DNA of 64,000 nucleotides. It comes from Spirochaetia bacterium (lineage in GTDB: Bacteria > Spirochaetota > Spirochaetia > UBA9216). A model generated the notes under the pieces. The model ran no database searches. It was not told the DNA's origin and saw nothing but the letters and a program-made list of their open reading frames with translations. Position numbers and translations under genes: made by a program. Below are positions 1-64,000 of this stretch, piece by piece; the stretch's first letter is position 1, and each line of letters starts with the position of its first letter. The stretch spans positions 768,001-832,000 of the forward strand of contig OY776510.1 in assembly GCA_963675665.1 (NCBI GenBank), in the 5' to 3' direction.

Positions 1-297
1 TACGGAGTATGGTTGACAAACACCTTATTTGACAGATTAATTTCAACTGAATCAGATGATTTTAAAAATAAATTGAAAAGAAGATGGGAGTCCTTAAGAA
101 GCACTACTTTTTCTGAGAATAATTTAATAAATATATTCCAGAACAATATTAATCTTCTTATAGATTCCGGAGCAGCAGAACGTGACGCAGAAACGTGGCC
201 GGAACTCCAAACCAATCTCTCAGATGAGTTAACATTTATCGAATCATGGATTAGCGCCCATTTGATATATCTAGATAACTATATAAATGAACTTTGA
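1..297 (+). CDS. CotH kinase family protein, C-terminal part (5' end outside window)
   Basis: Frame open from base 1 (YGVWLTNTLFDRL...FKNKLKRRWESLR...AERDAETW...WISAHLIYLD), which resembles CotH-family C-termini. Confidence 0.65.
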   Translation, partial: YGVWLTNTLFDRLISTESDDFKNKLKRRWESLRSTTFSENNLINIFQNNINLLIDSGAAERDAETWPELQTNLSDELTFIESWISAHLIYLDNYINEL

Positions 298-324
298 GGG
301 TCCCGATAAAAGAATATCAAGAAC

Positions 325-2004
325 TCATTGTAACTGAGTAATCAACTCCGTTCTTCGTTGAATCAAATATTGAAGTCTGTCGTCATAATAGTTGGTAAAC
401 TGAATCCAGGAAACCTCATCCTCCACTGAAATATTATGCTGAATATCACATATTTCTTTTCTTTTTAAGAAAAATGATAATTCATATTCTGTATTTTGAA
501 AAACAGCATTTAGATAATCTTCCGTTAAAATATTTTCCAATAAATTCAAAAAAATGCTTTTATATCTATTATATAAAAAGGAGTCCTCTTCAATTGCCTT
601 ATCCAATATCATTTCATTGCAATAAACCAAACTTCCGGGTGTAAAATTTCCCCAATGCGGAGGCAAAAAAAGATCATCATAATCCCATGCTGAAATTAAA
701 AAATATGGTTTATCATTTTCAATAATTCCAGGTAAACCATAAAAAAATATTTCATCTGAATAATCACCGTTCTGAACGAAAGTATTAAATGCTATCCAGC
801 ACATATAACCATCTATATCCATTCTCTTGGAAAGTTCATCATATAATTCAGAACCAGAATAGCTATTTGATAAATCATAAATACTATTATATGTTTCAAT
901 GTAATTTGATAAATCAATTTGTGCTGAATCGTAATAATATTTTAAATCATATTCGGGGTAATATCTTCTTCTTATTACAAACTCAACTTCCGGTTTTTTT
1001 CTTATAATCCCATCCTGAGTTTTTTCAACCAACATGTACATGCCTAAAGACTGATAATTAAACTCAACTTCAAATAATTTAAATGATGGGACAAACAACC
1101 CAAGCTCACTCAAAATTGTAAATGCCATATGATGGTTCAGATACCCGGTATCAGCATCCATAGATATAAGCAAGAAAGAATCTGCATATACATCTGAAAA
1201 CAGATTTGTATAGTCTCCGGATGGCAATCGAATTTCATAACTCTTACGATTGTACCCTAAAGAACTCGCACCATGAAGATTGATTTCAGCATCCTCAAAT
1301 ACATCATCCCTAAACTCAATATTTATTTCATGCTCGGCCGTATAATCATAACCCACAGGATTTGTTAATGATTCAACAGCATCCTGATCAGCAAATATTC
1401 TAATCTGCCTGTTGTCTTCAATTAATACTTTAACTATATAGTTTTTATATTCATTTAATTCATTTATTGTTCGAACATAAACTATATTTTCTCCGATCTC
1501 CAAATCTTGCGTAGGACGTATAATTTTATTCGAAGCACATTGCCATATATTAAATAATGAATTTATCTTATATTCAATCTCCAAATTGGTTTCAGAAAAA
1601 TCTAATATTGGTCGGTTATTGACTGTAACCAACATCAAGTCTCCCAATTCATTTTTTTCTTCATCAAATGTATTTATATTTATATTCTTAATTAATTCTA
1701 ATCCGTTTTTATTATATTTTACTTCAAAATTATAACTGCCATTTGCAGAAACCGGCGTTAAGATCAAATTGCTATCTGAATCCAGATCCTGCCAATCTTC
1801 ACTATTTATACGGAATTGTAAATCATCAGATAAAATAGTATTATCCCATTGATAAATAATTTCCTGTGTAACAGGTGAATAAAATCCAGATATAATCAGT
1901 TCATCGTTATTGTCCAGACTATGTTCTATTTTAAATAAATTACATGAAGAAAATAGTATCAAAATCAGAAGCCATCCAGGTTTTTTAAAATGACAGTATT
2001 TCAT
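325..2004 (-). CDS. CotH kinase family lipoprotein
   Basis: Lipobox LFSSC; CotH motifs HGASS..RKSYEI, GMYMLVEK, NGDY, AWDYD. Confidence 0.85.
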   Translation of the reverse strand: MKYCHFKKPGWLLILILFSSCNLFKIEHSLDNNDELIISGFYSPVTQEIIYQWDNTILSDDLQFRINSEDWQDLDSDSNLILTPVSANGSYNFEVKYNKNGLELIKNININTFDEEKNELGDLMLVTVNNRPILDFSETNLEIEYKINSLFNIWQCASNKIIRPTQDLEIGENIVYVRTINELNEYKNYIVKVLIEDNRQIRIFADQDAVESLTNPVGYDYTAEHEINIEFRDDVFEDAEINLHGASSLGYNRKSYEIRLPSGDYTNLFSDVYADSFLLISMDADTGYLNHHMAFTILSELGLFVPSFKLFEVEFNYQSLGMYMLVEKTQDGIIRKKPEVEFVIRRRYYPEYDLKYYYDSAQIDLSNYIETYNSIYDLSNSYSGSELYDELSKRMDIDGYMCWIAFNTFVQNGDYSDEIFFYGLPGIIENDKPYFLISAWDYDDLFLPPHWGNFTPGSLVYCNEMILDKAIEEDSFLYNRYKSIFLNLLENILTEDYLNAVFQNTEYELSFFLKRKEICDIQHNISVEDEVSWIQFTNYYDDRLQYLIQRRTELITQLQ

Positions 2005-2005
2005 C

Positions 2006-3823
2006 TTAATCGATCAATCCCATACTCAGACCGTCGCTTCCGGCATTATACCCAATACTATCACTTGTTAAACGATATCTGGAATCCATATTCGGTTCAC
2101 CGATAATATTATTTTGAAAAAGCTCATTGTAAGTTGATAGTAATGAATTATTTACACTAATTCTCATAGACGGATTCCAGTTGAATTGATGGAAATCCCA
2201 TATATCTTTTAAATTCTCAATTAATATACTGTTTTCAACAATCAAGCTTCCGCCGGAACCTTCCCAGGAATAATTATCTCCGTGTCGTATCCCGATTTCA
2301 TTTTCCATTATAAGGCAATGATCAATATCAACTCTATGCTCAACATTACTGTAACCCAATTCGATTCCCTGGCCACAATTCCTTATCACAGTATTATATA
2401 TAGTGTGCTGAATAACATCATTATCAGTACTAGTCAGAGCTAAACCCTCATGAAAACATGACTCTATCCAACAATTATTAATTGTTAAGTCGCCCATATT
2501 TCCACTGTCTATTCCATCATCCTTACAATTAATAATAACTGTGTTATTCAGTGTCGCGGTTGCTGATGCTGCAAAGTATAAAGCGTCATTATCGTTATCT
2601 ATATAATTCCTGCTGCTATCTGGAAAATCAAGCAAATAACTATTTTCTATTAACACATCAGAAGCGTTAAACTGACCGGCTGACTGTGCCCTTTGAATAA
2701 GTGAATTTTGAATAGTTACAGATGCTCCTGTTCCTCCAAAAGCCTGTGTTTTTGTATTAATAATATAGGAATTATTCAGTAATATTGTAGATAAATCCTG
2801 AAAAAAGAAAAGAGGCTGTCCCCCGGCGTGACCCCAGCTGTAATCTTTGGAATTCGCTCCACTATTTATAAAAATCGCTCCTGTTGCCGTAAAATCTGTA
2901 GTTGTGTCGCTAAAAATAAATCCGCCCCAATATTCTTCTTTCGAAGCAGAGGTGAAAACAACCGGGTTCGCGATTGTTCCATTAATAATAATATTGCCGT
3001 CACATATGAAATCAGCATTGTTGCTAACTTTTATAATTGTGCCTTCTTCTATTGTCAGAGTTTCCCCCGCAGGTATCTGCACATCACTTAAGATTGAAAT
3101 AAAACTAAATGAATTCCAACTTTGGGTTTCAATGAGACCTGCTTTTTCAATCCAGACAGGATTCTCGGTAAATGTAATTGCTTTCAGGTCGCTTGTTTCT
3201 GAGTCAATACTAACATCAAAAGATCCTACAGAAGTATTATGATCGTATAGAATAACAGAACCTACTCCTCTTTGTATTTCCAGTAATTCTGAGCTAAAAG
3301 AAAAGTCGGCATAATTATAAACAGGAATAATAATACTCGACTCTTTTATATTTACAATAATCGGAAGTGGCAAATTTACCGGATATGATTTAGGAGAAAT
3401 TACTTCGATTAAAGGCGTATTATAATCTGAAATTACCGGTATCGAATAATTTTTCAAATCAGGACAAGATAATCCCCAATCTGCCCATCCTCTCACCGGA
3501 TGTAATATTATAAATTGAACTTTTTCATAGTATTTCTGCCCATTAAGCAGATGTTCATAAAATATTTCCACTTCATAATAACCGGGTAAAGCAACCCGGT
3601 AAGAAGTATCTGGTTCTATGGATTCTCCATTAAGATAAATTTTATATGTATACTCAGCATTTGTATTTATTTTGAATAATACAGGCTCCCAGTATGAAAC
3701 CTTGTTTTCTACACCGGTCAATAGCGGCAAGACTTCTTCTTCATCCAATACTGACGACTGGTCAGAACAAGAATAAGAAAGTAAAATCAAGATAAAACAA
3801 ATTATGTATCTATAACGAAACAC
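2006..3823 (-). CDS. Right-handed parallel beta-helix lipoprotein
   Basis: Lipobox SYSC; LTIEEGT..GT.ANPVVFTS..WGG followed by DNDALY/DDGID/HEGLAL/GQGIELG helix repeats. Confidence 0.75.
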   Translation of the reverse strand: MFRYRYIICFILILLSYSCSDQSSVLDEEEVLPLLTGVENKVSYWEPVLFKINTNAEYTYKIYLNGESIEPDTSYRVALPGYYEVEIFYEHLLNGQKYYEKVQFIILHPVRGWADWGLSCPDLKNYSIPVISDYNTPLIEVISPKSYPVNLPLPIIVNIKESSIIIPVYNYADFSFSSELLEIQRGVGSVILYDHNTSVGSFDVSIDSETSDLKAITFTENPVWIEKAGLIETQSWNSFSFISILSDVQIPAGETLTIEEGTIIKVSNNADFICDGNIIINGTIANPVVFTSASKEEYWGGFIFSDTTTDFTATGAIFINSGANSKDYSWGHAGGQPLFFFQDLSTILLNNSYIINTKTQAFGGTGASVTIQNSLIQRAQSAGQFNASDVLIENSYLLDFPDSSRNYIDNDNDALYFAASATATLNNTVIINCKDDGIDSGNMGDLTINNCWIESCFHEGLALTSTDNDVIQHTIYNTVIRNCGQGIELGYSNVEHRVDIDHCLIMENEIGIRHGDNYSWEGSGGSLIVENSILIENLKDIWDFHQFNWNPSMRISVNNSLLSTYNELFQNNIIGEPNMDSRYRLTSDSIGYNAGSDGLSMGLID

Positions 3824-4811
3824 AAATCTCCCCTGTAAGACTATTTACTATTGTGTTTAGTCTATATTCATAATTATACTGCATTTTTGTAGTTAAAAAC
3901 TTATTTAATTCAAAGGAAACACCTCCTCCGGTATTAATAAATGACTCATCAGATACTTTTGTTACACTATCGTCATAAAACTCAAATGTACAACAAATAG
4001 AAAATTTATTATATCTATATGAGAGTAAAGCCCCTCCGCCCCTCTTCCAATAAAAATAATCGTTCATAACGCTGGCAAAAATCTTCGATTCAAAGTATTC
4101 CAAAAGAAAACTAATGTCTTGAGAGTTATTTATTCCAAAAAAGAAATCTGTATATAATCCATGAGTAAAATTCTGCATTGGGATTTCCTTGAAAAATATG
4201 GAATCATATATATTATATCCAATTTTATACTTTGAATTCTTAAAAACCTTATCTTGAATGAAGATATTACCAACTAAAGAAAATGCTGTTTCGGCGCCAC
4301 CATCCAATAGCTCCTGATTATTAAATATTCCAATTTTATAACCTAATAAATTAAATACTTTCTTGCCATAGATTGAAACCCCAATATCTCGTCCCAGACA
4401 AAACTCATCTGTTATATTATAATGATTAATATATGTTCGCTCGTTATCCCCAAGAGAATATTCCTCGCCGAATGGTGTTTTATATTTTCCAATCTTAATC
4501 GAATGGTTTTTATTAATTTTTTTATCCAGATATATATCTTTTATTTTAAAAAAATAATCTTCATCATTTGACGAATTTGAAAAATCAATTTCGACATTTG
4601 CACTATAGCCGTCCTGAAATTTTAATTCTAATCCGGGTTGAAGTTCGCCCAGATGGAATTTTCCAAAGCCGTCGGAATCATAATACGAATATACTCCCGC
4701 CATATCAAATTTAAATTCCAATTCAAACTCTTCACTCTTATAAAAATTAATATCGGCAAAAAGAATATGACTGCAATTGATAATAAGCAGAATAAATATA
4801 AGTTTTCTCAA
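3810..4811 (-). CDS. Outer-membrane porin, phosphate-selective OprO/OprP-like family
   Basis: Signal peptide; KDIY, KIGKYKTPFGEE and GRDIGV..G motifs; amphipathic beta-strand pattern. Confidence 0.65.
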   Translation of the reverse strand: MRKLIFILLIINCSHILFADINFYKSEEFELEFKFDMAGVYSYYDSDGFGKFHLGELQPGLELKFQDGYSANVEIDFSNSSNDEDYFFKIKDIYLDKKINKNHSIKIGKYKTPFGEEYSLGDNERTYINHYNITDEFCLGRDIGVSIYGKKVFNLLGYKIGIFNNQELLDGGAETAFSLVGNIFIQDKVFKNSKYKIGYNIYDSIFFKEIPMQNFTHGLYTDFFFGINNSQDISFLLEYFESKIFASVMNDYFYWKRGGGALLSYRYNKFSICCTFEFYDDSVTKVSDESFINTGGGVSFELNKFLTTKMQYNYEYRLNTIVNSLTGEICVSL

Positions 4812-5314
4812 GACTCATTACTCCTTCCCATCGTATGCTCCTCAAAATATTTATATATTCCGCCTCCATCTATTTCCAATCCATATGATCCGTTATAGGT
4901 ATCAGGTATATCATCAATACGATCTATTACATAATCTTTGCCACTATCTGTGTATATTAATATTATTGATTCTCCCATTTTTAATTTAAAATCAGTGCTT
5001 CCATTTTCTTCTTTTCCATCACAGATGACAACTTCAAAAGATTTTCCGGGAATTATGCTTCCTGAAGGGAATGTCCATTTTTCTCCGAGCAGATCATCAT
5101 TTAAAGATATCCTTGAAAGGTCAATTGCTGTTTCTGAGGAGTTATACAACTCTATCCAGTCATCCTCATCTGTGTTATTATTCGAATATTCATTTATAAA
5201 TAGTACTTTCTGAGATTGTAAGAATGAAAATTCTTTTTCCTCATAAAAAAAGGAACATCCTGATATAATAAAAACAAAAAATAATAGACTGTATTTTTTC
5301 AGATAAAACTCCAT
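4808..5314 (-). CDS. Lamin tail domain lipoprotein
   Basis: Lipobox ISGC; INE...DWIELYN...IDLS...W.FP.G.I.PG; ends in a TMG..N motif. Confidence 0.85.
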   Translation of the reverse strand: MEFYLKKYSLLFFVFIISGCSFFYEEKEFSFLQSQKVLFINEYSNNNTDEDDWIELYNSSETAIDLSRISLNDDLLGEKWTFPSGSIIPGKSFEVVICDGKEENGSTDFKLKMGESIILIYTDSGKDYVIDRIDDIPDTYNGSYGLEIDGGGIYKYFEEHTMGRSNES

Positions 5315-5322
5315 TTTATTTA

Positions 5323-5958
5323 TTATAGCTCCTCCTCCGGAATATAAAAAATTCTTATCTTTGCCGTGTCCTGAAGAAAATCGATTTGATTAATCTCAAC
5401 TCTCGAAATTTCAAGTCCGGTTCGCGCAGATAGATCAGCGATTAATTCATCACGTCTTTCCGGAACAATGAGTTCAATTTTTTCATATAATATTATTTTT
5501 GTATAAATATTATTGAAAATTTTATGTTCAAGAAAAGCTGTAGAGGCAATGATAGTAATATTTGCAAGAAGCAATTCAGTATGACTGACGCTTTTATTTG
5601 ATAATGCATTAATCACACCAACACCAATAATAATAAACATATACGTCATTTCTTTTATTGCAATTTGAGAAGTACGATACCTTAATATCCCGAAAATCGC
5701 AAATAACCCTACCGCGAAACCCATTTCAACATCTACACTTTCAAGAAGAAAACATAATAAAAAGACAACTGTGCTTAAGAGGAAGAAAGTGAAAACATAA
5801 TTCTTATGTTTTTGTAATTCTACTCGCTGTCTTTTTTTTCTATAATAAATTGAGCAAATTATGAAAGTTACGATTAAATGAAATACTAATCTGACAATCA
5901 GTTCGAAAAAATCATCAGGATTAATTATTTTAATCCCTAAAAACCTGAGATTATCCAA
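5323..5958 (-). CDS. DUF4956 family membrane protein
   Basis: Several TM helices; GFAVGLFAIFGILRYRT..I..KEMTY.F signature. Confidence 0.85.
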   Translation of the reverse strand: MDNLRFLGIKIINPDDFFELIVRLVFHLIVTFIICSIYYRKKRQRVELQKHKNYVFTFFLLSTVVFLLCFLLESVDVEMGFAVGLFAIFGILRYRTSQIAIKEMTYMFIIIGVGVINALSNKSVSHTELLLANITIIASTAFLEHKIFNNIYTKIILYEKIELIVPERRDELIADLSARTGLEISRVEINQIDFLQDTAKIRIFYIPEEEL

Positions 5959-6724
5959 AAATTTCCTCCATTCCCTGAATTAATTTTATAATTTGTCTGT
6001 TTCGTTTTTTAAACCTGTTAGATTTTAAAAATGATGAATTTAGTATATTCTGTCCTAAACAATATTTACTTATCTTAAAAGGAAATATTCCTTCACTTTT
6101 CATATAGCGATAAAAATCGGTTTTTTGTCCTTTTGATTTAACTTCAATAACAGCCAAATTATTCAATTTAACTTTATTCCCTTTCATATGATAAGCAAGG
6201 TTATAATCAATTGTAACTCTTTCGTTAGAGTCGAAGTTTACTAAAGTAAACCGACTAAACTCAATATTAAACTGTTTTTCCAAATCTTCCGGCAGATATG
6301 GTGTTTTTTCCGTAATGAATTTCTCAATTATTTCAGAATTATCATTCGCAGAATTTAATTCTAACCTCTTCTTATCTACTCTTCCCACATTAGATTTAAA
6401 TTTTGATTCAATGAAACAGAGATCTGAATCCAGATACCTTCTTATACGAATTTTATACCTGTTCAATTTTTTATTATGATGTTTCAGATACATTTCACAA
6501 TCAGAAGTATCATAGTAAGTTGTAGAGTATCTAAAAACTCTTTTTTCATCAATTTCCAGTATTCTATATTGATTAATAAATCTTTTTAGCAGTTTTGGTA
6601 ATTTATCTTGACTAATTATAAATTTAGTATCAAATCTTTTCAGCAGAACTGCTGATTCTATTTCAATTAATGAAACAGGAGTAAAATCATTAAGAAATGA
6701 AATTTCATCACTGAGCAATTCCAT
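5951..6724 (-). CDS. VTC-domain (polyphosphate polymerase, CYTH/TTM fold) protein
   Basis: KRFDTKF, YSTTYYDT, RYKIRIRRY, FIESK.K, RVTID.NL, VIEVK, SKYC motifs. Confidence 0.85.
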   Translation of the reverse strand: MELLSDEISFLNDFTPVSLIEIESAVLLKRFDTKFIISQDKLPKLLKRFINQYRILEIDEKRVFRYSTTYYDTSDCEMYLKHHNKKLNRYKIRIRRYLDSDLCFIESKFKSNVGRVDKKRLELNSANDNSEIIEKFITEKTPYLPEDLEKQFNIEFSRFTLVNFDSNERVTIDYNLAYHMKGNKVKLNNLAVIEVKSKGQKTDFYRYMKSEGIFPFKISKYCLGQNILNSSFLKSNRFKKRNRQIIKLIQGMEEIFG

Positions 6725-6749
6725 AATTAACTCCAGAATTCATGTATAT

Positions 6750-7421
6750 TCATTTTTTTATTTCTGCAGCAACACTGTATACAGATTCAAAAATTTCCTG
6801 AGTTTCAGGTTTTGTAAATATTTTCATAATTGTATCCTGAAGCGGTATGGGATTATCAAACTGGGTTTCAGCATAACAGCGAATATAGGTGCGTGGAGCT
6901 CCATCGACAGATTCAAGGCTCTGCAGATACCAGAAACCTTCATATTCCTTAAAGTTACCTTCCTCGCAGTCTATCAGGCGCCAGTTCATTACAAACTCAG
7001 TTGAGGTGAACTTTACAACATTTACTATAGTTGTATAGATGTAATCCTGACCTATTCCCAGAAATTTCGCACTGGTATGTATTTTTTGGCGATGAGGAAC
7101 AGTTAAAGGATCTTCCGGATTAAGATCAACAGTATCAATCATTCTTTTAAACACTTTTTCACCGTTATCATGATCGGAAATTATCTCTGCGAGAGTTTTT
7201 AACTTAATATCGAAGACTGCATGAAAATCGGAGACTGCATGTATGCGTTTCTCGCCATCTTCACTTAATCGATTTATCCTAAGTGTAATTTCTTTTGCCT
7301 TCTTTCCTAATGAAGAAATATCTGCTCCAGGCGCTATTGAGTATTGTGAATTTAACGAGTACAAATTCACTGTAGTTAGTAATGTTAAGAAAAAAAGAAT
7401 TATTCTACATAAAAGTTTCAT
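6750..7421 (-). CDS. Exported hypothetical protein, possibly START/SRPBCC fold
   Basis: Signal peptide; W.L....GNFK.YEGFWYL pattern. Confidence 0.5.
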   Translation of the reverse strand: MKLLCRIILFFLTLLTTVNLYSLNSQYSIAPGADISSLGKKAKEITLRINRLSEDGEKRIHAVSDFHAVFDIKLKTLAEIISDHDNGEKVFKRMIDTVDLNPEDPLTVPHRQKIHTSAKFLGIGQDYIYTTIVNVVKFTSTEFVMNWRLIDCEEGNFKEYEGFWYLQSLESVDGAPRTYIRCYAETQFDNPIPLQDTIMKIFTKPETQEIFESVYSVAAEIKK

Positions 7422-9036
7422 TGCTTATTGTCATCTTTACTGATATTACTGCCTGAAAATCATTGAATACTGATTCGGGTTCATGATTAAAATTATTTAT
7501 GTTTATATATGCAAGATTTACACTTGCGCATAAAAACGGGAAGATTTCATAAGTGCCGTACAGACCTATAACAAGTTTGTATTCTGGAATACCTGTAGGT
7601 GTTTTTAATCCTGCAGCTTCCGCAGTTTCTTCATATTCAGTTGCAATTGTATTCCCGCCTTTTAGAATATAATCAGCCGTTAGTGCTGCTTTAATCATTC
7701 CAGGAATCGTATAACCTGCTTCAGAAGAAAATGCTATTGTATCAGGTCCATATTTATAACCTATAGGCTTATAGATGTTGACCCTTTTGTTAAGAATGTC
7801 CGATGATTCCCGATGAGACCATACCATACCGGCTTCAGGAATTTCCAGTAAATAACACCACGGGCTGGTGTATAAATATTCAAAATAAGCCGAGATATAA
7901 CCGGGACCAACAGGTAGTGAAAAATCTATTCCAAGCAAGTGCGCATCAGCATTCGGCGTGACGTTGACTTCACTTCCGTATTCGGCCTGTTCCAGTCCTG
8001 TACTTATTTCATCAAGCAGGTATTCTCCATAGAACTCTATACCGGACAGAGGAACAATACTGAACCCGGCAGTCATACAAATATTTGCCACGCTTATGTT
8101 TCCGTCTTCATCGGTAATCGGATGATTTCTGAATAGATTGTGGTATACAATTAAAGGATTAATAAACTGCAATTCAGTAGATTCACCGTAGAATAATGAA
8201 GATTCATTAACAGAAAGTGTAAATTTATCAAAAAATCGTGCTTCCAGCGCATGATCTACTTGATACCGCTGAGCCGGATCATAATCGGTCCAGCTTTCGA
8301 AATTCAGATATGTCCAGGTATAAGCAAAATTATCTGTATATCCCCGGATCTTAAAAAAATCATAATAGTCCGGATACGAAGACAGAAGCAGTTTTCCGTT
8401 TTTTCCATTGCCATATTCAAACTGATCTCTGCCTAATTGAATATTCCAGTTGCTGCCGCCGAATGAAAAAAAACCGCGATCCGGAAAATGGTAATTAAGA
8501 TCTCCAAACGAAACGGGCAGATTTGTATAATTTCCTTTATATTCTCCATCATCATCAGTATCAGTAATTATAAATCTGCTTTCTTCAAAATCGGGTTCCA
8601 TAACTGCATAGAACCCTTTGTTAAACCAGGTTTCTGCGGTAACTGTTAAAAAAGGCCGGCGATCTTCATAAGCATAATACCATTGTGTTTCATCATCGGA
8701 ACTATGAAGATAAGACTCAATAGAAGCTGCTATTGAAACATCCATTAAAAATCCATTTTCTTGATATATTCCGGAGTGTTCCAATAACTTCTCAAGCCGT
8801 TTCATCGCAATCTTGCCAGGTTGCGACAACTGTCCTTCGTCTATCTGTTCGATAATATTTTTTATTTGCGCCTCGGAAAAAGGCTTGACAGCCGATAGAG
8901 AACTGACCCCTGCTTCAGCTTCCAGAAGACTCATCAGGCTGTATATCTCAGAATCAATAGGAACAATTTTTTGATCGTTTGGGAAAAGTGAAAAAGGAAT
9001 TATTAATAATAAAAAAACAACCAGGAACTTATTCAT
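7405..9036 (-). CDS. Wzi-like (capsule assembly) outer membrane protein
   Basis: Signal peptide; QLGRD..YG.G..G.LLLS, INPL..YHN, EY.YT.P..Y, PIGY.YGPD. Confidence 0.7.
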   Translation of the reverse strand: MNKFLVVFLLLIIPFSLFPNDQKIVPIDSEIYSLMSLLEAEAGVSSLSAVKPFSEAQIKNIIEQIDEGQLSQPGKIAMKRLEKLLEHSGIYQENGFLMDVSIAASIESYLHSSDDETQWYYAYEDRRPFLTVTAETWFNKGFYAVMEPDFEESRFIITDTDDDGEYKGNYTNLPVSFGDLNYHFPDRGFFSFGGSNWNIQLGRDQFEYGNGKNGKLLLSSYPDYYDFFKIRGYTDNFAYTWTYLNFESWTDYDPAQRYQVDHALEARFFDKFTLSVNESSLFYGESTELQFINPLIVYHNLFRNHPITDEDGNISVANICMTAGFSIVPLSGIEFYGEYLLDEISTGLEQAEYGSEVNVTPNADAHLLGIDFSLPVGPGYISAYFEYLYTSPWCYLLEIPEAGMVWSHRESSDILNKRVNIYKPIGYKYGPDTIAFSSEAGYTIPGMIKAALTADYILKGGNTIATEYEETAEAAGLKTPTGIPEYKLVIGLYGTYEIFPFLCASVNLAYININNFNHEPESVFNDFQAVISVKMTISNETFM

Positions 9037-9042
9037 AATCTT

Positions 9043-10437
9043 TTATATCGAATAGATTACTCCCAGGGAAATTGAAAAGATACCCTTATTATATTCAGAC
9101 GGGACCCAATATTGTATCATATTTACATCACTTTGTAATTCGACAGGCACATCAGTAAGCTCGAGAACATTCCAGATATAGCCTACTTCCAGGGCAGCGC
9201 TTATTTTCAGATCCGAAAGATCTATCTCCGGAAGACCGCGGGACACCCCGGCCGTCAACACCAGTTTTTTCTCCAGTACATCTGCATCGAGAAACTTCGT
9301 ACCTGCATCCGGTACCTGTGTCCACAATTCGTATTCCGACCATGGATTTGCAGGAGATTTGCTGCCTGATAAAGAGAACTCAACAGAAGTATATAATCCG
9401 ATATCAAACCACTCAGCAGTATAATCAGCCATAATTGTGAAATTATTCTCTCCGTTGTAGTACCCGATATAGTTATCCTCTAATTCAATAGGCATTATTA
9501 CGCCATTAGCATAATATGTTGCCTCCGGATAAAAACTGTAACCGTATTTATAATCAATTGAACTTCCGCCGGATGATTGAAAGGTATATTTTGTTGCACC
9601 TGCATGATACAGACCGACAATGCCGAAATTAAAATTATACCGGCATCCTGCCGACCATGCAATTTTATTCGGATTTTGAGAACTTTCCGGATTGAATATT
9701 GCATTGGCATTAAAATCATCTACTAAAACCTGGCCATATGCATAGAACCTTTCCGGCTCCCATTCAAGAAATAATCCCATAATTGAATTATCATTTCCGT
9801 CTACCTGCCAGGGTTTTCCGACAGAGACCCTTGTATACTGTTTGAAAAATCCAGGCAAAGGGTTTAAAAAATATTCGATATCAAAACTTCGTTCTGTATA
9901 GATCAAGGAATCCTGAAAGCCGAATTTGAAATCGCCAATATAAATTCCATAACTGTTATATTGCCATCCTCTTTCAGGAAAACCAAGAGCCGAATCACGA
10001 TTGAGCTCAGTCCATCGTGAAGTATAGAAGAAATTTCTATCATCATAACTGATATCAGCTAATAAAGCCGGGATAATTTTTGAGGAAACAAACAGACTAT
10101 ATGGCGAATCAATAGTATCATTTAAAGTCGTTCTTCCGAGTGTCACCGCCAGATCTTTCCATGTAAACTCAAAGCCTCCGTCCTCAAGAAAGAAGTAATA
10201 GCCAAAAAACAAGTCGTCACCATGCGAAGGCTGATATTTATTATCATTACAGACTGAAAGACTCCAGAAAAAATCTATATACTCATTGGTATGTCCAATG
10301 TCGAGAACACCGTACTGATAGAAGCTTTTTACGGAATTCAAATCATAAACAAAATCCGCTCCAGCTGAAACATCAAATGCGAATACATTTATTACAAAAC
10401 CTGTTATATAAAAAATTATAAAAATCAACTTTTTCAT
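9043..10437 (-). CDS. Second Wzi-like outer membrane beta-barrel protein
   Basis: Signal peptide; YFLNPLP, DNSIMG, YGQVLVDD, YIGYY.G; adjacent paralog-like gene. Confidence 0.55.
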   Translation of the reverse strand: MKKLIFIIFYITGFVINVFAFDVSAGADFVYDLNSVKSFYQYGVLDIGHTNEYIDFFWSLSVCNDNKYQPSHGDDLFFGYYFFLEDGGFEFTWKDLAVTLGRTTLNDTIDSPYSLFVSSKIIPALLADISYDDRNFFYTSRWTELNRDSALGFPERGWQYNSYGIYIGDFKFGFQDSLIYTERSFDIEYFLNPLPGFFKQYTRVSVGKPWQVDGNDNSIMGLFLEWEPERFYAYGQVLVDDFNANAIFNPESSQNPNKIAWSAGCRYNFNFGIVGLYHAGATKYTFQSSGGSSIDYKYGYSFYPEATYYANGVIMPIELEDNYIGYYNGENNFTIMADYTAEWFDIGLYTSVEFSLSGSKSPANPWSEYELWTQVPDAGTKFLDADVLEKKLVLTAGVSRGLPEIDLSDLKISAALEVGYIWNVLELTDVPVELQSDVNMIQYWVPSEYNKGIFSISLGVIYSI

Positions 10438-11573
10438 TTTATTCTCTTTTTCCAGGAAATTATCGTTCCCTTCCAGTTAATAGTTCTTGTCAGTACGGCG
10501 ATAAAAAAACTTTGAACATAGATAAATGGATATAATAAAACGGATACAAACAAGCCCTTCCAATATCGTGTATTGACAGGACCTGTAAAACCAAGCAATA
10601 TCGAAGATAAAAATAAAAAGCCATACATAACCGACGGAAAAATAAAGAAAACCGGATTTAAAATTCCCAAAGGTATGCTTAACAAACAAAATGCTGTGAT
10701 AATCATTAATGCTATGAAACTCGTTTGGGCAAATCTGTTCTCTGAAAAAACAGCTCCCGCCGCCCAACGAACAGCTTGATTTGTATGTTCATTCCAGGTC
10801 CTTTTATGAACCGTTTCGATAAATGAATCGTCATTAAATAGAGCTCTGATTTTGTACTTTCCGGCAGTATTCACTTTTGAGATCAATTCTGCATCTTCTG
10901 TTGCTGAATGAAGAAGGCATTCATAACCTCCTACTGATAAATATGTTTCTTTTCTGATTGCAAGGTTATTTCCAAAGCAGCCTATAGGCTTGCCCAGACC
11001 AATCGCACCAAACGCAAACAACATCCTGAAAAAATGATCAAAATTCTGAAATCTGCAGAGGACATTGTTCTCACCCGTAAGAGTCAGCATCCCACAGACA
11101 ACTCCGGTTGAAAGATTGGAAAAAGCTTCTACCAATAACTCTGCCCAACACTCTCCCGCTTCACAATCAGCATCTGTAAATACAAAAAGTTCTCCTTCTG
11201 CCTGTTCAATTCCCTTAAGTAATACATTCACCTTGGGATTAAAAGCTCCCGGCGACTCAGTATTTGCAATAACTTTAATCTTCAGATTCGAAGCAGTATG
11301 AAAATTATTCATCAGCTTTAAACTTTGATCTTCGGATCTGTCGTCGATCAGAATAATTTCCAGGTTTTTATAACTTTGGTTTTCCAGAGATGTAAATAAC
11401 CTGGGCAGGTTTTCCGCTTCATTTCGGGCCGGTATAATGATTGATATAAAAGGCTGATAATCCTTATTAATGCCGTTTATATTAGCTCGTTTCTTTTCCA
11501 ACGACAAACCCAGTGCGACAAAAAAAGTAAGGACAATAAGTACTGCTGATATTAATAATATAAATATATGCAT
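10434..11573 (-). CDS. Membrane-bound GT2 glycosyltransferase
   Basis: SIIIPARNE, DDRSED, FTDADC, TED, QAVRW; N- and C-terminal TM helices. Confidence 0.85.
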   Translation of the reverse strand: MHIFILLISAVLIVLTFFVALGLSLEKKRANINGINKDYQPFISIIIPARNEAENLPRLFTSLENQSYKNLEIILIDDRSEDQSLKLMNNFHTASNLKIKVIANTESPGAFNPKVNVLLKGIEQAEGELFVFTDADCEAGECWAELLVEAFSNLSTGVVCGMLTLTGENNVLCRFQNFDHFFRMLFAFGAIGLGKPIGCFGNNLAIRKETYLSVGGYECLLHSATEDAELISKVNTAGKYKIRALFNDDSFIETVHKRTWNEHTNQAVRWAAGAVFSENRFAQTSFIALMIITAFCLLSIPLGILNPVFFIFPSVMYGFLFLSSILLGFTGPVNTRYWKGLFVSVLLYPFIYVQSFFIAVLTRTINWKGTIISWKKRIK

Positions 11574-11595
11574 CTATCTCTTAAAAATAAAACAA

Positions 11596-12666
11596 CTATC
11601 TATTGTTATAATTTCTTTCCATCCACTTCAGATATTCACCGGATTTTACCTGCTCAATCCAGTCCCGGTTTTTAAGATACCATCTTACCGTTTCCCGAAG
11701 ACCGGAATCAAATGTATATGACTGCTTCCACCCAAGCTCTCTCTTAAGCCGTTCGCAGTTGATGGCGTATCGTCTGTCGTGTCCCGGACGATCTTTTACA
11801 AAATTAATCAGCTTCCTGTAGTATTCGCTGTTTTTACCATTTTCATCTGCCATTATCTCGCAAAGACGGTTAACAAGTTTGATATTTTCCCATTCGTTCT
11901 CACCGCCAATGTTATATGAACGTCCTGCCTCTCCGCTGTTAACAATTATCCAGACAGCGGAGTTGTGATCTTCCACATAAAGCCAGTCTCGGATATTTTT
12001 TCCGTCACCATATATTGGCAACGGTTTTTCTTCAAGCATATTCTCTATCATTACCGGTATCAGTTTCTCCGGAAACTGATACGGACCGTAATTATTTGAA
12101 CAGTTTGAAAGGGTTATTGGTAGCCCGTATGTATGAAAATATGCTCTTACAAGATGATCGGAAGCCGACTTCGCAGCAGAATACGGACTACGCGGATCAT
12201 AAGGGGTTTCTTCTGAAAAAGATCCTTCATCTCCAAGACTTCCGTAGACCTCGTCTGTTGATACGTGATGAAAGAGTTTTCCTTCATAATTATTCCAGAA
12301 TCCACGCACAGCTTCAAGAAGTGTAAATGTCCCATTTATATTAGTTGTTATAAATTCTTCCGGACCGGTTATCGAACGGTCTACGTGACTTTCAGCAGCA
12401 AGATGTATTACCGTATCAATATCGTATTTTATGAGAATATTATCAACAGCCTCGCGATCCCTGATATCCGCCTTCTCGAAAAAATAACGCTTCCCGCCGT
12501 ATTCTTTATCAATATCATTAAGGCTATAAGGATTGCCTGCATAAGTCAGGACATCGAGATTTATAATATTCCCGTTAAATCCGGTTTTTTCAAACAGATA
12601 TCTGACAAAGTTTGATCCGATAAATCCGGAGCCGCCTGTTATAAGGATATTGCTCAGTTTTCTCAT
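11596..12666 (-). CDS. rfbB: dTDP-glucose 4,6-dehydratase
   Basis: TGGSGFIG, HLAAESHVDRS, HVSTDEVYG, PYSAAK, DRPGHDRRY. Confidence 0.95.
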   Translation of the reverse strand: MRKLSNILITGGSGFIGSNFVRYLFEKTGFNGNIINLDVLTYAGNPYSLNDIDKEYGGKRYFFEKADIRDREAVDNILIKYDIDTVIHLAAESHVDRSITGPEEFITTNINGTFTLLEAVRGFWNNYEGKLFHHVSTDEVYGSLGDEGSFSEETPYDPRSPYSAAKSASDHLVRAYFHTYGLPITLSNCSNNYGPYQFPEKLIPVMIENMLEEKPLPIYGDGKNIRDWLYVEDHNSAVWIIVNSGEAGRSYNIGGENEWENIKLVNRLCEIMADENGKNSEYYRKLINFVKDRPGHDRRYAINCERLKRELGWKQSYTFDSGLRETVRWYLKNRDWIEQVKSGEYLKWMERNYNNR

Positions 12667-13892
12667 TTAGTTGAGACTCCTTGTATATTTTTTAATACAT
12701 TTTCCATTTGCTCTATTCTTAGTTCTTTCCTGAATACCCGTTCATAATATCTCTTCCCATTAATTCCCTTAATCTTCAATTCATCTTTATTCATTTTTAA
12801 AAAAGAGTTAATGCCTCTTTCTGTTTCTTTAATATTGCCGGCAGGGACCGCTATCCCACAGTCAGCATCTTTTATCAGATCAGCACCATCACCGTTTAAC
12901 ATTGCAAGAACAGGTTTACCCTGAGACATATAGAATTGGACCTTGGCAGGAACAGTCATATTAAAAATCTTTTCATCTTTTAAAGAAACAACAAGGACAT
13001 CGGCAATAGACATTAACTCCGGCATTGCTTCCAATGGAAACCTTCCCGGGAAAAAACAAGTCTCTTCCAGCCTTAAGGAAACAACCATCTCTTGAAGATG
13101 TCTTTTTTTTCTTCCGTCTCCAAGAAATACAAATTTAATATTTTGTCTGTCTTTAAATTTCATTGCAGCCGTTAAGAGACAATCAAGATTCTGTGCTTCT
13201 CCGATATTTCCTGCAAACATAAAAATAAAATCATTGTCATTTTTAGGAAACGGCTCTTTAGAAAAATTTTTAATGGGTTTAATATCCTCTGCCCAATTGG
13301 GAAAATACTCAATTTTTGACTCAAAATTACCTTTTTCACAAATGGACTTTTTAAATCCTTTTGAACCGACAAGGATTCGGTCACAGTGTGAATAAACCTT
13401 TTGAACCATTTTTTCCAAAGGATACAAAATTGCTTTTGATTTAATATTACCTGCCGATACGACAGACTCCGGCCATAAATCAAGTACCCAGAATATTAAT
13501 GGAATACTCTTTTTTTTCTTCAACCACACAGCAGGTAAACCAAGAAAGAACGGAGATGTCATATGAACAAGAACTGCATCATAATCCTTTTTTATAGAAT
13601 GAAATCTTATGTAAAAAGAAAGAGATACAAGATATGAAAAATAATTTAAGCCCAATTTTATTTTATTCCCTTTACCTCTGGGAATTCTTGGTATCCGAAC
13701 TATATTAACGCCATTTATAACTTCTCTATTCTTTTTAAATAGAGAATAACCATCATAATATTTTCCGTAAGGATAATCCGGAATAGCTGTCAGCACTGTT
13801 ATCTCATTTTCTTTTACGGCTAATTCAAAAGCAATATCGTTTATCTTGAAATCTTCCGGATAAAAATGATTTGTTATAATACAAATCTTCAC
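12663..13892 (-). CDS. GT4 glycosyltransferase, WbuB-like (probable L-FucNAc transferase)
   Basis: HFYPE, PDYPYG, DLWPES, PNWAE, AGNIGEAQ; GTG start at 13892 overlapping upstream stop; next to fnlABC. Confidence 0.85.
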   Translation of the reverse strand: MKICIITNHFYPEDFKINDIAFELAVKENEITVLTAIPDYPYGKYYDGYSLFKKNREVINGVNIVRIPRIPRGKGNKIKLGLNYFSYLVSLSFYIRFHSIKKDYDAVLVHMTSPFFLGLPAVWLKKKKSIPLIFWVLDLWPESVVSAGNIKSKAILYPLEKMVQKVYSHCDRILVGSKGFKKSICEKGNFESKIEYFPNWAEDIKPIKNFSKEPFPKNDNDFIFMFAGNIGEAQNLDCLLTAAMKFKDRQNIKFVFLGDGRKKRHLQEMVVSLRLEETCFFPGRFPLEAMPELMSIADVLVVSLKDEKIFNMTVPAKVQFYMSQGKPVLAMLNGDGADLIKDADCGIAVPAGNIKETERGINSFLKMNKDELKIKGINGKRYYERVFRKELRIEQMENVLKNIQGVSTK

Positions 13893-15025
13893 TAATACAA
13901 TCCCCAAACAACTCTTTTAATATAATCAGTATAACTGAGGATTATTCTCACTACTTTATCAGAGACATTCGGCATCGAATAATCTGATACTTTTCTATAG
14001 ACAGTTTTCGCTGTATTATCCTGTTCCAGAAGTTTTAAGCCCTGAAGAATTCGTTCAGGATTTAAACCTACCATCATTACAGAGGCTTCTTCCATGGCTT
14101 CCGGTCTTTCATGTGCTTCCCTGATATTTAATGCAGGAAAACCAAGAATCGACGACTCTTCAGATATAGTACCGCTATCGGATAAAACAGCGAAAGAATT
14201 CAACTGTAAGGCTATATAATCACTTAAACAGAAGGGTTTCTCAAGCCTGATTTTTTTATTGAACACAACATTTTTCTGTTCAATCATTTTACGGGTTCTT
14301 GGGTGTGTAGAAACGATAACTGGGAGATTGAACATATCTGCTATTTCATTCAAAACACTGCATATCCCATTAAAGTTCTTTTCGGAAGCAATATTTTCTT
14401 CTCTATGTGCGGAAACAACAAAATATTGCCCTTTTTCTAACTTAAGCTTTTCCAAAATCCTAGACTTTTTCACCTTCGGCATATACTCAGAAAGAACTTC
14501 AAACATGGGGCTTCCTGTTTTTATCACCCGGTCAGCACGTAGCCCTTCAGCAAGCAGGTATTCCCTGGCAATATCGCTATAAGTCAGGTTTATATCACTT
14601 ATATGATCCACAATCTTTCTGTTTGTTTCTTCAGGTACACGTTGATCAAAACAACGGTTTCCTGCTTCCATATGAAAAATTGGGATATGCCTTTTTTTTG
14701 CTGCTATTGCACATAAACAAGAATTTGTGTCGCCAAGAACCAGAAACGAGTCAGGTTCAACCTCAGAAAGGACTTTGTCTATTTTAACAAGAATATTCCC
14801 TGCCGTTTCAGTCGCATTACTGCCGGCCGCCTCCAGAAAATAATCCGGTTTCCTCAAGCCAAGATCATCGAAAAAAATCTGGTTCAACTCATAATCATAA
14901 TTTTGCCCTGTATGAACAAGAACATGTTCAACGGCAGAACAACTGTCTAGCTTTTTTAGTACACATGAAAGCCTTATTATTTCCGGTCTTGTTCCGACAA
15001 CAGTTAAAACCTTAAGCTTGTTCAT
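13892..15025 (-). CDS. fnlC: UDP-sugar 2-epimerase of the L-FucNAc pathway (FnlC/WbjD/CapG)
   Basis: VGTRPEIIRLS, HTGQNYD, HMEAGNRCFD, SDSGTISEE, ERPEAM. Confidence 0.9.
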   Translation of the reverse strand: MNKLKVLTVVGTRPEIIRLSCVLKKLDSCSAVEHVLVHTGQNYDYELNQIFFDDLGLRKPDYFLEAAGSNATETAGNILVKIDKVLSEVEPDSFLVLGDTNSCLCAIAAKKRHIPIFHMEAGNRCFDQRVPEETNRKIVDHISDINLTYSDIAREYLLAEGLRADRVIKTGSPMFEVLSEYMPKVKKSRILEKLKLEKGQYFVVSAHREENIASEKNFNGICSVLNEIADMFNLPVIVSTHPRTRKMIEQKNVVFNKKIRLEKPFCLSDYIALQLNSFAVLSDSGTISEESSILGFPALNIREAHERPEAMEEASVMMVGLNPERILQGLKLLEQDNTAKTVYRKVSDYSMPNVSDKVVRIILSYTDYIKRVVWGLY

Positions 15026-16137
15026 TCAACATCCTCATAATATGTATCCGGCTTTTCTTTATCAAAATACTCATTAGCCCACACAACCAGAATCATGTCA
15101 TTATCCCCGATATTGGTTATTTTATGCGTATATCCGGGAGGGATATCTACAACTTCCAGTTTTTTATCAGATACATTATATTCAATTATTTCATCATCCA
15201 GGATATTTCTAAATACAATTTTTGCTCTTCCTTTGATTACCAAAAATTTTTCGTTCTTTGTATCATGAAAATGATTTCCCCTGGTTATCCCCGGTCTTGA
15301 AGTTGAGATTGAAAATTGTCCGCTGCTTAAAGTTTTCACAATCTCAATAAAACTGCCCCGTTCATCTTCATGGGCCTTTAACGGATATGAAAAATCATCT
15401 TTAGATAAAAACGACAGATAAGTTGAATACAAAGCCCTGGCGAAGCCTATTCCGACATTATCTATCGTTAGCGAATTTCTCGATTCCTTGAATGAATATA
15501 ATAAATCTCTTACTTCACCTAATGTTACATCATAAATACAATCTACATTATAAAATGTTTTAAAATGTCTGATTTTTTCTTCTGTTAGATGTTTTACAAA
15601 ACAATTAACAACATCATCTATATAGACAAGAGAAATCTTCTTTCTCGGATCGTCAATCGATATATCTATATTATGAGTGATATTATATGCCCAGGTTGCT
15701 ATTACTGTATTATAGTTTGGTTTACTCCATTTACCAAAAACACCGGGCAATCTATATATATATACTGCTACGAAGTTTTTTATGCTATATTCTTCGATAA
15801 TTTTCTCAGCGGCTAATTTACTCCGGCCATATTCATTATTTAATTCAGCCTGAGTGGAGGATGTTATTAAAATCGGTATTTTTAGACCTTTATTTTCTAT
15901 TGCTCTAACAATACTTTGTGTTAAGTCGACATTATTCTTTTTGAAATCAGAATCATTTTTCGGTCTGTTTTCACCGGCAAGATGATAGATAAATGAAACG
16001 CCATCGAGAAGAGAATCCAACTCTTCTATTTTATTTTTTTTATCAAATTCAATAATCTCAAGTCCCGATTTTCTTTTTAACGTTTGTTTTAAATTCTTCC
16101 CGATAAAACCACTAGAACCTGTTATTAATATTTTCAT
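15022..16137 (-). CDS. fnlB: Bifunctional SDR-cupin reductase/epimerase (FnlB/WbjC/CapF)
   Basis: TGSSGFIG, HLAGENRP, VFGKWSKPNYN, C-terminal cupin TRGNHFH.TK.EKF. Confidence 0.9.
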   Translation of the reverse strand: MKILITGSSGFIGKNLKQTLKRKSGLEIIEFDKKNKIEELDSLLDGVSFIYHLAGENRPKNDSDFKKNNVDLTQSIVRAIENKGLKIPILITSSTQAELNNEYGRSKLAAEKIIEEYSIKNFVAVYIYRLPGVFGKWSKPNYNTVIATWAYNITHNIDISIDDPRKKISLVYIDDVVNCFVKHLTEEKIRHFKTFYNVDCIYDVTLGEVRDLLYSFKESRNSLTIDNVGIGFARALYSTYLSFLSKDDFSYPLKAHEDERGSFIEIVKTLSSGQFSISTSRPGITRGNHFHDTKNEKFLVIKGRAKIVFRNILDDEIIEYNVSDKKLEVVDIPPGYTHKITNIGDNDMILVVWANEYFDKEKPDTYYEDVE

Positions 16138-16151
16138 TTCTAATCCTTTTC

Positions 16152-17147
16152 TTAAAATAATCTCAAATTGTCAATCATTTTCTTTAACTCTTCTATCTCA
16201 AGTTGTCTGGTATTGTCAGAGTTGTATTCTTTTGCCTCTGTTATTTCTATTTCACCCGCTTCATAATATTTTTTATAGTTTAAATCTCTAACATCAGCCG
16301 GAATTCTATAATAATTTCCCATATCAATAGCTCTGGCGCTTTCTTCCTTTGTCATAAGTACTTCATACTTTTTTTCACCGTGCCGGGTTCCAATAATATC
16401 TATCTTATAATCTGGTTTGTTTAACAACCATAGAATAGCTTCAACTAAAACACGAATTGTAGCCGCAGGTGATTTCTGTACAAAAAGATCTCCATTCTCT
16501 CCGTTTCTGAAAGCAAAAAGTACCAGATCTACGGCCTGCTCAAGTGTCATCATAAATCTGGTCATTTCAGGATCTGTTATTGTAACAGGATTTCCACTAT
16601 CAATCTGGTTTAAAAATAGCGGTATCACTGAACCCCGCGATGCCATTACATTACCATACCTGGTTACACATATTACAGTATTCTTTTCTTCCAGATTCCT
16701 ACTCTTCGAAACCGCAATTTTTTCCATCATCGCCTTTGAGATACCCATTGCATTAATTGGATAAGCAGCCTTGTCGGTACTCAAGCATACAACACGTTCT
16801 ACATTTTCACTAATTGCGGCATTAAGTACATTCTCTGTTCCAAGTATGTTCGTTTTTACCGCCTGCATCGGATAAAATTCACAAGAAGGTACCTGCTTAA
16901 GCGCCGCTGCATGAAATACATAATCAACATTTCTCATAGCATCTGTGATTGATTTTTCATCTCTCACATCGCCAATATAAAATTTTAATTTACTGTTATT
17001 ATGCTTTTTACGCATATCATCCTGTTTTTTCTCATCTCTTGAAAAGATTCTTATTTCTTTAATTCCGGTATCAATAAATCTATTCAGTACAGCATTCCCG
17101 AAAGAACCTGTTCCTCCTGTAATCATTAATACTTTATTTTCAAACAT
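16152..17147 (-). CDS. fnlA: UDP-GlcNAc 4,6-dehydratase/epimerase (FnlA/WbjB/CapE)
   Basis: TGGTGSFG, HAAALKQVPSCEF, STDKA.YPINAMG.SK, RYGNVMASRGSV. Confidence 0.92.
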   Translation of the reverse strand: MFENKVLMITGGTGSFGNAVLNRFIDTGIKEIRIFSRDEKKQDDMRKKHNNSKLKFYIGDVRDEKSITDAMRNVDYVFHAAALKQVPSCEFYPMQAVKTNILGTENVLNAAISENVERVVCLSTDKAAYPINAMGISKAMMEKIAVSKSRNLEEKNTVICVTRYGNVMASRGSVIPLFLNQIDSGNPVTITDPEMTRFMMTLEQAVDLVLFAFRNGENGDLFVQKSPAATIRVLVEAILWLLNKPDYKIDIIGTRHGEKKYEVLMTKEESARAIDMGNYYRIPADVRDLNYKKYYEAGEIEITEAKEYNSDNTRQLEIEELKKMIDNLRLF

Positions 17148-17150
17148 AAC

Positions 17151-18296
17151 TTAGCCTTCTTTATTTAAAACAATCTCTTCACATATTCTGATATATTTTT
17201 TAGCCCTTGATTCTGATGTTTCAAATTCCTTGACCCGTTCCAAACCTTTTCTTATTTTTTCATTTTGCAACTCTTTTGAATTTACTATTTTAAATATTTT
17301 TTCTACTGCATCACGCGGATCAAGCGGATTAAAATATATGGCGGCATCTTTGCATAAGTCTTTTGCAAATGAATATTCTGATGTCAGAATTGGTATTCTC
17401 ATTATCATCGCTTCAGGATAAGAGGCACTGAATGTCTCAAGCAGAGTTGGCGCAAACAATGCATCTGCCTGTTGATAGATTGACGGACATGCTTTTTGAT
17501 TGATTGGGCCAACATTTATTATCTTTTTTTCATATTGCCCAAAGATATTATTGTAACTCCTGTTATCTATTGTCAAAATAAACTTCACATTAACTTTATC
17601 TAGAAACGGCAATATTTTCTTAATTAAAATCAAGTTTTTATTAGGATGATTATGTGAGATGTAAACAAACCTAAATTCATTTTCCTCTCTTTCAGGTAAT
17701 TCAATAAAATTCTTATTATTTCTTTCTAGAAGCGTTTTATCACTAAAAACATCACTATGTGTATTTCCAACTACAAAAACTTTTGAAGAATTAATATCAA
17801 ATATCTTTATAAATTTATCTTTTGCATCATTTGTTTCAATAATAAAAAAAGCCGATTCCTTTTTAAGATGCGATATTTTATAAATGTTATAAAGTCTTCT
17901 TTTTACATTTTTAATAAAAGATAAACGTTTGTATGCGATTGAATTTTGATTATATACCCATCCGTCCGCAAATCCGGTAAGATGCACAGCTTTCGGCTTC
18001 CAGTAAGCTGGACCGAATACTGTAAAGACAATATCAGGATTTACAGCATTCTCAATCTCATTCAATTTCTTTATTATACGCATTCTGCTTTTCAGCGAGG
18101 CAGGGGACTTTTCAATAATATAAAAATCAACATTTTGTGGAAAACTGCAAACATCTAACTGATTCTCAATAACCGGTGAAAGAATTACAATGTATCTATA
18201 ATTATCTTTAAAATTTTTTATTTCGTTAATTAATGATAAAGCAACCTGAACCCCGCCACCCACATATAAATTTGATGTATTTATTAAAATATTCAA
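17151..18296 (-). CDS. GT4 glycosyltransferase
   Basis: GGGVQVA, FTVFGP.YW, PTLLETFSASYPEAM. Confidence 0.85.
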   Translation of the reverse strand: MNILINTSNLYVGGGVQVALSLINEIKNFKDNYRYIVILSPVIENQLDVCSFPQNVDFYIIEKSPASLKSRMRIIKKLNEIENAVNPDIVFTVFGPAYWKPKAVHLTGFADGWVYNQNSIAYKRLSFIKNVKRRLYNIYKISHLKKESAFFIIETNDAKDKFIKIFDINSSKVFVVGNTHSDVFSDKTLLERNNKNFIELPEREENEFRFVYISHNHPNKNLILIKKILPFLDKVNVKFILTIDNRSYNNIFGQYEKKIINVGPINQKACPSIYQQADALFAPTLLETFSASYPEAMIMRIPILTSEYSFAKDLCKDAAIYFNPLDPRDAVEKIFKIVNSKELQNEKIRKGLERVKEFETSESRAKKYIRICEEIVLNKEG

Positions 18297-18320
18297 TTGC
18301 TCTTTCCCCTGTCGCTTTAA

Positions 18321-20063
18321 CTACAGAATTTCATATAAATATATTCCCCAATATGAGTCTTCGTGATCAAAATATTTCAAAAACTTTAAATCTATACTAT
18401 CAGAATTACCAATTTTAACAGTAGAAAAAATATATTTTCCACCCATTTCCTTTAAAGCAGTTGTATTAATATCAAAATGATTAATTACCCGATTTTCTTC
18501 TTTATTAATAAGATAGGAATCTATTTCTGATGAAAATAAATAGCACCTGTTACCCCATTCATCAAAATAAATTCTTAGATCCTCATTCTTGTTCAGTTCT
18601 CCTTCTATAATTTTCCTGAATTTGTCTTTATATTTTTTGGGGTATATATTCTGGTATGAATCTAATGAATAGAACCCGTTATATGTTGCAACTGAAGGAT
18701 GTAATCCTAAGCTTACGACTCTATAATCTTCCTTATCAATTCCTATATAATTATCTATATCAATAAAAAGTTCATCATCAAAAAACGTTTTATAAGATAT
18801 CTTAACATCTATTTTATTTAATCCAACATTTGTCAGATAAACAATGTTTTTAAGATACGTGATATTACCGATTGCAACAGTACAAAACTGAATTACAATC
18901 AGAAAATATGCAATCTTAATAAATCCCTTTTCCTTTATAGACATTAAACAGATTGCAAAAACAACCAACCATGCCACTGGCAATAAAAAATAGAATCTGT
19001 CAAATTGGAATGTTTTTATTATTTCAATTTTATTACCATATCTATTTACTATATAAGGATATATTAAGTACAGTACTAATATTGACAATATAGCTAAATA
19101 TAAGAATATAACTGTTTTAGCCCTATTTTTAATGAAAATGCTTTTTATTTTATACTTCTCAAAAAATTGACTGATAACAATTAAAAGAGATGTAATGATT
19201 ATAAAAATAGTATTTATATGTCCCGCATGTATTTGATTATAAATCAACATGTCAACAGTATCTTTAATTCGATCTGTAAGCGTAAAGGTAGGGATTTTCC
19301 AGTCTACACGATGTGAAATAAAATTGGCATCAAAAAAAGTAATTAAAAAAAGTTGATATTCGGATATAAGATATCCGGCACCAAAAATTATTAATCCTGA
19401 CAAAATATTTAATTTTAGCTTTTTATTCTTTATTGTATTTATAATTATATAGATCGTAAATATGACAATAATAAAAACTCCTGCAAGGACAAGAGACGAA
19501 TAGAAAGTAAATAATAATATTATAATATAATTATAAATATTATTTTTATCCTTTATAAGATTAATAATAGCAAAGTAAAGAAAGGGCTGCCCTGCTGTCG
19601 TTAAATCATATGCTGAATAGAATGGAATAAAACAAAATATTACAGATAGAAAAAAAGAAAGACTATTATTATCTCTGGATATATGCTTTGATAAAAACAA
19701 ATACATTCCACTAAATGCAATAATCTTGATCAATATATCATTTATCAAATACGCATTGAACGGGTTAAAAATTTTATATAGTATGAAGCTAACAGAAATT
19801 TTAGTGCCGAATGAAGTTACCGGCAAACCATTCATAACATTTTCAATTATTTGATTTCTATTCAAAATCCATCCGCTTCTTGCTAAAAGAACCTTATTAA
19901 CAAACACACCATCCAAATTATCATGTATACTGATGAAACAATTATCTTTAAGGATCATATATGGTATATAATAAATTAATAAAAGCAACAGCCCGGAGAA
20001 AAACCAATATTTATTAAAATATGTATCAATTATATTTTCTTTTGTTCTCATCTTTTTCACCAT
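18321..20063 (-). CDS. Polytopic membrane protein, DUF6044-like (putative GT-C glycosyltransferase)
   Basis: About 10-11 TM helices; HDNLD after TM1, SHR, FQFDRF, YNGFY.LD.Y..YP, WGNRCY. Confidence 0.65.
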   Translation of the reverse strand: MVKKMRTKENIIDTYFNKYWFFSGLLLLLIYYIPYMILKDNCFISIHDNLDGVFVNKVLLARSGWILNRNQIIENVMNGLPVTSFGTKISVSFILYKIFNPFNAYLINDILIKIIAFSGMYLFLSKHISRDNNSLSFFLSVIFCFIPFYSAYDLTTAGQPFLYFAIINLIKDKNNIYNYIIILLFTFYSSLVLAGVFIIVIFTIYIIINTIKNKKLKLNILSGLIIFGAGYLISEYQLFLITFFDANFISHRVDWKIPTFTLTDRIKDTVDMLIYNQIHAGHINTIFIIITSLLIVISQFFEKYKIKSIFIKNRAKTVIFLYLAILSILVLYLIYPYIVNRYGNKIEIIKTFQFDRFYFLLPVAWLVVFAICLMSIKEKGFIKIAYFLIVIQFCTVAIGNITYLKNIVYLTNVGLNKIDVKISYKTFFDDELFIDIDNYIGIDKEDYRVVSLGLHPSVATYNGFYSLDSYQNIYPKKYKDKFRKIIEGELNKNEDLRIYFDEWGNRCYLFSSEIDSYLINKEENRVINHFDINTTALKEMGGKYIFSTVKIGNSDSIDLKFLKYFDHEDSYWGIYLYEIL

Positions 20064-20082
20064 CCAAGGACTTAAAATTGAT

Positions 20083-20421
20083 CTAAAAATTATAGATTAA
20101 AATGCCGCATACTATTACTGACAATCCAAAAATTCTTATCCTGTTAATTTTTTCTTTTAAAATTACCCTTGAGAATACAACTACAAAAATATAATTCATT
20201 GGAAGCAAGAGGATCATCACTTTTAACGGCAGGATTCTATATGCAAAAAGGTTAATTAATGTTACCGATACAAGAATAGCATACCCGGAAATAGTCCAGA
20301 TGTTGAATAAGGATCTTATTAGTGAATGCCTTATCTTTTTTTTTGCACCAATTTTAAGAGATATTTGACTTAAGGCTGTCATCAATACACCGACAAATGC
20401 AAGAATTTTATAATAAATCAT
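20083..20421 (-). CDS. SMR/EamA small membrane protein (ArnE/F-like flippase subunit)
   Basis: 112 aa, 4 TM, QISLKIG and ILKEKI. Confidence 0.7.
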   Translation of the reverse strand: MIYYKILAFVGVLMTALSQISLKIGAKKKIRHSLIRSLFNIWTISGYAILVSVTLINLFAYRILPLKVMILLLPMNYIFVVVFSRVILKEKINRIRIFGLSVIVCGILIYNF

Positions 20422-20793
20422 CTATTTATTATCCTTATATGATAAAGAATAGATAATTACCCCAATACCTATGGTAAAAACGCCAATTATATTATTTATA
20501 CTAACCGGTTCATTAAAAATCAAATAACTGCAAATTAAAAGAACTAAATATACAAGACTTAGAAAACAGTATGCAAATGATAATTCAAATTTTCTCAGGA
20601 CAACCTGCCAACAAAGAGCCTGAAAAATTAACGCTAAAAAAGATAAAAGATACCAGTAGTTGTGTACAATATTGTTAAAACTGTAATTATCAAGCCTTGT
20701 TGCAGCTATTTTTATTAAAACCAAAGATGCTGATTGAAAAAAAACCGATAAAACAATAAATAGAAAACTTATCCTGCTTTTAAGTTCTTCCAT
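20422..20793 (-). CDS. SMR/EamA small membrane protein (ArnE/F-like flippase subunit)
   Basis: 123 aa, 4 TM, W..VLR..ELS.AY and IFNEPVS. Confidence 0.75.
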   Translation of the reverse strand: MEELKSRISFLFIVLSVFFQSASLVLIKIAATRLDNYSFNNIVHNYWYLLSFLALIFQALCWQVVLRKFELSFAYCFLSLVYLVLLICSYLIFNEPVSINNIIGVFTIGIGVIIYSLSYKDNK

Positions 20794-21460
20794 AATAATA
20801 CCACAATCCTATTTTCTCCGGCAGGAATCCTTGTCTGATATAAAATTTTTGTGCTGAAAGATTTACTCCCTGTGTGGCAACAGAAATAATATCATATCCC
20901 ATTTTTTTCGCCCAAAATTTTGCATCCTCTATTAAAGCGGCAGCAAAACCATGCCCCTGATATTTTTTTAAAACACCTAATAAACCAATCTGTATTGTTC
21001 GATTCTTAATATATTTTAAAGTAATAAAACCGACTATTTTATTTCCATTTTTTTTAATTATGCATAAGTCATCAAATTGCCCAAGTATTGCATTCTCAAC
21101 CCATTTCGCATAAAAATTTTTATATTGGTTTGAACCAAAATAAGAATTATTATATCTGCTATAAATAAAAACCTCTTTTGCAATATCTATAATAATGTCG
21201 CAATCTTTTTCTGCGGCTATTACCGGTTCCCGTGTTCCGGTCTTATCAATATTCATTAAAAAATCTATTCTGGTATCAATATAATGAAAACCTATTCTTT
21301 CCAGTTTTAAAATATATCCGGTATTCTTTATATCACAACAACATTGAACAAGATCATACCTTTCCAAAATTTCTATAAACAGGTTTTTATCATCATCTTC
21401 ATCGATAGAACCTATTTCTTTTTTAAAGAATTGACTGTCCCATTCCAATTTTCTTATCAT
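20780..21460 (-). CDS. WecD-like dTDP-4-aminosugar N-acetyltransferase (GNAT)
   Basis: LEWDSQFF, SRY, Y..W..NA..G, QGHG.A, VATQ..N..AQ.FY...GF. Confidence 0.85.
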   Translation of the reverse strand: MIRKLEWDSQFFKKEIGSIDEDDDKNLFIEILERYDLVQCCCDIKNTGYILKLERIGFHYIDTRIDFLMNIDKTGTREPVIAAEKDCDIIIDIAKEVFIYSRYNNSYFGSNQYKNFYAKWVENAILGQFDDLCIIKKNGNKIVGFITLKYIKNRTIQIGLLGVLKKYQGHGFAAALIEDAKFWAKKMGYDIISVATQGVNLSAQKFYIRQGFLPEKIGLWYYYGRT

Positions 21461-22368
21461 ATTTCTTCTTTAATTATATATTCCGGCCTGTCTTTAACAC
21501 TATCAAAAATTTTACCTACATATAAACCTACGATTCCGATTATAGCTATTATTATTCCACTTAAAAACCATAAAGAAATCATTAAACTTGCCCAACCCTG
21601 AACTACAATTCCGCCGAATATAGCCCTGAAGAAAAAAATCACGGCAACAATAGCAGCGCCAATTGAGATAAGCCCGCCAATTTTAATAGTTAATCTTAAC
21701 GGTTTATCAGAAAAAGAAACCATTACATTGAGTGCAAGTTTCAGTGAACTATAAAAATTATAACTGGATTTCCCGAATGATCGTTTTGATGGTGTTATAT
21801 CAACAGTAGTACTGTTAAAACCTATCCACTTTACCATCGATGGGAAATATTTATTTTTGTCACCCATCGATAATATCGAATCAACAGCTTGCCGTGAATA
21901 TATTCCGTAATTTCCAACAGATGCATCTTGCTTTGTTTCAGTCAGATAACTCAATACCGCATAAAACATTTTTGAGAATATTTTTTTTATAAAACGATCT
22001 TTCCTGTTGATCCGTCTTGCCTGAACAATATCATAACCTTTTTTCGCTATTACATAAAGTTTTTCTATTTCATCAGGATTATCCTGTAAATCTCCATCCA
22101 TAACAACTATAAAACTACCTGTTGTTCTTTTAAGACCCGCAATAATTGCATTATGTTGTCCAAAGTTTCTGGAAAAATTTATACCATGTACTTTATTATT
22201 TTCAACTGCAATCGATTTTATTACTTCCCAATCTTTTTCAGGGCTGCAGTCATTTATAAAAATAATTTCATAATCTTCACCAATCTTTTTAAAAACATTA
22301 TCAAGCTGTATTGATAACTCTTTTAAAGATAAAGAAGTATTATAACATGGTATTACTACTGATATCAT
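21457..22368 (-). CDS. ArnC/GtrB-like undecaprenyl-phosphate glycosyltransferase (GT2)
   Basis: ISVVIPCYN, SRNFGQHNA, MDGDLQD, two C-terminal TM helices, RPEY; start at MISV. Confidence 0.85.
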   Translation of the reverse strand: MISVVIPCYNTSLSLKELSIQLDNVFKKIGEDYEIIFINDCSPEKDWEVIKSIAVENNKVHGINFSRNFGQHNAIIAGLKRTTGSFIVVMDGDLQDNPDEIEKLYVIAKKGYDIVQARRINRKDRFIKKIFSKMFYAVLSYLTETKQDASVGNYGIYSRQAVDSILSMGDKNKYFPSMVKWIGFNSTTVDITPSKRSFGKSSYNFYSSLKLALNVMVSFSDKPLRLTIKIGGLISIGAAIVAVIFFFRAIFGGIVVQGWASLMISLWFLSGIIIAIIGIVGLYVGKIFDSVKDRPEYIIKEEI

Positions 22369-22375
22369 TAATATC

Positions 22376-23518
22376 CTACTTAAAAACTGATGATAATGTT
22401 TTTTGAAACGTTGATAGAACATAATCTATCTCGTTATCATTCATCAGATAAAATGGTAATCGAACAATTCGTTCTGCTACATATTCAGTATTTTCAAGAT
22501 TATATTTATTTCCGCCTAATTTTTTCCCCATAGGAGAATTATGAAGAGGGATATAACCTATATATGAAGAAACATCTCTTTCCAGGTTTAATTCAATAAA
22601 TTTATCTCTCATTTCTGATTCCGGAAAAATAACCCAGAAAGCATGATAATTTGACTTGATTTCATCAGGGATTGTTGTCATCCTGATCCCTTTTTCATTA
22701 TAAAAATTAAAAAAATTACTGTACGCATCATGTAACTTTTTACGTAATACCTGCATTTCGTCCTTATTTTCCAATTGCGCAAGAAGTATTGCTGCCAATA
22801 AATCCGAAGGCAGGAAACTTGAACCATAGTCAACCCATGAATATTTATTCTTCAAACCTTTAATCACCAAACTTCGGTCGGTACCTTTTTCCCAGAGGAA
22901 TTCAGATCTCTCGAAATATTTTTCATTATTTAACAACAGAGCCCCGCCTTCGCCACACGAATATGATTTCGTAGCATGAAAAGAAAACGTACCTAAATCG
23001 GCAATAGCCCCTGCAAATTTTTCTTTATATTGGGAATTTACAGCTTGCGCTGCATCTTCAACAACTGTTATCCCATGTCGCTCTGCAATTTCCATAATTG
23101 TGTCCATCTCGGCAGGTATACCGGCATAATGAATCGGAACAATTGCTTTTGTTTTTTCTGTTATTGCGGCTTCAATTTTGCTTTCATCAATATTTAAAGT
23201 ATCCAATCTTATATCAACATACACAGGTGTAAATCCATGCATTGCAAATGCATTTACAGTACTGGAAAATGTGTATGATGGAAAAATAATTTCATCACCG
23301 GGTTTACAATCCAATAATAAAGCCGCCATTTCCAGAGCATCTGTACATGATGTTGTCAGAAGAGTTTTTTTAATTTTAAAAATATTATTTATATATTTCT
23401 GACATTCCTGGGTATTAGGGCCTCCTCCGTGATGAAATCCGGAATCAAACGCCTTTAACAGATATTCTCTCTCGTTTTTATAAATCGGAACTTTCATAAA
23501 AGGTATTTTCACTATCAT
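22376..23518 (-). CDS. WecE/RffA-like dTDP-4-keto-sugar aminotransferase
   Basis: TSCTDALEMAA, EDAAQA, FSFHATK...GEGG, EKGTDRS; AGGAGA RBS before ATG 23518. Confidence 0.9.
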   Translation of the reverse strand: MIVKIPFMKVPIYKNEREYLLKAFDSGFHHGGGPNTQECQKYINNIFKIKKTLLTTSCTDALEMAALLLDCKPGDEIIFPSYTFSSTVNAFAMHGFTPVYVDIRLDTLNIDESKIEAAITEKTKAIVPIHYAGIPAEMDTIMEIAERHGITVVEDAAQAVNSQYKEKFAGAIADLGTFSFHATKSYSCGEGGALLLNNEKYFERSEFLWEKGTDRSLVIKGLKNKYSWVDYGSSFLPSDLLAAILLAQLENKDEMQVLRKKLHDAYSNFFNFYNEKGIRMTTIPDEIKSNYHAFWVIFPESEMRDKFIELNLERDVSSYIGYIPLHNSPMGKKLGGNKYNLENTEYVAERIVRLPFYLMNDNEIDYVLSTFQKTLSSVFK

Positions 23519-23525
23519 GTTCTCC

Positions 23526-24485
23526 TTAACTGATTTTGGAAATTTTATCAATCAGCTCAGACTGTAAGGAAATTTTATTTAATTCTTCTAAATTCTGATT
23601 ATTATTTATTCTATAACAAAAATCTTCCAGCAGATTAATAAAATGGTTATCACTGTTAACCAGATATTCGTGTCTCTCATTCTGTCTTTCCAGAATTATT
23701 TTTGGATTATATCCTGGAGGCGCAGTAAATATCCGGTCAGCAATAATCTTTCCTTTTGAGCCCCAAATTTCCAAATTACATTGATAGTAATTATCAAACC
23801 CGAAACTTATCTGGGCAATTTTATTATCATTATTTTTTAAAGTTGCCGTGCCGAATATATCCACGCCCAGCTCATCTGAATATACAAGATTTGAAGAAAT
23901 GACATCAATATCGTTTCCAAGGAAGATCGTCGCAGCTTTTACGGGATATCCGCCTGCATCTAAAAGTACACCGCCACCCAATTCTCTTGAATATCTGAAA
24001 TTACCGGGATCCATCATAGGAAAACCAAAACTGCTTTTCAGTAATTTTATATCTCCAATCTCATCGTCACTTATTAGCTTCAGTATAAATTCTATTTGCG
24101 AGTGGTATTTAAACATATAATTTTCAAAAAAAACCAAAGAGTTTTTTTTTGCTTCTTCAATTAATTTCTTTGTATCAGAATTACTGGTTGTAGAAGGTTT
24201 TTCTACAAGAACATGCTTTCCATAATTAAATGCTTTCAGACACCATTCTTTATGAAGAGCCGGCGGCAGCGGGATATATACGGCGTCAAGATCAGGTCTC
24301 TTTAATAGTTTATCATAACCCTCAACATGATCTATATTGAATAAATCGGCAACCTTATTTGCCTTTTCTTTATCCCGGCTTGCTATTGCCACAACATCTA
24401 TCGAATCAGCCAGTTTCATTGCAGGTAGTGCTGATCTAATTGCGATATTCGCACAACCGATAATGCCAATCCTTACTTTATTCAT
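23526..24485 (-). CDS. Gfo/Idh/MocA oxidoreductase (NDP-hexose 3-ketoreductase-like)
   Basis: GCANIA.R, VYIPLPP..H, KHVLVEKP, LGGG.LLD.G.YP; follows the 2,3-dehydratase. Confidence 0.8.
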   Translation of the reverse strand: MNKVRIGIIGCANIAIRSALPAMKLADSIDVVAIASRDKEKANKVADLFNIDHVEGYDKLLKRPDLDAVYIPLPPALHKEWCLKAFNYGKHVLVEKPSTTSNSDTKKLIEEAKKNSLVFFENYMFKYHSQIEFILKLISDDEIGDIKLLKSSFGFPMMDPGNFRYSRELGGGVLLDAGGYPVKAATIFLGNDIDVISSNLVYSDELGVDIFGTATLKNNDNKIAQISFGFDNYYQCNLEIWGSKGKIIADRIFTAPPGYNPKIILERQNERHEYLVNSDNHFINLLEDFCYRINNNQNLEELNKISLQSELIDKISKIS

Positions 24486-24498
24486 AGCAACATTTCCT

Positions 24499-25884
24499 TT
24501 AAAAATTTATCAATGACAACAGGCTTCTGGCTTGTATGTTCAACATATTGGTAAATTGAGAGAAATAATTTAACTGTTCGATTGTGATCCACATAAATTC
24601 TTCTTTTACATTCTCATTAAATTCTTCAGGCACTTCAATAATCATGTTACGGTTTTCTTCATGATAAAAACGACCGCCTTCTTCAGACTGCATAGAATCA
24701 TGAATTATTTTATATTTCCCCTCATTCAGATATTCCATATAGAAATTATTACAGTTCTGATCAGAAGACATTTGAATAGTCGGGCCCATTTCAATTATGT
24801 CTATTAATCCCGGTTCGATCACAGCTTGTACTAAGAAATGGAAAACACAGTTAATTTTTTTCATAAAAAAGCAAAACAGTCCTTTCCTTTCTGATTTAAT
24901 TACTGGTTGATCCCAATTAAATACTTCCCGGTTTCCAACTTCAATTCTACAACCTATTACAGAAAAAAAACGGCCTTCCCTGTCATAAATTGAGATATTA
25001 TCCATTACATAATTATCCAGCTCGTCTAAAGGTAAATATTCATGTTTTTTATCAATAAACATCTTCCTTTCTGCAAGCCATGAATGAATTTCTGCTGCAT
25101 TATTCCTGGCAAGAATAATATCATCCGAATACAAGTTCATTGAATCAGTTTTATAATGATCCTTTATTATCTTCTCTTTTTGAACTATTGGCAATAATGA
25201 AATAACTGATCTTGTATCCATGTTTACGACATTATTATACTCTAAAAGCTTTTTTATTTGCCCCAATGTCATCCAGCAATAATCAGGATCCTCCGGAACA
25301 TCATTTTCAGTTAAAATAATGATGTTTCTGTTTCTTTTATTAAAAAACCTTGATCCCTGCTCTGATTGAAGCTGATCAACCAAAATGTTTTTCTTTTTAC
25401 CAAGAAAATATTCTAGAAACTTCGGTGTTTTGCCTTTGTGTACTTTGGTAAAATTACTTTGCGTTGCCTGTAATGTCGGTGAAATTTGAATGTAATTTAA
25501 ATTTCCCGGTTCGATCTTTGCTTGCATTAAAAAATACAGAATTCCATCAAACCTTTTTGACAATATTCCGAGAAATCCAATTTCAGGTTGTACAATTATC
25601 GGTTGAAGCCAGTGTTGTTCAAAATTATTGTTTATTTTTACGCTTGCTTTAAAACCTTTTATTGAAAAGAATTTTCCGGATTCATGAAAAATACCATTTT
25701 CCCTGGTAAAGTTCCATTTCTGTAAATCTGATAATGGTTTCTTTTCAATATTTACAAACGCCTTTTTCTTCCGTTCTTCAATCCAGATCAGAATATCATT
25801 CATTGTTACTTTATCAGTATCTACCAATAAAGAAGATTTAATAATATCGCTAATTATGATCAACCAATCTCTCCAAACAGTCAT
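24499..25884 (-). CDS. NDP-hexose 2,3-dehydratase (EvaA/OleV family)
   Basis: Duplicated Nudix-like halves: GKFFSI, W.QPII.QPEIG.LG, QAKIEPG, SPTLQAT.SN, QSEQG.RF / QSEEGGRF. Confidence 0.9.
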   Translation of the reverse strand: MTVWRDWLIIISDIIKSSLLVDTDKVTMNDILIWIEERKKKAFVNIEKKPLSDLQKWNFTRENGIFHESGKFFSIKGFKASVKINNNFEQHWLQPIIVQPEIGFLGILSKRFDGILYFLMQAKIEPGNLNYIQISPTLQATQSNFTKVHKGKTPKFLEYFLGKKKNILVDQLQSEQGSRFFNKRNRNIIILTENDVPEDPDYCWMTLGQIKKLLEYNNVVNMDTRSVISLLPIVQKEKIIKDHYKTDSMNLYSDDIILARNNAAEIHSWLAERKMFIDKKHEYLPLDELDNYVMDNISIYDREGRFFSVIGCRIEVGNREVFNWDQPVIKSERKGLFCFFMKKINCVFHFLVQAVIEPGLIDIIEMGPTIQMSSDQNCNNFYMEYLNEGKYKIIHDSMQSEEGGRFYHEENRNMIIEVPEEFNENVKEEFMWITIEQLNYFSQFTNMLNIQARSLLSLINF

Positions 25885-26759
25885 TAAATCAGATTATTTT
25901 CAGATATTTTTAAAAGGTACTTACCATAGGAGGAATTCTTCATTTTATCTGCTAAAGAACGAAACTGTTTCATATCAATGTAACCCATTCGCAATGCAAT
26001 TTCCTCAATACAGGAAATCTTGAAACCCTGTCGATCTTCAATAATTTTTACAAAGTTGGAAGCTTCATTTAATGATTCATGGGTCCCGGAATCCAGCCAG
26101 GCAATTCCTCGGCCGAAAGTTTTCACATTTAAACTGGATCTTTCCAGATAGATTCTGTTTAAATCGGTAATTTCAAGTTCTCCTCTGGCTGACGGTTTCA
26201 GATTCTCAGCTATTTCCACAACACAGTTATCATAAAAATATAAACCGACTACGGCATAATTCGACTTCGGGTTTTCGGGTTTTTCTTCAATTGATTTTAC
26301 TTTGCCAAATTTGTCAAATTCAACAACACCAAATCTTTTGGGATCATCCACATGATATCCAATAACGGTCGCTCCTACATTATTTATAACGATATCAGAT
26401 AATATTTTTTGCAGATTGTTACCGTAGAAAATGTTATCTCCAAGAATTAAGCAAACTGCATCATTTCCTATAAATTCTTTACCGATTATAAAAGCCTCGG
26501 CCAAACCATTAGGTTGGTGTTGTACTTTATATTTTAATTTTAATCCCAGCTGTTCGCCATTACCCAATAATGATTCTATTCTTGGAGTGTCTTCGGGAGT
26601 AGAAATGATTAAAATTTCGTTTATCCCGGCAAGCATCAGGGTAGATAACGGATAATATATCATCGGTTTGTCATAAACCGGTAAAAGCTGTTTGCTTATT
26701 GTCAGCGTTAAAGGAAAAAGTCTCGTCCCTGATCCGCCTGCTAATATTATCCCTTTCAT
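25884..26759 (-). CDS. rfbA: Glucose-1-phosphate thymidylyltransferase
   Basis: [38 protein letters not shown]. Confidence 0.95.
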
Positions 26760-26778
26760 CTTTAGACTCCTTTCAGAA

Positions 26779-27678
26779 TTACTCCCAGAATTTTCTCATA
26801 ATACCTTTTATCAGAATTAAAGTTTTTCTTGTGTCTTTTATCTTTTTATTATTCAACAACTCTTTCATATTGTGGGTTCTGTAATACTCGGTACGAATAA
26901 TTTCTTCCGATTCATAATTATTTATCTTTTTACGGAGTTCCTCTCTTTTATCACCGATGGCAGCATCATGTTTATCATAGATAAATCTGATTTTTTCATA
27001 CTTTCTAACAATAGCCTGCTCTGAATTCCCGGTAGTATTGCTATCATGCAACCTGTATTTAAGCAATCGGTCTTTTAGTACTTTAATCCCTTCGGGATAC
27101 GCAATAGATATTCTTATCCAATAATCATAATCTTCAACCGCTCTTAATTCAGGAGTTTCATCTAGTAACCCTACTTTTTCAATAACATTCCGTCTTATCA
27201 TAACGCTTGAATTGATAATTTTATTTACCAATATAAGCTCTTCGAACTTTACTTTCCGTGAAAAATATAATTTCAGGAGATTTTTTTGACCATATGGAAA
27301 CTGATCGCAATTTGTTGAACAAAGCATTAGTTGAGTGTTATTTTTAAATTCTATTAATTGTTTTTCCAATTTATTTGGAGACCATATATCATCCGAATCC
27401 AGAAAAGCAATATATTCCCCTTTTGCTTTCTGTAAACCAATATTTCTGGAAGCTGCGATAATACCTTTATTCGAAAAATTAATCAGTTTTATTCTTTCGT
27501 CATTAAAAGATTCAACAATTTCTATTGTATTATCATCAGAGAAATTGTTTATAATAATCAGTTCCCAGTTTTTATAAGTTTGTGTTTTTACCGAGACAAT
27601 TGCTTCTCTTAAATATTCAGCGTGGTTATATGTCGGAATAATTACCGATACTAAAGACTGATTGATAACTTTATTCAT
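26779..27678 (-). CDS. GT2 glycosyltransferase
   Basis: [21 protein letters not shown]; start re-assigned to MNKV. Confidence 0.85.
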
Positions 27679-28633
27679 GGAAATGCTTCCAGCAAAAAAG
27701 CAGCGTTTGCTTGATTTCTTCTTTAATATTACCTTCGAGTTTAAAACCGATTTTTTTAATTTTTTCAATCGAATATTTCTCAAATGGAGAATTACTATCT
27801 CTATTATTCCCAATTAATATTTCCGGTGTAAACGACAAGACATCGTTTGTAATTTCGGCGATGAGAGTGGCCAGATCCAGAATTGACATTACATTATCCC
27901 CGCCAAGATTAAAAATACCATCTCCAATCATTTCAGACTCTATATTTATAAAAAACCTGATTCCTCTTATGACATCAGTCATTGTAATGAAATCTCTCTT
28001 TTGAGTTCCGTCAGATTTTAATACTATCCTTTTATTTTTCGCAATTTCCAGGCAAATACTGTTAACCAGTAATGTCCATCTGTCTATATTTTTATGTTCC
28101 GGGTAACCGAAACTATTTGAAAGTCTCAGTATAACGCCTTCCATTTCATTTCGTTTGTTTGCATTGTAGATGAATTGCTCTGCCAATAAATGCGATGTTG
28201 CATATGGATGTACAGGATGAGGGATTACAGTCTCGTCAACCATTCCGCAAACAGAGTTGTTGTATATATGAGCTGTAGATAGATAGATAAATCGTTTTAC
28301 ATTATTACTGATCGCCAGTTCTATAATCCGCTTGGTATCCAGAGTATTAACCCTGTATGCATTTACCGGATCCTCTGCACATAAAATCTCATTGACAGCA
28401 GACAGATGTATTACAACATCAATTTTATCCAAACCGTTAAAAAGATTTCCATCAAGTAATTCCGAATATGAGTATTTCTTATAATAACAACTATTGTCCA
28501 AATCAGGATTATCAGGATTTCTGCTAACTAAAAATAAATTATAACAGTCTGTCTCCCCCAGATATTTGATTAATCTGGAACCAATATAGCCGGAGACTCC
28601 TGTAACCAGTATATTTTTTAATTTATTGCCCAA
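27671..28633 (-). CDS. NAD-dependent epimerase/reductase (extended SDR)
   Basis: TGVSGYIG, YLSTAHIY, RLSNSFG, RDF; the YxxxK lysine is replaced (YATSH). Confidence 0.8.
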   Translation of the reverse strand: MGNKLKNILVTGVSGYIGSRLIKYLGETDCYNLFLVSRNPDNPDLDNSCYYKKYSYSELLDGNLFNGLDKIDVVIHLSAVNEILCAEDPVNAYRVNTLDTKRIIELAISNNVKRFIYLSTAHIYNNSVCGMVDETVIPHPVHPYATSHLLAEQFIYNANKRNEMEGVILRLSNSFGYPEHKNIDRWTLLVNSICLEIAKNKRIVLKSDGTQKRDFITMTDVIRGIRFFINIESEMIGDGIFNLGGDNVMSILDLATLIAEITNDVLSFTPEILIGNNRDSNSPFEKYSIEKIKKIGFKLEGNIKEEIKQTLLFCWKHFHE

Positions 28634-29721
28634 TGTATCCCTCTGGATTCGGCAATATCTGAGTAAGCTTTAATTTGTTTTACTGTTTTTTCAAACATAT
28701 TCTCTTTATCTATATAAAAACATCTATACCAATCACCTGTAAATTTCACTGTATCGTGATAGGACAGCGTCGGCAACCAGCGCAAATAAACATACGATTT
28801 ATCACAATTTAATTTCAGTAAAGTTGCTTCGTTAAACGGTTTATTCTCTACCACAACATATCCGGTACCAAGATCTTTTGAGGGCCACACCTCTCTTAAA
28901 TCTTTTAACAAATCTTCAACTGTTTTTGTCTCTCCTGATGTCGGTCCGAAATTAAAACTTTCGCCGGAAATTTTAGAATCATTATACAATTTTGCCCCTA
29001 AAGACAAATATCCGCTGAGCGGTTCAAGAACATGCTCCCAAGGTCGTATCGCATTCGGTGATCGAATCTCTACGTTTGTCCCTGAAGACCATGATCTCAT
29101 ACAATCCGGAACAATCCTGTCCAGTGCCCAATCTCCACCGCCGATAACATTTCCTGCTCTTGTTGTAGCAATTCTAATTTTATTCTTTTTTTCAGAGAAA
29201 AATGAATGGTAATAAGATTGAAAAATAATTTCTGCTGCACCTTTTGATCCGCTGTAAATATCTTTACCGCCTAATCTGTCCGATTCTCTATATCCCCATT
29301 CCCATTCATTATTATGATAACATTTATCACTTGTAATAATTACACCAACACAATCATTTTCCAGCTTCCGTATTGCTTCGAGTATATTGGTAACTCCGAT
29401 AACATTTGTTTCTATAGTCTCTGCAGGATTCTTATATGATAAAGATACAATCGGTTGTGCTGCGAGATGAAAAATAAAATCGGGCTTAATTTTACTGACA
29501 ATTTTTTTCACTTCATCCCGATCTCTGATATCTGCCCGATAATCTTCAATTTGTTCCGATAATCCCAGACATTCAAACATTGACGGGTTTGTCGGGATAT
29601 CATTTGAGAGTCCATATACTTTTGCTCCCAGATCCAACAACCATGAAGTCAACCAACTACCTTTAAACCCGGTATGCCCTGTGATAAGAATTTTTCTATT
29701 CTTATATATATCATTAAACAT
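28618..29721 (-). CDS. rfbG: CDP-glucose 4,6-dehydratase
   Basis: TGHTGFKGSW, HLAAQP, TSDKCY, RAGNVIGGGDW, RPWEHVLEPL. Confidence 0.93.
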   Translation of the reverse strand: MFNDIYKNRKILITGHTGFKGSWLTSWLLDLGAKVYGLSNDIPTNPSMFECLGLSEQIEDYRADIRDRDEVKKIVSKIKPDFIFHLAAQPIVSLSYKNPAETIETNVIGVTNILEAIRKLENDCVGVIITSDKCYHNNEWEWGYRESDRLGGKDIYSGSKGAAEIIFQSYYHSFFSEKKNKIRIATTRAGNVIGGGDWALDRIVPDCMRSWSSGTNVEIRSPNAIRPWEHVLEPLSGYLSLGAKLYNDSKISGESFNFGPTSGETKTVEDLLKDLREVWPSKDLGTGYVVVENKPFNEATLLKLNCDKSYVYLRWLPTLSYHDTVKFTGDWYRCFYIDKENMFEKTVKQIKAYSDIAESRGIHWAIN

Positions 29722-29723
29722 CG

Positions 29724-30494
29724 TTACTCCCAGACTTTCCATAAAGGATTTTCTTTCCAAAGTTTTTCCAGTTTATTTTTATCATTAAGAGAATCCATGC
29801 ATCTCCAAAATCCATTATGATGATAAGTGTATAATTCGCCGTCGGCCGCAAGATGCTCAAGAGGCTGTCGTTCAAAAATCAGACCATCGTCTTCCGGCAG
29901 ATAGTAAAAAATTTCCTTATTCACAACAAAAAAACCTATATTTATCCAACTTCCGTCGCCTTTAGGTTTTTCAATAAACTGTTTTATTTTACCGTCCTCT
30001 TCGAATTCAATTGATCCGAACCTGCCCTCAGGCTGGGTTGAAGACATTGTTACACATTTATTATGTTTTTTATGCATATTCAACAACTCGTCAATATTGA
30101 TATCACCTACACCGTCACCATAAGTCAGCATAAATGTATCATCTACATAATCCTTAATTCTTCGTATACGTCCTCCGGTCATTGTATCAATACCGGTATC
30201 AACCAATGTAACTTTCCAGGGTTCGCTGAAGTTATTATGTACATCAAAAGATTGTTTTTGCAGATCAAAAGTCACATCGCTTTGATGCAGAAAGTAATTT
30301 GCAAAATATTCTTTGATAACATACCCCTTGTAACCTAAACAGATTACAAATTCATTAAAACCATAATGAGAATAAATTTTCATGATATGCCATAAGATTG
30401 GTTTCCCCCCTATTTCAACCATTGGCTTTGGCTTTATACTTGTTTCTTCACCTAATCTTGTTCCGTATCCGCCAGCAAGAATAACAACCTTCAT
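29724..30494 (-). CDS. rfbF: Glucose-1-phosphate cytidylyltransferase
   Basis: LAGGYGTRL.EET..KPKPM, TMTGGR, LTYGDG, FWRCMD. Confidence 0.95.
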   Translation of the reverse strand: MKVVILAGGYGTRLGEETSIKPKPMVEIGGKPILWHIMKIYSHYGFNEFVICLGYKGYVIKEYFANYFLHQSDVTFDLQKQSFDVHNNFSEPWKVTLVDTGIDTMTGGRIRRIKDYVDDTFMLTYGDGVGDINIDELLNMHKKHNKCVTMSSTQPEGRFGSIEFEEDGKIKQFIEKPKGDGSWINIGFFVVNKEIFYYLPEDDGLIFERQPLEHLAADGELYTYHHNGFWRCMDSLNDKNKLEKLWKENPLWKVWE

Positions 30495-30500
30495 GTTTAC

Positions 30501-30950
30501 CTACCTATGTCTTATTTTCCAATCGTATGGAATATCGTTTGTATATGGATCTTTACGTTCTATTTCATCCGGATCATGTTTCATTGTTGCACAATTTGCA
30601 ACCAGGGCCATTTGTTCGCCTATTCCCTTAAAACCGTTCCAGACAAGAGGGGGAACTGTAACCAAACAGTAATTATCAGGACCAAGAAATATTTCCTGGA
30701 TTTCTCCAAACGTTTTGCTGTCAGGTCTTGAGTCATATAATACAAATTTAATATTCCCGACTGGAACAGAATAGTTTAAAGTCATATTTTTATGTTTATG
30801 CCATGCTTTAATCGCATCTTTATATATACATGAAAAGTAAATTTCTCCAAATTCTTTAAATTCCGGATCGCTGTTTTTTAACATATGCATGACTTTTCCC
30901 CGTTCATCCAGAATTTGTTTTAATGGTTTTATATTTACTCCTTCAATCAT
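30501..30950 (-). CDS. RmlC-like cupin NDP-4-keto-6-deoxyhexose epimerase
   Basis: DERG, FGEIYFS, KAWHKH, VPP.VWNGFKG. Confidence 0.8.
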   Translation of the reverse strand: MIEGVNIKPLKQILDERGKVMHMLKNSDPEFKEFGEIYFSCIYKDAIKAWHKHKNMTLNYSVPVGNIKFVLYDSRPDSKTFGEIQEIFLGPDNYCLVTVPPLVWNGFKGIGEQMALVANCATMKHDPDEIERKDPYTNDIPYDWKIRHR

Positions 30951-32154
30951 TCAGTAATTCCCTCCACATCTCTTTATATCTTTTAACTGCTATACAGGCA
31001 TTATATTTTAATTCAAAAATTTTTTTACTCTCTTTGCCCCATTCATTAATTATTGACGGAGATCTCAGTACCTTTTGTATAGCATCTGCAAGTTGTTCTA
31101 TATTCTTCGATTCTACAATAATTCCGTTATTTTCAATCTGTTCCGGAATACCTGCAATATCAGTTCCGATAATTCCCTTTCCCATTGCCATCGCTTCTAT
31201 AACGACATTAGGAAAATCCTCATTTCTGATTGACGGTATTATTAAACAATCTATACTATTGTAAAGTTCAAATATATTATCAATTCTTCCTGTGAATATA
31301 ATATATTTACTTAAATTTTCTTCTTCGACTTTACGCTTTAATTTTGAAAATAAAGGCCCCTCTCCTTCAATCAAAACTTTCGGAAGAGTATTCCCTGTTT
31401 TTTTTATCATATTTATTGCATCTATTAAAAAAATATGACCTTTTCTCTCTTCAAGTATTCCTACAACACCAAAAACAATACTTGAATTTTCAAGACCATA
31501 TTTTTTAAGGAACTTTTTTTTATCAATTTCTATACATCTCGGACTAATACCGTTAAATAGCTGCCTATACTGATTTTTGTTTAATCCAAGAGTATTAATT
31601 ATCTTTTTTCCGGCAAACTTTGAAGCGGTAATGAATTTATCGACCGAACGAATAAGAATTCTGTCAAACAGGAATCCCAGTTTCCGTTTCCCGTGATATG
31701 GTACAATAATATTATTCACTGTATATGTTATCTTTTTTATACCGCATATTTTTGCGGCAATAACAGCCGCATTACATGAATCAGCTCCTGGATAACCGCC
31801 ATTATTTATATGAAGTAAATCAATATTTTTTCTTTTTAAAAATAAAAATAATATTAATGTATTATACAGAAACTGTACCGGTTCAACAATAATGCTGATT
31901 AATACAAGCAATTTTCGCAGGAACAGATTCTTGGTATATAAAATTAGATCATTAATATCAATTAAATATAACCCGAATAATTTCTCAATACTATTAAGCC
32001 TTTCTTTTTTAGTCTCGTCATATTTCAAGCTTTTTCTGTAAGAGATACTGAGCGTATCCGGTTTATTATCCGTATGAAAATATATTGAAAGTATTGCTAT
32101 CATATTCTCGGACCCGGAAAAAAAAGGACAATCCGTATGGACATGTATCTTCAA
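30943..32154 (-). CDS. GT4 glycosyltransferase
   Basis: GSE, NNGGYPG, KGH, EDFPNVVIEAM, GIPE. Confidence 0.85.
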   Translation of the reverse strand: MKIHVHTDCPFFSGSENMIAILSIYFHTDNKPDTLSISYRKSLKYDETKKERLNSIEKLFGLYLIDINDLILYTKNLFLRKLLVLISIIVEPVQFLYNTLILFLFLKRKNIDLLHINNGGYPGADSCNAAVIAAKICGIKKITYTVNNIIVPYHGKRKLGFLFDRILIRSVDKFITASKFAGKKIINTLGLNKNQYRQLFNGISPRCIEIDKKKFLKKYGLENSSIVFGVVGILEERKGHIFLIDAINMIKKTGNTLPKVLIEGEGPLFSKLKRKVEEENLSKYIIFTGRIDNIFELYNSIDCLIIPSIRNEDFPNVVIEAMAMGKGIIGTDIAGIPEQIENNGIIVESKNIEQLADAIQKVLRSPSIINEWGKESKKIFELKYNACIAVKRYKEMWRELLND

Positions 32155-33065
32155 TATTCTTTCACCTTTTTTAATTTAGAATCTATAATATTATTTAACC
32201 CGTCAGAAAGATCAATTTTTGGTTTCCAGGCAAAATCCTTTAAAATTCTATTACCCGATAAATTATAATTCATTACTTCACCATTTCTATATGGCAAAGC
32301 TCCAATATTCAGCAAATTCCGTTTATCTAAAATCTCAGCTATATTTATAGCTATTTCTTTAATCTGGTATTGTTTGTTCGAGCAAATATTATATACCCAA
32401 TGTTCCGAAAGCTCTTTCTCAATTAAAATTGATATTATATCAATTAAATCATCAATATATAGAAAATCACGCCATTGCTCACCTTTTGTCATTTTAAATT
32501 CTTCATTTTTAATCAAGGTATTAATCATTTGTGGAATAAACATAGTTTCATCCTGATCCGGACCATAAACAACGGATGGTCGCAAATATAAAATAGGAAG
32601 ATTATATTCACGTAAATAATAATTACATAAATTAAATAAGCATTGCTTTGAGAAAGAATAAGCATTTATTGGTTTTGTTGGAGTTTCTTCTGTGATAATA
32701 CAATCTGTTCTTCCATATTCTTCTGCAGAACCTAAAACAATAATTTTCTTTGTTTTGTTATAATGTTGCATAATATCAAATAGATTAAGGGCACCAATAA
32801 AATTAATATTTATAGATTCTAAAAAAACATTATAATCTACTAATCGCTTTTTTATCCCGGCAAGGTGTATTATCATATCTGGTTCTGTTTTATCTATAAT
32901 TTTTTCTAATTCATTCTTATTTAATAAATCGACACAATAATGTTGCTGCTTTTCATTATCTGTTTCAATTCTATCAATCGTTATAACAGTATAATTATTA
33001 CGAAGATATTCTGCTAATTTTATTCCTATGTAGCCATTACCCCCAGTAATAAGCACTTTATTCAC
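32151..33065 (-). CDS. NAD-dependent epimerase/4-reductase (extended SDR)
   Basis: TGGNGYIG, GSAEEYG, YSFSK, VYGP.Q, GEQWRDF. Confidence 0.85.
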   Translation of the reverse strand: MNKVLITGGNGYIGIKLAEYLRNNYTVITIDRIETDNEKQQHYCVDLLNKNELEKIIDKTEPDMIIHLAGIKKRLVDYNVFLESININFIGALNLFDIMQHYNKTKKIIVLGSAEEYGRTDCIITEETPTKPINAYSFSKQCLFNLCNYYLREYNLPILYLRPSVVYGPDQDETMFIPQMINTLIKNEEFKMTKGEQWRDFLYIDDLIDIISILIEKELSEHWVYNICSNKQYQIKEIAINIAEILDKRNLLNIGALPYRNGEVMNYNLSGNRILKDFAWKPKIDLSDGLNNIIDSKLKKVKEY

Positions 33066-34272
33066 TTATTCCTCCAGTTCCCAACATTTGCTGTTTTTTT
33101 ATAGCCAAATTAACAATAGTTATTGAAAACCAAAACAAAGGCCATGCAAAGAAATCAAAAGCCAGATTGATTATAATGACATATACTAATAAACGATAAT
33201 TATCCTTTAGAACTTTTTTAATAATATATATTAATACACCAAAATATAAAAAGCCCTGTTCTATCACCAAATTTAAAATCCCGGAGCCAAAGCCACGATC
33301 AAAATCTCCAACAAACCCGATGCCATATCCGAATAAGAAAGTTTTTAAATTCATATTTAAAACAAGTTTTATTCCTGCTATATATCTCATAATTCTATCA
33401 TTAATTGAAGAATATCTTAATAAGAGACTACTGCTTATCAACAACAACAATACTACAACTACTGTAAAAAATATTAATAATATTTTTCTTTTTAATGCTC
33501 TATCTGATCTTAAAAAGTCGATACTGTAACTGATAATAACAGAACTTATAATTGCAATAATACCTGTAAAAGAAAAAGTTAATATCACTGATGTGCATAA
33601 CATTAATATAAAGAATCTTCTCTTTCTTTTTGGGAGAATTAATGAATTACAAAATACTAAATTCAATCCCAAGAAGCTTGCAAGGATTCCCGGTTCAGTA
33701 AAAAAACCACACATTCTTGGAACCCGTAAACCTCCAAAATATTTATATATAAAATTTCCAAATATATAGTTTCCATAATATGGATATATTGAATCTTTTA
33801 TTAAAAGATGGTATTTAAACAGCGATGGCATTAAATTTACTATAAAAAAGCCTATTACTAATTGAAACATTAATATCCAAACAAAAAATATATATATTTT
33901 TTTTAAATAATAATCTGTTTCAAAGGATTGCTCTATATATTTATAAATTAATAAAAAAATTAATATTTTATTCGCTCTGGAAACAAAAGTATCAAAAGCA
34001 ATTGATACAAAAAAGATTTTAATAAATATCATTATCAAAAAGAGCAACAATAATATTTTTAATCTTTTATACAGAAAATGAACCAGAAGCAGATATAGTA
34101 CTATAATAAATTCTATACTGATACGAAATAATGGATTTATATAATTTTCAGCAAAGATATAAGGAGGATATATCACAATATAAAAAAGTAATAATAATGA
34201 AAAAAAGTAATTAAAGAACTCTTTTGATTTAAATTTTCGTTTAATTATTTCATTCTCTGCGGTTGAACTCAT
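33058..34272 (-). CDS. Wzy/O-antigen-ligase-like polytopic membrane protein
   Basis: About 10 TM helices; R..GFF.EPG, S...R, LFGYGIG, EQG. Confidence 0.65.
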   Translation of the reverse strand: MSSTAENEIIKRKFKSKEFFNYFFSLLLLFYIVIYPPYIFAENYINPLFRISIEFIIVLYLLLVHFLYKRLKILLLLFLIMIFIKIFFVSIAFDTFVSRANKILIFLLIYKYIEQSFETDYYLKKIYIFFVWILMFQLVIGFFIVNLMPSLFKYHLLIKDSIYPYYGNYIFGNFIYKYFGGLRVPRMCGFFTEPGILASFLGLNLVFCNSLILPKRKRRFFILMLCTSVILTFSFTGIIAIISSVIISYSIDFLRSDRALKRKILLIFFTVVVVLLLLISSSLLLRYSSINDRIMRYIAGIKLVLNMNLKTFLFGYGIGFVGDFDRGFGSGILNLVIEQGFLYFGVLIYIIKKVLKDNYRLLVYVIIINLAFDFFAWPLFWFSITIVNLAIKKQQMLGTGGISE

Positions 34273-34276
34273 TATA

Positions 34277-36034
34277 TTAAGTTCCTATAAATAGTTCATC
34301 TTTATTGATTTCATTAAGATTACCATTTTTAATTTCATAGATATATTCACAGTTTCGTAAAGTAGAAACTCTATGCGCAACAATTATAATTGTCTTCTTA
34401 TTCATAAGAAAATCAATCGATTGAGAAATTTCCATTTCTGTTTTGGAATCCAATGCAGACGTAGCCTCATCAAACACCAATATCTCAGGGTTCCTATATA
34501 ACGCACGAGCAATACCTATTCTTTGTCTTTGCCCTCCTGATAGCCTAGTTCCCCGATCTCCTATCTTAGTATTTAGACCATCTGGTAAACTCTTTATTAA
34601 ATCATCCAATCTGGCCATCTTTATTACATTCTCTATTTGCTCCTGGTCAATATCACTCTCTTCAATCCCAAAAGCAATATTTGATTTTATACTGTCATCT
34701 GTTAAATAAATATCTTGGGGAACGAACCCTAATATTTTCATCCAGGAATCATGATGTTCCAGAGTACTGTATCCATCAATTAAAATATCACCAGAGGTTG
34801 GATATAATAAGCCAAGAATAATATTCATAAATGTTGTCTTTCCTGAACCAGAAGGGCCAATGAACCCTATTGCCGTGTTACGTTTAATCTTCAGATTAAC
34901 ATTATTTAATACAATATCTCCTTCATGTTTTGGATAATAAAAATCAAGATTCTTGAAATATATTTCTTTTAAATTACCAAAATCAACATTTTTATTTTCC
35001 AATTGTCTAGATATTTTATAATCTTCTAAATTATTAAACGCTTTATAAACGGTATCCAGTGCTACTTTTGAATATCTTATCTGAATAATACCTGCCATCA
35101 AACGATTAATTGCCGGCATTACCTTAAACATTGCCGCACCATACAAGGCTAAAATAGGAAAAAATGTGGTAAAATCTTTATTCCTTGCTATAATTATCAG
35201 AATAAAAACCATCATTACAATGATTGCACTACTTTCAATTATCAATTTTGGTAATTTTCCAACTATATCATTGTAAACAGAACTTTCTCTTAGTTTTTTA
35301 TAACTTTTTCTGCTTTTATTTAAAAAATAACTATACCTGTTCAATATTTTTAAATCTTTAATTCCCCCAATGCCCTGATTTATCCACTTTAATGTTTCGG
35401 ATTCATTTTCTTGCCTTATCTTACCAACTTCAGTTAAACGCTTTCTGATCTTTCTATAAAAAACAAAATTGATAAATCCGAGGATGCCAATAATTGTTAA
35501 CGTCCCTACAGGTTCAGTATATATTAATAACGTAAAAATTAATAATAAAAGAACTCCATCAGTTAGAACCAGAACTAGACAAGTAATAATTCGCTGAAAA
35601 ATAATCGGGATCTCGGTTTTTATATTTCTAACAATAATTGAAGGGTTTTCATTTAGAAAAAAGTAATAATCAGCTTTTAGATAACTATAAAACATTGATA
35701 CTGATAAATTTTCTATACCTCGATAATAGAAATTGTTCTGAAATAGCATAATCAATATTTGTAAAATCGTTTTAATTAAAATAAAAATAATTACAGCTAT
35801 ACATATTACTAACATTTTTTGAGAGAATGTGCTGGTGTTTATTAAAATAAAAAATTGATTCAACAATACATTTTCTTTTAGAATTTCCGGCTGAGTTAAA
35901 ACTTGAAAAATTGGCATAACACCTGCCACCAACAACAACTCTAAAATACTATAAAGAATTGATGTTAATACAAGAGGAATAGTACCTTTAATTTTATCTG
36001 ATTTAACCAGGATATATTTCAGTTTATGGAACAT
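34277..36034 (-). CDS. ABC exporter (TMD-NBD fusion), PglK/Wzk-like glycan flippase
   Basis: 6 TM plus GPSGSGKT, LSGGQRQR, FDEATSALD, AHR; embedded in glycan cluster. Confidence 0.8.
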   Translation of the reverse strand: MFHKLKYILVKSDKIKGTIPLVLTSILYSILELLLVAGVMPIFQVLTQPEILKENVLLNQFFILINTSTFSQKMLVICIAVIIFILIKTILQILIMLFQNNFYYRGIENLSVSMFYSYLKADYYFFLNENPSIIVRNIKTEIPIIFQRIITCLVLVLTDGVLLLLIFTLLIYTEPVGTLTIIGILGFINFVFYRKIRKRLTEVGKIRQENESETLKWINQGIGGIKDLKILNRYSYFLNKSRKSYKKLRESSVYNDIVGKLPKLIIESSAIIVMMVFILIIIARNKDFTTFFPILALYGAAMFKVMPAINRLMAGIIQIRYSKVALDTVYKAFNNLEDYKISRQLENKNVDFGNLKEIYFKNLDFYYPKHEGDIVLNNVNLKIKRNTAIGFIGPSGSGKTTFMNIILGLLYPTSGDILIDGYSTLEHHDSWMKILGFVPQDIYLTDDSIKSNIAFGIEESDIDQEQIENVIKMARLDDLIKSLPDGLNTKIGDRGTRLSGGQRQRIGIARALYRNPEILVFDEATSALDSKTEMEISQSIDFLMNKKTIIIVAHRVSTLRNCEYIYEIKNGNLNEINKDELFIGT

Positions 36035-36067
36035 TTATTTATCCTTAATCATATTAATTTTAACACT

Positions 36068-37321
36068 TTATTTTTCAAAAAAATAATCCTTAATCAAATC
36101 CGGTTTAAACTCTCGCCCCATATAACAATCGAGAAAAGCCTCCGAATCAATATGTAAATTCCCTTTTAAAACTTCATATAATTCACTTTCACTAAAAGTT
36201 GTTATTATGTTTTTATCAGATCCATCAAAAGGTGGTACAATTTTATAATTAAATAAATCATATCCCTTTTTACTACCATGAGGCTCAAAAACAATATAAT
36301 TCTTTCCAACAAGAAGGGTATTAAGAATTACAGTACTTGCAGGACCTATAACAATAGACGAATTATTTAACGATGTTTCTAAATTTAAATTATCAAAAGA
36401 ATAAAATTTTGTATCAATAACTCTCTTATACCATGCAATACTTTCTGAAGGATGCAATCTTAATATCGCACTTTTAACGCCTGCTTTTTTCAATGCGTTC
36501 TTTACAAGTTCTGTATATAAATAACTATTAATACAATGATCAATATTGTTTATTGTACTATCACTTATTGCTCCTGCAGCTACTTTCGTGACGACAAGAA
36601 CATTGCCTGATTCCATTTTAGCATTTTGTTTCTCTCGATTAATCTTAATCCTATCATTTATGGCAGGATGTCCAGTAACAATTATTTTATCACATGCAAC
36701 TCCTGCATCAATATAATTCTTTTTGATACTTTCACCCCAGACAAATAATTTATCCGCTCTATTGTCATCAATATTGTTATATCTTGCAGGGAGGCCATGT
36801 AAAAAAACTGCATTTGGTCTTTCTAATTCTGTAAAAATTTCAATGGATTTTTTCTCAAAAAAAGGAAGATCATATGGAACCAATAAAGCTTTAACATTTT
36901 GTTTATAATAACTATATAAAAAATCATAAATTCGATTTTTTAATAAAAGAAAATCTTCCGAAAAAAAATAATTAATATTATTATTGTTTAAGAAGCTTTT
37001 TAACTTTCTTAAGGATAGATATTTATCATCATACTGCCACGACTCCCAAATCGGTCTTTTAATTATTACACCCTCAAAACAATTAATATTTGATAAATCA
37101 ATATAGCTGTTTGATTGAATAACTTTACTTGTATATATAGGAACTTTTTTAGGATATAATGATAATGTATTTTTTATTACTAATTTTATATGATTCTTAA
37201 TTTTATTATGTATCGGGCGCTTAAAATAATCTCCCGATTGTATAAATTTTCTCGATATTTCATAAGAAAAATCCTTTAACTCTGTTCTCTCTGTATATAG
37301 AGCCTTTAAAGATTCGTTCAT
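36068..37321 (-). CDS. Putative GT-B nonulosonate transferase
   Basis: LHG, VWGE, TGHP, RLHPSE, STV motifs; directly downstream of pseI (ATGA overlap). Confidence 0.45.
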   Translation of the reverse strand: MNESLKALYTERTELKDFSYEISRKFIQSGDYFKRPIHNKIKNHIKLVIKNTLSLYPKKVPIYTSKVIQSNSYIDLSNINCFEGVIIKRPIWESWQYDDKYLSLRKLKSFLNNNNINYFFSEDFLLLKNRIYDFLYSYYKQNVKALLVPYDLPFFEKKSIEIFTELERPNAVFLHGLPARYNNIDDNRADKLFVWGESIKKNYIDAGVACDKIIVTGHPAINDRIKINREKQNAKMESGNVLVVTKVAAGAISDSTINNIDHCINSYLYTELVKNALKKAGVKSAILRLHPSESIAWYKRVIDTKFYSFDNLNLETSLNNSSIVIGPASTVILNTLLVGKNYIVFEPHGSKKGYDLFNYKIVPPFDGSDKNIITTFSESELYEVLKGNLHIDSEAFLDCYMGREFKPDLIKDYFFEK

Positions 37322-38340
37322 TTTATATTTTTCCATTGTAAAGGACTTCCTTTTTTTAAATCACATTCAGCAGTTTTCCCTAAAATCCTTAACATGTGTT
37401 TTGGGTTTAAACCATCACCAGGTCTAATTGATCTAATATTTGTTTCGTTAAATTTATCTCCCTTTTTTATATCCTCTGTTACGAAAAGAGATCTTCTAAA
37501 CTGTCGATTTTTCTTCTTTTCATTATCCAAGCTATAAGATACACTTCCTATTGCCTTTTCTACATTACGAATAGATTCAACCATCTGCTTAAACTGTACA
37601 GGCTCAATAGAAAATTCGGAATCAACACCTCCATTATTACGATCAAGTATAAAATGTTTTTCTATCACCTGGGCACCCATTGCAACAGCTGCAATAGCAA
37701 CATCATTTACTAAAGAATGGTCAGATAATCCTACTTTTACACCAAAAGTCTCCATCATATTTACCATAGTCTTCAGATTAGCATCCGCTATTGGCGCAGG
37801 GTAACTTGAAGTACATTTTAATAATGTTATATCGTTATTGCCAACTTTTCTGCAAGCTTCGACAGCTTTTTGTATTTCACCTATTGTTGCTATTCCTGTC
37901 GACATAATCATAGGCTTTCCCTTCAAGGCTGTATATTCAATAAGAGGTATATCTCCAATCTCAAAAGATGCAATTTTATATGCAGGCATATCCAGTGATT
38001 CTAAAAAATCTACTGCTGTCTTATCGAAAGGCGAGGAAAAACAAATAAGATCTATACTTTCTGCATATTCCTTCAAAGATTCATGCCATTCCCATGGGGT
38101 ATAAGCTTCACTATATAATTTATATAAAGTAGTTCCATCCCACAAAGTGCCATGCTTAATTTGAAAGTATTCATTATCACAGTCAAGAGTTATAGTATCG
38201 GCAGTATATGTCTGGAGTTTTACAGCATCTGCACCAGCTTCTTTCATTGCACATATAGTTTCAATTGCTAATTTATAATCATGTGCATGGTTTGCAGAAA
38301 GTTCTGCAATTATTAACACAGAATTATTTTCTTTTTTCAT
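37318..38340 (-). CDS. pseI: Pseudaminic acid synthase
   Basis: IIAELSANH, KLQTYTADTIT, YKIASFE, LKCTSSYP, GLSDH, IEKHF, C-terminal SAF domain; AGGAGA RBS before ATG 38340. Confidence 0.9.
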   Translation of the reverse strand: MKKENNSVLIIAELSANHAHDYKLAIETICAMKEAGADAVKLQTYTADTITLDCDNEYFQIKHGTLWDGTTLYKLYSEAYTPWEWHESLKEYAESIDLICFSSPFDKTAVDFLESLDMPAYKIASFEIGDIPLIEYTALKGKPMIMSTGIATIGEIQKAVEACRKVGNNDITLLKCTSSYPAPIADANLKTMVNMMETFGVKVGLSDHSLVNDVAIAAVAMGAQVIEKHFILDRNNGGVDSEFSIEPVQFKQMVESIRNVEKAIGSVSYSLDNEKKKNRQFRRSLFVTEDIKKGDKFNETNIRSIRPGDGLNPKHMLRILGKTAECDLKKGSPLQWKNIK

Positions 38341-38350
38341 ATACTCTCCT

Positions 38351-40639
38351 TTATGAGCGTTTATCATAATACCAAACCTGCATAAATCCATCTTTATCAA
38401 CAATTGTACTTTCAGGAAGTTCCCAGTATGGGTTCCATTTAATTCTATCATCATATCGATAAGAAGTTTGTAACAAGATTCGACTATCTTCTCTTTTAAT
38501 TATACTTTTTTCATATAATGTTATTTTACCGATATCAGTCATTAACGCTAATTGAGGTTTTGCTCTTCCAGAAAGATATCCTGATGTTGTTAATTGTTTT
38601 ACTAATGATAAACTTTCATCGATTGTTGTTCTAAAATGCTCAGAACCTTTAATTGGAACACAGTGAAAAAGATAATGATTCTCTATTCCGAGATACCTCA
38701 TTTCATCACATACGTTTATTAATTCCTCTACAGAATTATTCACATCCTTTAATAAAACAGTCTGATTATAAATATTCACATATTCTCTAATTTTTAAAAA
38801 TGCTTCTTTTACCTCAGGAAAGAGTTCAACTGAATGATTTATTTGCGTTGCCATTTCAATCTGAAATGAATATTTTCTTTTAAAAAGGGAAAGAATGTTA
38901 TCATTAATTGCTGAGGGTTGATGAATTGGTATTCTGCTTGCGATTCTAACAATTTTTATATTATGAGGATGTCGTTCCAATTCATCTAAAAATCGAATTA
39001 TTTTCGAGGGTACAAGCAGAGGATCTCCTCCTGTAATTAATAATTCCCTAACATCTTCTAATTCTGGTAATTTGCTGATACTTCTAGCAATTCTGTTTAA
39101 ATCATCTTGCGATAACGCGAAAGGCGAATAGAATTGCCGAAGGCAATGTCTACAATTTGCCAGACATTGAAGCATTGGTTCAATAATCAATACTCTTCGA
39201 TATAATCGCTCCAATCCTAATAATCTTTTATTCTCAAACTCAAATAAGGAAGAGGCTTCATAATGTTTCAACATTGATTTTTCATTTCTTCTCTGATCTG
39301 GCGTTGTATTAATATAAAATTGATTTTTTAAAACTCTTTGTACTGTCGAATCAGAATTATTTTCTGCGTGCTTTAATTTATTTTGTACAAAAGGACTTAC
39401 CCTAAAACCAGATGTACCCTTTGCCCTCTTTTTAGAGTCTACTACAACCGTAACAATATCTTCAACTGTATTTATAAAATCTACAGCTTCATTCAAATCA
39501 TTAAATTCAAATGCCACAACACCTAAAGTATTGTCTCCTATAGAAAACTCATTTACTTCATCACCTACTTCAGCAATTTGATGTTCAAAAACAATCTTAT
39601 CAATATATTCAGATTTTACTTCATATCCGTTAAACAAACCTTCTTGGTAACTATTTAAAATGTATGACACTATTGGCTTTCGCGAATATTCTTTTTTAAC
39701 TAAATAACATTCTCCAAAGGCTGAATAAATCGAAGCTTCCGTCATATCAAATCCGGACGATAACTGTATCATATTAGGTACAAATATTCCTCCGTTACGT
39801 AGAGCAATGTCAATAATATAAATATCTTCACCAACTTTAAAGCCATCAAAATTGATACATCCACTATTTAAATTTAATTCAGTAATAATACTTTGAAACT
39901 GTTCATCCAAGTTTCTTTCTACTTCTTCATTAAAGACACCAGGAAAAATTTCGCCTACTGGCACATTAAATTTTGAATTTTTTTTAAAATAATTATGGCC
40001 ATAATAAGAAAATGCAATTTTACCATTTTGAAAGAATACATCTCCATCTAATTCCAACATTGTTTTATTTAATTTTTTCTCAATTATAATCTCTTTTGAC
40101 ATTGAATTATCAATTGCATATTTTAATGCTTTATTTAATTTATCTTGACAATCAATAATAGATTGACCTCTTGATCCTCCAGAATCAACAGGTTTAATAA
40201 TAATCTCTCCAGTCTTTTCCAAAAGATCATAAATATCTTTGACATTGGAATCTTCATTATAAACAATAAATTCTGGATAAGGTAATCCTATCCTTTTCTG
40301 CATATTTCTAAATTTGCCTTTGTCTTGTAATACAATAGCAGCTTCAATCGGATTTCCTGGTAACTGTAGCTTTTCAGCAACAAATGATACTGTTTCTACA
40401 GCCGCATTCGCTGCATATGTCATTATTGCATCAATCTTGTATTCGATAGCTGCCTCTAAAACTTTCTGCTTTTCTATAGTAGAAAGTTTTAAAGATAAAT
40501 CACTATAGCAATGTCCGATCTCTGTTAAATCTTTACTTACCGTTATAACTATGCAACCCAACTCTTTTGCTTTTTTTATTGCAGGTAACTGATAAGGAGA
40601 TGCTCCTAAAAACATTAATCTTTTAAATTTAAACTTCAC
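38351..40639 (-). CDS. Fusion of ATP-grasp ligase (N-term) and KamA-like radical-SAM aminomutase (C-term)
   Basis: LGAS..Q.PAI, DK..FR, IKPVDSGGSRG; then CLANCRHCLR, ITGGDPL, NH..E, NQTVLL.DVN, GK. Confidence 0.85.
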   Translation of the reverse strand: MKFKFKRLMFLGASPYQLPAIKKAKELGCIVITVSKDLTEIGHCYSDLSLKLSTIEKQKVLEAAIEYKIDAIMTYAANAAVETVSFVAEKLQLPGNPIEAAIVLQDKGKFRNMQKRIGLPYPEFIVYNEDSNVKDIYDLLEKTGEIIIKPVDSGGSRGQSIIDCQDKLNKALKYAIDNSMSKEIIIEKKLNKTMLELDGDVFFQNGKIAFSYYGHNYFKKNSKFNVPVGEIFPGVFNEEVERNLDEQFQSIITELNLNSGCINFDGFKVGEDIYIIDIALRNGGIFVPNMIQLSSGFDMTEASIYSAFGECYLVKKEYSRKPIVSYILNSYQEGLFNGYEVKSEYIDKIVFEHQIAEVGDEVNEFSIGDNTLGVVAFEFNDLNEAVDFINTVEDIVTVVVDSKKRAKGTSGFRVSPFVQNKLKHAENNSDSTVQRVLKNQFYINTTPDQRRNEKSMLKHYEASSLFEFENKRLLGLERLYRRVLIIEPMLQCLANCRHCLRQFYSPFALSQDDLNRIARSISKLPELEDVRELLITGGDPLLVPSKIIRFLDELERHPHNIKIVRIASRIPIHQPSAINDNILSLFKRKYSFQIEMATQINHSVELFPEVKEAFLKIREYVNIYNQTVLLKDVNNSVEELINVCDEMRYLGIENHYLFHCVPIKGSEHFRTTIDESLSLVKQLTTSGYLSGRAKPQLALMTDIGKITLYEKSIIKREDSRILLQTSYRYDDRIKWNPYWELPESTIVDKDGFMQVWYYDKRS

Positions 40640-40651
40640 GTATTACTCCTT

Positions 40652-41407
40652 TTATTCTATTATCTTTTTTAATAAAATAATATCTTTTTCGAAATCATCT
40701 AGATTCTCCATACTCTTTTTTCTTGTTTCAAGACTAATCTTTTTTTCTATATTGATAATTTTAAATATTTTTCTAAAATTTAAATTACCTTCTCCAATAT
40801 TTAAATGATCGTCATAAGGAGTCCTGGTATCGGTATCTGATAAATGGTACATCTCTGGAGCTAAAATGTTAAATTCTTTTATATAATTAAAATAATCTTT
40901 ATCATAAAAAATTGCGGCTGCTATCGCATGACCAATATCAAGAACAAATCCTACATTTGCTTCTTCAATAATAAATTTTATCTCATTTGGTTTTGCACCA
41001 ATAAAACTTAAATCCTCTCCAAAAACAATCGCCGGAACATTCTCTATTAATACTCGTTCGTCATTAAATAATAACAATTGTCGAACAGTTTCATCAATAT
41101 CACCATTGGCTTCACTATGTAAAATTATGTAGCGAGCATTTAGATTATCTGTAAAGAATCTAATCTCTTTTAGTATTGAACTATTATAATTTTCAAGATC
41201 TCTATCTGATAGATTAAAACCATATTCCAAATGAGTACCATGTACAATAATGGGGATATTAGTCATTTTCCATAAATTAATAGTCTCAAGACTATTTGGT
41301 ACATAATAAATTTCTAGAAAATTAAAAATTTTTTTTTCATATAAATTTATTATACAATTATAATAATTTATATTTGTAGACCATATTTTTAATCCAAATT
41401 CAGACAT
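40652..41407 (-). CDS. Xylose-isomerase-like/AP-endonuclease-2 TIM-barrel metalloenzyme
   Basis: H..H, IEN.P, LDIGH, HLSD, D.HL.IGEG, LET. Confidence 0.75.
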   Translation of the reverse strand: MSEFGLKIWSTNINYYNCIINLYEKKIFNFLEIYYVPNSLETINLWKMTNIPIIVHGTHLEYGFNLSDRDLENYNSSILKEIRFFTDNLNARYIILHSEANGDIDETVRQLLLFNDERVLIENVPAIVFGEDLSFIGAKPNEIKFIIEEANVGFVLDIGHAIAAAIFYDKDYFNYIKEFNILAPEMYHLSDTDTRTPYDDHLNIGEGNLNFRKIFKIINIEKKISLETRKKSMENLDDFEKDIILLKKIIE

Positions 41408-42072
41408 CTAAATAAAACCTCAGCTATAGCCCAATCCTCTAGCGTATCAATATCTCGGACTTTTGTTTCTGGCATTATATATCCATATGCTTTATCTGAT
41501 AATACTGTATCATTTTCTATAAAAGCTGAAATATTAAAAAAATAAAATAGTCCTGCATCGTGATACATTTCTTCTAGATCTTGAGATCTTAAATTGGCAT
41601 TTCTTTCATCATAAAATTTCACAATATTGTTCTTCAATTGAAATGCGCGCTGAATCGGAAAAGGATACTTTACGACAGGAATTACACTGTCATATTCTTC
41701 CAACTTCAAATATGAATCATTTAATATGACAGAATTGATAAATGGTGCTGTAGGTAAAAGACAACAGCAATATTTAAATTGTCTATTTTCATTATAATAA
41801 TATTTTATGACTTCATGTAGAACATCTTCTATAGTAGCAGAATCGTTACTATTAATTTTATTTCTTAGATAGGGAACACTTGCTCCATAACTTTTAGCAA
41901 TCTTAGAAATTTCTAACGTGTCTGTTGAAACCATAACCTCATCAAAAATATTCGAATTTAAAGCTGCTTCAATAGAATATGAAATAATTGGTCTTCCACA
42001 GAATTCCTTTATGTTTTTTTTAGGAATTCGTTTACTCCCACCTCTTGCAGGAATTATACAAATATTACTCAT
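41389..42072 (-). CDS. pseF: CMP-pseudaminic acid synthetase (copy 2)
   Basis: IPARGGSKRIPKKN, MVSTD, PTAPF, RSQDLE..YHDAG, DIDT.EDW. Confidence 0.85.
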   Translation of the reverse strand: MSNICIIPARGGSKRIPKKNIKEFCGRPIISYSIEAALNSNIFDEVMVSTDTLEISKIAKSYGASVPYLRNKINSNDSATIEDVLHEVIKYYYNENRQFKYCCCLLPTAPFINSVILNDSYLKLEEYDSVIPVVKYPFPIQRAFQLKNNIVKFYDERNANLRSQDLEEMYHDAGLFYFFNISAFIENDTVLSDKAYGYIMPETKVRDIDTLEDWAIAEVLFRCLNLD

Positions 42073-42081
42073 TATAACTGC

Positions 42082-42190
42082 CTATTTAGAATTAATTATA
42101 GTGCTTTTATTGTTTTCGCTTATTTTATCTATGTCCCTTTCTGATAGCTCTGAGAACAAAGACAATGATAAAGCTTGTTTTTTAGCCTCT
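42082..42190 (-). pseudogene. Relic C-terminus of a PseC/DegT aminotransferase
   Basis: Minus frame reads EAKKQALSLSLFSELSERDIDKIS, similar to PseC end YEATLSLPLYPDL; immediately upstream of pseF copy 2. Confidence 0.55.
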
Positions 42191-42979
42191 AAGATATTTT
42201 TTAAAATCTTCTACAGAGATAGCATTATAGATAGGACTTTTATATCCTTCTGGAATAACATTAATAATTTGTACTCCGTTATTTTCACTTATTTCTTTCA
42301 ATATATTATGTTCATTTTCTGGTTGTTTTATTTCTAAATTTAATACTCTTTTCCTAAATTCTTCTGACTGATAAGGCTCATAAAAATGAAACCACTGATA
42401 TGGTTGAAGAGTATATCCTGCACCAATTAAAAATATTTTATCAAATCCCATATATATAGCAAGGCAGAGAAGGAAATATACTGTTCCTTTCATAAAAGGG
42501 CTTCTTTTACAAAAATCTATTTTTGTTTTTACTGTTATTGGATCTCTACTAGAAGCAAAGAAATACTTCTTAACATTTTTAAGTTCTTTATCATTTCTAA
42601 TATAAAAATAATTTGTATGATTTAATAAAAGTATAGTATCGTTAGAGCAGGCGTGTAATTTTTTTATCATAGTTTTTGAATGCTCTGAAAGATTTGTATA
42701 TCTCATCGTTTTATGAGCATTTTCAATGGAAGAATAGAACAAGGGCTTCATATTCTTAATGTCTTTATGTCGATAAAAATGATTACAAATAAAAGTCTTT
42801 TTATCTTTAAGTAAACTAAGATCGATATCATTTACAACGGGACCTGTTAAAAAAATATAACATTCCTGGTTAATAAATTTATTTTTTAAATTTATATTAT
42901 CTTTTAAAAGAACATAAATAAAAGGAAATGATACAAAATAATATAAATGCTTAATTATTGAAATAACAACTGATCTCAT
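42182..42979 (-). CDS. DUF115/Maf-like putative nonulosonate transferase
   Basis: CYIF.TGP...IDLSLLK....F.CN, LAIYMGF.KI.LIG, HFY. Confidence 0.65.
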   Translation of the reverse strand: MRSVVISIIKHLYYFVSFPFIYVLLKDNINLKNKFINQECYIFLTGPVVNDIDLSLLKDKKTFICNHFYRHKDIKNMKPLFYSSIENAHKTMRYTNLSEHSKTMIKKLHACSNDTILLLNHTNYFYIRNDKELKNVKKYFFASSRDPITVKTKIDFCKRSPFMKGTVYFLLCLAIYMGFDKIFLIGAGYTLQPYQWFHFYEPYQSEEFRKRVLNLEIKQPENEHNILKEISENNGVQIINVIPEGYKSPIYNAISVEDFKKYLRG

Positions 42980-42995
42980 ATAATCCTATATATCC

Positions 42996-43199
42996 TTAAT
43001 CTGTAGATATTGAAAACAATTCATTGTCGCAATTATTTGGTATGGTATCTGCTATATAGTTTTGTCTTTTAACTGAATCCTCACTACTGTCTATAATAGC
43101 TCTAATACATTCTTTCGCTATATTTATATCTTGATTATAATTAGCTTTAATTCCCGTTATTATAAATTTTTTATCCATCTTCTGTTTCCTTAAATTCAA
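42996..43199 (-). pseudogene. Degenerate N-terminal fragment of a second pseI
   Basis: FIITGIKANYNQD..IAKE.I......DSVKRQNYIADTI..NCDNELF aligns with intact PseI IIAELSANH...DAVKLQTYTADTITLDCDNEYF. Confidence 0.75.
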
Positions 43200-43233
43200 A
43201 TAGGTATAAAACTATATATTAATTAACTCCCTA

Positions 43234-43650
43234 TTAAATAGGTGGCAAAACAGTAGCATCACCTTCTATAACTATATCGCCGTTAGATTTTCTACAAGTT
43301 GTTTTTAATTTAACAATATTTTTTTCCTGAAATATTTCAATCACTTCAACTTCTGCCCTGATTGTATCACCAATAAAAACAGGTGCTGTAAATTTCAAAT
43401 TCTGTTCATAATATAATGTTCCAATACCTGGTAGTTTTGTTCCTATCACAGTTGAGATTAAACTAGCTGTTAATAATCCATGAGCAATACGGTTTTTAAA
43501 TCTTGATTCCTTACCAATCTCATCGTTAATATGGATCGGATTAAAATCTCCTGATATTCCCGAAAATAAACATATATCTGTTTCCGTTATTGTTTTTCCG
43601 AAAGAGGCTTTATCTCCAATTCTTAATTCATTTATTTTTTTTCCTGTCAT
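43234..43650 (-). CDS. MaoC-family (R)-enoyl-CoA hydratase
   Basis: F..ISGDFNPIH, IAHGLL, LPG.G, F.APVFIGD. Confidence 0.9.
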   Translation of the reverse strand: MTGKKINELRIGDKASFGKTITETDICLFSGISGDFNPIHINDEIGKESRFKNRIAHGLLTASLISTVIGTKLPGIGTLYYEQNLKFTAPVFIGDTIRAEVEVIEIFQEKNIVKLKTTCRKSNGDIVIEGDATVLPPI

Positions 43651-43652
43651 AA

Positions 43653-44192
43653 TTATATAATTCCTATTTTAATATATTCCAGTTTCTTCTTCTTTTCTTC
43701 CCACTCAGCTTTTAGAATTCCCATTCTTACAACATCGAAATATTCATTATTTTTCTTGATTTGTTGCCTAAGAGTCCCTTCGACTGATGCTCCAAAATGT
43801 TCATGGATTTTTACAACTTTCTCATTAAATGATAAAACTTCGCAACACACTTTATTCATATTTAATTTATCAAAACAAAAATCATAATTATTGCATTCTA
43901 TTATCTTACCAACTCCTTTCCCTTGATAACCTCTCTCTGCAATATAATATGCCCAAAAACATGTTTCATTTTTTCTGTCTATAAAATTAACAGAATATAA
44001 CCCAATTGGATTTTTATCATACTCAATTATCCGATATATATTATTATCATCTTTCATACGTGAAAACCATTTCTTTTGATTTTCTAACGTTATATCAGGA
44101 TCAGTATACATATATTTTGTAACCTCTGGCAACATTCGCCAATTCATAATCATTTCTAAATCTGTATCAAAAATTTTTCGGAGTTTAACCAT
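43653..44192 (-). CDS. pseH: PseH-like N-acyltransferase (GNAT)
   Basis: WR..PEVTKYMYT, W.YY, CEVL.FN..V...H..FG; within pse cluster. Confidence 0.8.
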   Translation of the reverse strand: MVKLRKIFDTDLEMIMNWRMLPEVTKYMYTDPDITLENQKKWFSRMKDDNNIYRIIEYDKNPIGLYSVNFIDRKNETCFWAYYIAERGYQGKGVGKIIECNNYDFCFDKLNMNKVCCEVLSFNEKVVKIHEHFGASVEGTLRQQIKKNNEYFDVVRMGILKAEWEEKKKKLEYIKIGII

Positions 44193-44625
44193 TCTCCAAT
44201 CTCCTTAAATATTTATAATCTAATTTAAAATATAATTATTTGAATTCACTATCCTTTTTGGTCTCAATACTTAATAATTTCTTTCCTGAAATTTTCAAAC
44301 GTTTTTAAAATATTGGGAATTTTCATTATCACAATGTAAAGTACTGCTCAGTTCGAAATTGTAAATATCATCGGAGAATTGATATATTACTAGTAATAAA
44401 TAATTAAATTTACTCAGCAATTCATCCTTATCATACTCCGAAATATTTGCGGTATATATTATTTATCCAATATCAAAATAAAACCACAAGAGATTTTATC
44501 TAAATTTTTTCAGATTTTCGGAAATATCATATGAATTAAAAAAATCCCGATTGACTAATTCAGCAGTTGACTCTATATTATTGTTATTCTTTGGCTATAT
44601 CTTTAATCTAAATAAAATAAGAAAT

Positions 44626-45315
44626 TTAACTATTGAAATTACTCTGAAATTTCAGTTCTGCAAGAGTCCAATCTACATCTTTATCAATATCCTGAACCTC
44701 TAAAGAATCGTATTTAATATACGTTGTTTTGGGAACAATAAGTTTTTTATAATGTAATAACGATACAGTTCTAATAAAATAAAATTGACCTGCATCATGA
44801 TAGCAAGGTTCAAGATCTTGGGATCGTATTGTATAATTCTCCGGCCACTTCATTTGTATGAAACAGCCTTCTGAAATAAATGCTTTCTGAATAGGATACT
44901 CAAATTCAACAATAGGAATTATCGCATTAGCTGAAATTTTCATTAATTTATAATAAGCTTTATTTAATTTATCAGGAGTAATAAATGGTGCTGTCGGTAA
45001 AACACATGAAATAATATCGTATTCTATTCCTCTTAACATATATGAATTTATAACTTCAATCAGAACCTCCGCTAATCCTGCTGTATCATTCGAATTACAA
45101 TGACTTCTTAAAAAAGGAATTTTTGCACCGTATTTTCTTGAAATTCTTGCAATTTCTTCATCATCCGTTGAAACCATAATCTCATCAAAAATATTTGATC
45201 TTATTGCAGCTTCAATTGAATATGCTATTATTGGTTTTCCTAAAAAATCTTTTATATTCTTTCTGGGAATTCTTTTACTACCGCCTCGAGCAGGAATTAC
45301 ACAAAGTTTTTTCAT
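44626..45315 (-). CDS. pseF: CMP-pseudaminic acid synthetase (copy 1)
   Basis: IPARGGSKRIPRKNIK, VSTDD, RSQDLE..YHDAGQFY. Confidence 0.88.
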   Translation of the reverse strand: MKKLCVIPARGGSKRIPRKNIKDFLGKPIIAYSIEAAIRSNIFDEIMVSTDDEEIARISRKYGAKIPFLRSHCNSNDTAGLAEVLIEVINSYMLRGIEYDIISCVLPTAPFITPDKLNKAYYKLMKISANAIIPIVEFEYPIQKAFISEGCFIQMKWPENYTIRSQDLEPCYHDAGQFYFIRTVSLLHYKKLIVPKTTYIKYDSLEVQDIDKDVDWTLAELKFQSNFNS

Positions 45316-46470
45316 TTATACCCTACATATCGAAATGATTTTGTCGATAACTAAATCCTGTTCTTTTTTAATCAAATCAGGATATAACGGTAAACTTAGT
45401 GTCGCTTCATAATAATCTCTTGCATTTGGAGTATCATCAATTGTTGTCTTATAATTTTTCATATAATAAGGCTGAGAATTTACAGGGATATAATGAACTT
45501 GAGTTCCTATTCCTTCTTCAATTAGTTTAGTCATAAACTCAGAACGAGTAATATTCAATTCCTTAAAATTTATTTGAACAACATAAAGATGAAAACAGCT
45601 ATCTAGGAAATTCTCCTCATAGGGACAAATTATTGAACTAATAGAGGAAAATGCATTATTATAACGTCTTACTATTTCACGCCTTTTCTTTTTAAAAGAA
45701 TCAAGTTTATGTAATTGATTAATCCCGAGTGCTGCCTGCAACTCAGTCATCCGATAGTTACGACCAAGAATCTTCATTTCATAATACCAAGGCCCTGGAT
45801 TTTTTTCTAATAGTTCTGGTTTCTTTGTTATTCCATGATTTCTTAAAAGCAATAGTTGTTCATATAACATTTCATCATTTGTAGTAATAGCTCCACCTTC
45901 TGCTGTCGTTATTGTTTTCACAGGATGAAATGAGAAAACCGTCATGTCTGAATATTTACAACTTCCAACTCGATCACCGTCTTTATAGTTTGAACCAATT
46001 GCGTGCGAAGCATCCTCAATAATTCGTAAATTATTACCTTCTGTAATTTTTTTAAGGATTGGCATATTACAAGGTTGTCCTGCAAAATGAACAGGTATTA
46101 GCAACCTTGTTTTTATACTTATTTTGGATTTAACTGATTCTGGAGAAATATTATATGTTTTTTTATCAATATCTGCAAAAACAGGAACAATATCATTATA
46201 AATCATAGAGTTCGATGTCGCAACAAACGTATTTGGTGTTGTGATCCCTTCACAACCTTTTTCCAACATTAAAGCAGCAACAGAAATATCCAGAGCTGCT
46301 GTTCCATTTGAAACAACCACACAATATTTTGATCCGCAATACTGAGCAATTTTTTTTTCAAATTCTTCCACAACCGGCCCTTGTGTTAAATATGCTGCCT
46401 TTAAAATTTCTGTTACAGATTCAATATCTTGTTTATCAATTGACTGTTTTCCATATGAAATCATATTCAA
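45316..46470 (-). CDS. pseC: UDP-4-keto-6-deoxy-AltNAc aminotransferase
   Basis: ISYGKQSI, LTQGP, FSFHPVK.ITT.EGG, RNHGI, PWYYEM. Confidence 0.92.
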   Translation of the reverse strand: MNMISYGKQSIDKQDIESVTEILKAAYLTQGPVVEEFEKKIAQYCGSKYCVVVSNGTAALDISVAALMLEKGCEGITTPNTFVATSNSMIYNDIVPVFADIDKKTYNISPESVKSKISIKTRLLIPVHFAGQPCNMPILKKITEGNNLRIIEDASHAIGSNYKDGDRVGSCKYSDMTVFSFHPVKTITTAEGGAITTNDEMLYEQLLLLRNHGITKKPELLEKNPGPWYYEMKILGRNYRMTELQAALGINQLHKLDSFKKKRREIVRRYNNAFSSISSIICPYEENFLDSCFHLYVVQINFKELNITRSEFMTKLIEEGIGTQVHYIPVNSQPYYMKNYKTTIDDTPNARDYYEATLSLPLYPDLIKKEQDLVIDKIISICRV

Positions 46471-47492
46471 ACCTTAACCATTCTTTCCAATTCATTATCT
46501 ATCCAGACTTTTAACTCTTCTTGTGTCATCCACTTTTTATTATTACTGCTAGTATAAGAAAATCCTTCCGGAACTCTTTGTCCGTCTTTAATCCTATTTG
46601 CATCCTCTGACCACTTATGAATTGATGGTAATATTTTATAATATCCTTCATACTCATAAGTAAACATTGAATCTTCAGTACTAATCATTATTTCATGTAA
46701 CTTTTCACCAGGACGAATTCCAACATACTGGATTTCAGCTTCTGGAGCTATTGTCTTGGCTAAATCAATTACTTTCATTGAAGGAATTTTCTTTACATAG
46801 ATTTCTCCACCTTCGGCATCTTTAAAAGCTTTCCAGACCAGTTCCACACCTTGATCCAATGTAATCATAAATCTTGTCATTCTTTTATCCGTTACCGGTA
46901 AAATTCCTGTGTTTTTTAATTTCATAAAAAATGGTATTACCGATCCGCGACTTCCCATTACATTACCATAACGAACAACAGAAAATCTTGTACCGTGTTC
47001 ACCTGAATATGAATTTCCAGCAACAAAAAGTTTATCTGAAGCTAATTTCGTTGCTCCATATAAGTTAATCGGATTGCATGCCTTATCAGTACTTAATGCT
47101 ACAACTCTCTTAATATTTTTATCTATACATGCGTCTATTAAATTCATTGCACCAGTTATATTTGTTTTTATACACTCAAAAGGATTATATTCTGCTGTTG
47201 GTACTATTTTAGTTGCGGCGGCATGCACTACATAATCAACACCATCTAATGCCCGATATAATCTATCTTTATCACGTATATCACCAATAAAAAATCTTAA
47301 TCGTTTATCATTATTAAATCGTGCATTCATATTCCATTGTTTCATTTCATCTCTAGAATAAATAATAATCTTCTTTGGATTATATCTCTCCAATGTCATT
47401 TCAATAAATTTATGCCCGAAAGACCCTGTCCCTCCAGTAATTAGAATAGTTGAATTTGTTAACATACTGTTCTCCATAAACATCAGTTTCAT
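46467..47492 (-). CDS. pseB: UDP-GlcNAc 4,6-dehydratase (inverting)
   Basis: TGGTGSFG, HAAATKIVPTAEYNPFE, STDKA.NPINLYGATK, GIRPGEKLHE; true start may be a few codons downstream. Confidence 0.93.
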   Translation of the reverse strand: MKLMFMENSMLTNSTILITGGTGSFGHKFIEMTLERYNPKKIIIYSRDEMKQWNMNARFNNDKRLRFFIGDIRDKDRLYRALDGVDYVVHAAATKIVPTAEYNPFECIKTNITGAMNLIDACIDKNIKRVVALSTDKACNPINLYGATKLASDKLFVAGNSYSGEHGTRFSVVRYGNVMGSRGSVIPFFMKLKNTGILPVTDKRMTRFMITLDQGVELVWKAFKDAEGGEIYVKKIPSMKVIDLAKTIAPEAEIQYVGIRPGEKLHEIMISTEDSMFTYEYEGYYKILPSIHKWSEDANRIKDGQRVPEGFSYTSSNNKKWMTQEELKVWIDNELERMVKV

Positions 47493-47604
47493 TATTTTCT
47501 AAAAAATTTATTAATTAATAATTCTAATAAAAACCCTACGACCAATGATATAATAATAATAAAGATTGTTATATCAAAAAAAGCTTCCATAAATATAACC
47601 TATG

Positions 47605-47870
47605 TTACCCTTCCCATTTAAATAAAACAGAGGTATACAATAAACCTCAGCCAAAACCTACAAAAACAATTTTATCACCTTTTTTAGTCTTCTACTTCCA
47701 AAAAGTGTAATAATGACTGTGTACCTGAAGTATTTGTGTATTGTTACAAGATTCGTTGAATTTCAGTATAGCATGATGGTTTACTGAATTCGTAAACAAA
47801 TATAACATTTCGCAATGCGTCATAAGTAATATATATTTCATGATCATTGTTTGCCTAATGCTCTAAAACA
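47605..47870 (-). pseudogene. Degraded FabH-like (KAS III) C-terminal fragment
   Basis: Broken minus frames give H*AN (HQAN), YTNTSGT (YGNTS) and KKGDKIVFVGFG*GL....LFKW. Confidence 0.6.
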
Positions 47871-48000
47871 ATTCGCCATTCTTTAACCCTATTTTGTTAT
47901 AACTCCATTTATCTGAAGTGTCCAGAGAATGCTTCAATTCCTTAATTCTGATAACTAATATTGATATATAGAATCCAGTTCAAATAATGCCAATATTTAA

Positions 48001-48170
48001 AAAGAAACTCCTAAGGTCTCTTACGAGCACAACAAGATTACTCTCACTCAAATATACAATATGAAGCTTTTTGGATTACAAATAAATATTTCTTTGACAA
48101 CCGCCTGACCAATTGTCCCGGCACCACCGGACAATAAAGGAGGAGTTATTTACTTCATCATCCAAAAAAT
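48001..48170 (-). pseudogene. Degraded N-terminus of a CapD-like UDP-GlcNAc 4,6-dehydratase
   Basis: Frameshifted pieces SSFIV / GGAGTIGQAVVKEIF..NPK / SESNLVVLVRDLRS. Confidence 0.6.
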
Positions 48171-48192
48171 AAAATTATTTTTAATGTCCGCA

Positions 48193-49266
48193 TTAAGGAG
48201 TGGAGATCTTCTTCCAATTATCTTCAAAGATCCCCGTGTTATCCATATCCCCAGAAAGTTTTTCTGCGCCCGGACCATATCCATAAACCGGCACATCAAC
48301 TTCTGTATGATAATCCGTCCTCCAGGCAACTGTCGGAAGAGTTCCTTCTCCGTTGTTATTTATAACATCCAGTCCGCCTGTTTCATGATCGGCAGTTACA
48401 ATAAGCAAAATATCGTCCCGGGACCCAATCCAGTCAAGAACATCCTGTGCTGCATCAGAAAAAGCCTTTACCTCGAGCAGCATACGTTGTAAATCATTGG
48501 AATGACACGCATGATCTATCCGTCCGCCCTCAATCATCAGAAAAAACCCGTTATTGTTTTCATCAAGCAGATCGAGTGCTTTTAACAACATCTCTGAAAG
48601 CGTCGGATACTCACCCAAACCGTCATAAACATAAGGCATATGACCGTCGCCGAAAAGACCGCAAACCAATTCGCCCGACAGCGCATTCATTTCATCTTCG
48701 TTGGCGACGCTTTTGTAACCGGAAGTCTGCAACCATGCCATATCGATTCCGGCCGATGATCCGCCTCCGCCGAATACAACATTCGGTTTTGTCACAGTAA
48801 AAATTTCATCCGCAATCTGTGAATAATTAATCCGGCTGACATTATGCGAAGTAAAAGCTGCAGGGGTAGCATGAGAAACCATGGCTGTTGTCACAACACC
48901 CACGCTCTTGCCTTCTGATTTATACTGCTCAAGCACTGTTTCAAGATTACTGCCGTCGCCGGGAATCGCTTTGCTGATTACTCCGTTATTTACCTTCTGC
49001 CCGGTTGCCATGGCAGTTGCGGCAGCAGCGGAGTCGGTTATGCTGCTGTTTGCCGAGTATGTTGAAACAGAACCCTTTACAGGCAAAGATTCAAAACTCA
49101 TTTTGCCCTCTTCGCCGTAATAGTAAAAACTTGCAGCTTTAACCTGCTCATAGCCCATTCCGTCGCCAATCATCAGAATGACAGAAACAGGTGGATCAAA
49201 CCAGCTGCATGAAAAAAGAAACAGGCAGAGTGCCGATATGAATAAAAGCTTTTTAAAAGCTTTCAT
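48193..49266 (-). CDS. phoA: Alkaline phosphatase lipoprotein
   Basis: Lipobox LFSC; MIGDGMG, TDSAAAATA, HATPA, EGGRIDHACH, TADHETGG. Confidence 0.9.
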   Translation of the reverse strand: MKAFKKLLFISALCLFLFSCSWFDPPVSVILMIGDGMGYEQVKAASFYYYGEEGKMSFESLPVKGSVSTYSANSSITDSAAAATAMATGQKVNNGVISKAIPGDGSNLETVLEQYKSEGKSVGVVTTAMVSHATPAAFTSHNVSRINYSQIADEIFTVTKPNVVFGGGGSSAGIDMAWLQTSGYKSVANEDEMNALSGELVCGLFGDGHMPYVYDGLGEYPTLSEMLLKALDLLDENNNGFFLMIEGGRIDHACHSNDLQRMLLEVKAFSDAAQDVLDWIGSRDDILLIVTADHETGGLDVINNNGEGTLPTVAWRTDYHTEVDVPVYGYGPGAEKLSGDMDNTGIFEDNWKKISTP

Positions 49267-49278
49267 AGTCAGTTTATT

Positions 49279-49414
49279 CCCCTAAGAGGGGGCAGCGGAA
49301 CGACGCAAGGCGGCCCCCGGCGGAGGGGACGAAGCCGGATACAGGGCTGCCGGTTGGTAATTCACAGGAACTGTGTATTACCATGCGGCTGGAGCGCGGG
49401 GGAGACTTCCCCCG
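49279..49414. repeat. GC-rich cluster of hairpins (REP-like element or structured leader) between metF and phoA
   Basis: CGGGGGA-GACT-TCCCCCG; GCCG..TGGTAAT.CACAG-GAA-CTGTG.ATTACCA..CGGC; CCCC-TAAGA-GGGG. Confidence 0.5.
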
Positions 49415-49415
49415 T

Positions 49416-50276
49416 CTACAACTCCCCGGCTTCTTTAATTCCCAGAAACCTGAAGATTTCCAGGGTGGCGCGAGATTTATTGAGCGTATAAAAATGTATG
49501 CCGTCGACGTTGTTTTCAAGCAGGTCGAGGCTCTGGTGCGTTGCCCAGTGAATACCGACACGCTCGGCGGCCTCATCCGTTGTTGTGCGGTTCATCGCCT
49601 TAATGAGTCCGGCCGGAATTCGTGCGCCGAGAGACAACTCAGCTATCCGTTCCATATTGCTCTTTGAAACAACCGGCATGATTCCCGCCTTGACAGGCAC
49701 ATTGATGCCCGCAATCTCGCAGCGCTCGCGGAAGTCGTAAAAATCGCGGTTGTCGAAGAAGAGCTGGGTGCATATGTAATCGGCGCCGCAGTCTACCTTC
49801 CTTTTAAGGTTATCGAGTTCAACAAGCCGGTTGGGCGTTGCCGGATGGCCTTCCGGAAAACCCGCCACTCCCACATTCATATGCGGGTAATTTTTCTTTA
49901 TAAACTCAACAAGTTCAGCCGCATATGTAAACCCGTTTGCAGGCGGCATGAAGTCAATCCCGCCGTTGGGAGGATCGCCGCGCAGGGCAAGTATATCGTG
50001 AATACCGAGCCGGTCATATTCATCAAGCAGGGCCTTTATCTCGGTCCGATCCATTCCCACGCATGTAAGATGACTTACTATCTTGAGAGGGGTTTCTTTC
50101 TTCAACCTCAGGATCGTGTCCTTGGTCAAATCGCGGGAAGAGCCCCCGGCGCCGAAGGTCATGCTTATATAGGAAGGGTTCAGCGGCATAAAGTCGGTTT
50201 TAACGCGCTCTATCAGATTATCCGAACCTTTCTGTGTTTTGGGAGGAAAGAATTCAAAACTTATTGTCGATTTCAT
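49416..50276 (-). CDS. metF: 5,10-methylenetetrahydrofolate reductase
   Basis: SFEFFPPK, S.T.GAGG, HLTC, LALRGDPP, PEGHP, TQLFFD, HFYTLN. Confidence 0.95.
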   Translation of the reverse strand: MKSTISFEFFPPKTQKGSDNLIERVKTDFMPLNPSYISMTFGAGGSSRDLTKDTILRLKKETPLKIVSHLTCVGMDRTEIKALLDEYDRLGIHDILALRGDPPNGGIDFMPPANGFTYAAELVEFIKKNYPHMNVGVAGFPEGHPATPNRLVELDNLKRKVDCGADYICTQLFFDNRDFYDFRERCEIAGINVPVKAGIMPVVSKSNMERIAELSLGARIPAGLIKAMNRTTTDEAAERVGIHWATHQSLDLLENNVDGIHFYTLNKSRATLEIFRFLGIKEAGEL

Positions 50277-50333
50277 AAAAATAACTTCATTTCACATTGA
50301 TTACGAATAAAAATATGATTCAGCACTTGCTGA

Positions 50334-50393
50334 GCCCAACGGCAATGCAAAACGGCTTCGCTTCGCTGCAGATGTTTTGCTTCACCGTTGGGC
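50334..50393. repeat. 60-bp imperfect palindrome with attC-like ends
   Basis: GCCCAAC (RYYYAAC)-GGCAA-TGCAAAAC...GTTTTGC-TTCACC-GTTGGGC (GTTRRRY). Confidence 0.5.
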
Positions 50394-50447
50394 CCCGCAG
50401 CTGCGTCATACGCTTGTAATCAATGTAAAAGCTGTTCTCTCCTGTTT

Positions 50448-50816
50448 TTATTTAATAGGAAGAATTTTAACTCTGGACCGATTCTCATCAACCGTTATAA
50501 TTGCACCGGTTTTCAATTCATGATGGAAATCTTTTAATACCTTAAGAATCTCATTTATAAATAATTCTGTATACATATTTTGAGTTCTAACCTGAAGAAC
50601 ACTTGGTTTATTTGCTTTTGTCAATGCAAGCATAATTCCAAAATCCAAATCATGTGTAAAAACAATAAAATCATTATCTATTGCATAATCAAAGATCTCT
50701 GAATCCAGAGCATCAAATCTGCCTACAGAAGACCAGTGGGTAGCTTCATATCCATTCATCTCTAAAATTTTCGCCAATTCAGGAGATAAATTCATGTCAA
50801 GAAGGATTTTTAACAT
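50448..50816 (-). CDS. DUF5615 PIN-like toxin
   Basis: ILLDMNLSP, D.EI..YA, VFTHDLDFG. Confidence 0.88.
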   Translation of the reverse strand: MLKILLDMNLSPELAKILEMNGYEATHWSSVGRFDALDSEIFDYAIDNDFIVFTHDLDFGIMLALTKANKPSVLQVRTQNMYTELFINEILKVLKDFHHELKTGAIITVDENRSRVKILPIK

Positions 50817-51043
50817 TAAATTGCTAATAAAACCTCAATCTCTTCAGAACGCCATGCTGCATATTCTAGAGCAGCTTTGATATCAGCCTCTTCAAGATAA
50901 GGATACTTTTCAATAATCTCTTTTTGAGAAAAACCGTTGGCAACCAAGCCAACAACAGTTCCGGCCGTTACCCGCAGATCCCGAATACAGGGTCTCCCCC
51001 CCATTCGTTGCGGATTAAATGTTATTCTTTCAATATTTTTCAT
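50816..51043 (-). CDS. DUF433 antitoxin
   Basis: RIT.NP..MGGRPCIR..RV, YP.LE..DI.AALEYAA; stop overlaps toxin start. Confidence 0.9.
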   Translation of the reverse strand: MKNIERITFNPQRMGGRPCIRDLRVTAGTVVGLVANGFSQKEIIEKYPYLEEADIKAALEYAAWRSEEIEVLLAI

Positions 51044-51088
51044 AACTATAATATACAACCATTATTGCTCTTTTCATAGTTGCTTCTG

Positions 51089-51132
51089 AATCAAACAAAC
51101 ACATCCTGCAGAAACAGGCCGCCGTCCTTTTT
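51089..51132. repeat. Direct repeat copy A (duplicate of the MarR gene 3' end)
   Basis: AATCAAACAAACACATCCTGCAGAAACAGGcCGCCGTC.TT, matching 51897-51940. Confidence 0.9.
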
Positions 51133-51536
51133 TAATCTGTAAAATCAACCTTTATATTCAATTCTTTACTTATCCGGCTTATTAAATCTTCAGTAAATTC
51201 AAGAATACTTTTAATTTCCTGCTTTTCGGGCAGGATCCTCTCTGAAACAGGATATGCTTCTGAAATATGATAGTCTGTTGCAATCGATAAATATCTTGAC
51301 TCGGTTTCATTAAGAATTATCTCTGTTTCAACATAATCAAATAGCTCAAATAAATCATGTGTTTTCAGTATTTTTTTATTTCTGTAAGCTGAAAAAGATT
51401 TCAGCGCAATCTCAATTGAATAGTGTAATTCAACTGCAATTACATCGGTATAATGATTTGCATTAAATAAAAGTCTGGCGGAACTAAAATGATGCCAAGC
51501 CTTTACAAGCCATTCTCTAGCTGCGGCTTCGTTCAT
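51132..51536 (-). CDS. HEPN domain protein
   Basis: EW..KA....SA..L, H..IE..LK, KTHDL..L; paired with MNT. Confidence 0.85.
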   Translation of the reverse strand: MNEAAAREWLVKAWHHFSSARLLFNANHYTDVIAVELHYSIEIALKSFSAYRNKKILKTHDLFELFDYVETEIILNETESRYLSIATDYHISEAYPVSERILPEKQEIKSILEFTEDLISRISKELNIKVDFTD

Positions 51537-51852
51537 ATATTATTCTGCCTTTTTGCACAATATCAACTTTGTAAAAATAATCTTTCCGTTTATTTGAATC
51601 GGTAAACGGACCGGATAAAATATCAAAACCAATTTTATATTTAGAAACCAACTGCCTTAGTTTCAGTCTGGCGTCAATCCGATAGTCTCTTAGCCTTTTT
51701 GCGTCCAAACCATCCTTGAAAATAAACAGATCAATATCGCTGTCTTCATCCGGCTTTCCATAAGCATAACTTCCGAATAATACTATTTTATCAGGTTCAA
51801 GAGATTTCAGATTCTCAATAATTTCAGGTTTAATTTTCTCAATATCAATCAT
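51517..51852 (-). CDS. Minimal nucleotidyltransferase (MNT)
   Basis: IVLFGSYAYG.PDEDSDIDL; start re-assigned to MIDIEK. Confidence 0.88.
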   Translation of the reverse strand: MIDIEKIKPEIIENLKSLEPDKIVLFGSYAYGKPDEDSDIDLFIFKDGLDAKRLRDYRIDARLKLRQLVSKYKIGFDILSGPFTDSNKRKDYFYKVDIVQKGRIIYERSRS

Positions 51853-51896
51853 ATCTATTGTTATTATATCTCTCAAACTATGCAATTTAAAGCAGA

Positions 51897-51940
51897 AATC
51901 AAACAAACACATCCTGCAGAAACAGGACGCCGTCTTTCTT
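51897..51940. repeat. Direct repeat copy B (native MarR gene 3' end)
   Basis: AATCAAACAAACACATCCTGCAGAAACAGGaCGCCGTC.TT; encodes KDGVLFLQDVFV*. Confidence 0.9.
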
Positions 51941-52405
51941 TTCCGCAGCATCGGGAATATAGGTCTCTGCATACAGCATGAACGTTTTATCATTAATATC
52001 ATTGTCGCTTCGCACAAGTTTAAGGTTGTGCTGCATACAAAGATATTCGACAATAAAGTCCACATCGCTTGATCCTATCAGAACAAGACCGTTATAACCG
52101 CTTGTCTGAATCTGCAAAATCAGCTGCTCTATCTTGTCCTTATACTCGGCTACGTTTTTCAGTGTACGTTTAAAATAACGGTAACTGCGCCGCGTTATCT
52201 CTTCCATTCCCGCCGGCGTAACTGCATAACGAATATTCCGGTTGTTGACCTTTCTGATTGTAAGCCATCCCTTCTGAACCAGCCGTTTTAATACGGCATT
52301 AGTCATGCCGAGAGACATTCCGGAGTTGCGTGCAAGTTCTCTCTGGCTCAGGCTTGAAGAGTTATTATTAATGTTTGTGAGAATTTCTAGTTCTTTTTCG
52401 TTCAT
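51899..52405 (-). CDS. Winged-helix MarR-type regulator of the kind associated with EPS loci
   Basis: SQRELA...MSLG.TN..LKRL..KGW, Y.VTP.G. Confidence 0.8.
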   Translation of the reverse strand: MNEKELEILTNINNNSSSLSQRELARNSGMSLGMTNAVLKRLVQKGWLTIRKVNNRNIRYAVTPAGMEEITRRSYRYFKRTLKNVAEYKDKIEQLILQIQTSGYNGLVLIGSSDVDFIVEYLCMQHNLKLVRSDNDINDKTFMLYAETYIPDAAEKKDGVLFLQDVFV

Positions 52406-52611
52406 GGATTAGATTTTCAAAAATGCACAGCAGGGCCGGTCCGTCCAAATCATATTTTTTTGATACGGATTGCTTCAGTAAGGCATATCATATTGCCTCA
52501 GTCTGTCCGGATAATTCAGTTTGTGTTTCTCCGGACATCAGCCCAAAACCTGCACAGTCGCCGCCGAAACTGGCTGAAAGGCATAAGGATTGGTATAACC
52601 ATCAACTTTTG

Positions 52612-52628
52612 TGTTCGTTGCGTGAACA
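52612..52628. promoter_or_regulatory. Palindromic operator candidate 1, TGTTC-N7-GAACA
   Basis: TGTTCgttgcgtGAACA directly downstream of the -10 box. Confidence 0.55.
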
Positions 52629-52656
52629 ATTATATACCCAATACGGATTATTTCAA
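52629..52656 (-). promoter_or_regulatory. Sigma70-type promoter upstream of the MarR gene
   Basis: TTGAAA-N16-TATAAT on the minus strand. Confidence 0.65.
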
Positions 52657-52702
52657 GCGGATTAGATAAAATAGTGGCAAATTTATACTGTTTTTGCATG
52701 TT

Positions 52703-52723
52703 TTTGTTCGAATCTTGAACAAA
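52703..52723. promoter_or_regulatory. Palindromic operator candidate 2, TTTGTTC-N7-GAACAAA
   Basis: Same motif and spacing as the 52612 site. Confidence 0.55.
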
Positions 52724-52731
52724 CGAGAGCG

Positions 52732-53310
52732 TTATTTTCCTTCAGCAGATAAAAACAGCTCCTTAAGAGAAAGAACAAACCCGTCGAGCACACGGCTTTC
52801 AAGATTTTCATTAGTGGAAAGATGTTCCGGCTTAAGGAATTTATCGCCGGAACGGGTAAACTGCATTACTTCAGGCAGATCCGGATTAATTATCCAGTAT
52901 TCTCGTACTCCGTGTTTTTCATAAATAAGTCTTTTTTCCGTCTCGTCTTTATAGGCAGTTGATTCGGACAGTATTTCTACAACCAGATCCGGGGCGCCGT
53001 TGCAGCCTTTTTCATCTATCTTGTCTTTATCACAAACAACAAGCAGATCAGGCTGAACAACGGTTTCTTCATCAAGTTTAACATCAAAGGGCGCTGAAAA
53101 GGCCTCGCATTTTTTCCCTTTCAGAAAATCATAAATATGATTAAAAATAAATCCTGAAAGTCTTTGATGTGCTGTTTTCGGTGCCGGGCTCATGCTGTAC
53201 GCAACACCGTTAATAAGCTCCCACCGTTCGTTATTCGGCCAATTGAGATAATCCGAATAAGTGTACTTTTCGTTTTTCTTGGGGCTTGTGCCCGGGAGAT
53301 AATCAGCCAT
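52732..53310 (-). CDS. Uma2/DUF820 family endonuclease
   Basis: WELING..Y.MSPAP..HQ, VQPDL.V, GAPDLVVEILS.ST..KD, YE..GV.EYWI. Confidence 0.9.
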   Translation of the reverse strand: MADYLPGTSPKKNEKYTYSDYLNWPNNERWELINGVAYSMSPAPKTAHQRLSGFIFNHIYDFLKGKKCEAFSAPFDVKLDEETVVQPDLLVVCDKDKIDEKGCNGAPDLVVEILSESTAYKDETEKRLIYEKHGVREYWIINPDLPEVMQFTRSGDKFLKPEHLSTNENLESRVLDGFVLSLKELFLSAEGK

Positions 53311-53340
53311 ATGAATATTATAACTGTAAATTACGGTATT

Positions 53341-53701
53341 TTACAACACAAAGCGCCGCCATTCCGCCCGGGCCCCCTGAAAATTGATTAAATAACCCAA
53401 TCTATACCCGCTAATATGAAGATAATTTAGAAGTTGTGCTTCATGTGCAGAATTGAAAGCCTTAACTGATTTGAGCTCAAGAATTACCTTGTTTTCAACT
53501 GTTAAATCTGCGTAGTATTCACCAACCTGTTCTTTTTTATAGAACACATTAAACGGCGCATTATAAGTAACTGAAAGCCCCAGAGTTTTAAGCTCATAAA
53601 ATAACGCATTATGATAACACTGTTCAAGAAGGCCATCCTAAAGATTTATGCACCTTTATAACCGCATCGATAATCTGTTTTGAAATTGCCGGATACAACA
53701 T
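53341..53701 (-). pseudogene. GxxExxY protein, frameshifted near 53635
   Basis: MLYPAISKQII...VHKSLG / GLLEQCY...YADL.VE.KVILELK...HEAQLLNYL...G.LINF; AGGAGG RBS. Confidence 0.8.
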
Positions 53702-53958
53702 ACCCTCACCTCCTGTTTTTAGTTTACAGGAAACCTGAAAACGACGAAGACTCAAGGCTTTGAAAATGAGAAACATTTTCAAACTTGCTTCAGCCTTGAA
53801 TCTGAGGAGTGAAAGGTAAAATTAAAAAGACAGGAGAAAAAATATAAACTTCTGTCGTGTTTAATCATTTTGTCCATAAAGCATATTTACGGCTATATTT
53901 GAAAATCATCATTTTTTAATTAAAACAGTCGTGGCTATATAAATATCATGAATTTAAA

Positions 53959-55770
53959 TCACCAGGCCTTGAAAATAACGCCTTTTTCCTGAAGCTTCTG
54001 TATCACTATCTCGCAGGCTTCGGACGCCGCCTGGCCATCCGTGAAATAATAATCATAGTTGATATCCGTGGTAACTTCCCGTCCGACCCAGAGCGTTTCG
54101 ATATTCTCGGGATCAACTACAGTTTTTATAATTTCCAGTTCTTCCTGGTTTAAATCTATCGCTGTTACTATCAGGATCAGGCCCGTGTCCATCAACAGAT
54201 ATGAAACCTCGGCAAGGCGCCTTATATGTTCGCGTCTTGTTTCCCCGTTTCCTCCGGCGTTCTTGATATCGGCATCAACGCCGTACAGCACATTTCCGAT
54301 TCCAAGAAAATATACATACTTGCCGTTATTAAACAACTGTTCTTCCAGCTGCTTTGCAATCGTCTTTTTTCCGGTGTCTTTGCCGCCTGTAATGATAATC
54401 AGGTGCTGCTTCTGGTTATACCTGCCGGCACGATCCGATGGGTTTATAAAACTTTTTTCCCACTTGAAATTACGCAGCATTACCTTGTCGCGAATTTCAG
54501 CGCTGCTGTCGGGAAGGTCTTCACGTATAATGCCGCCCCCGGCTATTTCGTATTCATCAACTATTACAAAGCGGCCGGTTCCTTCAAATTCCGAGGCCAG
54601 ATCAAAAGCCGCCGGACTTTTGAGTTTCAGAATACATTCCGCCACATCGTTACGGTTTATCTGTTTCGGTTTCTCATTTACACCGAGATTCGAGGCGTCG
54701 ATAACAACGGAAATTTCTTCAACACGGGCCGGAATTTTAAGCGTTCCGCACTTAAACAGGTATTCACGATCGGTTGTCAACGGTTTTCGGCCGAGCCAGA
54801 AAAGATTCACCCTGAGCCTGCTTGATACCCGTGGCGCCTGCTCATCGGCCTTTACGGCGATCTCTCCCCGGCGGATATAAATCTGTTCTTCAAGCGTGAA
54901 CGCAACGGCCTGACCTTCACTGACATGCGATCTTTCTTCGGAAACATTGAACTCCTCAAAGCTGCCGACCCGGCTTCGTTTACCCGAAGGATAAAAAACA
55001 ACCTCGTCGCCCAAACTGAGACGGCCGGTTTCAACCGTTCCCGCAACAACGCGGCGGCTATCGCCGAAACCGGTAAATTTATAGATATCCTGAACAGGCA
55101 TTCTGAACGGTTTGCCTGATTTTTCAGCTTCCTTTTTAAAACCGTCGAGAGATTCAAGCACGGTCGCGCCGTTGTACCAGCCCATATTACCGCCGAGTGA
55201 TGCTACCGAATCTCCCTTCATCCCGCTCACCGGGATAAAATCAGCAGCCTCTGCGCCCATTTCAGACAGAAAACTGCTGTATTCTTTCCTGATCTGACGG
55301 AACACGGCTTCGTCATACCCGACAAGGTCCATCTTGTTTACCAGAACTACAATCTGTTTTATGCCCAGCATCGAAATCATGTAGCCGTGACGGCGGGAAT
55401 TTTCCTGTACACCCTCATCTGCATCAATAACAAGAAGCGCGCATTCGGCCCGGCTGGCGCCGGTTACCATGTTTTTCAGGAACTCAATGTGACCGGGAGC
55501 ATCAATAATAATGTAATCCCGTTTCGCCGTTTTAAAAAAAACCCTGGCTGCATCGATAGTGATACCCTGCGCCTGTTCGTCTTTCAGCGCGTCAAGCAGA
55601 AAAGCATACTCAAACGGCTTTGAATTGCGTTCGCAGTTAGCCCGCACAGCCTCAAGTTTTCCGTTCGGAAGGCTGTTTGTATCTGCCAGCAGTCGCCCTA
55701 TTACGGTGCTTTTGCCGTGATCAACATGACCGGCTATTACAATATTCATCTGTTGTCGCAGCTCTTTCAT
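53959..55770 (-). CDS. cysN: Sulfate adenylyltransferase large subunit with C-terminal APS-kinase-like domain
   Basis: [31 protein letters not shown]; C-terminal TGG..TGKKT. Confidence 0.88.
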
Positions 55771-56651
55771 TACATGTAACCCCCGCGGCGCAGCGTCTCA
55801 AGGCCTCCGCCGTCTTCCTTGTCCTGCTCACGGCCGGATCTCTCCGCAATATTGGTCAATTTGCCTGTCGACAATTCCTCTATTATTTCATCTACATTAC
55901 GTGCTTCGCTCTCTATCGGCGAGGTACAGGGCCAGCAGCCTAGACTGCGGTACCGTTTTCCGTCGCCCTGGTTGTAATACAGAGAGACAGTAGGAATGTT
56001 TTCCCTTTTTATGTATTCCCAGATATTCAACTCCGTCCAGTCGAGAAGAGGATGAACACGTACATGAGTGCCCGGAGCAAAGTCCGTTTTAAACTGGTTC
56101 CAGAACTCCGGAGGCTGATCTCCGACATCCCATTCGTTTTGTTCGTCGCGCGGCGAAAAATAACGTTCCTTGCTTCGGGACCCTTCTTCGTCGGCGCGGG
56201 CGCCTACTATTACCCCGGTGTAAGCTTCGGTATTTGAGTCCGTCTCATAAGCGCCCCTGTCGTGGTTCATCCTGAACCGTCTTCCGGTCCCGTCAAGTGT
56301 GCGTCGGAGAGCTTCCGTTTTTAACAGGGAACAGCATGTTACACGGTCGACGTTGCCGTCGGGAAAAGTCCTCTTTTCCTCAAGGGCAAGACTGTTTTCT
56401 CCGTAAACCATGTTAAGACCCCATTCCAGGGCCAGCCTGTCGCGGTATTCGATCATCTCGGGAATTTTGTAATGCGTATCAATATGAACCAGCGGAAAGG
56501 GCACATGCCCGAGAAACGCCTTGCGTGCTAGCCAGAGAAGCACTGTGCTGTCCTTCCCGATTGACCAGAGCATTGCGAGATTTTTAAAATTTGCATAGGA
56601 TTCGCGCAGAATATATATACTCGTCTGTTCAAGATGCTCAAGATAATCCAA
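55770..56651 (-). CDS. cysD: Sulfate adenylyltransferase small subunit
   Basis: [38 protein letters not shown]; TTG start after AAGGAG. Confidence 0.92.
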
Positions 56652-56703
56652 TACCTTCTCCTTCCGTATCAACGTCCCGCATGAACACGGGCCGGGATTT
56701 AAA

Positions 56704-57297
56704 TTACATGGAAATATTTTTAATTACTTCATTAAAAACCAGTTCCACAGCCTCATCGACCGAAGTCAGAGACGTATCAATGGTTATTTCGGGCTCCTCG
56801 GGCGGTTCGTAAGGGGCGGATATTCCCGTAAACTCCTCAATCCCGCCTGCTCGCGCTTTTTTATAAAGGCCTTTGGGATCTCTTGATTCCGCTGTTTCGA
56901 GCGGACAGGAAATATAAACTTCAAAAAATCTGCCGTCAGGAACCTTTTTTCTTGCTGCCGCACGATCGCTTCGATAGGGAGAAATGAAAGCCGTAATTAC
57001 TGCAAGACCTGCGTCTGCAAATAAAGCTGCTGCTTCTCCTATCCTTCGAATGTTCTCGGCCCGGGCTTCAGGCGAAAAACCCAGGTCCGAGTTCAGCCCG
57101 CAACGTATATTGTCCCCGTCGAGAACATAGGTATGAATACCGGCCCTGTTCAGCCTGAGATCAAGCGCGTGGGCTATCGTTGATTTTCCCGAGCCGGAGA
57201 GACCGGTAAACCAAAGAACAAGGCCCTTGTGTCCGTTCAGTTTTTCCCGCATCTCTGCAGTAACGCTGAAATGGTGCGGAATAATATTTTTACCCAT
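56704..57297 (-). CDS. cysC: Adenylyl-sulfate kinase
   Basis: [41 protein letters not shown]. Confidence 0.95.
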
Positions 57298-57381
57298 AAA
57301 ATAATCCTGTAAGCAGGATTATAACAAAGATGAAAAATATTCAACAGGTGTTTTATAAATTTCTGTTTAATAATCTCAACC

Positions 57382-57410
57382 TTGAAAAAAAGGTTTTTTT
57401 CGGACATATT
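57382..57410 (+). promoter_or_regulatory. Sigma70-type promoter, probably giving a leaderless mRNA
   Basis: TTGAAA-N17-CATATT-N6-ATG, no SD. Confidence 0.55.
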
Positions 57411-57416
57411 TAAGCA

Positions 57417-58397
57417 ATGGATAAACTGCAGGTATACGGAATCGGAAACGTTCTTATTGATATTGTATCGGGGGCAGCGGACGAAGACCTTGCCCGGTTA
57501 GGGCTTGATAAGGGAATCATGAAGCTTGTTGAGGGAAAGGAGCGCGACCGCATTGTTGAGTTCATCAGCAGCCGAAACAGCGAATACCATTGCGGCGGCT
57601 CCGCGCCGAATACGATTATATCCCTTGCACAGCTCGGTATTAAAACTGCTCTTTCCGGAAAGATCGGCCGGGATGATTTCGGCGACCGCTATGAGAAACA
57701 GCTGGCTGAACATGGTGTACAGTCCTTTCTTGTCAGGGCCGACGGCAATACCGGGTCCAGCATTATTCTTGTCAGTCCCGATTCGGAACGAACCATGAAT
57801 ACAAGCCTTGAAAACAATCAGAAATACAATAAAGACGATGTTCAGGAGGATGCCGTACGCAATGCCCGGTACCTTTATTTTACCGGGTATATGTGGGACA
57901 CGGACAGCCAGAAGAAAGCCCTTCTTAAAGCAATTGCAATAGCGGAAGAAGCCGGCACAAAGATTGTTTTTGACGCTGCCGACCCCTTTGCCGTAAAGCG
58001 CAGCGCTGGCGAATTCTGCAGGCTGATAGAAAAACACTTCGATATTGTTCTTGCAAACGCTGAAGAGGCGCGCCTGATGTTCGGCAGCGGGGATTTAACA
58101 TTCTGCACCGAAAAGCTCGCCTCTATCTGTGATATTGCTGTTGTGAAGAACGGTTCTGCCGGATCGATGGTGAAATCCGGCGGGAATTCGTTTGATATCC
58201 CCGTATACAAGGCCAATGCCGTAGACACTACCGGCGCCGGAGACATATACGCAGCGGGCTTTCTTTACGGCCTTTGCAGCGGAAAAACCCTGGCGGAAAG
58301 CGGAAACATTGCCTCAAAACTTGCCGCCGGCATTGTTGAACAGACAGGCGCCCAGTTTTCCGCTGAAAAGATAGAAGAAATCAGAAAAAGGCTCTGA
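57417..58397 (+). CDS. PfkB family (adenosine/inosine-kinase-like) kinase
   Basis: GIGN.L.D, GGSA.NT, ERTM, AN..EA, VDTTGAGD.YAAGF. Confidence 0.88.
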   Translation: MDKLQVYGIGNVLIDIVSGAADEDLARLGLDKGIMKLVEGKERDRIVEFISSRNSEYHCGGSAPNTIISLAQLGIKTALSGKIGRDDFGDRYEKQLAEHGVQSFLVRADGNTGSSIILVSPDSERTMNTSLENNQKYNKDDVQEDAVRNARYLYFTGYMWDTDSQKKALLKAIAIAEEAGTKIVFDAADPFAVKRSAGEFCRLIEKHFDIVLANAEEARLMFGSGDLTFCTEKLASICDIAVVKNGSAGSMVKSGGNSFDIPVYKANAVDTTGAGDIYAAGFLYGLCSGKTLAESGNIASKLAAGIVEQTGAQFSAEKIEEIRKRL

Positions 58398-58401
58398 AGT
58401 A

Positions 58402-60300
58402 ATCGAGTAGGCAGAAATCAATAAATTTCTGCCTCTCACACCACCGTACGTACCGTTCGGTATACGGCGGTTCAACCAAATAGACTGTGGTACCTCAAAT
58501 CAAGTACCACCCGATCAGCCTCCATGCGTTTCGTATGGAGTTTCTTGTAGAAATCCAGAGCATCTAACAACCCAAAGTGATTATGAATTATATCGTTCTT
58601 CAACAGAGGATTCATAACACCGGCCATTTTCCAATAAGAGTTGCTTCCAAGTTTCCAATGGCTCAGAACAGAATCACTAACGCCTAATTGTCTCAAACGA
58701 TGTTTTCTATTCCTTCCGGTTTTCCACTGTTTCCAAAGATATTGGCGAATGCGTCTTCTTGTCCACTCCACCAACCTTTCGAGGTAGTTTTTCATGGAGC
58801 TTCTTGCGAAGTATCCTATCCATCCTCTGAACATGCTGTTAAGCTCTTTAATAACCGTTTCAATCTTTACTCCTCTGTTACGTCGGGTAATTAGTCTGAT
58901 ACGGTCTTCGAGCTTCTTAAGTTTCTTCTTTTGAGGATAGACTATTCCTAATATTTCCTGTTTCCCGTAGGTCAAGAAGGTGAATCCGAGGAAGGAAGAG
59001 CCCGCGGCTTTTCGCGCCTCTGTCTTTTCCATATTCACTTTAAGTTTTAATTTTCGCTCAAGATAGCTTTTCACACTATCTCTCACCCGGTAAGAAGACC
59101 TCTTGCTCTTTGTGAAGATGTTACAGTCATCTGCGTACCTGACAAAACGTAATCCCCGCTTTTCCAATTCCTTGTCATACGGGGTTAGATAAATATTTGA
59201 CAGTAGTGGAGACAGCGGTCCCCCCTGAGGTGTTCCCAAGGCTGTGGCCATCATACTTCCATCCGTCATCACTCCGCTTTTTAAGAATACGTAGATGAGC
59301 CTCCTGATGTCCTTATCGTCCATGTGTTTGTCTATCAAACTCATTAGGATGTCATGGTTTACAGTGTCGAAGAACTTGGATAAATCCAAATCAACTACAT
59401 GGGTGTATCCTTCGGACATGTAGGTCTGGGCGAGTCGAACCGCATCTTCTGCGCTTCTGTTCGGTCGAAACCCAAAACTAAAGTCGCTGAAAGTCGGTTC
59501 AAACACCGGAGTTAAAACCTGAACCATAGCCTGTTGGATTACACGGTCTATTACCGTGGGGATCCCCAGAAGTCGTACGCCCCCGTTGTCTTTTGGTATT
59601 TCTACTCGCAGTACTGGTTTTGGTTTGTACTTCCTGCTCAAAATCTGCCTGCATATTTCAGGATAGTTCGCCTCGAAGTATTTCGGGAGTTCTTCTACTC
59701 CCATTCCATCCACTCCACAGGCACCTTTATTTGCCATCACCTTTCTGACAGCTTCCTGAATATTTGCAGGGGAAATCAGTTGTTCGCATAGATTGGTATT
59801 CGGTATTAACTTGTCGTCCTTTCTCATGTGTTCCTTTCTACTCTGAATTATCCCCTGTGAAGACTTTTTTTTTCGTCGTTCGGATTATCAGGTAGGCCTT
59901 TCCGCTTTGAAAGGTATTTGATTGTTCAGCCCTTCATGATGTTTCCTCATCACTACTATGGCTTCTGCTGACTTCTCATGGCAAGCTTTACTCCGTCTAT
60001 AATAAGCGATATTGCAGCCTAAGACGTCCATGAGACCTCCCCCGTTAAGGATAATGACTTTCCTTCCATGTAACCGCCACATTTACTTCATCAGTTGTAG
60101 TGCGGATTTCGTCACTTTTAGCAAACTCGTCCACTGATAAAGCCTTATATGTGATTTCTGTTCGTCGGTTCGGAAATTTGCCTCATGCTTCCTTCAGACC
60201 CAGCCTCACGACTACGCCCTTGCTGTCAGCTAACAGTTTCTTTAACACTACCACCTGTAACGGACTCTCACCGTCAAGTCATTACCCATGCAGGGCAAAC
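58402..60300 (-). mobile_element. Group II intron, class IIC, full length (about 1.9 kb)
   Basis: 5' GTTTGCCCTGCATGG; D5 GAACCGCCGTATACCGAACGGTACGTACGGTGGT (CGC triad); D6 ending CTACTCGAT; directly behind an intrinsic terminator. Confidence 0.9.
58472..59827 (-). CDS. ltrA: Group II intron reverse transcriptase/maturase, no endonuclease domain
   Basis: NKGA.GVDG, R.LGIPT..DR..QQA, SFGFRP, DL.KFFD, GTPQGGPLSP, RYADD, domain X RGW..YF. Confidence 0.95.
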   Translation of the reverse strand: MRKDDKLIPNTNLCEQLISPANIQEAVRKVMANKGACGVDGMGVEELPKYFEANYPEICRQILSRKYKPKPVLRVEIPKDNGGVRLLGIPTVIDRVIQQAMVQVLTPVFEPTFSDFSFGFRPNRSAEDAVRLAQTYMSEGYTHVVDLDLSKFFDTVNHDILMSLIDKHMDDKDIRRLIYVFLKSGVMTDGSMMATALGTPQGGPLSPLLSNIYLTPYDKELEKRGLRFVRYADDCNIFTKSKRSSYRVRDSVKSYLERKLKLKVNMEKTEARKAAGSSFLGFTFLTYGKQEILGIVYPQKKKLKKLEDRIRLITRRNRGVKIETVIKELNSMFRGWIGYFARSSMKNYLERLVEWTRRRIRQYLWKQWKTGRNRKHRLRQLGVSDSVLSHWKLGSNSYWKMAGVMNPLLKNDIIHNHFGLLDALDFYKKLHTKRMEADRVVLDLRYHSLFG

Positions 60301-60301
60301 T

Positions 60302-60336
60302 AAAAAAACCGCCGTAAGCCCTGGCTTGCGGCGGTT
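60302..60336 (-). terminator. Intrinsic terminator of aspS (intron target)
   Basis: AACCGCCGCAAGCC-AG-GGCTTACGGCGGTT-TTTTT on the minus strand. Confidence 0.85.
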
Positions 60337-60392
60337 GAAATCATACGAAAGTATTTTGTTTTTTCTGTAAACTGCTGTCTTTAGAAATACCC

Positions 60393-62168
60393 TTAATCTT
60401 CTTCGATGACCGACAGCTCAAGACCCAGCTCTTCAAGCTGTTCGTCCGAAACAGTTCCCGGCGCTTCCGACATCAGGCATGTGGCTTTCTGAGTTTTCGG
60501 AAAAGCGATAACGTCGCGGATTGAATCTGTTCCCAGAAACAGCATCATTATCCTGTCCAGACCGAGGGCAAGTCCCGCATGCGGCGGCGCGCCGAACTTG
60601 AGAGCATCCAGCAGAAAACCGAATTTTTCCTTTGCGTCCTCGTCGCCGATTCCGAGCAGACTGAAAATCTTCTGCTGCATTTCCCCGTCGTGGATTCTCA
60701 CCGATCCTCCGCCGATCTCGTTTCCGTTGAGAACAAGGTCGTAGGCGTTGGTTTTAACAGCAAAAACATCAGTATCAAGAAGGTGTTCGTCTTCAGGCCG
60801 CGGGGCAGTAAACGGGTGGTGTACCGAGGTGGGATTTCCTTCATCGTCTTTTTCAAACAGCGGAAAATCTATAACCCAGCTGTAGTTCAGTTCTTTTTCA
60901 TCAATAAGACCGAGTTTTTTACCCATCAGATCGCGCAGCGCCGCAAGGCTCTGGCAGACAACCTTTTCCTGGTCCGCAAGAAAAATCAGAACGTCGCCTG
61001 TTTCAGCGCCTGTTTTTTCAAAAAGAGCCGTTTTTTCCTCTTCGCTGAAAAACTTGACAATCGGAGACTGCGGTCCGTCTGCATTCATCTTAATCCATGC
61101 AACACCCTTGGCACGGTAGTTCTTTACATAGGGAGTCATATCGTCCAGGTCTTTTCTGCTTAGTTTATCCGCCGCGCCTTTAAGGTTAATTGATCTGACA
61201 AATCCTCCGGCGGCAATGGCGTTTTTAAATACTCCGAAACCGGAATCCTTAAATACATCCGAACATTCTATAATTTCAAGATCGAATCTCAAATCCGGCG
61301 CGTCGCAGCCGTATTTCAGCATGGCTTCGTCATATGTGATCCGCGGAAGCGGAAGCTTGAGGTCCCTGTCGAACAGGTCTTTCATCAGGCTTTTGAAAAG
61401 CCCTTCGAGCATTCCCATAATATCATCTCGGTTGACGAACGACAGTTCAAGGTCAACCTGGGTAAACTCGGGCTGCCTGTCGGCACGCAGGTCTTCATCG
61501 CGGAAACAGCGGGCAATCTGAAAATATCGGTCGAACCCCGCAACCATCAGGATCTGTTTAAACTGCTGAGGAGACTGCGGCAGCGCATAAAAACTTCCCG
61601 GGTTGACCCGGCTCGGAACCAGGTAGTCGCGTGCCCCTTCGGGGGTTGATTTTGTGAGAATGGGCGTTTCAACCTCGACAAATTCATTATCAAGAAAATA
61701 GTTTCTGATCATCCCGGTGACTTTGCTTCTGAAAATCATGTTCTGTTGGAGTCTTTTTCCCCGCAGATCCAGGTAACGGTGCACGAGTCTTGTTTCGGCA
61801 TTAACTTCTTCAGAATGCTGGATATCAAACGGCGGGGTTGCCGATTTATTAAGAAGCTCGAAGCTTTTTACGTACACTTCGATTTCGCCGGTATCCATGT
61901 TCGGATTCGCCATACCTTCCGGACGGGGTCTGACCTCTCCTTCAATAGCAATAACAAACTGGCTGCGAAGCGTATGGGCAACAGCATGCGCATCGGGCGC
62001 AACCTGCGGATCAAAAACAATCTGGGTAAGGCCCCACCTGTCGTAAAGATCAATGAAGGCAACTCCGCCGTGATCGCGGTAATTCTCTACCCATCCGCTC
62101 AGGATAACATCATTACCCTGATTCTTTATTCTTAACTCACCGCAATTATGCGTTCTTTTAAGTTTCAT
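60393..62168 (-). CDS. aspS: Aspartate--tRNA ligase, likely non-discriminating
   Basis: RTH.CG, RDHGG, STPEGARDY, FRDEDLRADRQPEF, HHPFT, GLDR. Confidence 0.96.
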   Translation of the reverse strand: MKLKRTHNCGELRIKNQGNDVILSGWVENYRDHGGVAFIDLYDRWGLTQIVFDPQVAPDAHAVAHTLRSQFVIAIEGEVRPRPEGMANPNMDTGEIEVYVKSFELLNKSATPPFDIQHSEEVNAETRLVHRYLDLRGKRLQQNMIFRSKVTGMIRNYFLDNEFVEVETPILTKSTPEGARDYLVPSRVNPGSFYALPQSPQQFKQILMVAGFDRYFQIARCFRDEDLRADRQPEFTQVDLELSFVNRDDIMGMLEGLFKSLMKDLFDRDLKLPLPRITYDEAMLKYGCDAPDLRFDLEIIECSDVFKDSGFGVFKNAIAAGGFVRSINLKGAADKLSRKDLDDMTPYVKNYRAKGVAWIKMNADGPQSPIVKFFSEEEKTALFEKTGAETGDVLIFLADQEKVVCQSLAALRDLMGKKLGLIDEKELNYSWVIDFPLFEKDDEGNPTSVHHPFTAPRPEDEHLLDTDVFAVKTNAYDLVLNGNEIGGGSVRIHDGEMQQKIFSLLGIGDEDAKEKFGFLLDALKFGAPPHAGLALGLDRIMMLFLGTDSIRDVIAFPKTQKATCLMSEAPGTVSDEQLEELGLELSVIEED

Positions 62169-62287
62169 TATATATCCTTATAAACAAAACCACAGAAAAG
62201 TTATACGCGGTTTTGCTTTTTGAGTTTTTCTTTCAGTAAATCCTGATAAATGAAGTTTATTCTACAAAAAAACTCCATAGATGTAAA

Positions 62288-63724
62288 TCAGCTTAATAAC
62301 TTGCTGATTAAAGCCTGTACAGACTGCGGATCCGCAGTACCCCTGGTTGCCGCCATTACCTTGCCCACAATAAATCCCCGCGGTTTCTGATCTCCGCCTT
62401 TTATCTGTTCAACTGCTTTGGGGTTTTCTTCCAGTATCTGCTGTATTATTTTCTCCAGATCGCCGTCGTCGGCGGTGTTTTCCCAGCCTTTTTCGCTGAC
62501 TATTTTATCCGGGTCCCTGTCTTCATCAAAAACCGCCTGAAGAGTCTGAGCGGCTATCTTGCCGTGTATTTTATTATCCGCAAGCATTGCAAGCAGTTTT
62601 GTCAGCCTTCCGGCCGAGAGCATGCATTGTTCGCTGCCGAGATCGGCTTTCGACATATTCCGGCTGTTCAGTTCTTTTGCTACATTGCCCATAATCCATT
62701 TTGCGGCGGTTTTGGCGTCGGCTCCCATTCCGACAACCTGCTCAAAATAATCGGCTGCTGATTTTTCCTCTGCTATATAATCAGCCTGATCAGCTGTAAG
62801 TGAATATTCATCAGCAAACCTCTGTTTTCGTGCCAGTGGAAGTTCTACCTGCGCCTCTTCTATCATTTTAAAGAAATTTTCGTCCGGTCTGAACGGAGGA
62901 AGATCCGGTTCGGGAAAATACCGGTAATCATGGGCCTGTTCTTTAGTCCGCATGCTTTCCGTTACCGACCGGGCTTCGTCCCATAGGCGGGTTTCCTGGA
63001 TGATTGTCCCGCCGCTTTTAAGAACTTTTTCCTGGCGTTTCCGTTCATACTGGAGAGCCTTCCTGACAAAACGCGACGAGTTCAGGTTTTTTATCTCCAC
63101 CTTGCGTCCGAGCCCCTTTCCCGGTTCATTTATCGAGATGTTCGCATCGCAGCGCATGGACCCTTCTTCCATATTTCCGTCGCATACGCCCAGGTGCCTG
63201 ACGGCCCTCCTGAAGGCCTGAAGGAAGTCTTCCGCCTCCTGCGGCTCTTTGAATTCCGGTTCGGTTACTATTTCGAGAAGACATGTTCCGGCCCGGTTAT
63301 AATCGCAGAAGGAGCGTCCTCCCTGGTGAATCATCTTTCCGGCGTCTTCTTCAAGATGTATTTCATGAAATTTGATTCTTTTGATTTCATCTCCGCTTTC
63401 ATATTCGAAGAACCCGTTGCGCCCGAACGGTTTTTCAAACTGGGATATCTGATAATTCTTGGTCAAATCAGGATAGAAATAATTCTTGCGCTCGAACATT
63501 CCTTCTTTGGCCAGATCGCAGTTCATCGCCCTGCAGACAATATACGAAAGCCTGACTGCATGTTCATTCAGAGCGGGAAGCACGCCGGGGTACCCGAGGC
63601 AGACCGGACAGACGTTACTGTTGGGTTTGTCGCCGAATTTCGACCTGCATCCGCAGAAGATTTTGGTTTCTGTAAGCAGCTGAATATGTATTTCAAGCCC
63701 GATAAAGGTATCGTAAGCAGCCAT
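62288..63724 (-). CDS. gatB: Asp/Glu-tRNA amidotransferase subunit B
   Basis: IGLEIH, RKNYFYPD, HLEEDAGK, RCDAN, VEIKN, DYRYFPEPD; ATG 63724 coupled to gatA stop. Confidence 0.96.
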   Translation of the reverse strand: MAAYDTFIGLEIHIQLLTETKIFCGCRSKFGDKPNSNVCPVCLGYPGVLPALNEHAVRLSYIVCRAMNCDLAKEGMFERKNYFYPDLTKNYQISQFEKPFGRNGFFEYESGDEIKRIKFHEIHLEEDAGKMIHQGGRSFCDYNRAGTCLLEIVTEPEFKEPQEAEDFLQAFRRAVRHLGVCDGNMEEGSMRCDANISINEPGKGLGRKVEIKNLNSSRFVRKALQYERKRQEKVLKSGGTIIQETRLWDEARSVTESMRTKEQAHDYRYFPEPDLPPFRPDENFFKMIEEAQVELPLARKQRFADEYSLTADQADYIAEEKSAADYFEQVVGMGADAKTAAKWIMGNVAKELNSRNMSKADLGSEQCMLSAGRLTKLLAMLADNKIHGKIAAQTLQAVFDEDRDPDKIVSEKGWENTADDGDLEKIIQQILEENPKAVEQIKGGDQKPRGFIVGKVMAATRGTADPQSVQALISKLLS

Positions 63725-64000
63725 TATTTCACCTCCCTTTTCCGCGGGCAAACCGCAGGCGGAAGATCTTCGGCCAGCTTTTCGGCGGCCCTGAAGATTC
63801 TTTCCTCGGCAAAAACCGGCCCCATAAGCTGCATACCCACCGGCAGACCGTTTTCAACCGATACGGGCACGGACATTGCCGGCATCCCGGACAGGTTTGC
63901 GGCAACGGTAAATTTGTCTGCAAGTTTCTGTTGAAACTGGGTCAGGCTCCGGTCGCCGTGTTTGAATGCTGCAGTCGGAAATGCCGGAAGCATAATCAGA
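63724..64000 (-). CDS. gatA: Asp/Glu-tRNA amidotransferase subunit A, C-terminal part
   Basis: P..PT.AF, D.FTV.ANL.G.PA.SVP, GLPVG.QL; upstream of gatB. Confidence 0.9.
   Translation of the reverse strand, partial: LIMLPAFPTAAFKHGDRSLTQFQQKLADKFTVAANLSGMPAMSVPVSVENGLPVGMQLMGPVFAEERIFRAAEKLAEDLPPAVCPRKREVK

Follow-up and report, generated by a model that had tools for sequence, protein, structure and literature searches.

A candidate polyphosphate and CotH-kinase envelope module at the end of a spirochaete surface-glycan island

Six genes on the minus strand of a Spirochaetia bacterium (positions 325-6724 of the window, meaning the whole 64,000-nucleotide stretch that was analysed) encode, in this order, a VTC-domain enzyme, a DUF4956 membrane protein, a lamin-tail-domain (LTD) protein, a porin, a beta-helix protein and a CotH-family protein, CotH1. 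Our preferred reading, held at somewhat less than even confidence, is that the cell makes polyphosphate (polyP) and moves it into the envelope, where it serves exported CotH kinases acting on surface glycan. On this reading the cluster would be one form, carried by a spirochaete, of an envelope module that is widespread.

In the proposed mechanism, the cytoplasmic VTC-domain enzyme would polymerise polyP from ATP, as Vtc4 does, and would hand the chain to the adjacent inner-membrane DUF4956 protein, which would pass polyP, or phosphoryl groups derived from the chain, into the periplasm. The dedicated porin may let either of these reach the cell surface. There, lipid-anchored CotH kinases could use polyP, directly or indirectly, to phosphorylate surface glycan or protein, with the LTD and beta-helix lipoproteins as putative binding or processing accessories. 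The phosphorylation target would most likely be what the adjoining glycan locus produces. The genes concerned are listed below.

5951-6724, minus strand: VTC-domain enzyme, candidate polyphosphate polymerase (257 aa; Pfam VTC, E 4.7e-26)
5323-5958, minus strand: DUF4956 inner-membrane protein (211 aa; Pfam DUF4956, E 5.1e-46)
4808-5314, minus strand: small LTD lipoprotein (168 aa; Pfam LTD, E 5.9e-13)
3810-4811, minus strand: Porin_O_P outer-membrane porin (333 aa; Pfam Porin_O_P, E 9.8e-08)
2006-3823, minus strand: right-handed beta-helix lipoprotein (605 aa; Pfam Beta_helix, E 2.3e-10, residues 405-535)
325-2004, minus strand: CotH1, CotH-family lipoprotein (559 aa; Pfam CotH, E 6.8e-25)
1-297, plus strand: 3' end of the converging gene CotH2 (CotH, E 1.4e-09 for the fragment and 1.8e-44 for the full protein)
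6750-47492, minus strand: surface-glycan biosynthesis locus, given as context (family matches and GC of 31.7%)

The six families named in the preliminary description, and their placement, were borne out: all six genes score above the Pfam curated cut-offs, which served as the threshold. The second CotH gene described as converging on the operon is likewise present, with 27 nt between the stop codons of CotH1 and CotH2. A spacing of 8 bp or less had been given for the cluster. It holds at four junctions (VTC/DUF4956, 8-nt overlap; DUF4956/LTD, 8-nt gap; LTD/porin, 4-nt overlap; beta-helix/CotH1, 1-nt gap) and fails at the porin/beta-helix junction, where the overlap of 14 nt depends on the GTG start of the longest reading frame. 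The compartments assigned earlier are supported by the N-termini read from the translations. LTD, beta-helix, CotH1 and CotH2 proteins begin, by eye, with a hydrophobic stretch ending in Cys, as lipoproteins do (in the LTD protein a lipobox, ...IISGC); the porin start is signal-peptide-like, and the VTC translation has no such start. Confirmed families and compartments favour the mechanism. The beta-helix lipoprotein is an accessory to the spirochaete cluster, having no sequence match in PDB or NCBIfam and no relative in the other examined loci by phmmer. The LTD protein likewise lacks relatives in the other examined loci. Of the 16 CotH proteins scanned from Bacteroidota loci, 11 carry a fused LTD.

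The cluster forms the 3' end of a low-GC surface-glycan island of ~49 kb, a context that also favours the mechanism. GC is 31.7% in the glycan locus versus 44.8-44.9% in both flanks, and CotH2, at 32.5%, resembles the island. The locus encodes GT1, GT2 and GT4 glycosyltransferases, sugar epimerases and dehydratases, DegT aminotransferases, NeuB, cytidylyltransferases, an ABC exporter and a weak Wzi-like match; Pel families are absent among its scanned products. The glycan-synthesis genes run for ~40 kb on the same strand as the cluster, and the VTC gene lies 25 nt from its upstream neighbour; both observations were absent from the first description.

The VTC protein is a candidate polyP polymerase as judged from its sequence. 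A profile of 25 VTC homologues matches yeast Vtc2 (3g3o, E 1.2e-4) and Vtc4 (3g3q, E 5.9e-4). By alignment, the cluster protein retains 8 of the 9 catalytic residues of Vtc4 that bind triphosphate or metal (K200, R264, R266, K281, R361, E426, S457 and K458), and its K34, R93, R95, K108, R158, E194, S219 and K220 are invariant in 61/61 homologues. In the portions of the yeast literature drawn upon, K458 is the sole key residue not shared by Vtc2/Vtc3, which are inactive, the Vtc4 R264/R266/E426 triple mutant is inactive, and Y359F lowers polyP content. The Y359 position is occupied by F156 in the cluster protein and by Phe in 52 of the 61 homologues, which counts against the mechanism. Besides the cluster gene, the host genome contains no VTC match. 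It encodes PPK1 and PPK2 elsewhere, which makes the VTC enzyme an additional, specialised one, a point in favour. As in the yeast complex (Vtc4/Vtc3 or Vtc2/Vtc1), the enzyme has a membrane partner, here encoded by the adjacent gene; unlike there, the catalytic domain is a free protein that lacks SPX, and the predicted destination is the periplasm or surface as opposed to the vacuole. A search for a fused VTC-membrane protein found none, which is weak evidence against the mechanism.

The idea that VTC and DUF4956 form a split VTC synthase/translocase survives for its catalytic half, through the retained residues and the K458 equivalent. The membrane half is not Vtc1-like: the host genome has no match to DUF202 (Vtc1-type) and no VTC entry was returned for the DUF4956 model by Foldseek or VIA searches. 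The AlphaFold model (pLDDT 87.6) consists of five helices and a cytoplasmic C-terminal beta-alpha-beta-beta domain, whereas Vtc1/DUF202 has three helices. It has no clear solved structural counterpart and no detectable likeness to Vtc1 or any solved channel, which argues against the mechanism. For the C-terminal domain, weak ACT-like matches point to the aspartokinase regulatory domain. The protein also gives weak Pfam matches to MgtC, which is not known to be a channel, a further point against the mechanism.

CotH2, a 587-aa protein whose gene starts upstream of the window (L003:14534), matches Bacillus cereus CotH (5jd9, E 3.6e-5) with the D...N and WDMD motifs aligned. The kinase domain of CotH1 (residues 241-547) is divergent: it keeps a WDYD motif and an Asp at the position of the catalytic Asp, the catalytic-loop Asn is absent, which weighs against the mechanism, and no PDB entry is matched by sequence. 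Both proteins belong to the same Pfam family as Bacillus CotH (5jd9, 5jda), with the catalytic Asp and WDxD in each; unlike it, they are ~200 aa longer N-terminally, lipoprotein-like and predicted to be exported, in a non-sporulating host. Bacillus subtilis CotH acts inside the mother cell. The B. subtilis control genome has CotH and lacks VTC and DUF4956, which favours the mechanism. Counting against it, the only characterised CotH, that of B. subtilis, uses ATP, according to the portion consulted of PMC7821199, where D228 and D251 are cited as catalytic. Type IX secretion tails on 11 of the 16 Bacteroidota CotH proteins scanned place these proteins at the surface, away from the inner-membrane protein; a diffusible link is therefore favoured over direct protein contact, in line with the mechanism. 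In other loci CotH carries or adjoins domains of carbohydrate type (CHB_HEX_C, Cthe_2159, CBM26 and, by a weak match, CBM_48), which belongs to the glycan context that favours the mechanism.

The preliminary description had regarded the families as known to co-occur and allowed that unconserved linkage would tell against it; neighbourhood and genome counts show the linkage to be conserved, far beyond chance. DUF4956 directly follows VTC in 80/80 related loci, and every VTC genome has DUF4956 (9/9 in Spirochaetota and 27/27 in Bacteroidota, 36/36 together). CotH is present in 22/23 Spirochaetota and 45/48 Bacteroidota genomes with DUF4956, and in 3/178 and 12/103, respectively, of those lacking it. 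Among 105 Spirochaetota genera, 16 have CotH, 15 have DUF4956 and 14 have both. This nested co-occurrence is seen in two phyla and also in the control genomes from two more, and in one genus (g15) DUF4956 and CotH occur together in 5/5 genomes on different contigs. The DUF4956 linkage and the CotH nesting both favour the mechanism. DUF4956 and CotH form a tighter pair with each other than with VTC, which is present in 9/23 Spirochaetota and 27/48 Bacteroidota genomes bearing DUF4956 and gives no match in the other 14 and 21. Six VTC-less DUF4956-CotH loci were inspected and no substitute enzyme adjoins them. VTC-made polyP, put forward as the donor for CotH, thus cannot be the general DUF4956-CotH link or donor, because many genomes with this pair lack VTC. 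These genomes tell against the mechanism, as do the 30 fully flanked loci, of which only 11 place CotH and VTC within 8 kb of each other.

An outer-membrane barrel recurs in these loci, which favours the mechanism. The cluster porin is 16-stranded (model pLDDT 90.2) and belongs to a rare, short Porin_O_P subfamily. Its 32.1-bit score exceeds the cut-off of 20.9, with only the N-terminal third of the profile matched, and 26 of 29 subfamily members match Porin_O_P. The full-length subfamily was found in 2/201 Spirochaetota genomes, both times within this cluster (the second being G003). Of the label OprO/P-like, the family stands by sequence and fold. The subfamily profile matches OprO (E 0.002) and OprP (E 0.03), and the phosphate-/diphosphate-selective Pseudomonas OprP and OprO (2o4v, 4rjw) give the highest TM (0.72-0.73) at E 3e-9 in Foldseek, although general porins and chitoporin (E 2e-11) do equally well or better by E-value, and the cluster porin is ~80-95 aa shorter. 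OprP carries an arginine ladder. Phosphate selectivity is weakened by the conserved charged columns of the subfamily, 4 basic versus 8 acidic, with no conserved basic ladder; the cluster porin itself is net acidic (33 K+R, 44 D+E). In 44 of 71 loci the barrel directly after DUF4956 is instead DUF2490, as in B. thetaiotaomicron, where BT3499 is reported to adjoin the DUF4956 protein BT3498 in the source as consulted. DUF2490 is smaller (~230 aa) and a different Pfam family, which profile-profile comparison relates weakly to the porin subfamily (probability 69%, E 4.4e-5); the conserved charges of DUF2490 reportedly form a buried network and do not line a pore. The acidic porin subfamily and the buried DUF2490 charges count against the mechanism. 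In G056, an OEP/TolC-like gene lies beside CotH-DUF4956.

A close precedent lies in Gram-positive pel loci, which carry cotH, a polyP polymerase and DUF4956 beside a polysaccharide locus, again a glycan context in favour of the mechanism; there, CotH is predicted to leave the cytoplasm and the polymerase to stay in it. The parts of these reports consulted (bioRxiv 10.1101/768473, 10.1101/2024.04.20.589940) give no function for the three genes, in keeping with the earlier statement that the system lacks a functional description, and the Streptococcus intermedius pel authors suggest there that polyP stays cytoplasmic. The spirochaete cluster differs in its diderm host, in adding the porin and the LTD and beta-helix lipoproteins, and in lacking DUF4832 and, among the products scanned, Pel families. 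In our literature search, no paper contained both DUF4956 and VTC.

Two other readings are each rather unlikely. PolyP itself may be the product: VTC and DUF4956 would make it and export it via the porin, giving a polymer at the surface or outside the cell that serves cation binding, biofilm or protection. CotH and LTD would bind, cap or anchor it to glycan and would not use it as a phosphoryl donor. The VTC residues and linkage suit this reading equally, as does the location within a surface-polymer island. The B. cereus group is reported to release exopolyphosphatase-resistant extracellular polyP independently of PPK1/PPK2, so bacteria can release polyP by unknown routes, although B. cereus, according to the authors of that report, lacks a VTC4 homologue. 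Such a reading leaves unexplained why DUF4956 tracks CotH even where VTC is missing, and sits poorly with the kinase-type residues of CotH and a porin family that is not basic-lined. Alternatively, DUF4956 may supply something other than polyP, such as ATP or another nucleotide, to exported CotH, or couple CotH to the membrane, with VTC being either an optional regulator or a tri/polyphosphatase that acts on the cytoplasmic ACT-like domain. The tighter DUF4956-CotH pairing, the patchy presence of VTC, the weak ACT-like and MgtC matches, the Phe at the Y359 position and the use of ATP by B. subtilis CotH all agree with this, and the triphosphate tunnel superfamily also includes triphosphatases and cyclases. 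The retained K458 equivalent, which divides active Vtc4 from inactive Vtc2/3, and the invariable adjacency of VTC to DUF4956 speak against it, and structure searches with DUF4956 found no nucleotide-transporter likeness.

It is considerably less likely that CotH, LTD and beta-helix proteins have no kinase role and are adhesins on the surface or bind or process glycan, that VTC and DUF4956 work in phosphate or magnesium homeostasis, and that the genes merely co-travel in a mobile glycan island. The whole block is indeed a low-GC island, the CotH1 catalytic loop is atypical, fungal CotH proteins act as invasins, and LTD and beta-helix lack relatives in the other loci examined. Against this stand the nested co-occurrence, which extends to unlinked genes (g15), and the catalytic Asp and WDxD kept in both CotH proteins.

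With polyP supply to exported CotH kinases as the preferred reading, the gene set, which is widely conserved, combines a yeast-type polyphosphate-making enzyme with a membrane protein, an outer-membrane pore and exported kinases, and it could reveal how phosphate chemistry beyond the bacterial cytoplasm is supplied.

The six contiguous minus-strand genes of the preliminary description are present in the window, as judged from the list of open reading frames and Pfam searches, and a second CotH gene converges on them from the plus strand. From its upstream end, the cluster reads as follows.

Genes of the cluster and the converging CotH gene (window positions, strand, product, Pfam match)
5951-6724, minus: VTC protein, 257 aa; VTC (PF09359), E 4.7e-26, 92.2 bits (cut-off 23)
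5323-5958, minus: DUF4956 protein, 211 aa; PF16316, E 5.1e-46, 156.9 bits, profile positions 3-169 of 169
4808-5314, minus: LTD protein, 168 aa; E 5.9e-13
3810-4811, minus: Porin_O_P porin, 333 aa; PF07396, E 9.8e-08, 32.1 bits (cut-off 20.9), N-terminal third of the profile
2006-3823, minus: Beta_helix protein, 605 aa; E 2.3e-10
325-2004, minus: CotH1, 559 aa; PF08757, E 6.8e-25, 88.7 bits (cut-off 23.8)
Tail ending at 297, plus: CotH2, 587 aa; E 1.8e-44, 153 bits; start outside the window, at L003:14534 (L003 is a separately numbered stretch)

The junctions from VTC to CotH1 measure -8, +8, -4, -14, and +1 nt, and the stop codons of CotH1 and CotH2 are 27 nt apart. Read by eye, the N-termini of the LTD, beta-helix, CotH1, and CotH2 proteins are lipoprotein-like, with a hydrophobic stretch whose last residue is a cysteine; in the translations the porin has a signal-peptide-like start and VTC does not. 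MurA, whose gene lies 9 kb upstream, shares 92% identity with proteins from Spirochaetales MAGs and 77% with Sediminispirochaeta, which makes the host a spirochaete. Its genome (5.15 Mb, one contig) has a single VTC gene, a single DUF4956 gene, and two CotH genes, all of them at the cluster. PPK1 and PPK2 are encoded elsewhere in the same genome, and a profile search of it for Ppx-GppA gave no match. NCBIfam names none of the six cluster proteins, except for a sub-threshold ExtI match of the porin. A promoter scan returned fewer promoter-like sites than shuffled sequence and did not delimit the operon borders; a terminator scan gave none at the cluster borders.

The preliminary description had the genes and their place right and overlooked what adjoins them. 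VTC and the next gene upstream lie just 25 nt apart, and from 6750 to about 47492 all genes lie on the strand of the cluster and concern surface-glycan synthesis. This glycan locus comprises a weak Wzi-like protein, GT1, GT2, and GT4 transferases, sugar epimerases, dehydratases, DegT aminotransferases, NeuB, two cytidylyltransferases, and an ABC exporter. GC content is 30.9% in the six-gene cluster, 31.7% in the glycan locus, and 32.5% in CotH2, and 44.8-44.9% in both flanks. CotH2, the cluster, and the whole glycan locus form one low-GC island of about 49 kb, from L003:14534 to window position 47492, which suggests either a horizontal origin or the low GC usual for surface-glycan loci.

Several neighbors deserve mention. 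NeuB, two CTP_transf_3 cytidylyltransferases, a DegT aminotransferase, and a Polysacc_synt_2 dehydratase (37318-38454, 41389-42072, 44626-45315, and 45316-47492, minus strand) suggest, by family membership, nonulosonic acid synthesis of sialic, pseudaminic, or legionaminic type. A 762-aa protein of the glycan locus (38351-40639, minus) has only weak ATP-grasp (ATPgrasp_ST) and radical-SAM matches, an unusual pairing, and a full-length DUF6044 protein (18321-20063, minus; E 4.5e-153) lies within the same locus. An alkaline phosphatase gene (48193-49266, minus; Alk_phosphatase, E 1.3e-70) lies in the backbone of 45% GC, just beyond the island's upstream border. Three minus-strand proteins of 223 aa (6750-7421), 464 aa (9043-10437), and 203 aa (L003:13705-14316) match no Pfam or NCBIfam family; the first, which sits between the Wzi-like gene and VTC, has a signal-peptide-like start.

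It was proposed earlier that VTC and DUF4956 form a split version of the eukaryotic VTC synthase/translocase, and it is the catalytic half of this proposal that fits. VTC, residues 29-227, is the only domain of the 257-aa protein. The eukaryotic complex carries an SPX domain on its catalytic subunit, whereas the window protein lacks one by Pfam. The VTC profile matches the crystal structures of Vtc2 (3g3o) and Vtc4 (3g3q), subunits of the yeast complex. The Vtc4 active site is given as K200, R264, R266, K281, Y359, R361, E426, S457, and K458 in a cryo-EM preprint (bioRxiv 10.1101/2023.01.27.525886). HMM alignments to these structures, used without superposition and with chain numbering counted by hand, equate K34, R93, R95, K108, E194, S219, and K220 of the window protein with K200, R264, R266, K281, E426, S457, and K458; R158 is matched to R361 via the Y-x-R motif of the Vtc2 alignment. 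Thus eight of nine active-site residues are kept, and those eight are invariant in 61/61 homologues; VTC homologues reach no more than 47% identity to the window protein. Among the eight is the counterpart of K458, the sole listed residue replaced in inactive Vtc2 and Vtc3 according to that preprint, and R264A/R266A/E426N is the inactive Vtc4 mutant of a second cryo-EM paper. The ninth position, Y359, is F156 in the window protein (F in 52 and Y in 9 of the 61 homologues); yeast Y359F lowers polyphosphate content, as stated in the first preprint. A search of longer proteins for VTC-membrane fusions, itself flagged as weak, found none.

The membrane half of the proposal fares differently. The eukaryotic channel is built from the Vtc1-type three-helix DUF202 domain, whereas the partner in the window is a five-helix DUF4956 protein, and none of the 21 candidates scored across the whole host genome matched DUF202. 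The AlphaFold model of DUF4956 (pLDDT 87.6) comprises five helices followed by a beta-alpha-beta-beta domain at the C-terminus. By our reading of the positive-inside rule, its N-terminus would be outside, and a conserved loop, R93-Y-R95...K102-E103, and the C-terminal domain would be cytoplasmic. Foldseek found no match to the model at E <= 0.001, with weak ACT-like rows for the C-terminal domain; the best VIA hit, an archaeal virus protein at Z 8.6, is inside the stated noise range for helical models; the profile found nothing under E 0.35 in the PDB, and Atlas gave no usable match. VTC entries are absent from the Foldseek and VIA lists, which leaves room for a remote likeness. Because DUF4956 resembles no solved structure convincingly and VTC entries are absent, the likeness to the yeast membrane half is one of analogy, not homology.

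MgtC proteins are built of a five-helix membrane domain followed by an ACT-like cytoplasmic domain at the C-terminus. In Pfam, five DUF4956 proteins from other spirochaete-phylum genomes match MgtC below the cut-off (E 8e-4 to 6e-3), and the window DUF4956 has no MgtC match. DUF4956 proteins of four systems without VTC (L096:11900-12565, L100:6184-6891, L101:5963-6661, and L102:5483-6295) align to the DUF4956 profile over its membrane part only and have weak MgtC matches. There may be two DUF4956 subtypes, a high-scoring one linked to VTC and a low-scoring one; the E-value split in the Bacteroidota sample agrees.

That these families co-occur was claimed at the outset, and a survey of gene neighborhoods bears it out. 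One genome per species was scanned for VTC relatives; 553 of 600 pattern matches were confirmed, and the best 80 loci, nearly all from Bacteroidota, were examined. In 80/80 of these best loci, DUF4956 directly follows VTC on the same strand, with gaps from -86 to +99 nt. Pfam searches on 129 neighbors from 23 of the 80 loci delineate a Bacteroidota module: between one and three large CotH proteins, two further proteins of about 133 aa (with weak CarboxypepD_reg-type matches in some) and about 170 aa, VTC, DUF4956, and DUF2490, an outer-membrane barrel family. Of the CotH proteins among these neighbors, 11/16 have an LTD fused to them as well as a type IX secretion tail. By HMMs built from the matches in this module, DUF2490 directly follows DUF4956 in 44/71 loci with enough sequence, and CotH lies within 8 kb in 11/30 loci having at least 8 kb on each side. 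Three loci with no CotH nearby have 1, 14, and 5 CotH matches elsewhere in their genomes; a Methanoperedens genome has no CotH match.

Two metagenome-assembled contigs carry taxonomic labels that look doubtful. One, labelled Gammaproteobacteria (L044, genome G204), has PorV and a C25 peptidase of type IX secretion adjoining VTC-DUF4956 and 14 CotH matches in its genome; the other, labelled Heimdallarchaeota (L035), has a Bacteroidota-like VTC.

The same association is seen at the level of whole genomes. Among 201 Spirochaetota genomes, including the host of the window, VTC occurs in 9, DUF4956 in 23, and CotH in 25. DUF4956 accompanies VTC in 9/9; CotH accompanies VTC in 8/9 and DUF4956 in 22/23, but is found in only 3/178 genomes lacking DUF4956. 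The sole exception to both CotH associations is a genome that is 71% complete (G169). Among 151 Bacteroidota genomes the counts are 27, 48, and 57; all 27 VTC genomes have both DUF4956 and CotH, and CotH occurs in 45/48 genomes with DUF4956 versus 12/103 without it. Since relatives are not independent, these results are given as counts, without a test. Counted by genus (105 in Spirochaetota), CotH occurs in 16, DUF4956 in 15, and both in 14. Among 14 control genomes, VTC and DUF4956 occur in the same three (B. thetaiotaomicron, C. glutamicum, and M. acetivorans), and CotH in these and B. subtilis. The phyletic pattern is nested, with VTC within DUF4956 within CotH. It follows from this nesting that DUF4956, not VTC, is the constant partner of exported CotH. 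Chance adjacency as an explanation of the linkage is ruled out by the co-occurrence counts together with the 80/80 VTC-DUF4956 loci.

A VTC match lies within 1 kb of a DUF4956 match in 27/27 Bacteroidota VTC genomes. By coordinates we read ourselves, DUF4956 lies within 5 kb of CotH in 13 of the 22 Spirochaetota genomes with both; in one genus (g15) the two occur in 5/5 genomes on separate contigs. Six spirochaete-phylum genomes have DUF4956 beside CotH and no VTC nearby, and no substitute enzyme is conserved beside the pair in those six loci. One of the six (G056) carries an OEP/TolC-like gene 0.7 kb away from CotH and on the same strand. The genes of another genome, G063, run DUF4956, a weak HlyD-like gene, one of 427 aa without a family, and VTC. 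In two genomes of genus g80 (L096:10530-11882 and L103:6017-7350), DUF4956 is immediately preceded on its strand by the chemotaxis genes cheR and cheD.

The porin had been described as OprO/P-like, which is upheld for family and fold but not for phosphate selectivity. Porin_O_P is matched by 26/29 aligned members of the porin subfamily, and a search with the subfamily profile matches OprO (E 0.002) and OprP (E 0.03). The model (pLDDT 90.2) is a 16-strand porin; Foldseek places chitoporin and general porins first by E-value and OprP/OprO at ranks 5-7, and the highest TM-scores are with OprP/OprO (0.72-0.73; 2o4v and 4rjw). In OprO and OprP, phosphate selectivity is conferred by a basic ladder or cluster along the pore. 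Judged by sequence columns alone, the 29-member alignment has 4 that are basic in at least 70% of members, compared with 8 acidic ones, and the window porin is net acidic (33 K+R, 44 D+E); conservation thus gives no support for phosphate selectivity. The porin has few relatives, with 23 cluster representatives out of 1.84 billion at E <= 1e-10. The full-length subfamily occurs in 2/201 Spirochaetota genomes, the window's host and G003, a genome of another class in which VTC, DUF4956, CotH, and the porin follow in that order on one strand. The remaining 18 Spirochaetota matches cover only the first 160 or so model positions, in frames of 247-503 aa. A metagenome search with a four-sequence porin alignment gave three weak partial loci and was uninformative. 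G003 also has a second CotH-DUF4956-VTC set (G003:C7:576059-578960, loci L094 and L095), in which the VTC match is in two pieces with one TGA and three TAA codons; by its sequence it looks like a decaying duplicate. Between the porin subfamily and DUF2490 there is a weak relation (hhalign probability 69%). The basic residues of DUF2490 were considered as a polyphosphate path, and the idea was dropped, as a preprint places the conserved charges of that family in a buried network.

The two CotH proteins share about 25% identity over 118 residues around the active site. For B. subtilis CotH, the catalytic residue D228 and the metal-binding D251 of WDxD are described in one report (PMC7821199), and these numbers were matched by inference to the B. 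cereus chain (5jd9). Aligned to 5jd9, CotH2 has the catalytic Asp, the WDxD Asp, and the catalytic-loop Asn. CotH1 has the catalytic Asp and WDYD, with Ile or Glu at the catalytic-loop Asn column.

The preliminary description knew of no functional account of this system, and the literature, as far as it was searched, likewise reports the gene set without a function. cotH, a polyphosphate polymerase, and DUF4956 are listed in two preprints (bioRxiv 10.1101/768473 and 10.1101/2024.04.20.589940) as accessory genes of Gram-positive pel loci, with no function assigned. The same three families are linked in the window; however, the Gram-positive set adjoins pelDEADAFG, and the window cluster adjoins a different glycan locus, where Pfam found no Pel-named family among the upstream gene products scanned (5 + 17 + 16). 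The set also belongs to NELoc-2 of C. perfringens, and an expression table for B. thetaiotaomicron lists DUF4956 and DUF2490 as a pair. Among the papers searched, none names DUF4956 and VTC together or addresses the function of bacterial VTC. Extracellular polyphosphate that is independent of PPK, its source not known, is reported for the B. cereus group in a 2026 preprint, whose authors state that a VTC4 homologue is absent from B. cereus.

The module is real and conserved. The nested pattern, the short Porin_O_P subfamily in two spirochaete-phylum genomes, and the embedding in a glycan island go beyond both the published record and the first reading. Every step of how the module may work is inferred. 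In the likeliest scheme, VTC would make polyphosphate, DUF4956 would pass it into the envelope, the porin would let it cross the outer membrane, and the exported CotH kinases, served by polyphosphate, would act on whatever the adjoining glycan locus produces. We advance this chain tentatively, rating its chances somewhat below even. A broader reading takes DUF4956 as a general inner-membrane conduit that would supply exported CotH-family kinases of bacteria and archaea with a phosphoryl donor. This donor would be polyphosphate where a VTC polymerase is docked and otherwise cytoplasmic polyphosphate or a nucleotide; diderms would complete the route with a dedicated outer-membrane barrel, porin, or TolC-type duct. 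We consider this generalization unlikely, though worth stating. Were it true, surface glycans or proteins of many prokaryotes would be phosphorylated outside the cytoplasm at the expense of polyphosphate, a process so far unrecognized.

Exported CotH/Fam20-type kinases are widespread among bacteria, and to our knowledge the extracytoplasmic space is not supplied with ATP. Two questions are thereby joined, namely the donor used by exported kinases and the route by which extracellular polyphosphate is made and exported in the B. cereus group. A yeast-type VTC always beside DUF4956, with DUF4956 tracking exported CotH across phyla, is a concrete and testable candidate for both. If the mechanism fails, the module is still among the more widespread conserved gene sets of no known function. 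If the chain from VTC to the exported CotH kinases is true, it would supply energy and phosphate to the cell envelope by a new route and might also be a new modification of surface glycans, with a bearing on biofilm formation, through the pel loci, and on gut Bacteroides.

Follow-up and report, generated by a model that had tools for sequence, protein, structure and literature searches.

To our knowledge, lysine, glutamate and arginine are the only established substrates of KamA-type aminomutases, and all characterised KamA-family enzymes known to us are 2,3-aminomutases. In lysine 2,3-aminomutase (LAM), we take Asp293 and Asp330 to bind the epsilon-ammonium group of the substrate, Arg134 to bind its alpha-carboxylate, Lys337 to bind PLP and Cys268 to be a zinc ligand; a K/N pair at the two aspartate positions presumably marks glutamate 2,3-aminomutase. 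In alanine 2,3-aminomutases engineered from KamA and known from patents, losing the Asp330 equivalent is reportedly key to the acceptance of alanine. A different chemistry is found in the L-amino-acid ligases BL00235 (3VOT), RizA (4WD3) and BacD (3VMM) and in PurT (1KJ9), which form an acyl phosphate that is then attacked by an amine. Here we analysed a 64,000-nucleotide stretch of a Spirochaetia bacterium genome (GCA_963675665.1 OY776510.1:768001-832000; hereafter the window), in which a single gene encodes relatives of both enzyme types. The 762-aa reading frame claimed in an earlier note on this DNA was recovered at exactly the same position, with the following features.

38351..40639, minus strand: fusion gene, 762 aa with a GTG start, encoding an ATP-grasp domain, a linker and a KamA-family radical-SAM/PLP domain
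40646..40651, minus strand: Shine-Dalgarno sequence AAGGAG, read from the sequence, 6 nt upstream of the GTG (40639-40637)
39425..40639, minus strand: ATP-grasp carboxylate-amine ligase domain, aa 1-405 (phmmer and Foldseek)
39224..39424, minus strand: inter-domain region, aa 406-472 (AF2 pLDDT profile)
38354..39223, minus strand: KamA-type radical-SAM/PLP core, aa 473-762 (phmmer, clade profile and Foldseek)
39137..39166, minus strand: codons of the [4Fe-4S]/SAM cluster motif C492-x3-C496-x2-C499-L-R501 (alignments; invariant in alignment A1)
38657..38659, minus strand: Val661 codon, at the LAM Asp293 position (HCV; two alignments)
38540..38542, minus strand: Met700 codon, at the LAM Asp330 position (ALMTD; two alignments)
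38525..38527, minus strand: Lys705 codon, at the PLP-binding Lys337 position (both alignments; invariant in alignments A1 and A2)

The gene is separated by 12 nt from its upstream neighbour, whose TAA stop occupies 40652-40654, and by 11 nt from pseI. The union of ATP-grasp and KamA-type domains put forward in the earlier note was confirmed by domain matches and by 55 further full-length fusions from several phyla (41-66 % identity), and these fusions, along with a confident full-length AF2 model (pLDDT 88.1, pTM 0.78), rule out an assembly or frameshift artefact. Two low-confidence segments (residues 404-412 and 445-453) were present in the inter-domain region of the model, as were two helices belonging to the KamA-like N-terminus, and H459 and E477-R478-x-Y480 were invariant in alignment A1.

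The N-terminal half (residues 4-398) matched the ATP-grasp protein 4dim_A end to end (phmmer, E 1.2e-14), with a further match to the L-amino-acid ligase 3vot (E 3.9e-5). Foldseek TMt values were 0.81 for 4dim, 0.81-0.84 for 3vot, 0.80 for PurT, 0.77 for RizA and 0.71 for BacD, and in both analyses the three-domain ATP-grasp fold spanned the whole domain. Pfam gathering scores were missed for ATPgrasp_ST (23.8 vs 31.4) and Dala_Dala_lig_C (19.2 vs 24). Residues K149, E187, E196, D198, D200, N263, D265, R281, G283 and G284 were family-invariant, as judged from the within-family alignment only. No named close relative of this half was found, its 14 stand-alone matches all carrying generic names.

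The C-terminal half (residues 473-722) matched residues 106-354 of lysine 2,3-aminomutase 2a5h_A (phmmer, E 1.3e-24), the clade profile matched 2a5h with an E-value of 6.6e-42, and the model of the domain (pLDDT 89.4) had 2a5h as its best Foldseek fold (E 1e-19, TMq 0.60, 338 columns), followed by a runner-up at E 1.6e-6. Against the KamA-family model TIGR00238 the fusion scored 138.9 bits (E 1.8e-40), under the 199.2 cutoff; it also scored under the gathering threshold of the Pfam Radical_SAM model, and the Pfam scan returned no match to the LAM_C domain (PF12544). All catalytic motifs named in the earlier note were present, namely CLANCRHCLR, TGGDPL (536-541), YNQTVLL (624-630) and IGK with K705. 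Cys492, Cys496 and Cys499 aligned with Cys125, Cys129 and Cys132 of 2a5h, Arg501 fell at the Arg134 position in two alignments to 2A5H, and all four residues were invariant in alignments A1 and A2. Relative to LAM, a 2-residue deletion precedes the PLP lysine, and Ser636 stands at the position of the presumed zinc ligand Cys268. The census described below found the Arg501 equivalent in all clade members but the degenerate P0104, a conservation which argues that the mutase acts on the free acid, before ligation consumes the carboxylate.

The departure from LAM is concentrated in the substrate pocket. Replacement of the two lysine-binding aspartates by Val and Met, as the earlier note had proposed, was borne out in two independent alignments to 2A5H. 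Among 57 aligned rows (56 fusions, that of the window included, and the split form P0058), the Asp293 position was V in all 57 and the Asp330 position was M in 56 and L in one; the LAM-type controls P0064 and P0078 carried D and D in the same alignment. Stand-alone relatives share this [V/I][M/L] pair. A pocket census of 134 KamA-family sequences recovered 65 D/D, 16 [V/I]/[M/L] and 5 K/N pairs, along with several further uncharacterised pocket classes, and the [V/I][M/L] sequences formed one clade with a support of 100, in which 75 of the 77 leaves carried the signature. Because both lysine-binding aspartates are replaced by Val/Met across the whole clade, lysine, rejected on these pocket residues, is very unlikely to be the substrate of the fusion. 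As the pair that holds the epsilon-ammonium group of lysine is Val and Met here, the substrate side chain should be neutral and probably aliphatic, as in Ala, 2-aminobutyrate, Met, Leu or similar. Arg692, at the position of Tyr322 in LAM, was invariant and Lys694 near-invariant; these residues may bind an acidic group, in which case a purely neutral substrate would be contradicted. Two residues past Met700, Asp702 is shared by most stand-alone members; in the fused subclade the position is D/S/A/G, and this variation makes it an unlikely displaced stand-in for Asp330. Such a role may apply to the stand-alone members, where the position is mostly D.

The fusion belongs to a widespread enzyme family without a characterised member. 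One scan of species-representative genomes confirmed 559 relatives, ranging from Streptomyces to Pelagibacteraceae and Nitrosopumilus. The clade consists mostly of stand-alone proteins of ~365 aa, and no characterised member was found, the database matches carrying generic names only. Gene neighbourhoods were analysed for 56 loci, from 78 fetched among these relatives. Partner counts (blastp) are lower bounds, each partner cluster being annotated from one representative. A carboxylate activator was found within 8 kb in 40/57 clade loci, comprising 10 LAL-type ATP-grasp proteins, eight of which are fusions, 2 PGM1-type ATP-grasp proteins, 22 PaaK-like and 7 AMP-binding enzymes, with both PaaK-like and AMP-binding activators in one locus (L006); none was seen within this distance in the remaining 17/57. 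N-acyltransferases were of the LpxD/NeuD-type LbH class in 19 loci and AAC(3)-like in 4. PaaK-like, LbH and KamA formed a recurrent gene order, AMP-binding activator systems came with an ACP, and a second fusion type (P0091) joined an LpxD-like LbH acyltransferase to KamA. A KamA gene followed by a separate ATP-grasp gene, the reverse of the fusion order, was found in L007, which belongs to another subclade. Stand-alone modules were accompanied by PIG-L-type de-N-acetylases in 6/57 loci, and clade copies were also found beside a PGM1-type ligase and an MFS gene (Streptomyces) and beside NRPS genes. The Dongia-type alphaproteobacterial copies sit among housekeeping genes, and the clade product is thus not sugar-specific.

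All eight fused genes examined (seven loci and the window) lie in sugar-nucleotide clusters. Those of the window, L001, L002, L032 and L005 occur in pseudaminic acid (Pse) loci; in L001, L002 and L032 the fusion sits between pseC or pseG and pseI, and no PseH was detected in these three loci among the ORFs scanned. PseG matches came from L002, L032 and L036. Four 4-amino-sugar loci (L003, L004, L007 and L039) encode a dTDP-4-amino-4,6-dideoxyhexose transaminase, RmlA and an ArnC/PgfS-like GT2, and have no nonulosonate genes; their common feature is a DegT/WecE 4-aminotransferase.

The window itself had been described in the earlier note as containing a pseudaminic-acid cluster, and PseB, PseC, PseH, PseI and PseF indeed all scored above NCBIfam equivalog cutoffs (PseB 550 and PseC 468.5 bits). 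The genes surrounding the fusion are as follows.

37318..38340, minus strand: pseI, pseudaminic acid synthase (TIGR03586, 506.1 bits vs 340 cutoff)
40652..41407, minus strand: gene for a xylose-isomerase/endonuclease-IV-like TIM-barrel protein, adjacent to the fusion on its upstream side (PF01261, E 1.8e-12)
41389..42072, minus strand: pseF copy 2, CMP-pseudaminic acid synthetase (TIGR03584, 283.2 vs 205.7)
42996..43199, minus strand: 67-aa remnant of a second pseI, limited to an N-terminal piece (BLASTP to the PseI of the window)
43234-43650, minus strand: MaoC-like (R)-hydratase (PF01575, 2.5e-26)
43653-44192, minus strand: pseH N-acetyltransferase (TIGR03585, 115.9 bits vs 93.1 cutoff)
44626-45315, minus strand: pseF copy 1 (258.5 bits, NCBIfam equivalog)
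45316-46470, minus strand: pseC (NCBIfam equivalog, above cutoff)
46467-47492, minus strand: pseB (NCBIfam equivalog, above cutoff)

The probable start of pseI is the ATG at 38340, the TIGR03586 match opening at residue 46 of a longer ORF. The 67-aa ORF was 45 % identical to the PseI of the window over 53 aa (BLASTP, E 7e-13), and a carrier protein was thereby ruled out. PseG gave no TIGR03590 match in the window ORFs scanned, four unassigned ORFs being searched to E<=0.1. A 265-aa ORF (42182-42979) found no support as PseG or as the remainder of the broken pseI, its only leads being insignificant (WaaZ, E 4e-4; MptE-like, E 0.23). In L001 the TIM-barrel gene likewise immediately precedes the fusion, and its copies in the window and L001 make up protein cluster 32. 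It is not a relative of EpaA/EpaB, the proteins of Pse 8-epimerisation, which PMC12053666 describes as a cytidylyltransferase/aldo-keto reductase and an SDR. In its layout the window resembles a cassette of the L001 kind (pseB, pseC, pseF, TIM barrel, fusion and pseI), interrupted by what appears to be an inserted part of a conventional one (pseF, pseH, maoC and the truncated pseI), and, given this mosaic, two Pse variants may be made.

We propose, with a probability of about one in two, that the fusion is a two-step enzyme that makes a beta-amino acid and attaches it to an amino sugar. Family membership and the conserved residues suggest that the KamA-type domain, using [4Fe-4S], SAM and PLP, would turn a free L-amino acid into a beta-amino acid by shifting its amino group from the alpha carbon to C3. 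The ATP-grasp domain would then couple this product to an amine, after activating its carboxylate to an acyl phosphate, as the domain's L-amino-acid-ligase/PurT-type fold and gene context indicate. From comparative context, the likeliest acceptor would be the amine at C4 of UDP-4-amino-4,6-dideoxy-beta-L-AltNAc, the PseC product, so that the fusion would stand in for PseH and install a beta-aminoacyl group in place of acetyl; removal of UDP, followed by PseI and PseF, would lead to a displayed 7-N-(beta-aminoacyl)-pseudaminic acid. The make-and-ligate logic of the earlier note is thus retained for the single protein, and is strongly supported by the repeated joining of the clade to carboxylate activators and N-acyltransferases. 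Of the acceptors which that note had left side by side, the precursor is favoured over the finished nonulosonate, since fusion-type genes also occur in non-nonulosonate loci that share the 4-aminotransferase and since the fusion occupies the pseH slot of other Pse loci. Against this, the window has a bona fide pseH, and the fusion is dispensable for that step here. The literature searched yielded neither a description of a beta-aminoacyl nonulosonate nor, with a reach that stopped short of names with "2,3-", any paper on the fusion or its clade; the matches were off-topic (glutamate-1-semialdehyde aminomutase in Legionella, PMC3694923; beta-lysine osmolyte, PMC11337218; an author called Kamat, PMC8942020).

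The retained pseH is also an argument for a different acceptor, such as finished or CMP-activated pseudaminic acid, N5 after de-N-acetylation, or another glycan amine, as N7 could then be acetylated as usual. The second pseF adjoins the region of the fusion, and the PIG-L enzymes accompanying the stand-alone module suggest that some systems re-acylate an amine that had first been acetylated. Such an acceptor is nevertheless unlikely, considering that the four 4-amino-sugar loci offer a 4-aminotransferase and no nonulosonate, that pseH is absent where the fusion lies between pseG or pseC and pseI (L001 and L032), and that no PIG-L gene was seen in the window.

The order of the two steps could also be reversed, the ATP-grasp domain coupling the sugar to an ordinary alpha-amino acid, perhaps by a side-chain carboxylate so that the alpha-amino and alpha-carboxylate groups stay free, and the KamA domain rearranging the tethered residue. 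Arg692 and Lys694 adjoin the pocket segment and might accommodate an extension that is bulky or charged, the introduction of PMC8157484 mentions glutamyl-type nonulosonate substituents, and channelling is favoured by a fusion in either direction. We consider this order improbable: a free amino acid fits the stand-alone members that lack ligase or sugar genes and those beside NRPS or PGM1-type peptide ligases, the natural donor of the PaaK-like/LbH systems would be the CoA thioester of a free acid, and the hydrophobic Val/Met pair is ill suited to an amide-linked sugar nucleotide. A similarly small chance is given to a non-glycan role, in which the gene simply resides in the island and the product is an unattached beta-amino acid, a small peptide or a small amide, such as a compatible solute. 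The nearest ATP-grasp folds (the dipeptide-forming 3vot, RizA and BacD) and the peptide contexts of the clade would speak for this role; it is opposed by the tight operon spacing among pse genes, the sugar-nucleotide setting of every fused gene examined and the low G+C that the fusion gene shares with the glycan island. Lastly, another PLP/radical-SAM reaction, or a persisting lysine or arginine aminomutase activity in a remodelled pocket, is highly improbable, for although every curated KamA-family cutoff is missed and the LAM C-terminal domain, the zinc-ligand cysteine and two residues ahead of the PLP lysine are absent, the cluster cysteines, SAM motifs, PLP lysine and carboxylate arginine are all retained, 2a5h is far ahead as fold match and both aspartates that bind a basic side chain are missing clade-wide.

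A broader proposal, building on the two-step enzyme, combines a neutral-amino-acid aminomutase clade, a portable beta-amino-acid module and a six-gene route replacing PseH and PseG; taken jointly, it is tentative and rather unlikely to hold. The [V/I][M/L] clade would represent natural radical-SAM 2,3-aminomutases acting on a small neutral amino acid, the boldest candidate reaction being alanine to beta-alanine. The delivery systems served by this supply module would number at least four: an ATP-grasp enzyme, fused or separate; a PaaK-like CoA ligase with an LbH transferase; an AAC(3)-like transferase combined with an AMP-binding enzyme and an ACP; and PGM1-type or NRPS peptide ligation. In the window and L001, the roles of PseH and PseG would both fall to the fusion and the TIM-barrel protein, and pseB, pseC, pseF, the TIM-barrel gene, the fusion and pseI would constitute an alternative route to 7-N-(beta-aminoacyl)-pseudaminic acid, an undescribed sugar.

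If true, a natural neutral-amino-acid enzyme would extend radical-SAM/PLP chemistry and be of biotechnological interest for beta-amino-acid production. Under the proposal, pseudaminic or legionaminic acids and 4-amino-6-deoxyhexoses would also bear a new class of N-acyl group, installed in an ATP-dependent, CoA-independent manner; surface sugars of this kind shape recognition by phage, the immune system and lectins. Rather than the single oddity noted earlier, the fusion is one member of a large uncharacterised family, in which the function of one member would annotate many genes.

Among known systems, KamA of Clostridium subterminale (PDB 2A5H) is the best sequence and fold match of the C-terminal half, sharing the CxxxCxxC, GGD and NQ motifs, the PLP lysine and the carboxylate arginine. 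At ~22-25 % identity, the fusion differs from it by Asp293 to Val, Asp330 to Met and Tyr322 to Arg, by the missing LAM_C domain, by the deletion before the PLP lysine and by the joined ATP-grasp domain, and it scored 113.2 bits against the 525.4 equivalog cutoff of lysine 2,3-aminomutase (TIGR03820, EC 5.4.3.2). Glutamate 2,3-aminomutase (TIGR04368), arginine 2,3-aminomutase (TIGR04468) and EpmB (TIGR03821) are of the same family, and their cutoffs were widely missed (131.2 vs 650, 122 vs 600 and 123 vs 369, respectively). The V/M pocket corresponds to none of the lysine, glutamate, arginine aminomutase or EpmB pairs, the glutamate type being K/N; this K/N class in the census provides the family precedent for the two pocket positions tracking the substrate. 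The engineered alanine 2,3-aminomutases are laboratory variants, and the natural clade is likewise without the Asp330 equivalent.

The ATP-grasp half has its whole-domain fold in common with the L-amino-acid ligases, PurT and the structural-genomics protein 4DIM, at only 14-20 % identity, and its predicted acceptor is an amino sugar, whereas that of the L-amino-acid ligases is an amino acid. PseH and the PglD/LegH-type N-acetyltransferases of nonulosonate pathways would act on the same predicted amine as the fusion, that of the PseC product, but have an unrelated fold and rely on acetyl-CoA transfer instead of the ATP-dependent ligation of a free acid; the window carries both PseH and the fusion, and in three loci (L001, L002 and L032) the position of pseH is occupied by the fusion.

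The gene encoding the ATP-grasp/KamA fusion begins at a GTG, and the ORF list and translation agree with the coordinates of the earlier note and place it on the minus strand. Its start lies 12 nt from the stop of the upstream gene. The longest ORF for the downstream pseI has an apparent 104-nt overlap with the fusion; because the PseI model match begins only at residue 46 of that ORF, and 11 nt past the fusion stop there is an ATG (38340) that has an AAAGGAG of its own, the fusion and adjoining genes are one tightly packed operon. Among named sequences, those nearest to the AspS of the window come from Spirochaetales MAGs (86% identity), and Oceanispirochaeta is the source of the best named fusion homologue.

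Features of the fusion operon:
38351-40639, minus, fusion gene (762-aa ORF, GTG start)
40646-40651, minus, Shine-Dalgarno sequence AAGGAG, 6 nt before the GTG
40652-41407, minus, xylose-isomerase/endonuclease-IV-like TIM-barrel gene, directly upstream of the fusion
42996-43199, minus, N-terminal relic of a second pseI (67 aa; 45% identity over 53 aa to intact PseI, E 7e-13)

The ATP-grasp half (residues 4-398) aligned along its whole length with 4dim_A, an ATP-grasp protein (E 1.2e-14), and gave a weaker alignment to the L-amino-acid ligase 3vot; its top structural matches were 4dim, 3vot, PurT, RizA, PurK and BacD (TMt 0.71-0.84). A full-length AlphaFold model built from 55 homologues was confident (pLDDT 88.1, pTM 0.78). 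Residues 473-722 of the KamA half matched lysine 2,3-aminomutase (LAM, 2a5h) at E 1.3e-24, and a 42-member clade profile did so at E 6.6e-42. Modelled separately (pLDDT 89.4, pTM 0.89), residues 400-762 gave 2a5h as the leading fold match (E 1e-19), ahead of other radical-SAM folds at about 1e-6. Curated KamA-family models all missed the fusion (TIGR00238, 138.9 against a cutoff of 199.2), which fell far under every cutoff of the lysine, glutamate, arginine and EpmB equivalog models. On these matches, the KamA half is a divergent KamA-family branch.

Residue equivalences to LAM were counted through both the 2a5h match and the clade profile. Both place C492, C496 and C499 on LAM C125, C129 and C132, R501 on R134 and K705 on K337, so that the CxxxCxxC motif, arginine and PLP lysine read from the sequence earlier are indeed kept, and both confirm the suspected Val and Met, with V661 at D293 and M700 at D330. 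In LAM, R134 binds the alpha-carboxylate, K337 binds PLP, and D293 and D330 bind the epsilon-ammonium of lysine. Both of these Asp are present in the LAM-type controls of the MAFFT alignment that includes the fusions, P0078 and P0064 (the latter annotated at source as a lysine 2,3-aminomutase), and a separate group there has K at the first pocket position. Val and Met at the pocket argue for a substrate with a neutral side chain. Asp702, two residues past M700, is often conserved across the clade and varies as D/S/A/G among fusions.

A homologue search yielded 88 proteins at E ≤ 1e-3, among them 55 full-length fusions besides the window's own (753-999 aa, 41-66% identical), which bears out the single-protein architecture; named sources were Oceanispirochaeta, Saganbacteria, Hydrogenedentota, Proteobacteria and Omnitrophota. 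Across a 57-row alignment of the split form P0058 and 56 fusions, one of them that of the window, the first pocket position was Val in every row and the second Met in 56 and Leu in one. Scanning species-representative genomes confirmed 559 relatives, most of them stand-alone, about 360-420 aa long and bearing the signature found in the fusions: HYLFH-[C/A/G/P]-[V/I]-P, SGRxKP and [M/L]-[T/S]-D-[I/V]-GK. When 1.84 billion cluster representatives were searched exhaustively, 2076 matched as KamA-family members at E ≤ 1e-3, of which 34 reached E ≤ 1e-30; clade members scored above 200 bits and the remainder from about 125 bits down. In 134 KamA-family sequences the two pocket positions were D/D (65), [V/I]/[M/L] (16), S/A (6), K/N (5), M/V (4) or other pairs (38). 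A FastTree phylogeny (155 sequences, 364 columns) united the [V/I][M/L] sequences in a single clade (support 100, 77 leaves), within which the ATP-grasp fusions form one subclade; exceptions to the signature were L041 (C/M) and P0104 (A/Q), the latter also without the PLP lysine. Additional pocket classes occur as well (S/A, H/A, M/V, A/L and H/N, e.g. P0129, P0135, P0141, P0142 and P0147), some of them in ~820-aa proteins that match in two stretches. The KamA family as a whole probably acts on a far broader set of substrates than the three amino acids known for it.

From the 559 relatives 78 loci were retained, of which 56 plus the window (57 in total) were analysed; 22 were omitted (13 distant at <225 bits, one without a match and eight whose gene was lost by the simple ORF caller). 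Neighbours within 8 kb were clustered and one representative per cluster annotated, giving these arrangements:

Commonest: PaaK-like acyl-CoA ligase, LpxD/NeuD-type LbH N-acyltransferase, KamA-like
Alphaproteobacterial (L055, L057, L058): KamA-like, AAC(3)-like acyltransferase, AMP-binding enzyme, small ACP-like ORF, DUF4910 protein
Streptomyces (L014, 8382-12996): KamA-like, PGM1-type ATP-grasp peptide ligase, MFS transporter
Paractinoplanes (L063): KamA-like adjoining an NRPS C-A module and PPTase
Dongia-type (L025, L033, L035, L052): stand-alone KamA-like among housekeeping genes, no ligase nearby

The commonest arrangement is usually accompanied by NeuB, a DegT aminotransferase, a PseB-like dehydratase, a CMP-transferase and a hydrolysing 2-epimerase, and sometimes by a PIG-L de-N-acetylase. 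In L048 the alphaproteobacterial partner genes lie on the opposite side of KamA. By blastp, whose counts are lower bounds, at least 40 of the 57 loci hold a carboxylate activator, at least 19 an LbH acyltransferase, at least 18 DegT, at least 18 NeuB and at least 29 any sugar marker. Further couplings are P0091 (651 aa), an LpxD-like LbH N-acyltransferase fused to a KamA-like domain; P0013 (999 aa), a formyltransferase-like domain preceding the ATP-grasp/KamA unit; and L007, where KamA precedes a separate ATP-grasp gene, the reverse of the fusion order and in a different subclade. Because the clade has been coupled independently to activators and transferases, these couplings being the main support, it would appear to supply an acyl building block that is later activated and transferred to an amine. 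The recurrent pairing thus favours the earlier idea that one protein makes and ligates a beta-amino acid; the fusion's activities, order of steps and acceptor are what we infer. The Streptomyces locus L014 shares downstream gene clusters with L027 (9896-13629), and small ORFs lie upstream of the KamA-like gene in both; each is a candidate locus for a small-peptide natural product made from this building block. The Dongia-type context, with valS, pcm, tolC-like and dsbB as alphaproteobacterial neighbours, hints at a primary-metabolism role for the same product.

ORFs around fused and split genes were scanned (60 of 91 plus-strand ORFs at E ≤ 1e-25, 17 more at E ≤ 1e-6), revealing Pse-type and non-nonulosonate loci:

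L001, Pse-type: pseB, pseC, cytidylyltransferase fragments, TIM barrel (7034-7822, directly upstream of the fusion), fusion, pseI
L002, Pse-type: pseG, fusion, pseI
L032, Pse-type: pseB, pseC, Pse-associated methylase, cytidylyltransferase, methyltransferase, WbqC-like, pseG, fusion, pseI
L005, listed as Pse-type: NeuB, fusion, WbuX/HisH/WbuZ acetamidino genes
L003, non-nonulosonate: ArnC/PgfS-like GT2, fusion
L004, non-nonulosonate: RmlA, WecF-like, fusion
L039, non-nonulosonate: RmlA, fusion, two ArnC-like GT2, dTDP-4-amino-4,6-dideoxygalactose-type transaminase
L007, non-nonulosonate: dTDP-4-amino-4,6-dideoxygalactose-type transaminase, KamA, ATP-grasp, ArnC-like GT2

A dTDP-4-amino-4,6-dideoxyhexose transaminase was found at two of these loci (L007, L039), as was RmlA (L004, L039). 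Where detected, what the two locus types have in common is the product of a DegT-family transaminase, a 4-amino-4,6-dideoxyhexose linked to a nucleotide. Since this sugar is common to both, the C4 amine is the proposed acceptor, and ligation there on the PseC product would yield an acyl group at N7 of Pse. Among the ORFs scanned, no PseH was found in L001 or L032. Nor was pseG detectable among those of the window or L001, where the TIM-barrel gene occupies the position of pseG in L002 and L032. This position and a weak match of its product to the phosphodiesterase CbiR (E 0.0036) hint that it may stand in for the UDP-sugar hydrolase PseG as a non-orthologous replacement.

The right-hand part of the window cluster (pseF2, TIM barrel, fusion, pseI) follows the order of L001, and the stretch separating pseC from pseF2 contains pseF1, a 434-nt gap, pseH, a MaoC hydratase, the pseI relic and a 265-aa ORF. 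Together, the relic and the duplicated pseF mark a mosaic cluster assembled from two Pse cassettes; it reads as an L001-like cassette with an inserted fragment of a conventional one, which would explain two pseF genes and pseH alongside the fusion. The gap (44193-44625), unusual for an otherwise tightly packed operon, holds no ORF ≥ 50 aa on the coding strand and may be a decayed gene or recombination scar.

G+C content is 27-38% in the surrounding glycan region (about 1-47.5 kb) and 42-48% in the flank of housekeeping genes (48000-64000). This region of ~47 kb resembles a surface-polysaccharide island that has been exchanged horizontally; among its other genes are a CDP-glucose 4,6-dehydratase pathway, RmlA, an NDP-hexose 2,3-dehydratase, many glycosyltransferases and, at 13.9-17.1 kb, a second PseB/FnlA-like set with a 2-epimerase. 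Consecutive minus-strand genes at 325-6724 encode CotH kinase-like, beta-helix, porin O/P-like, lamin-tail-domain, DUF4956 and VTC-domain proteins, which may form a polyphosphate-related surface module. Small defence or toxin-antitoxin-like genes sit at the island border (50448-53310, minus), comprising DUF5615, a HEPN and nucleotidyltransferase pair (51132-52065) and a Uma2-family endonuclease, and a group II intron reverse transcriptase/maturase ORF (RVT_1 and GIIM; 58472-59827, minus) lies between pfkB and aspS.

An open-access literature search, covering phrases other than those containing "2,3-", returned no paper on the [V/I][M/L] family or on beta-aminoacyl nonulosonates. Compared with LAM, the fusion has no LAM_C domain, carries a 2-residue deletion before the PLP lysine and places S636 at the position of the zinc ligand C268. 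LAM Y322 is replaced by R692, which is invariant in the 57-row alignment, with K694 almost so.
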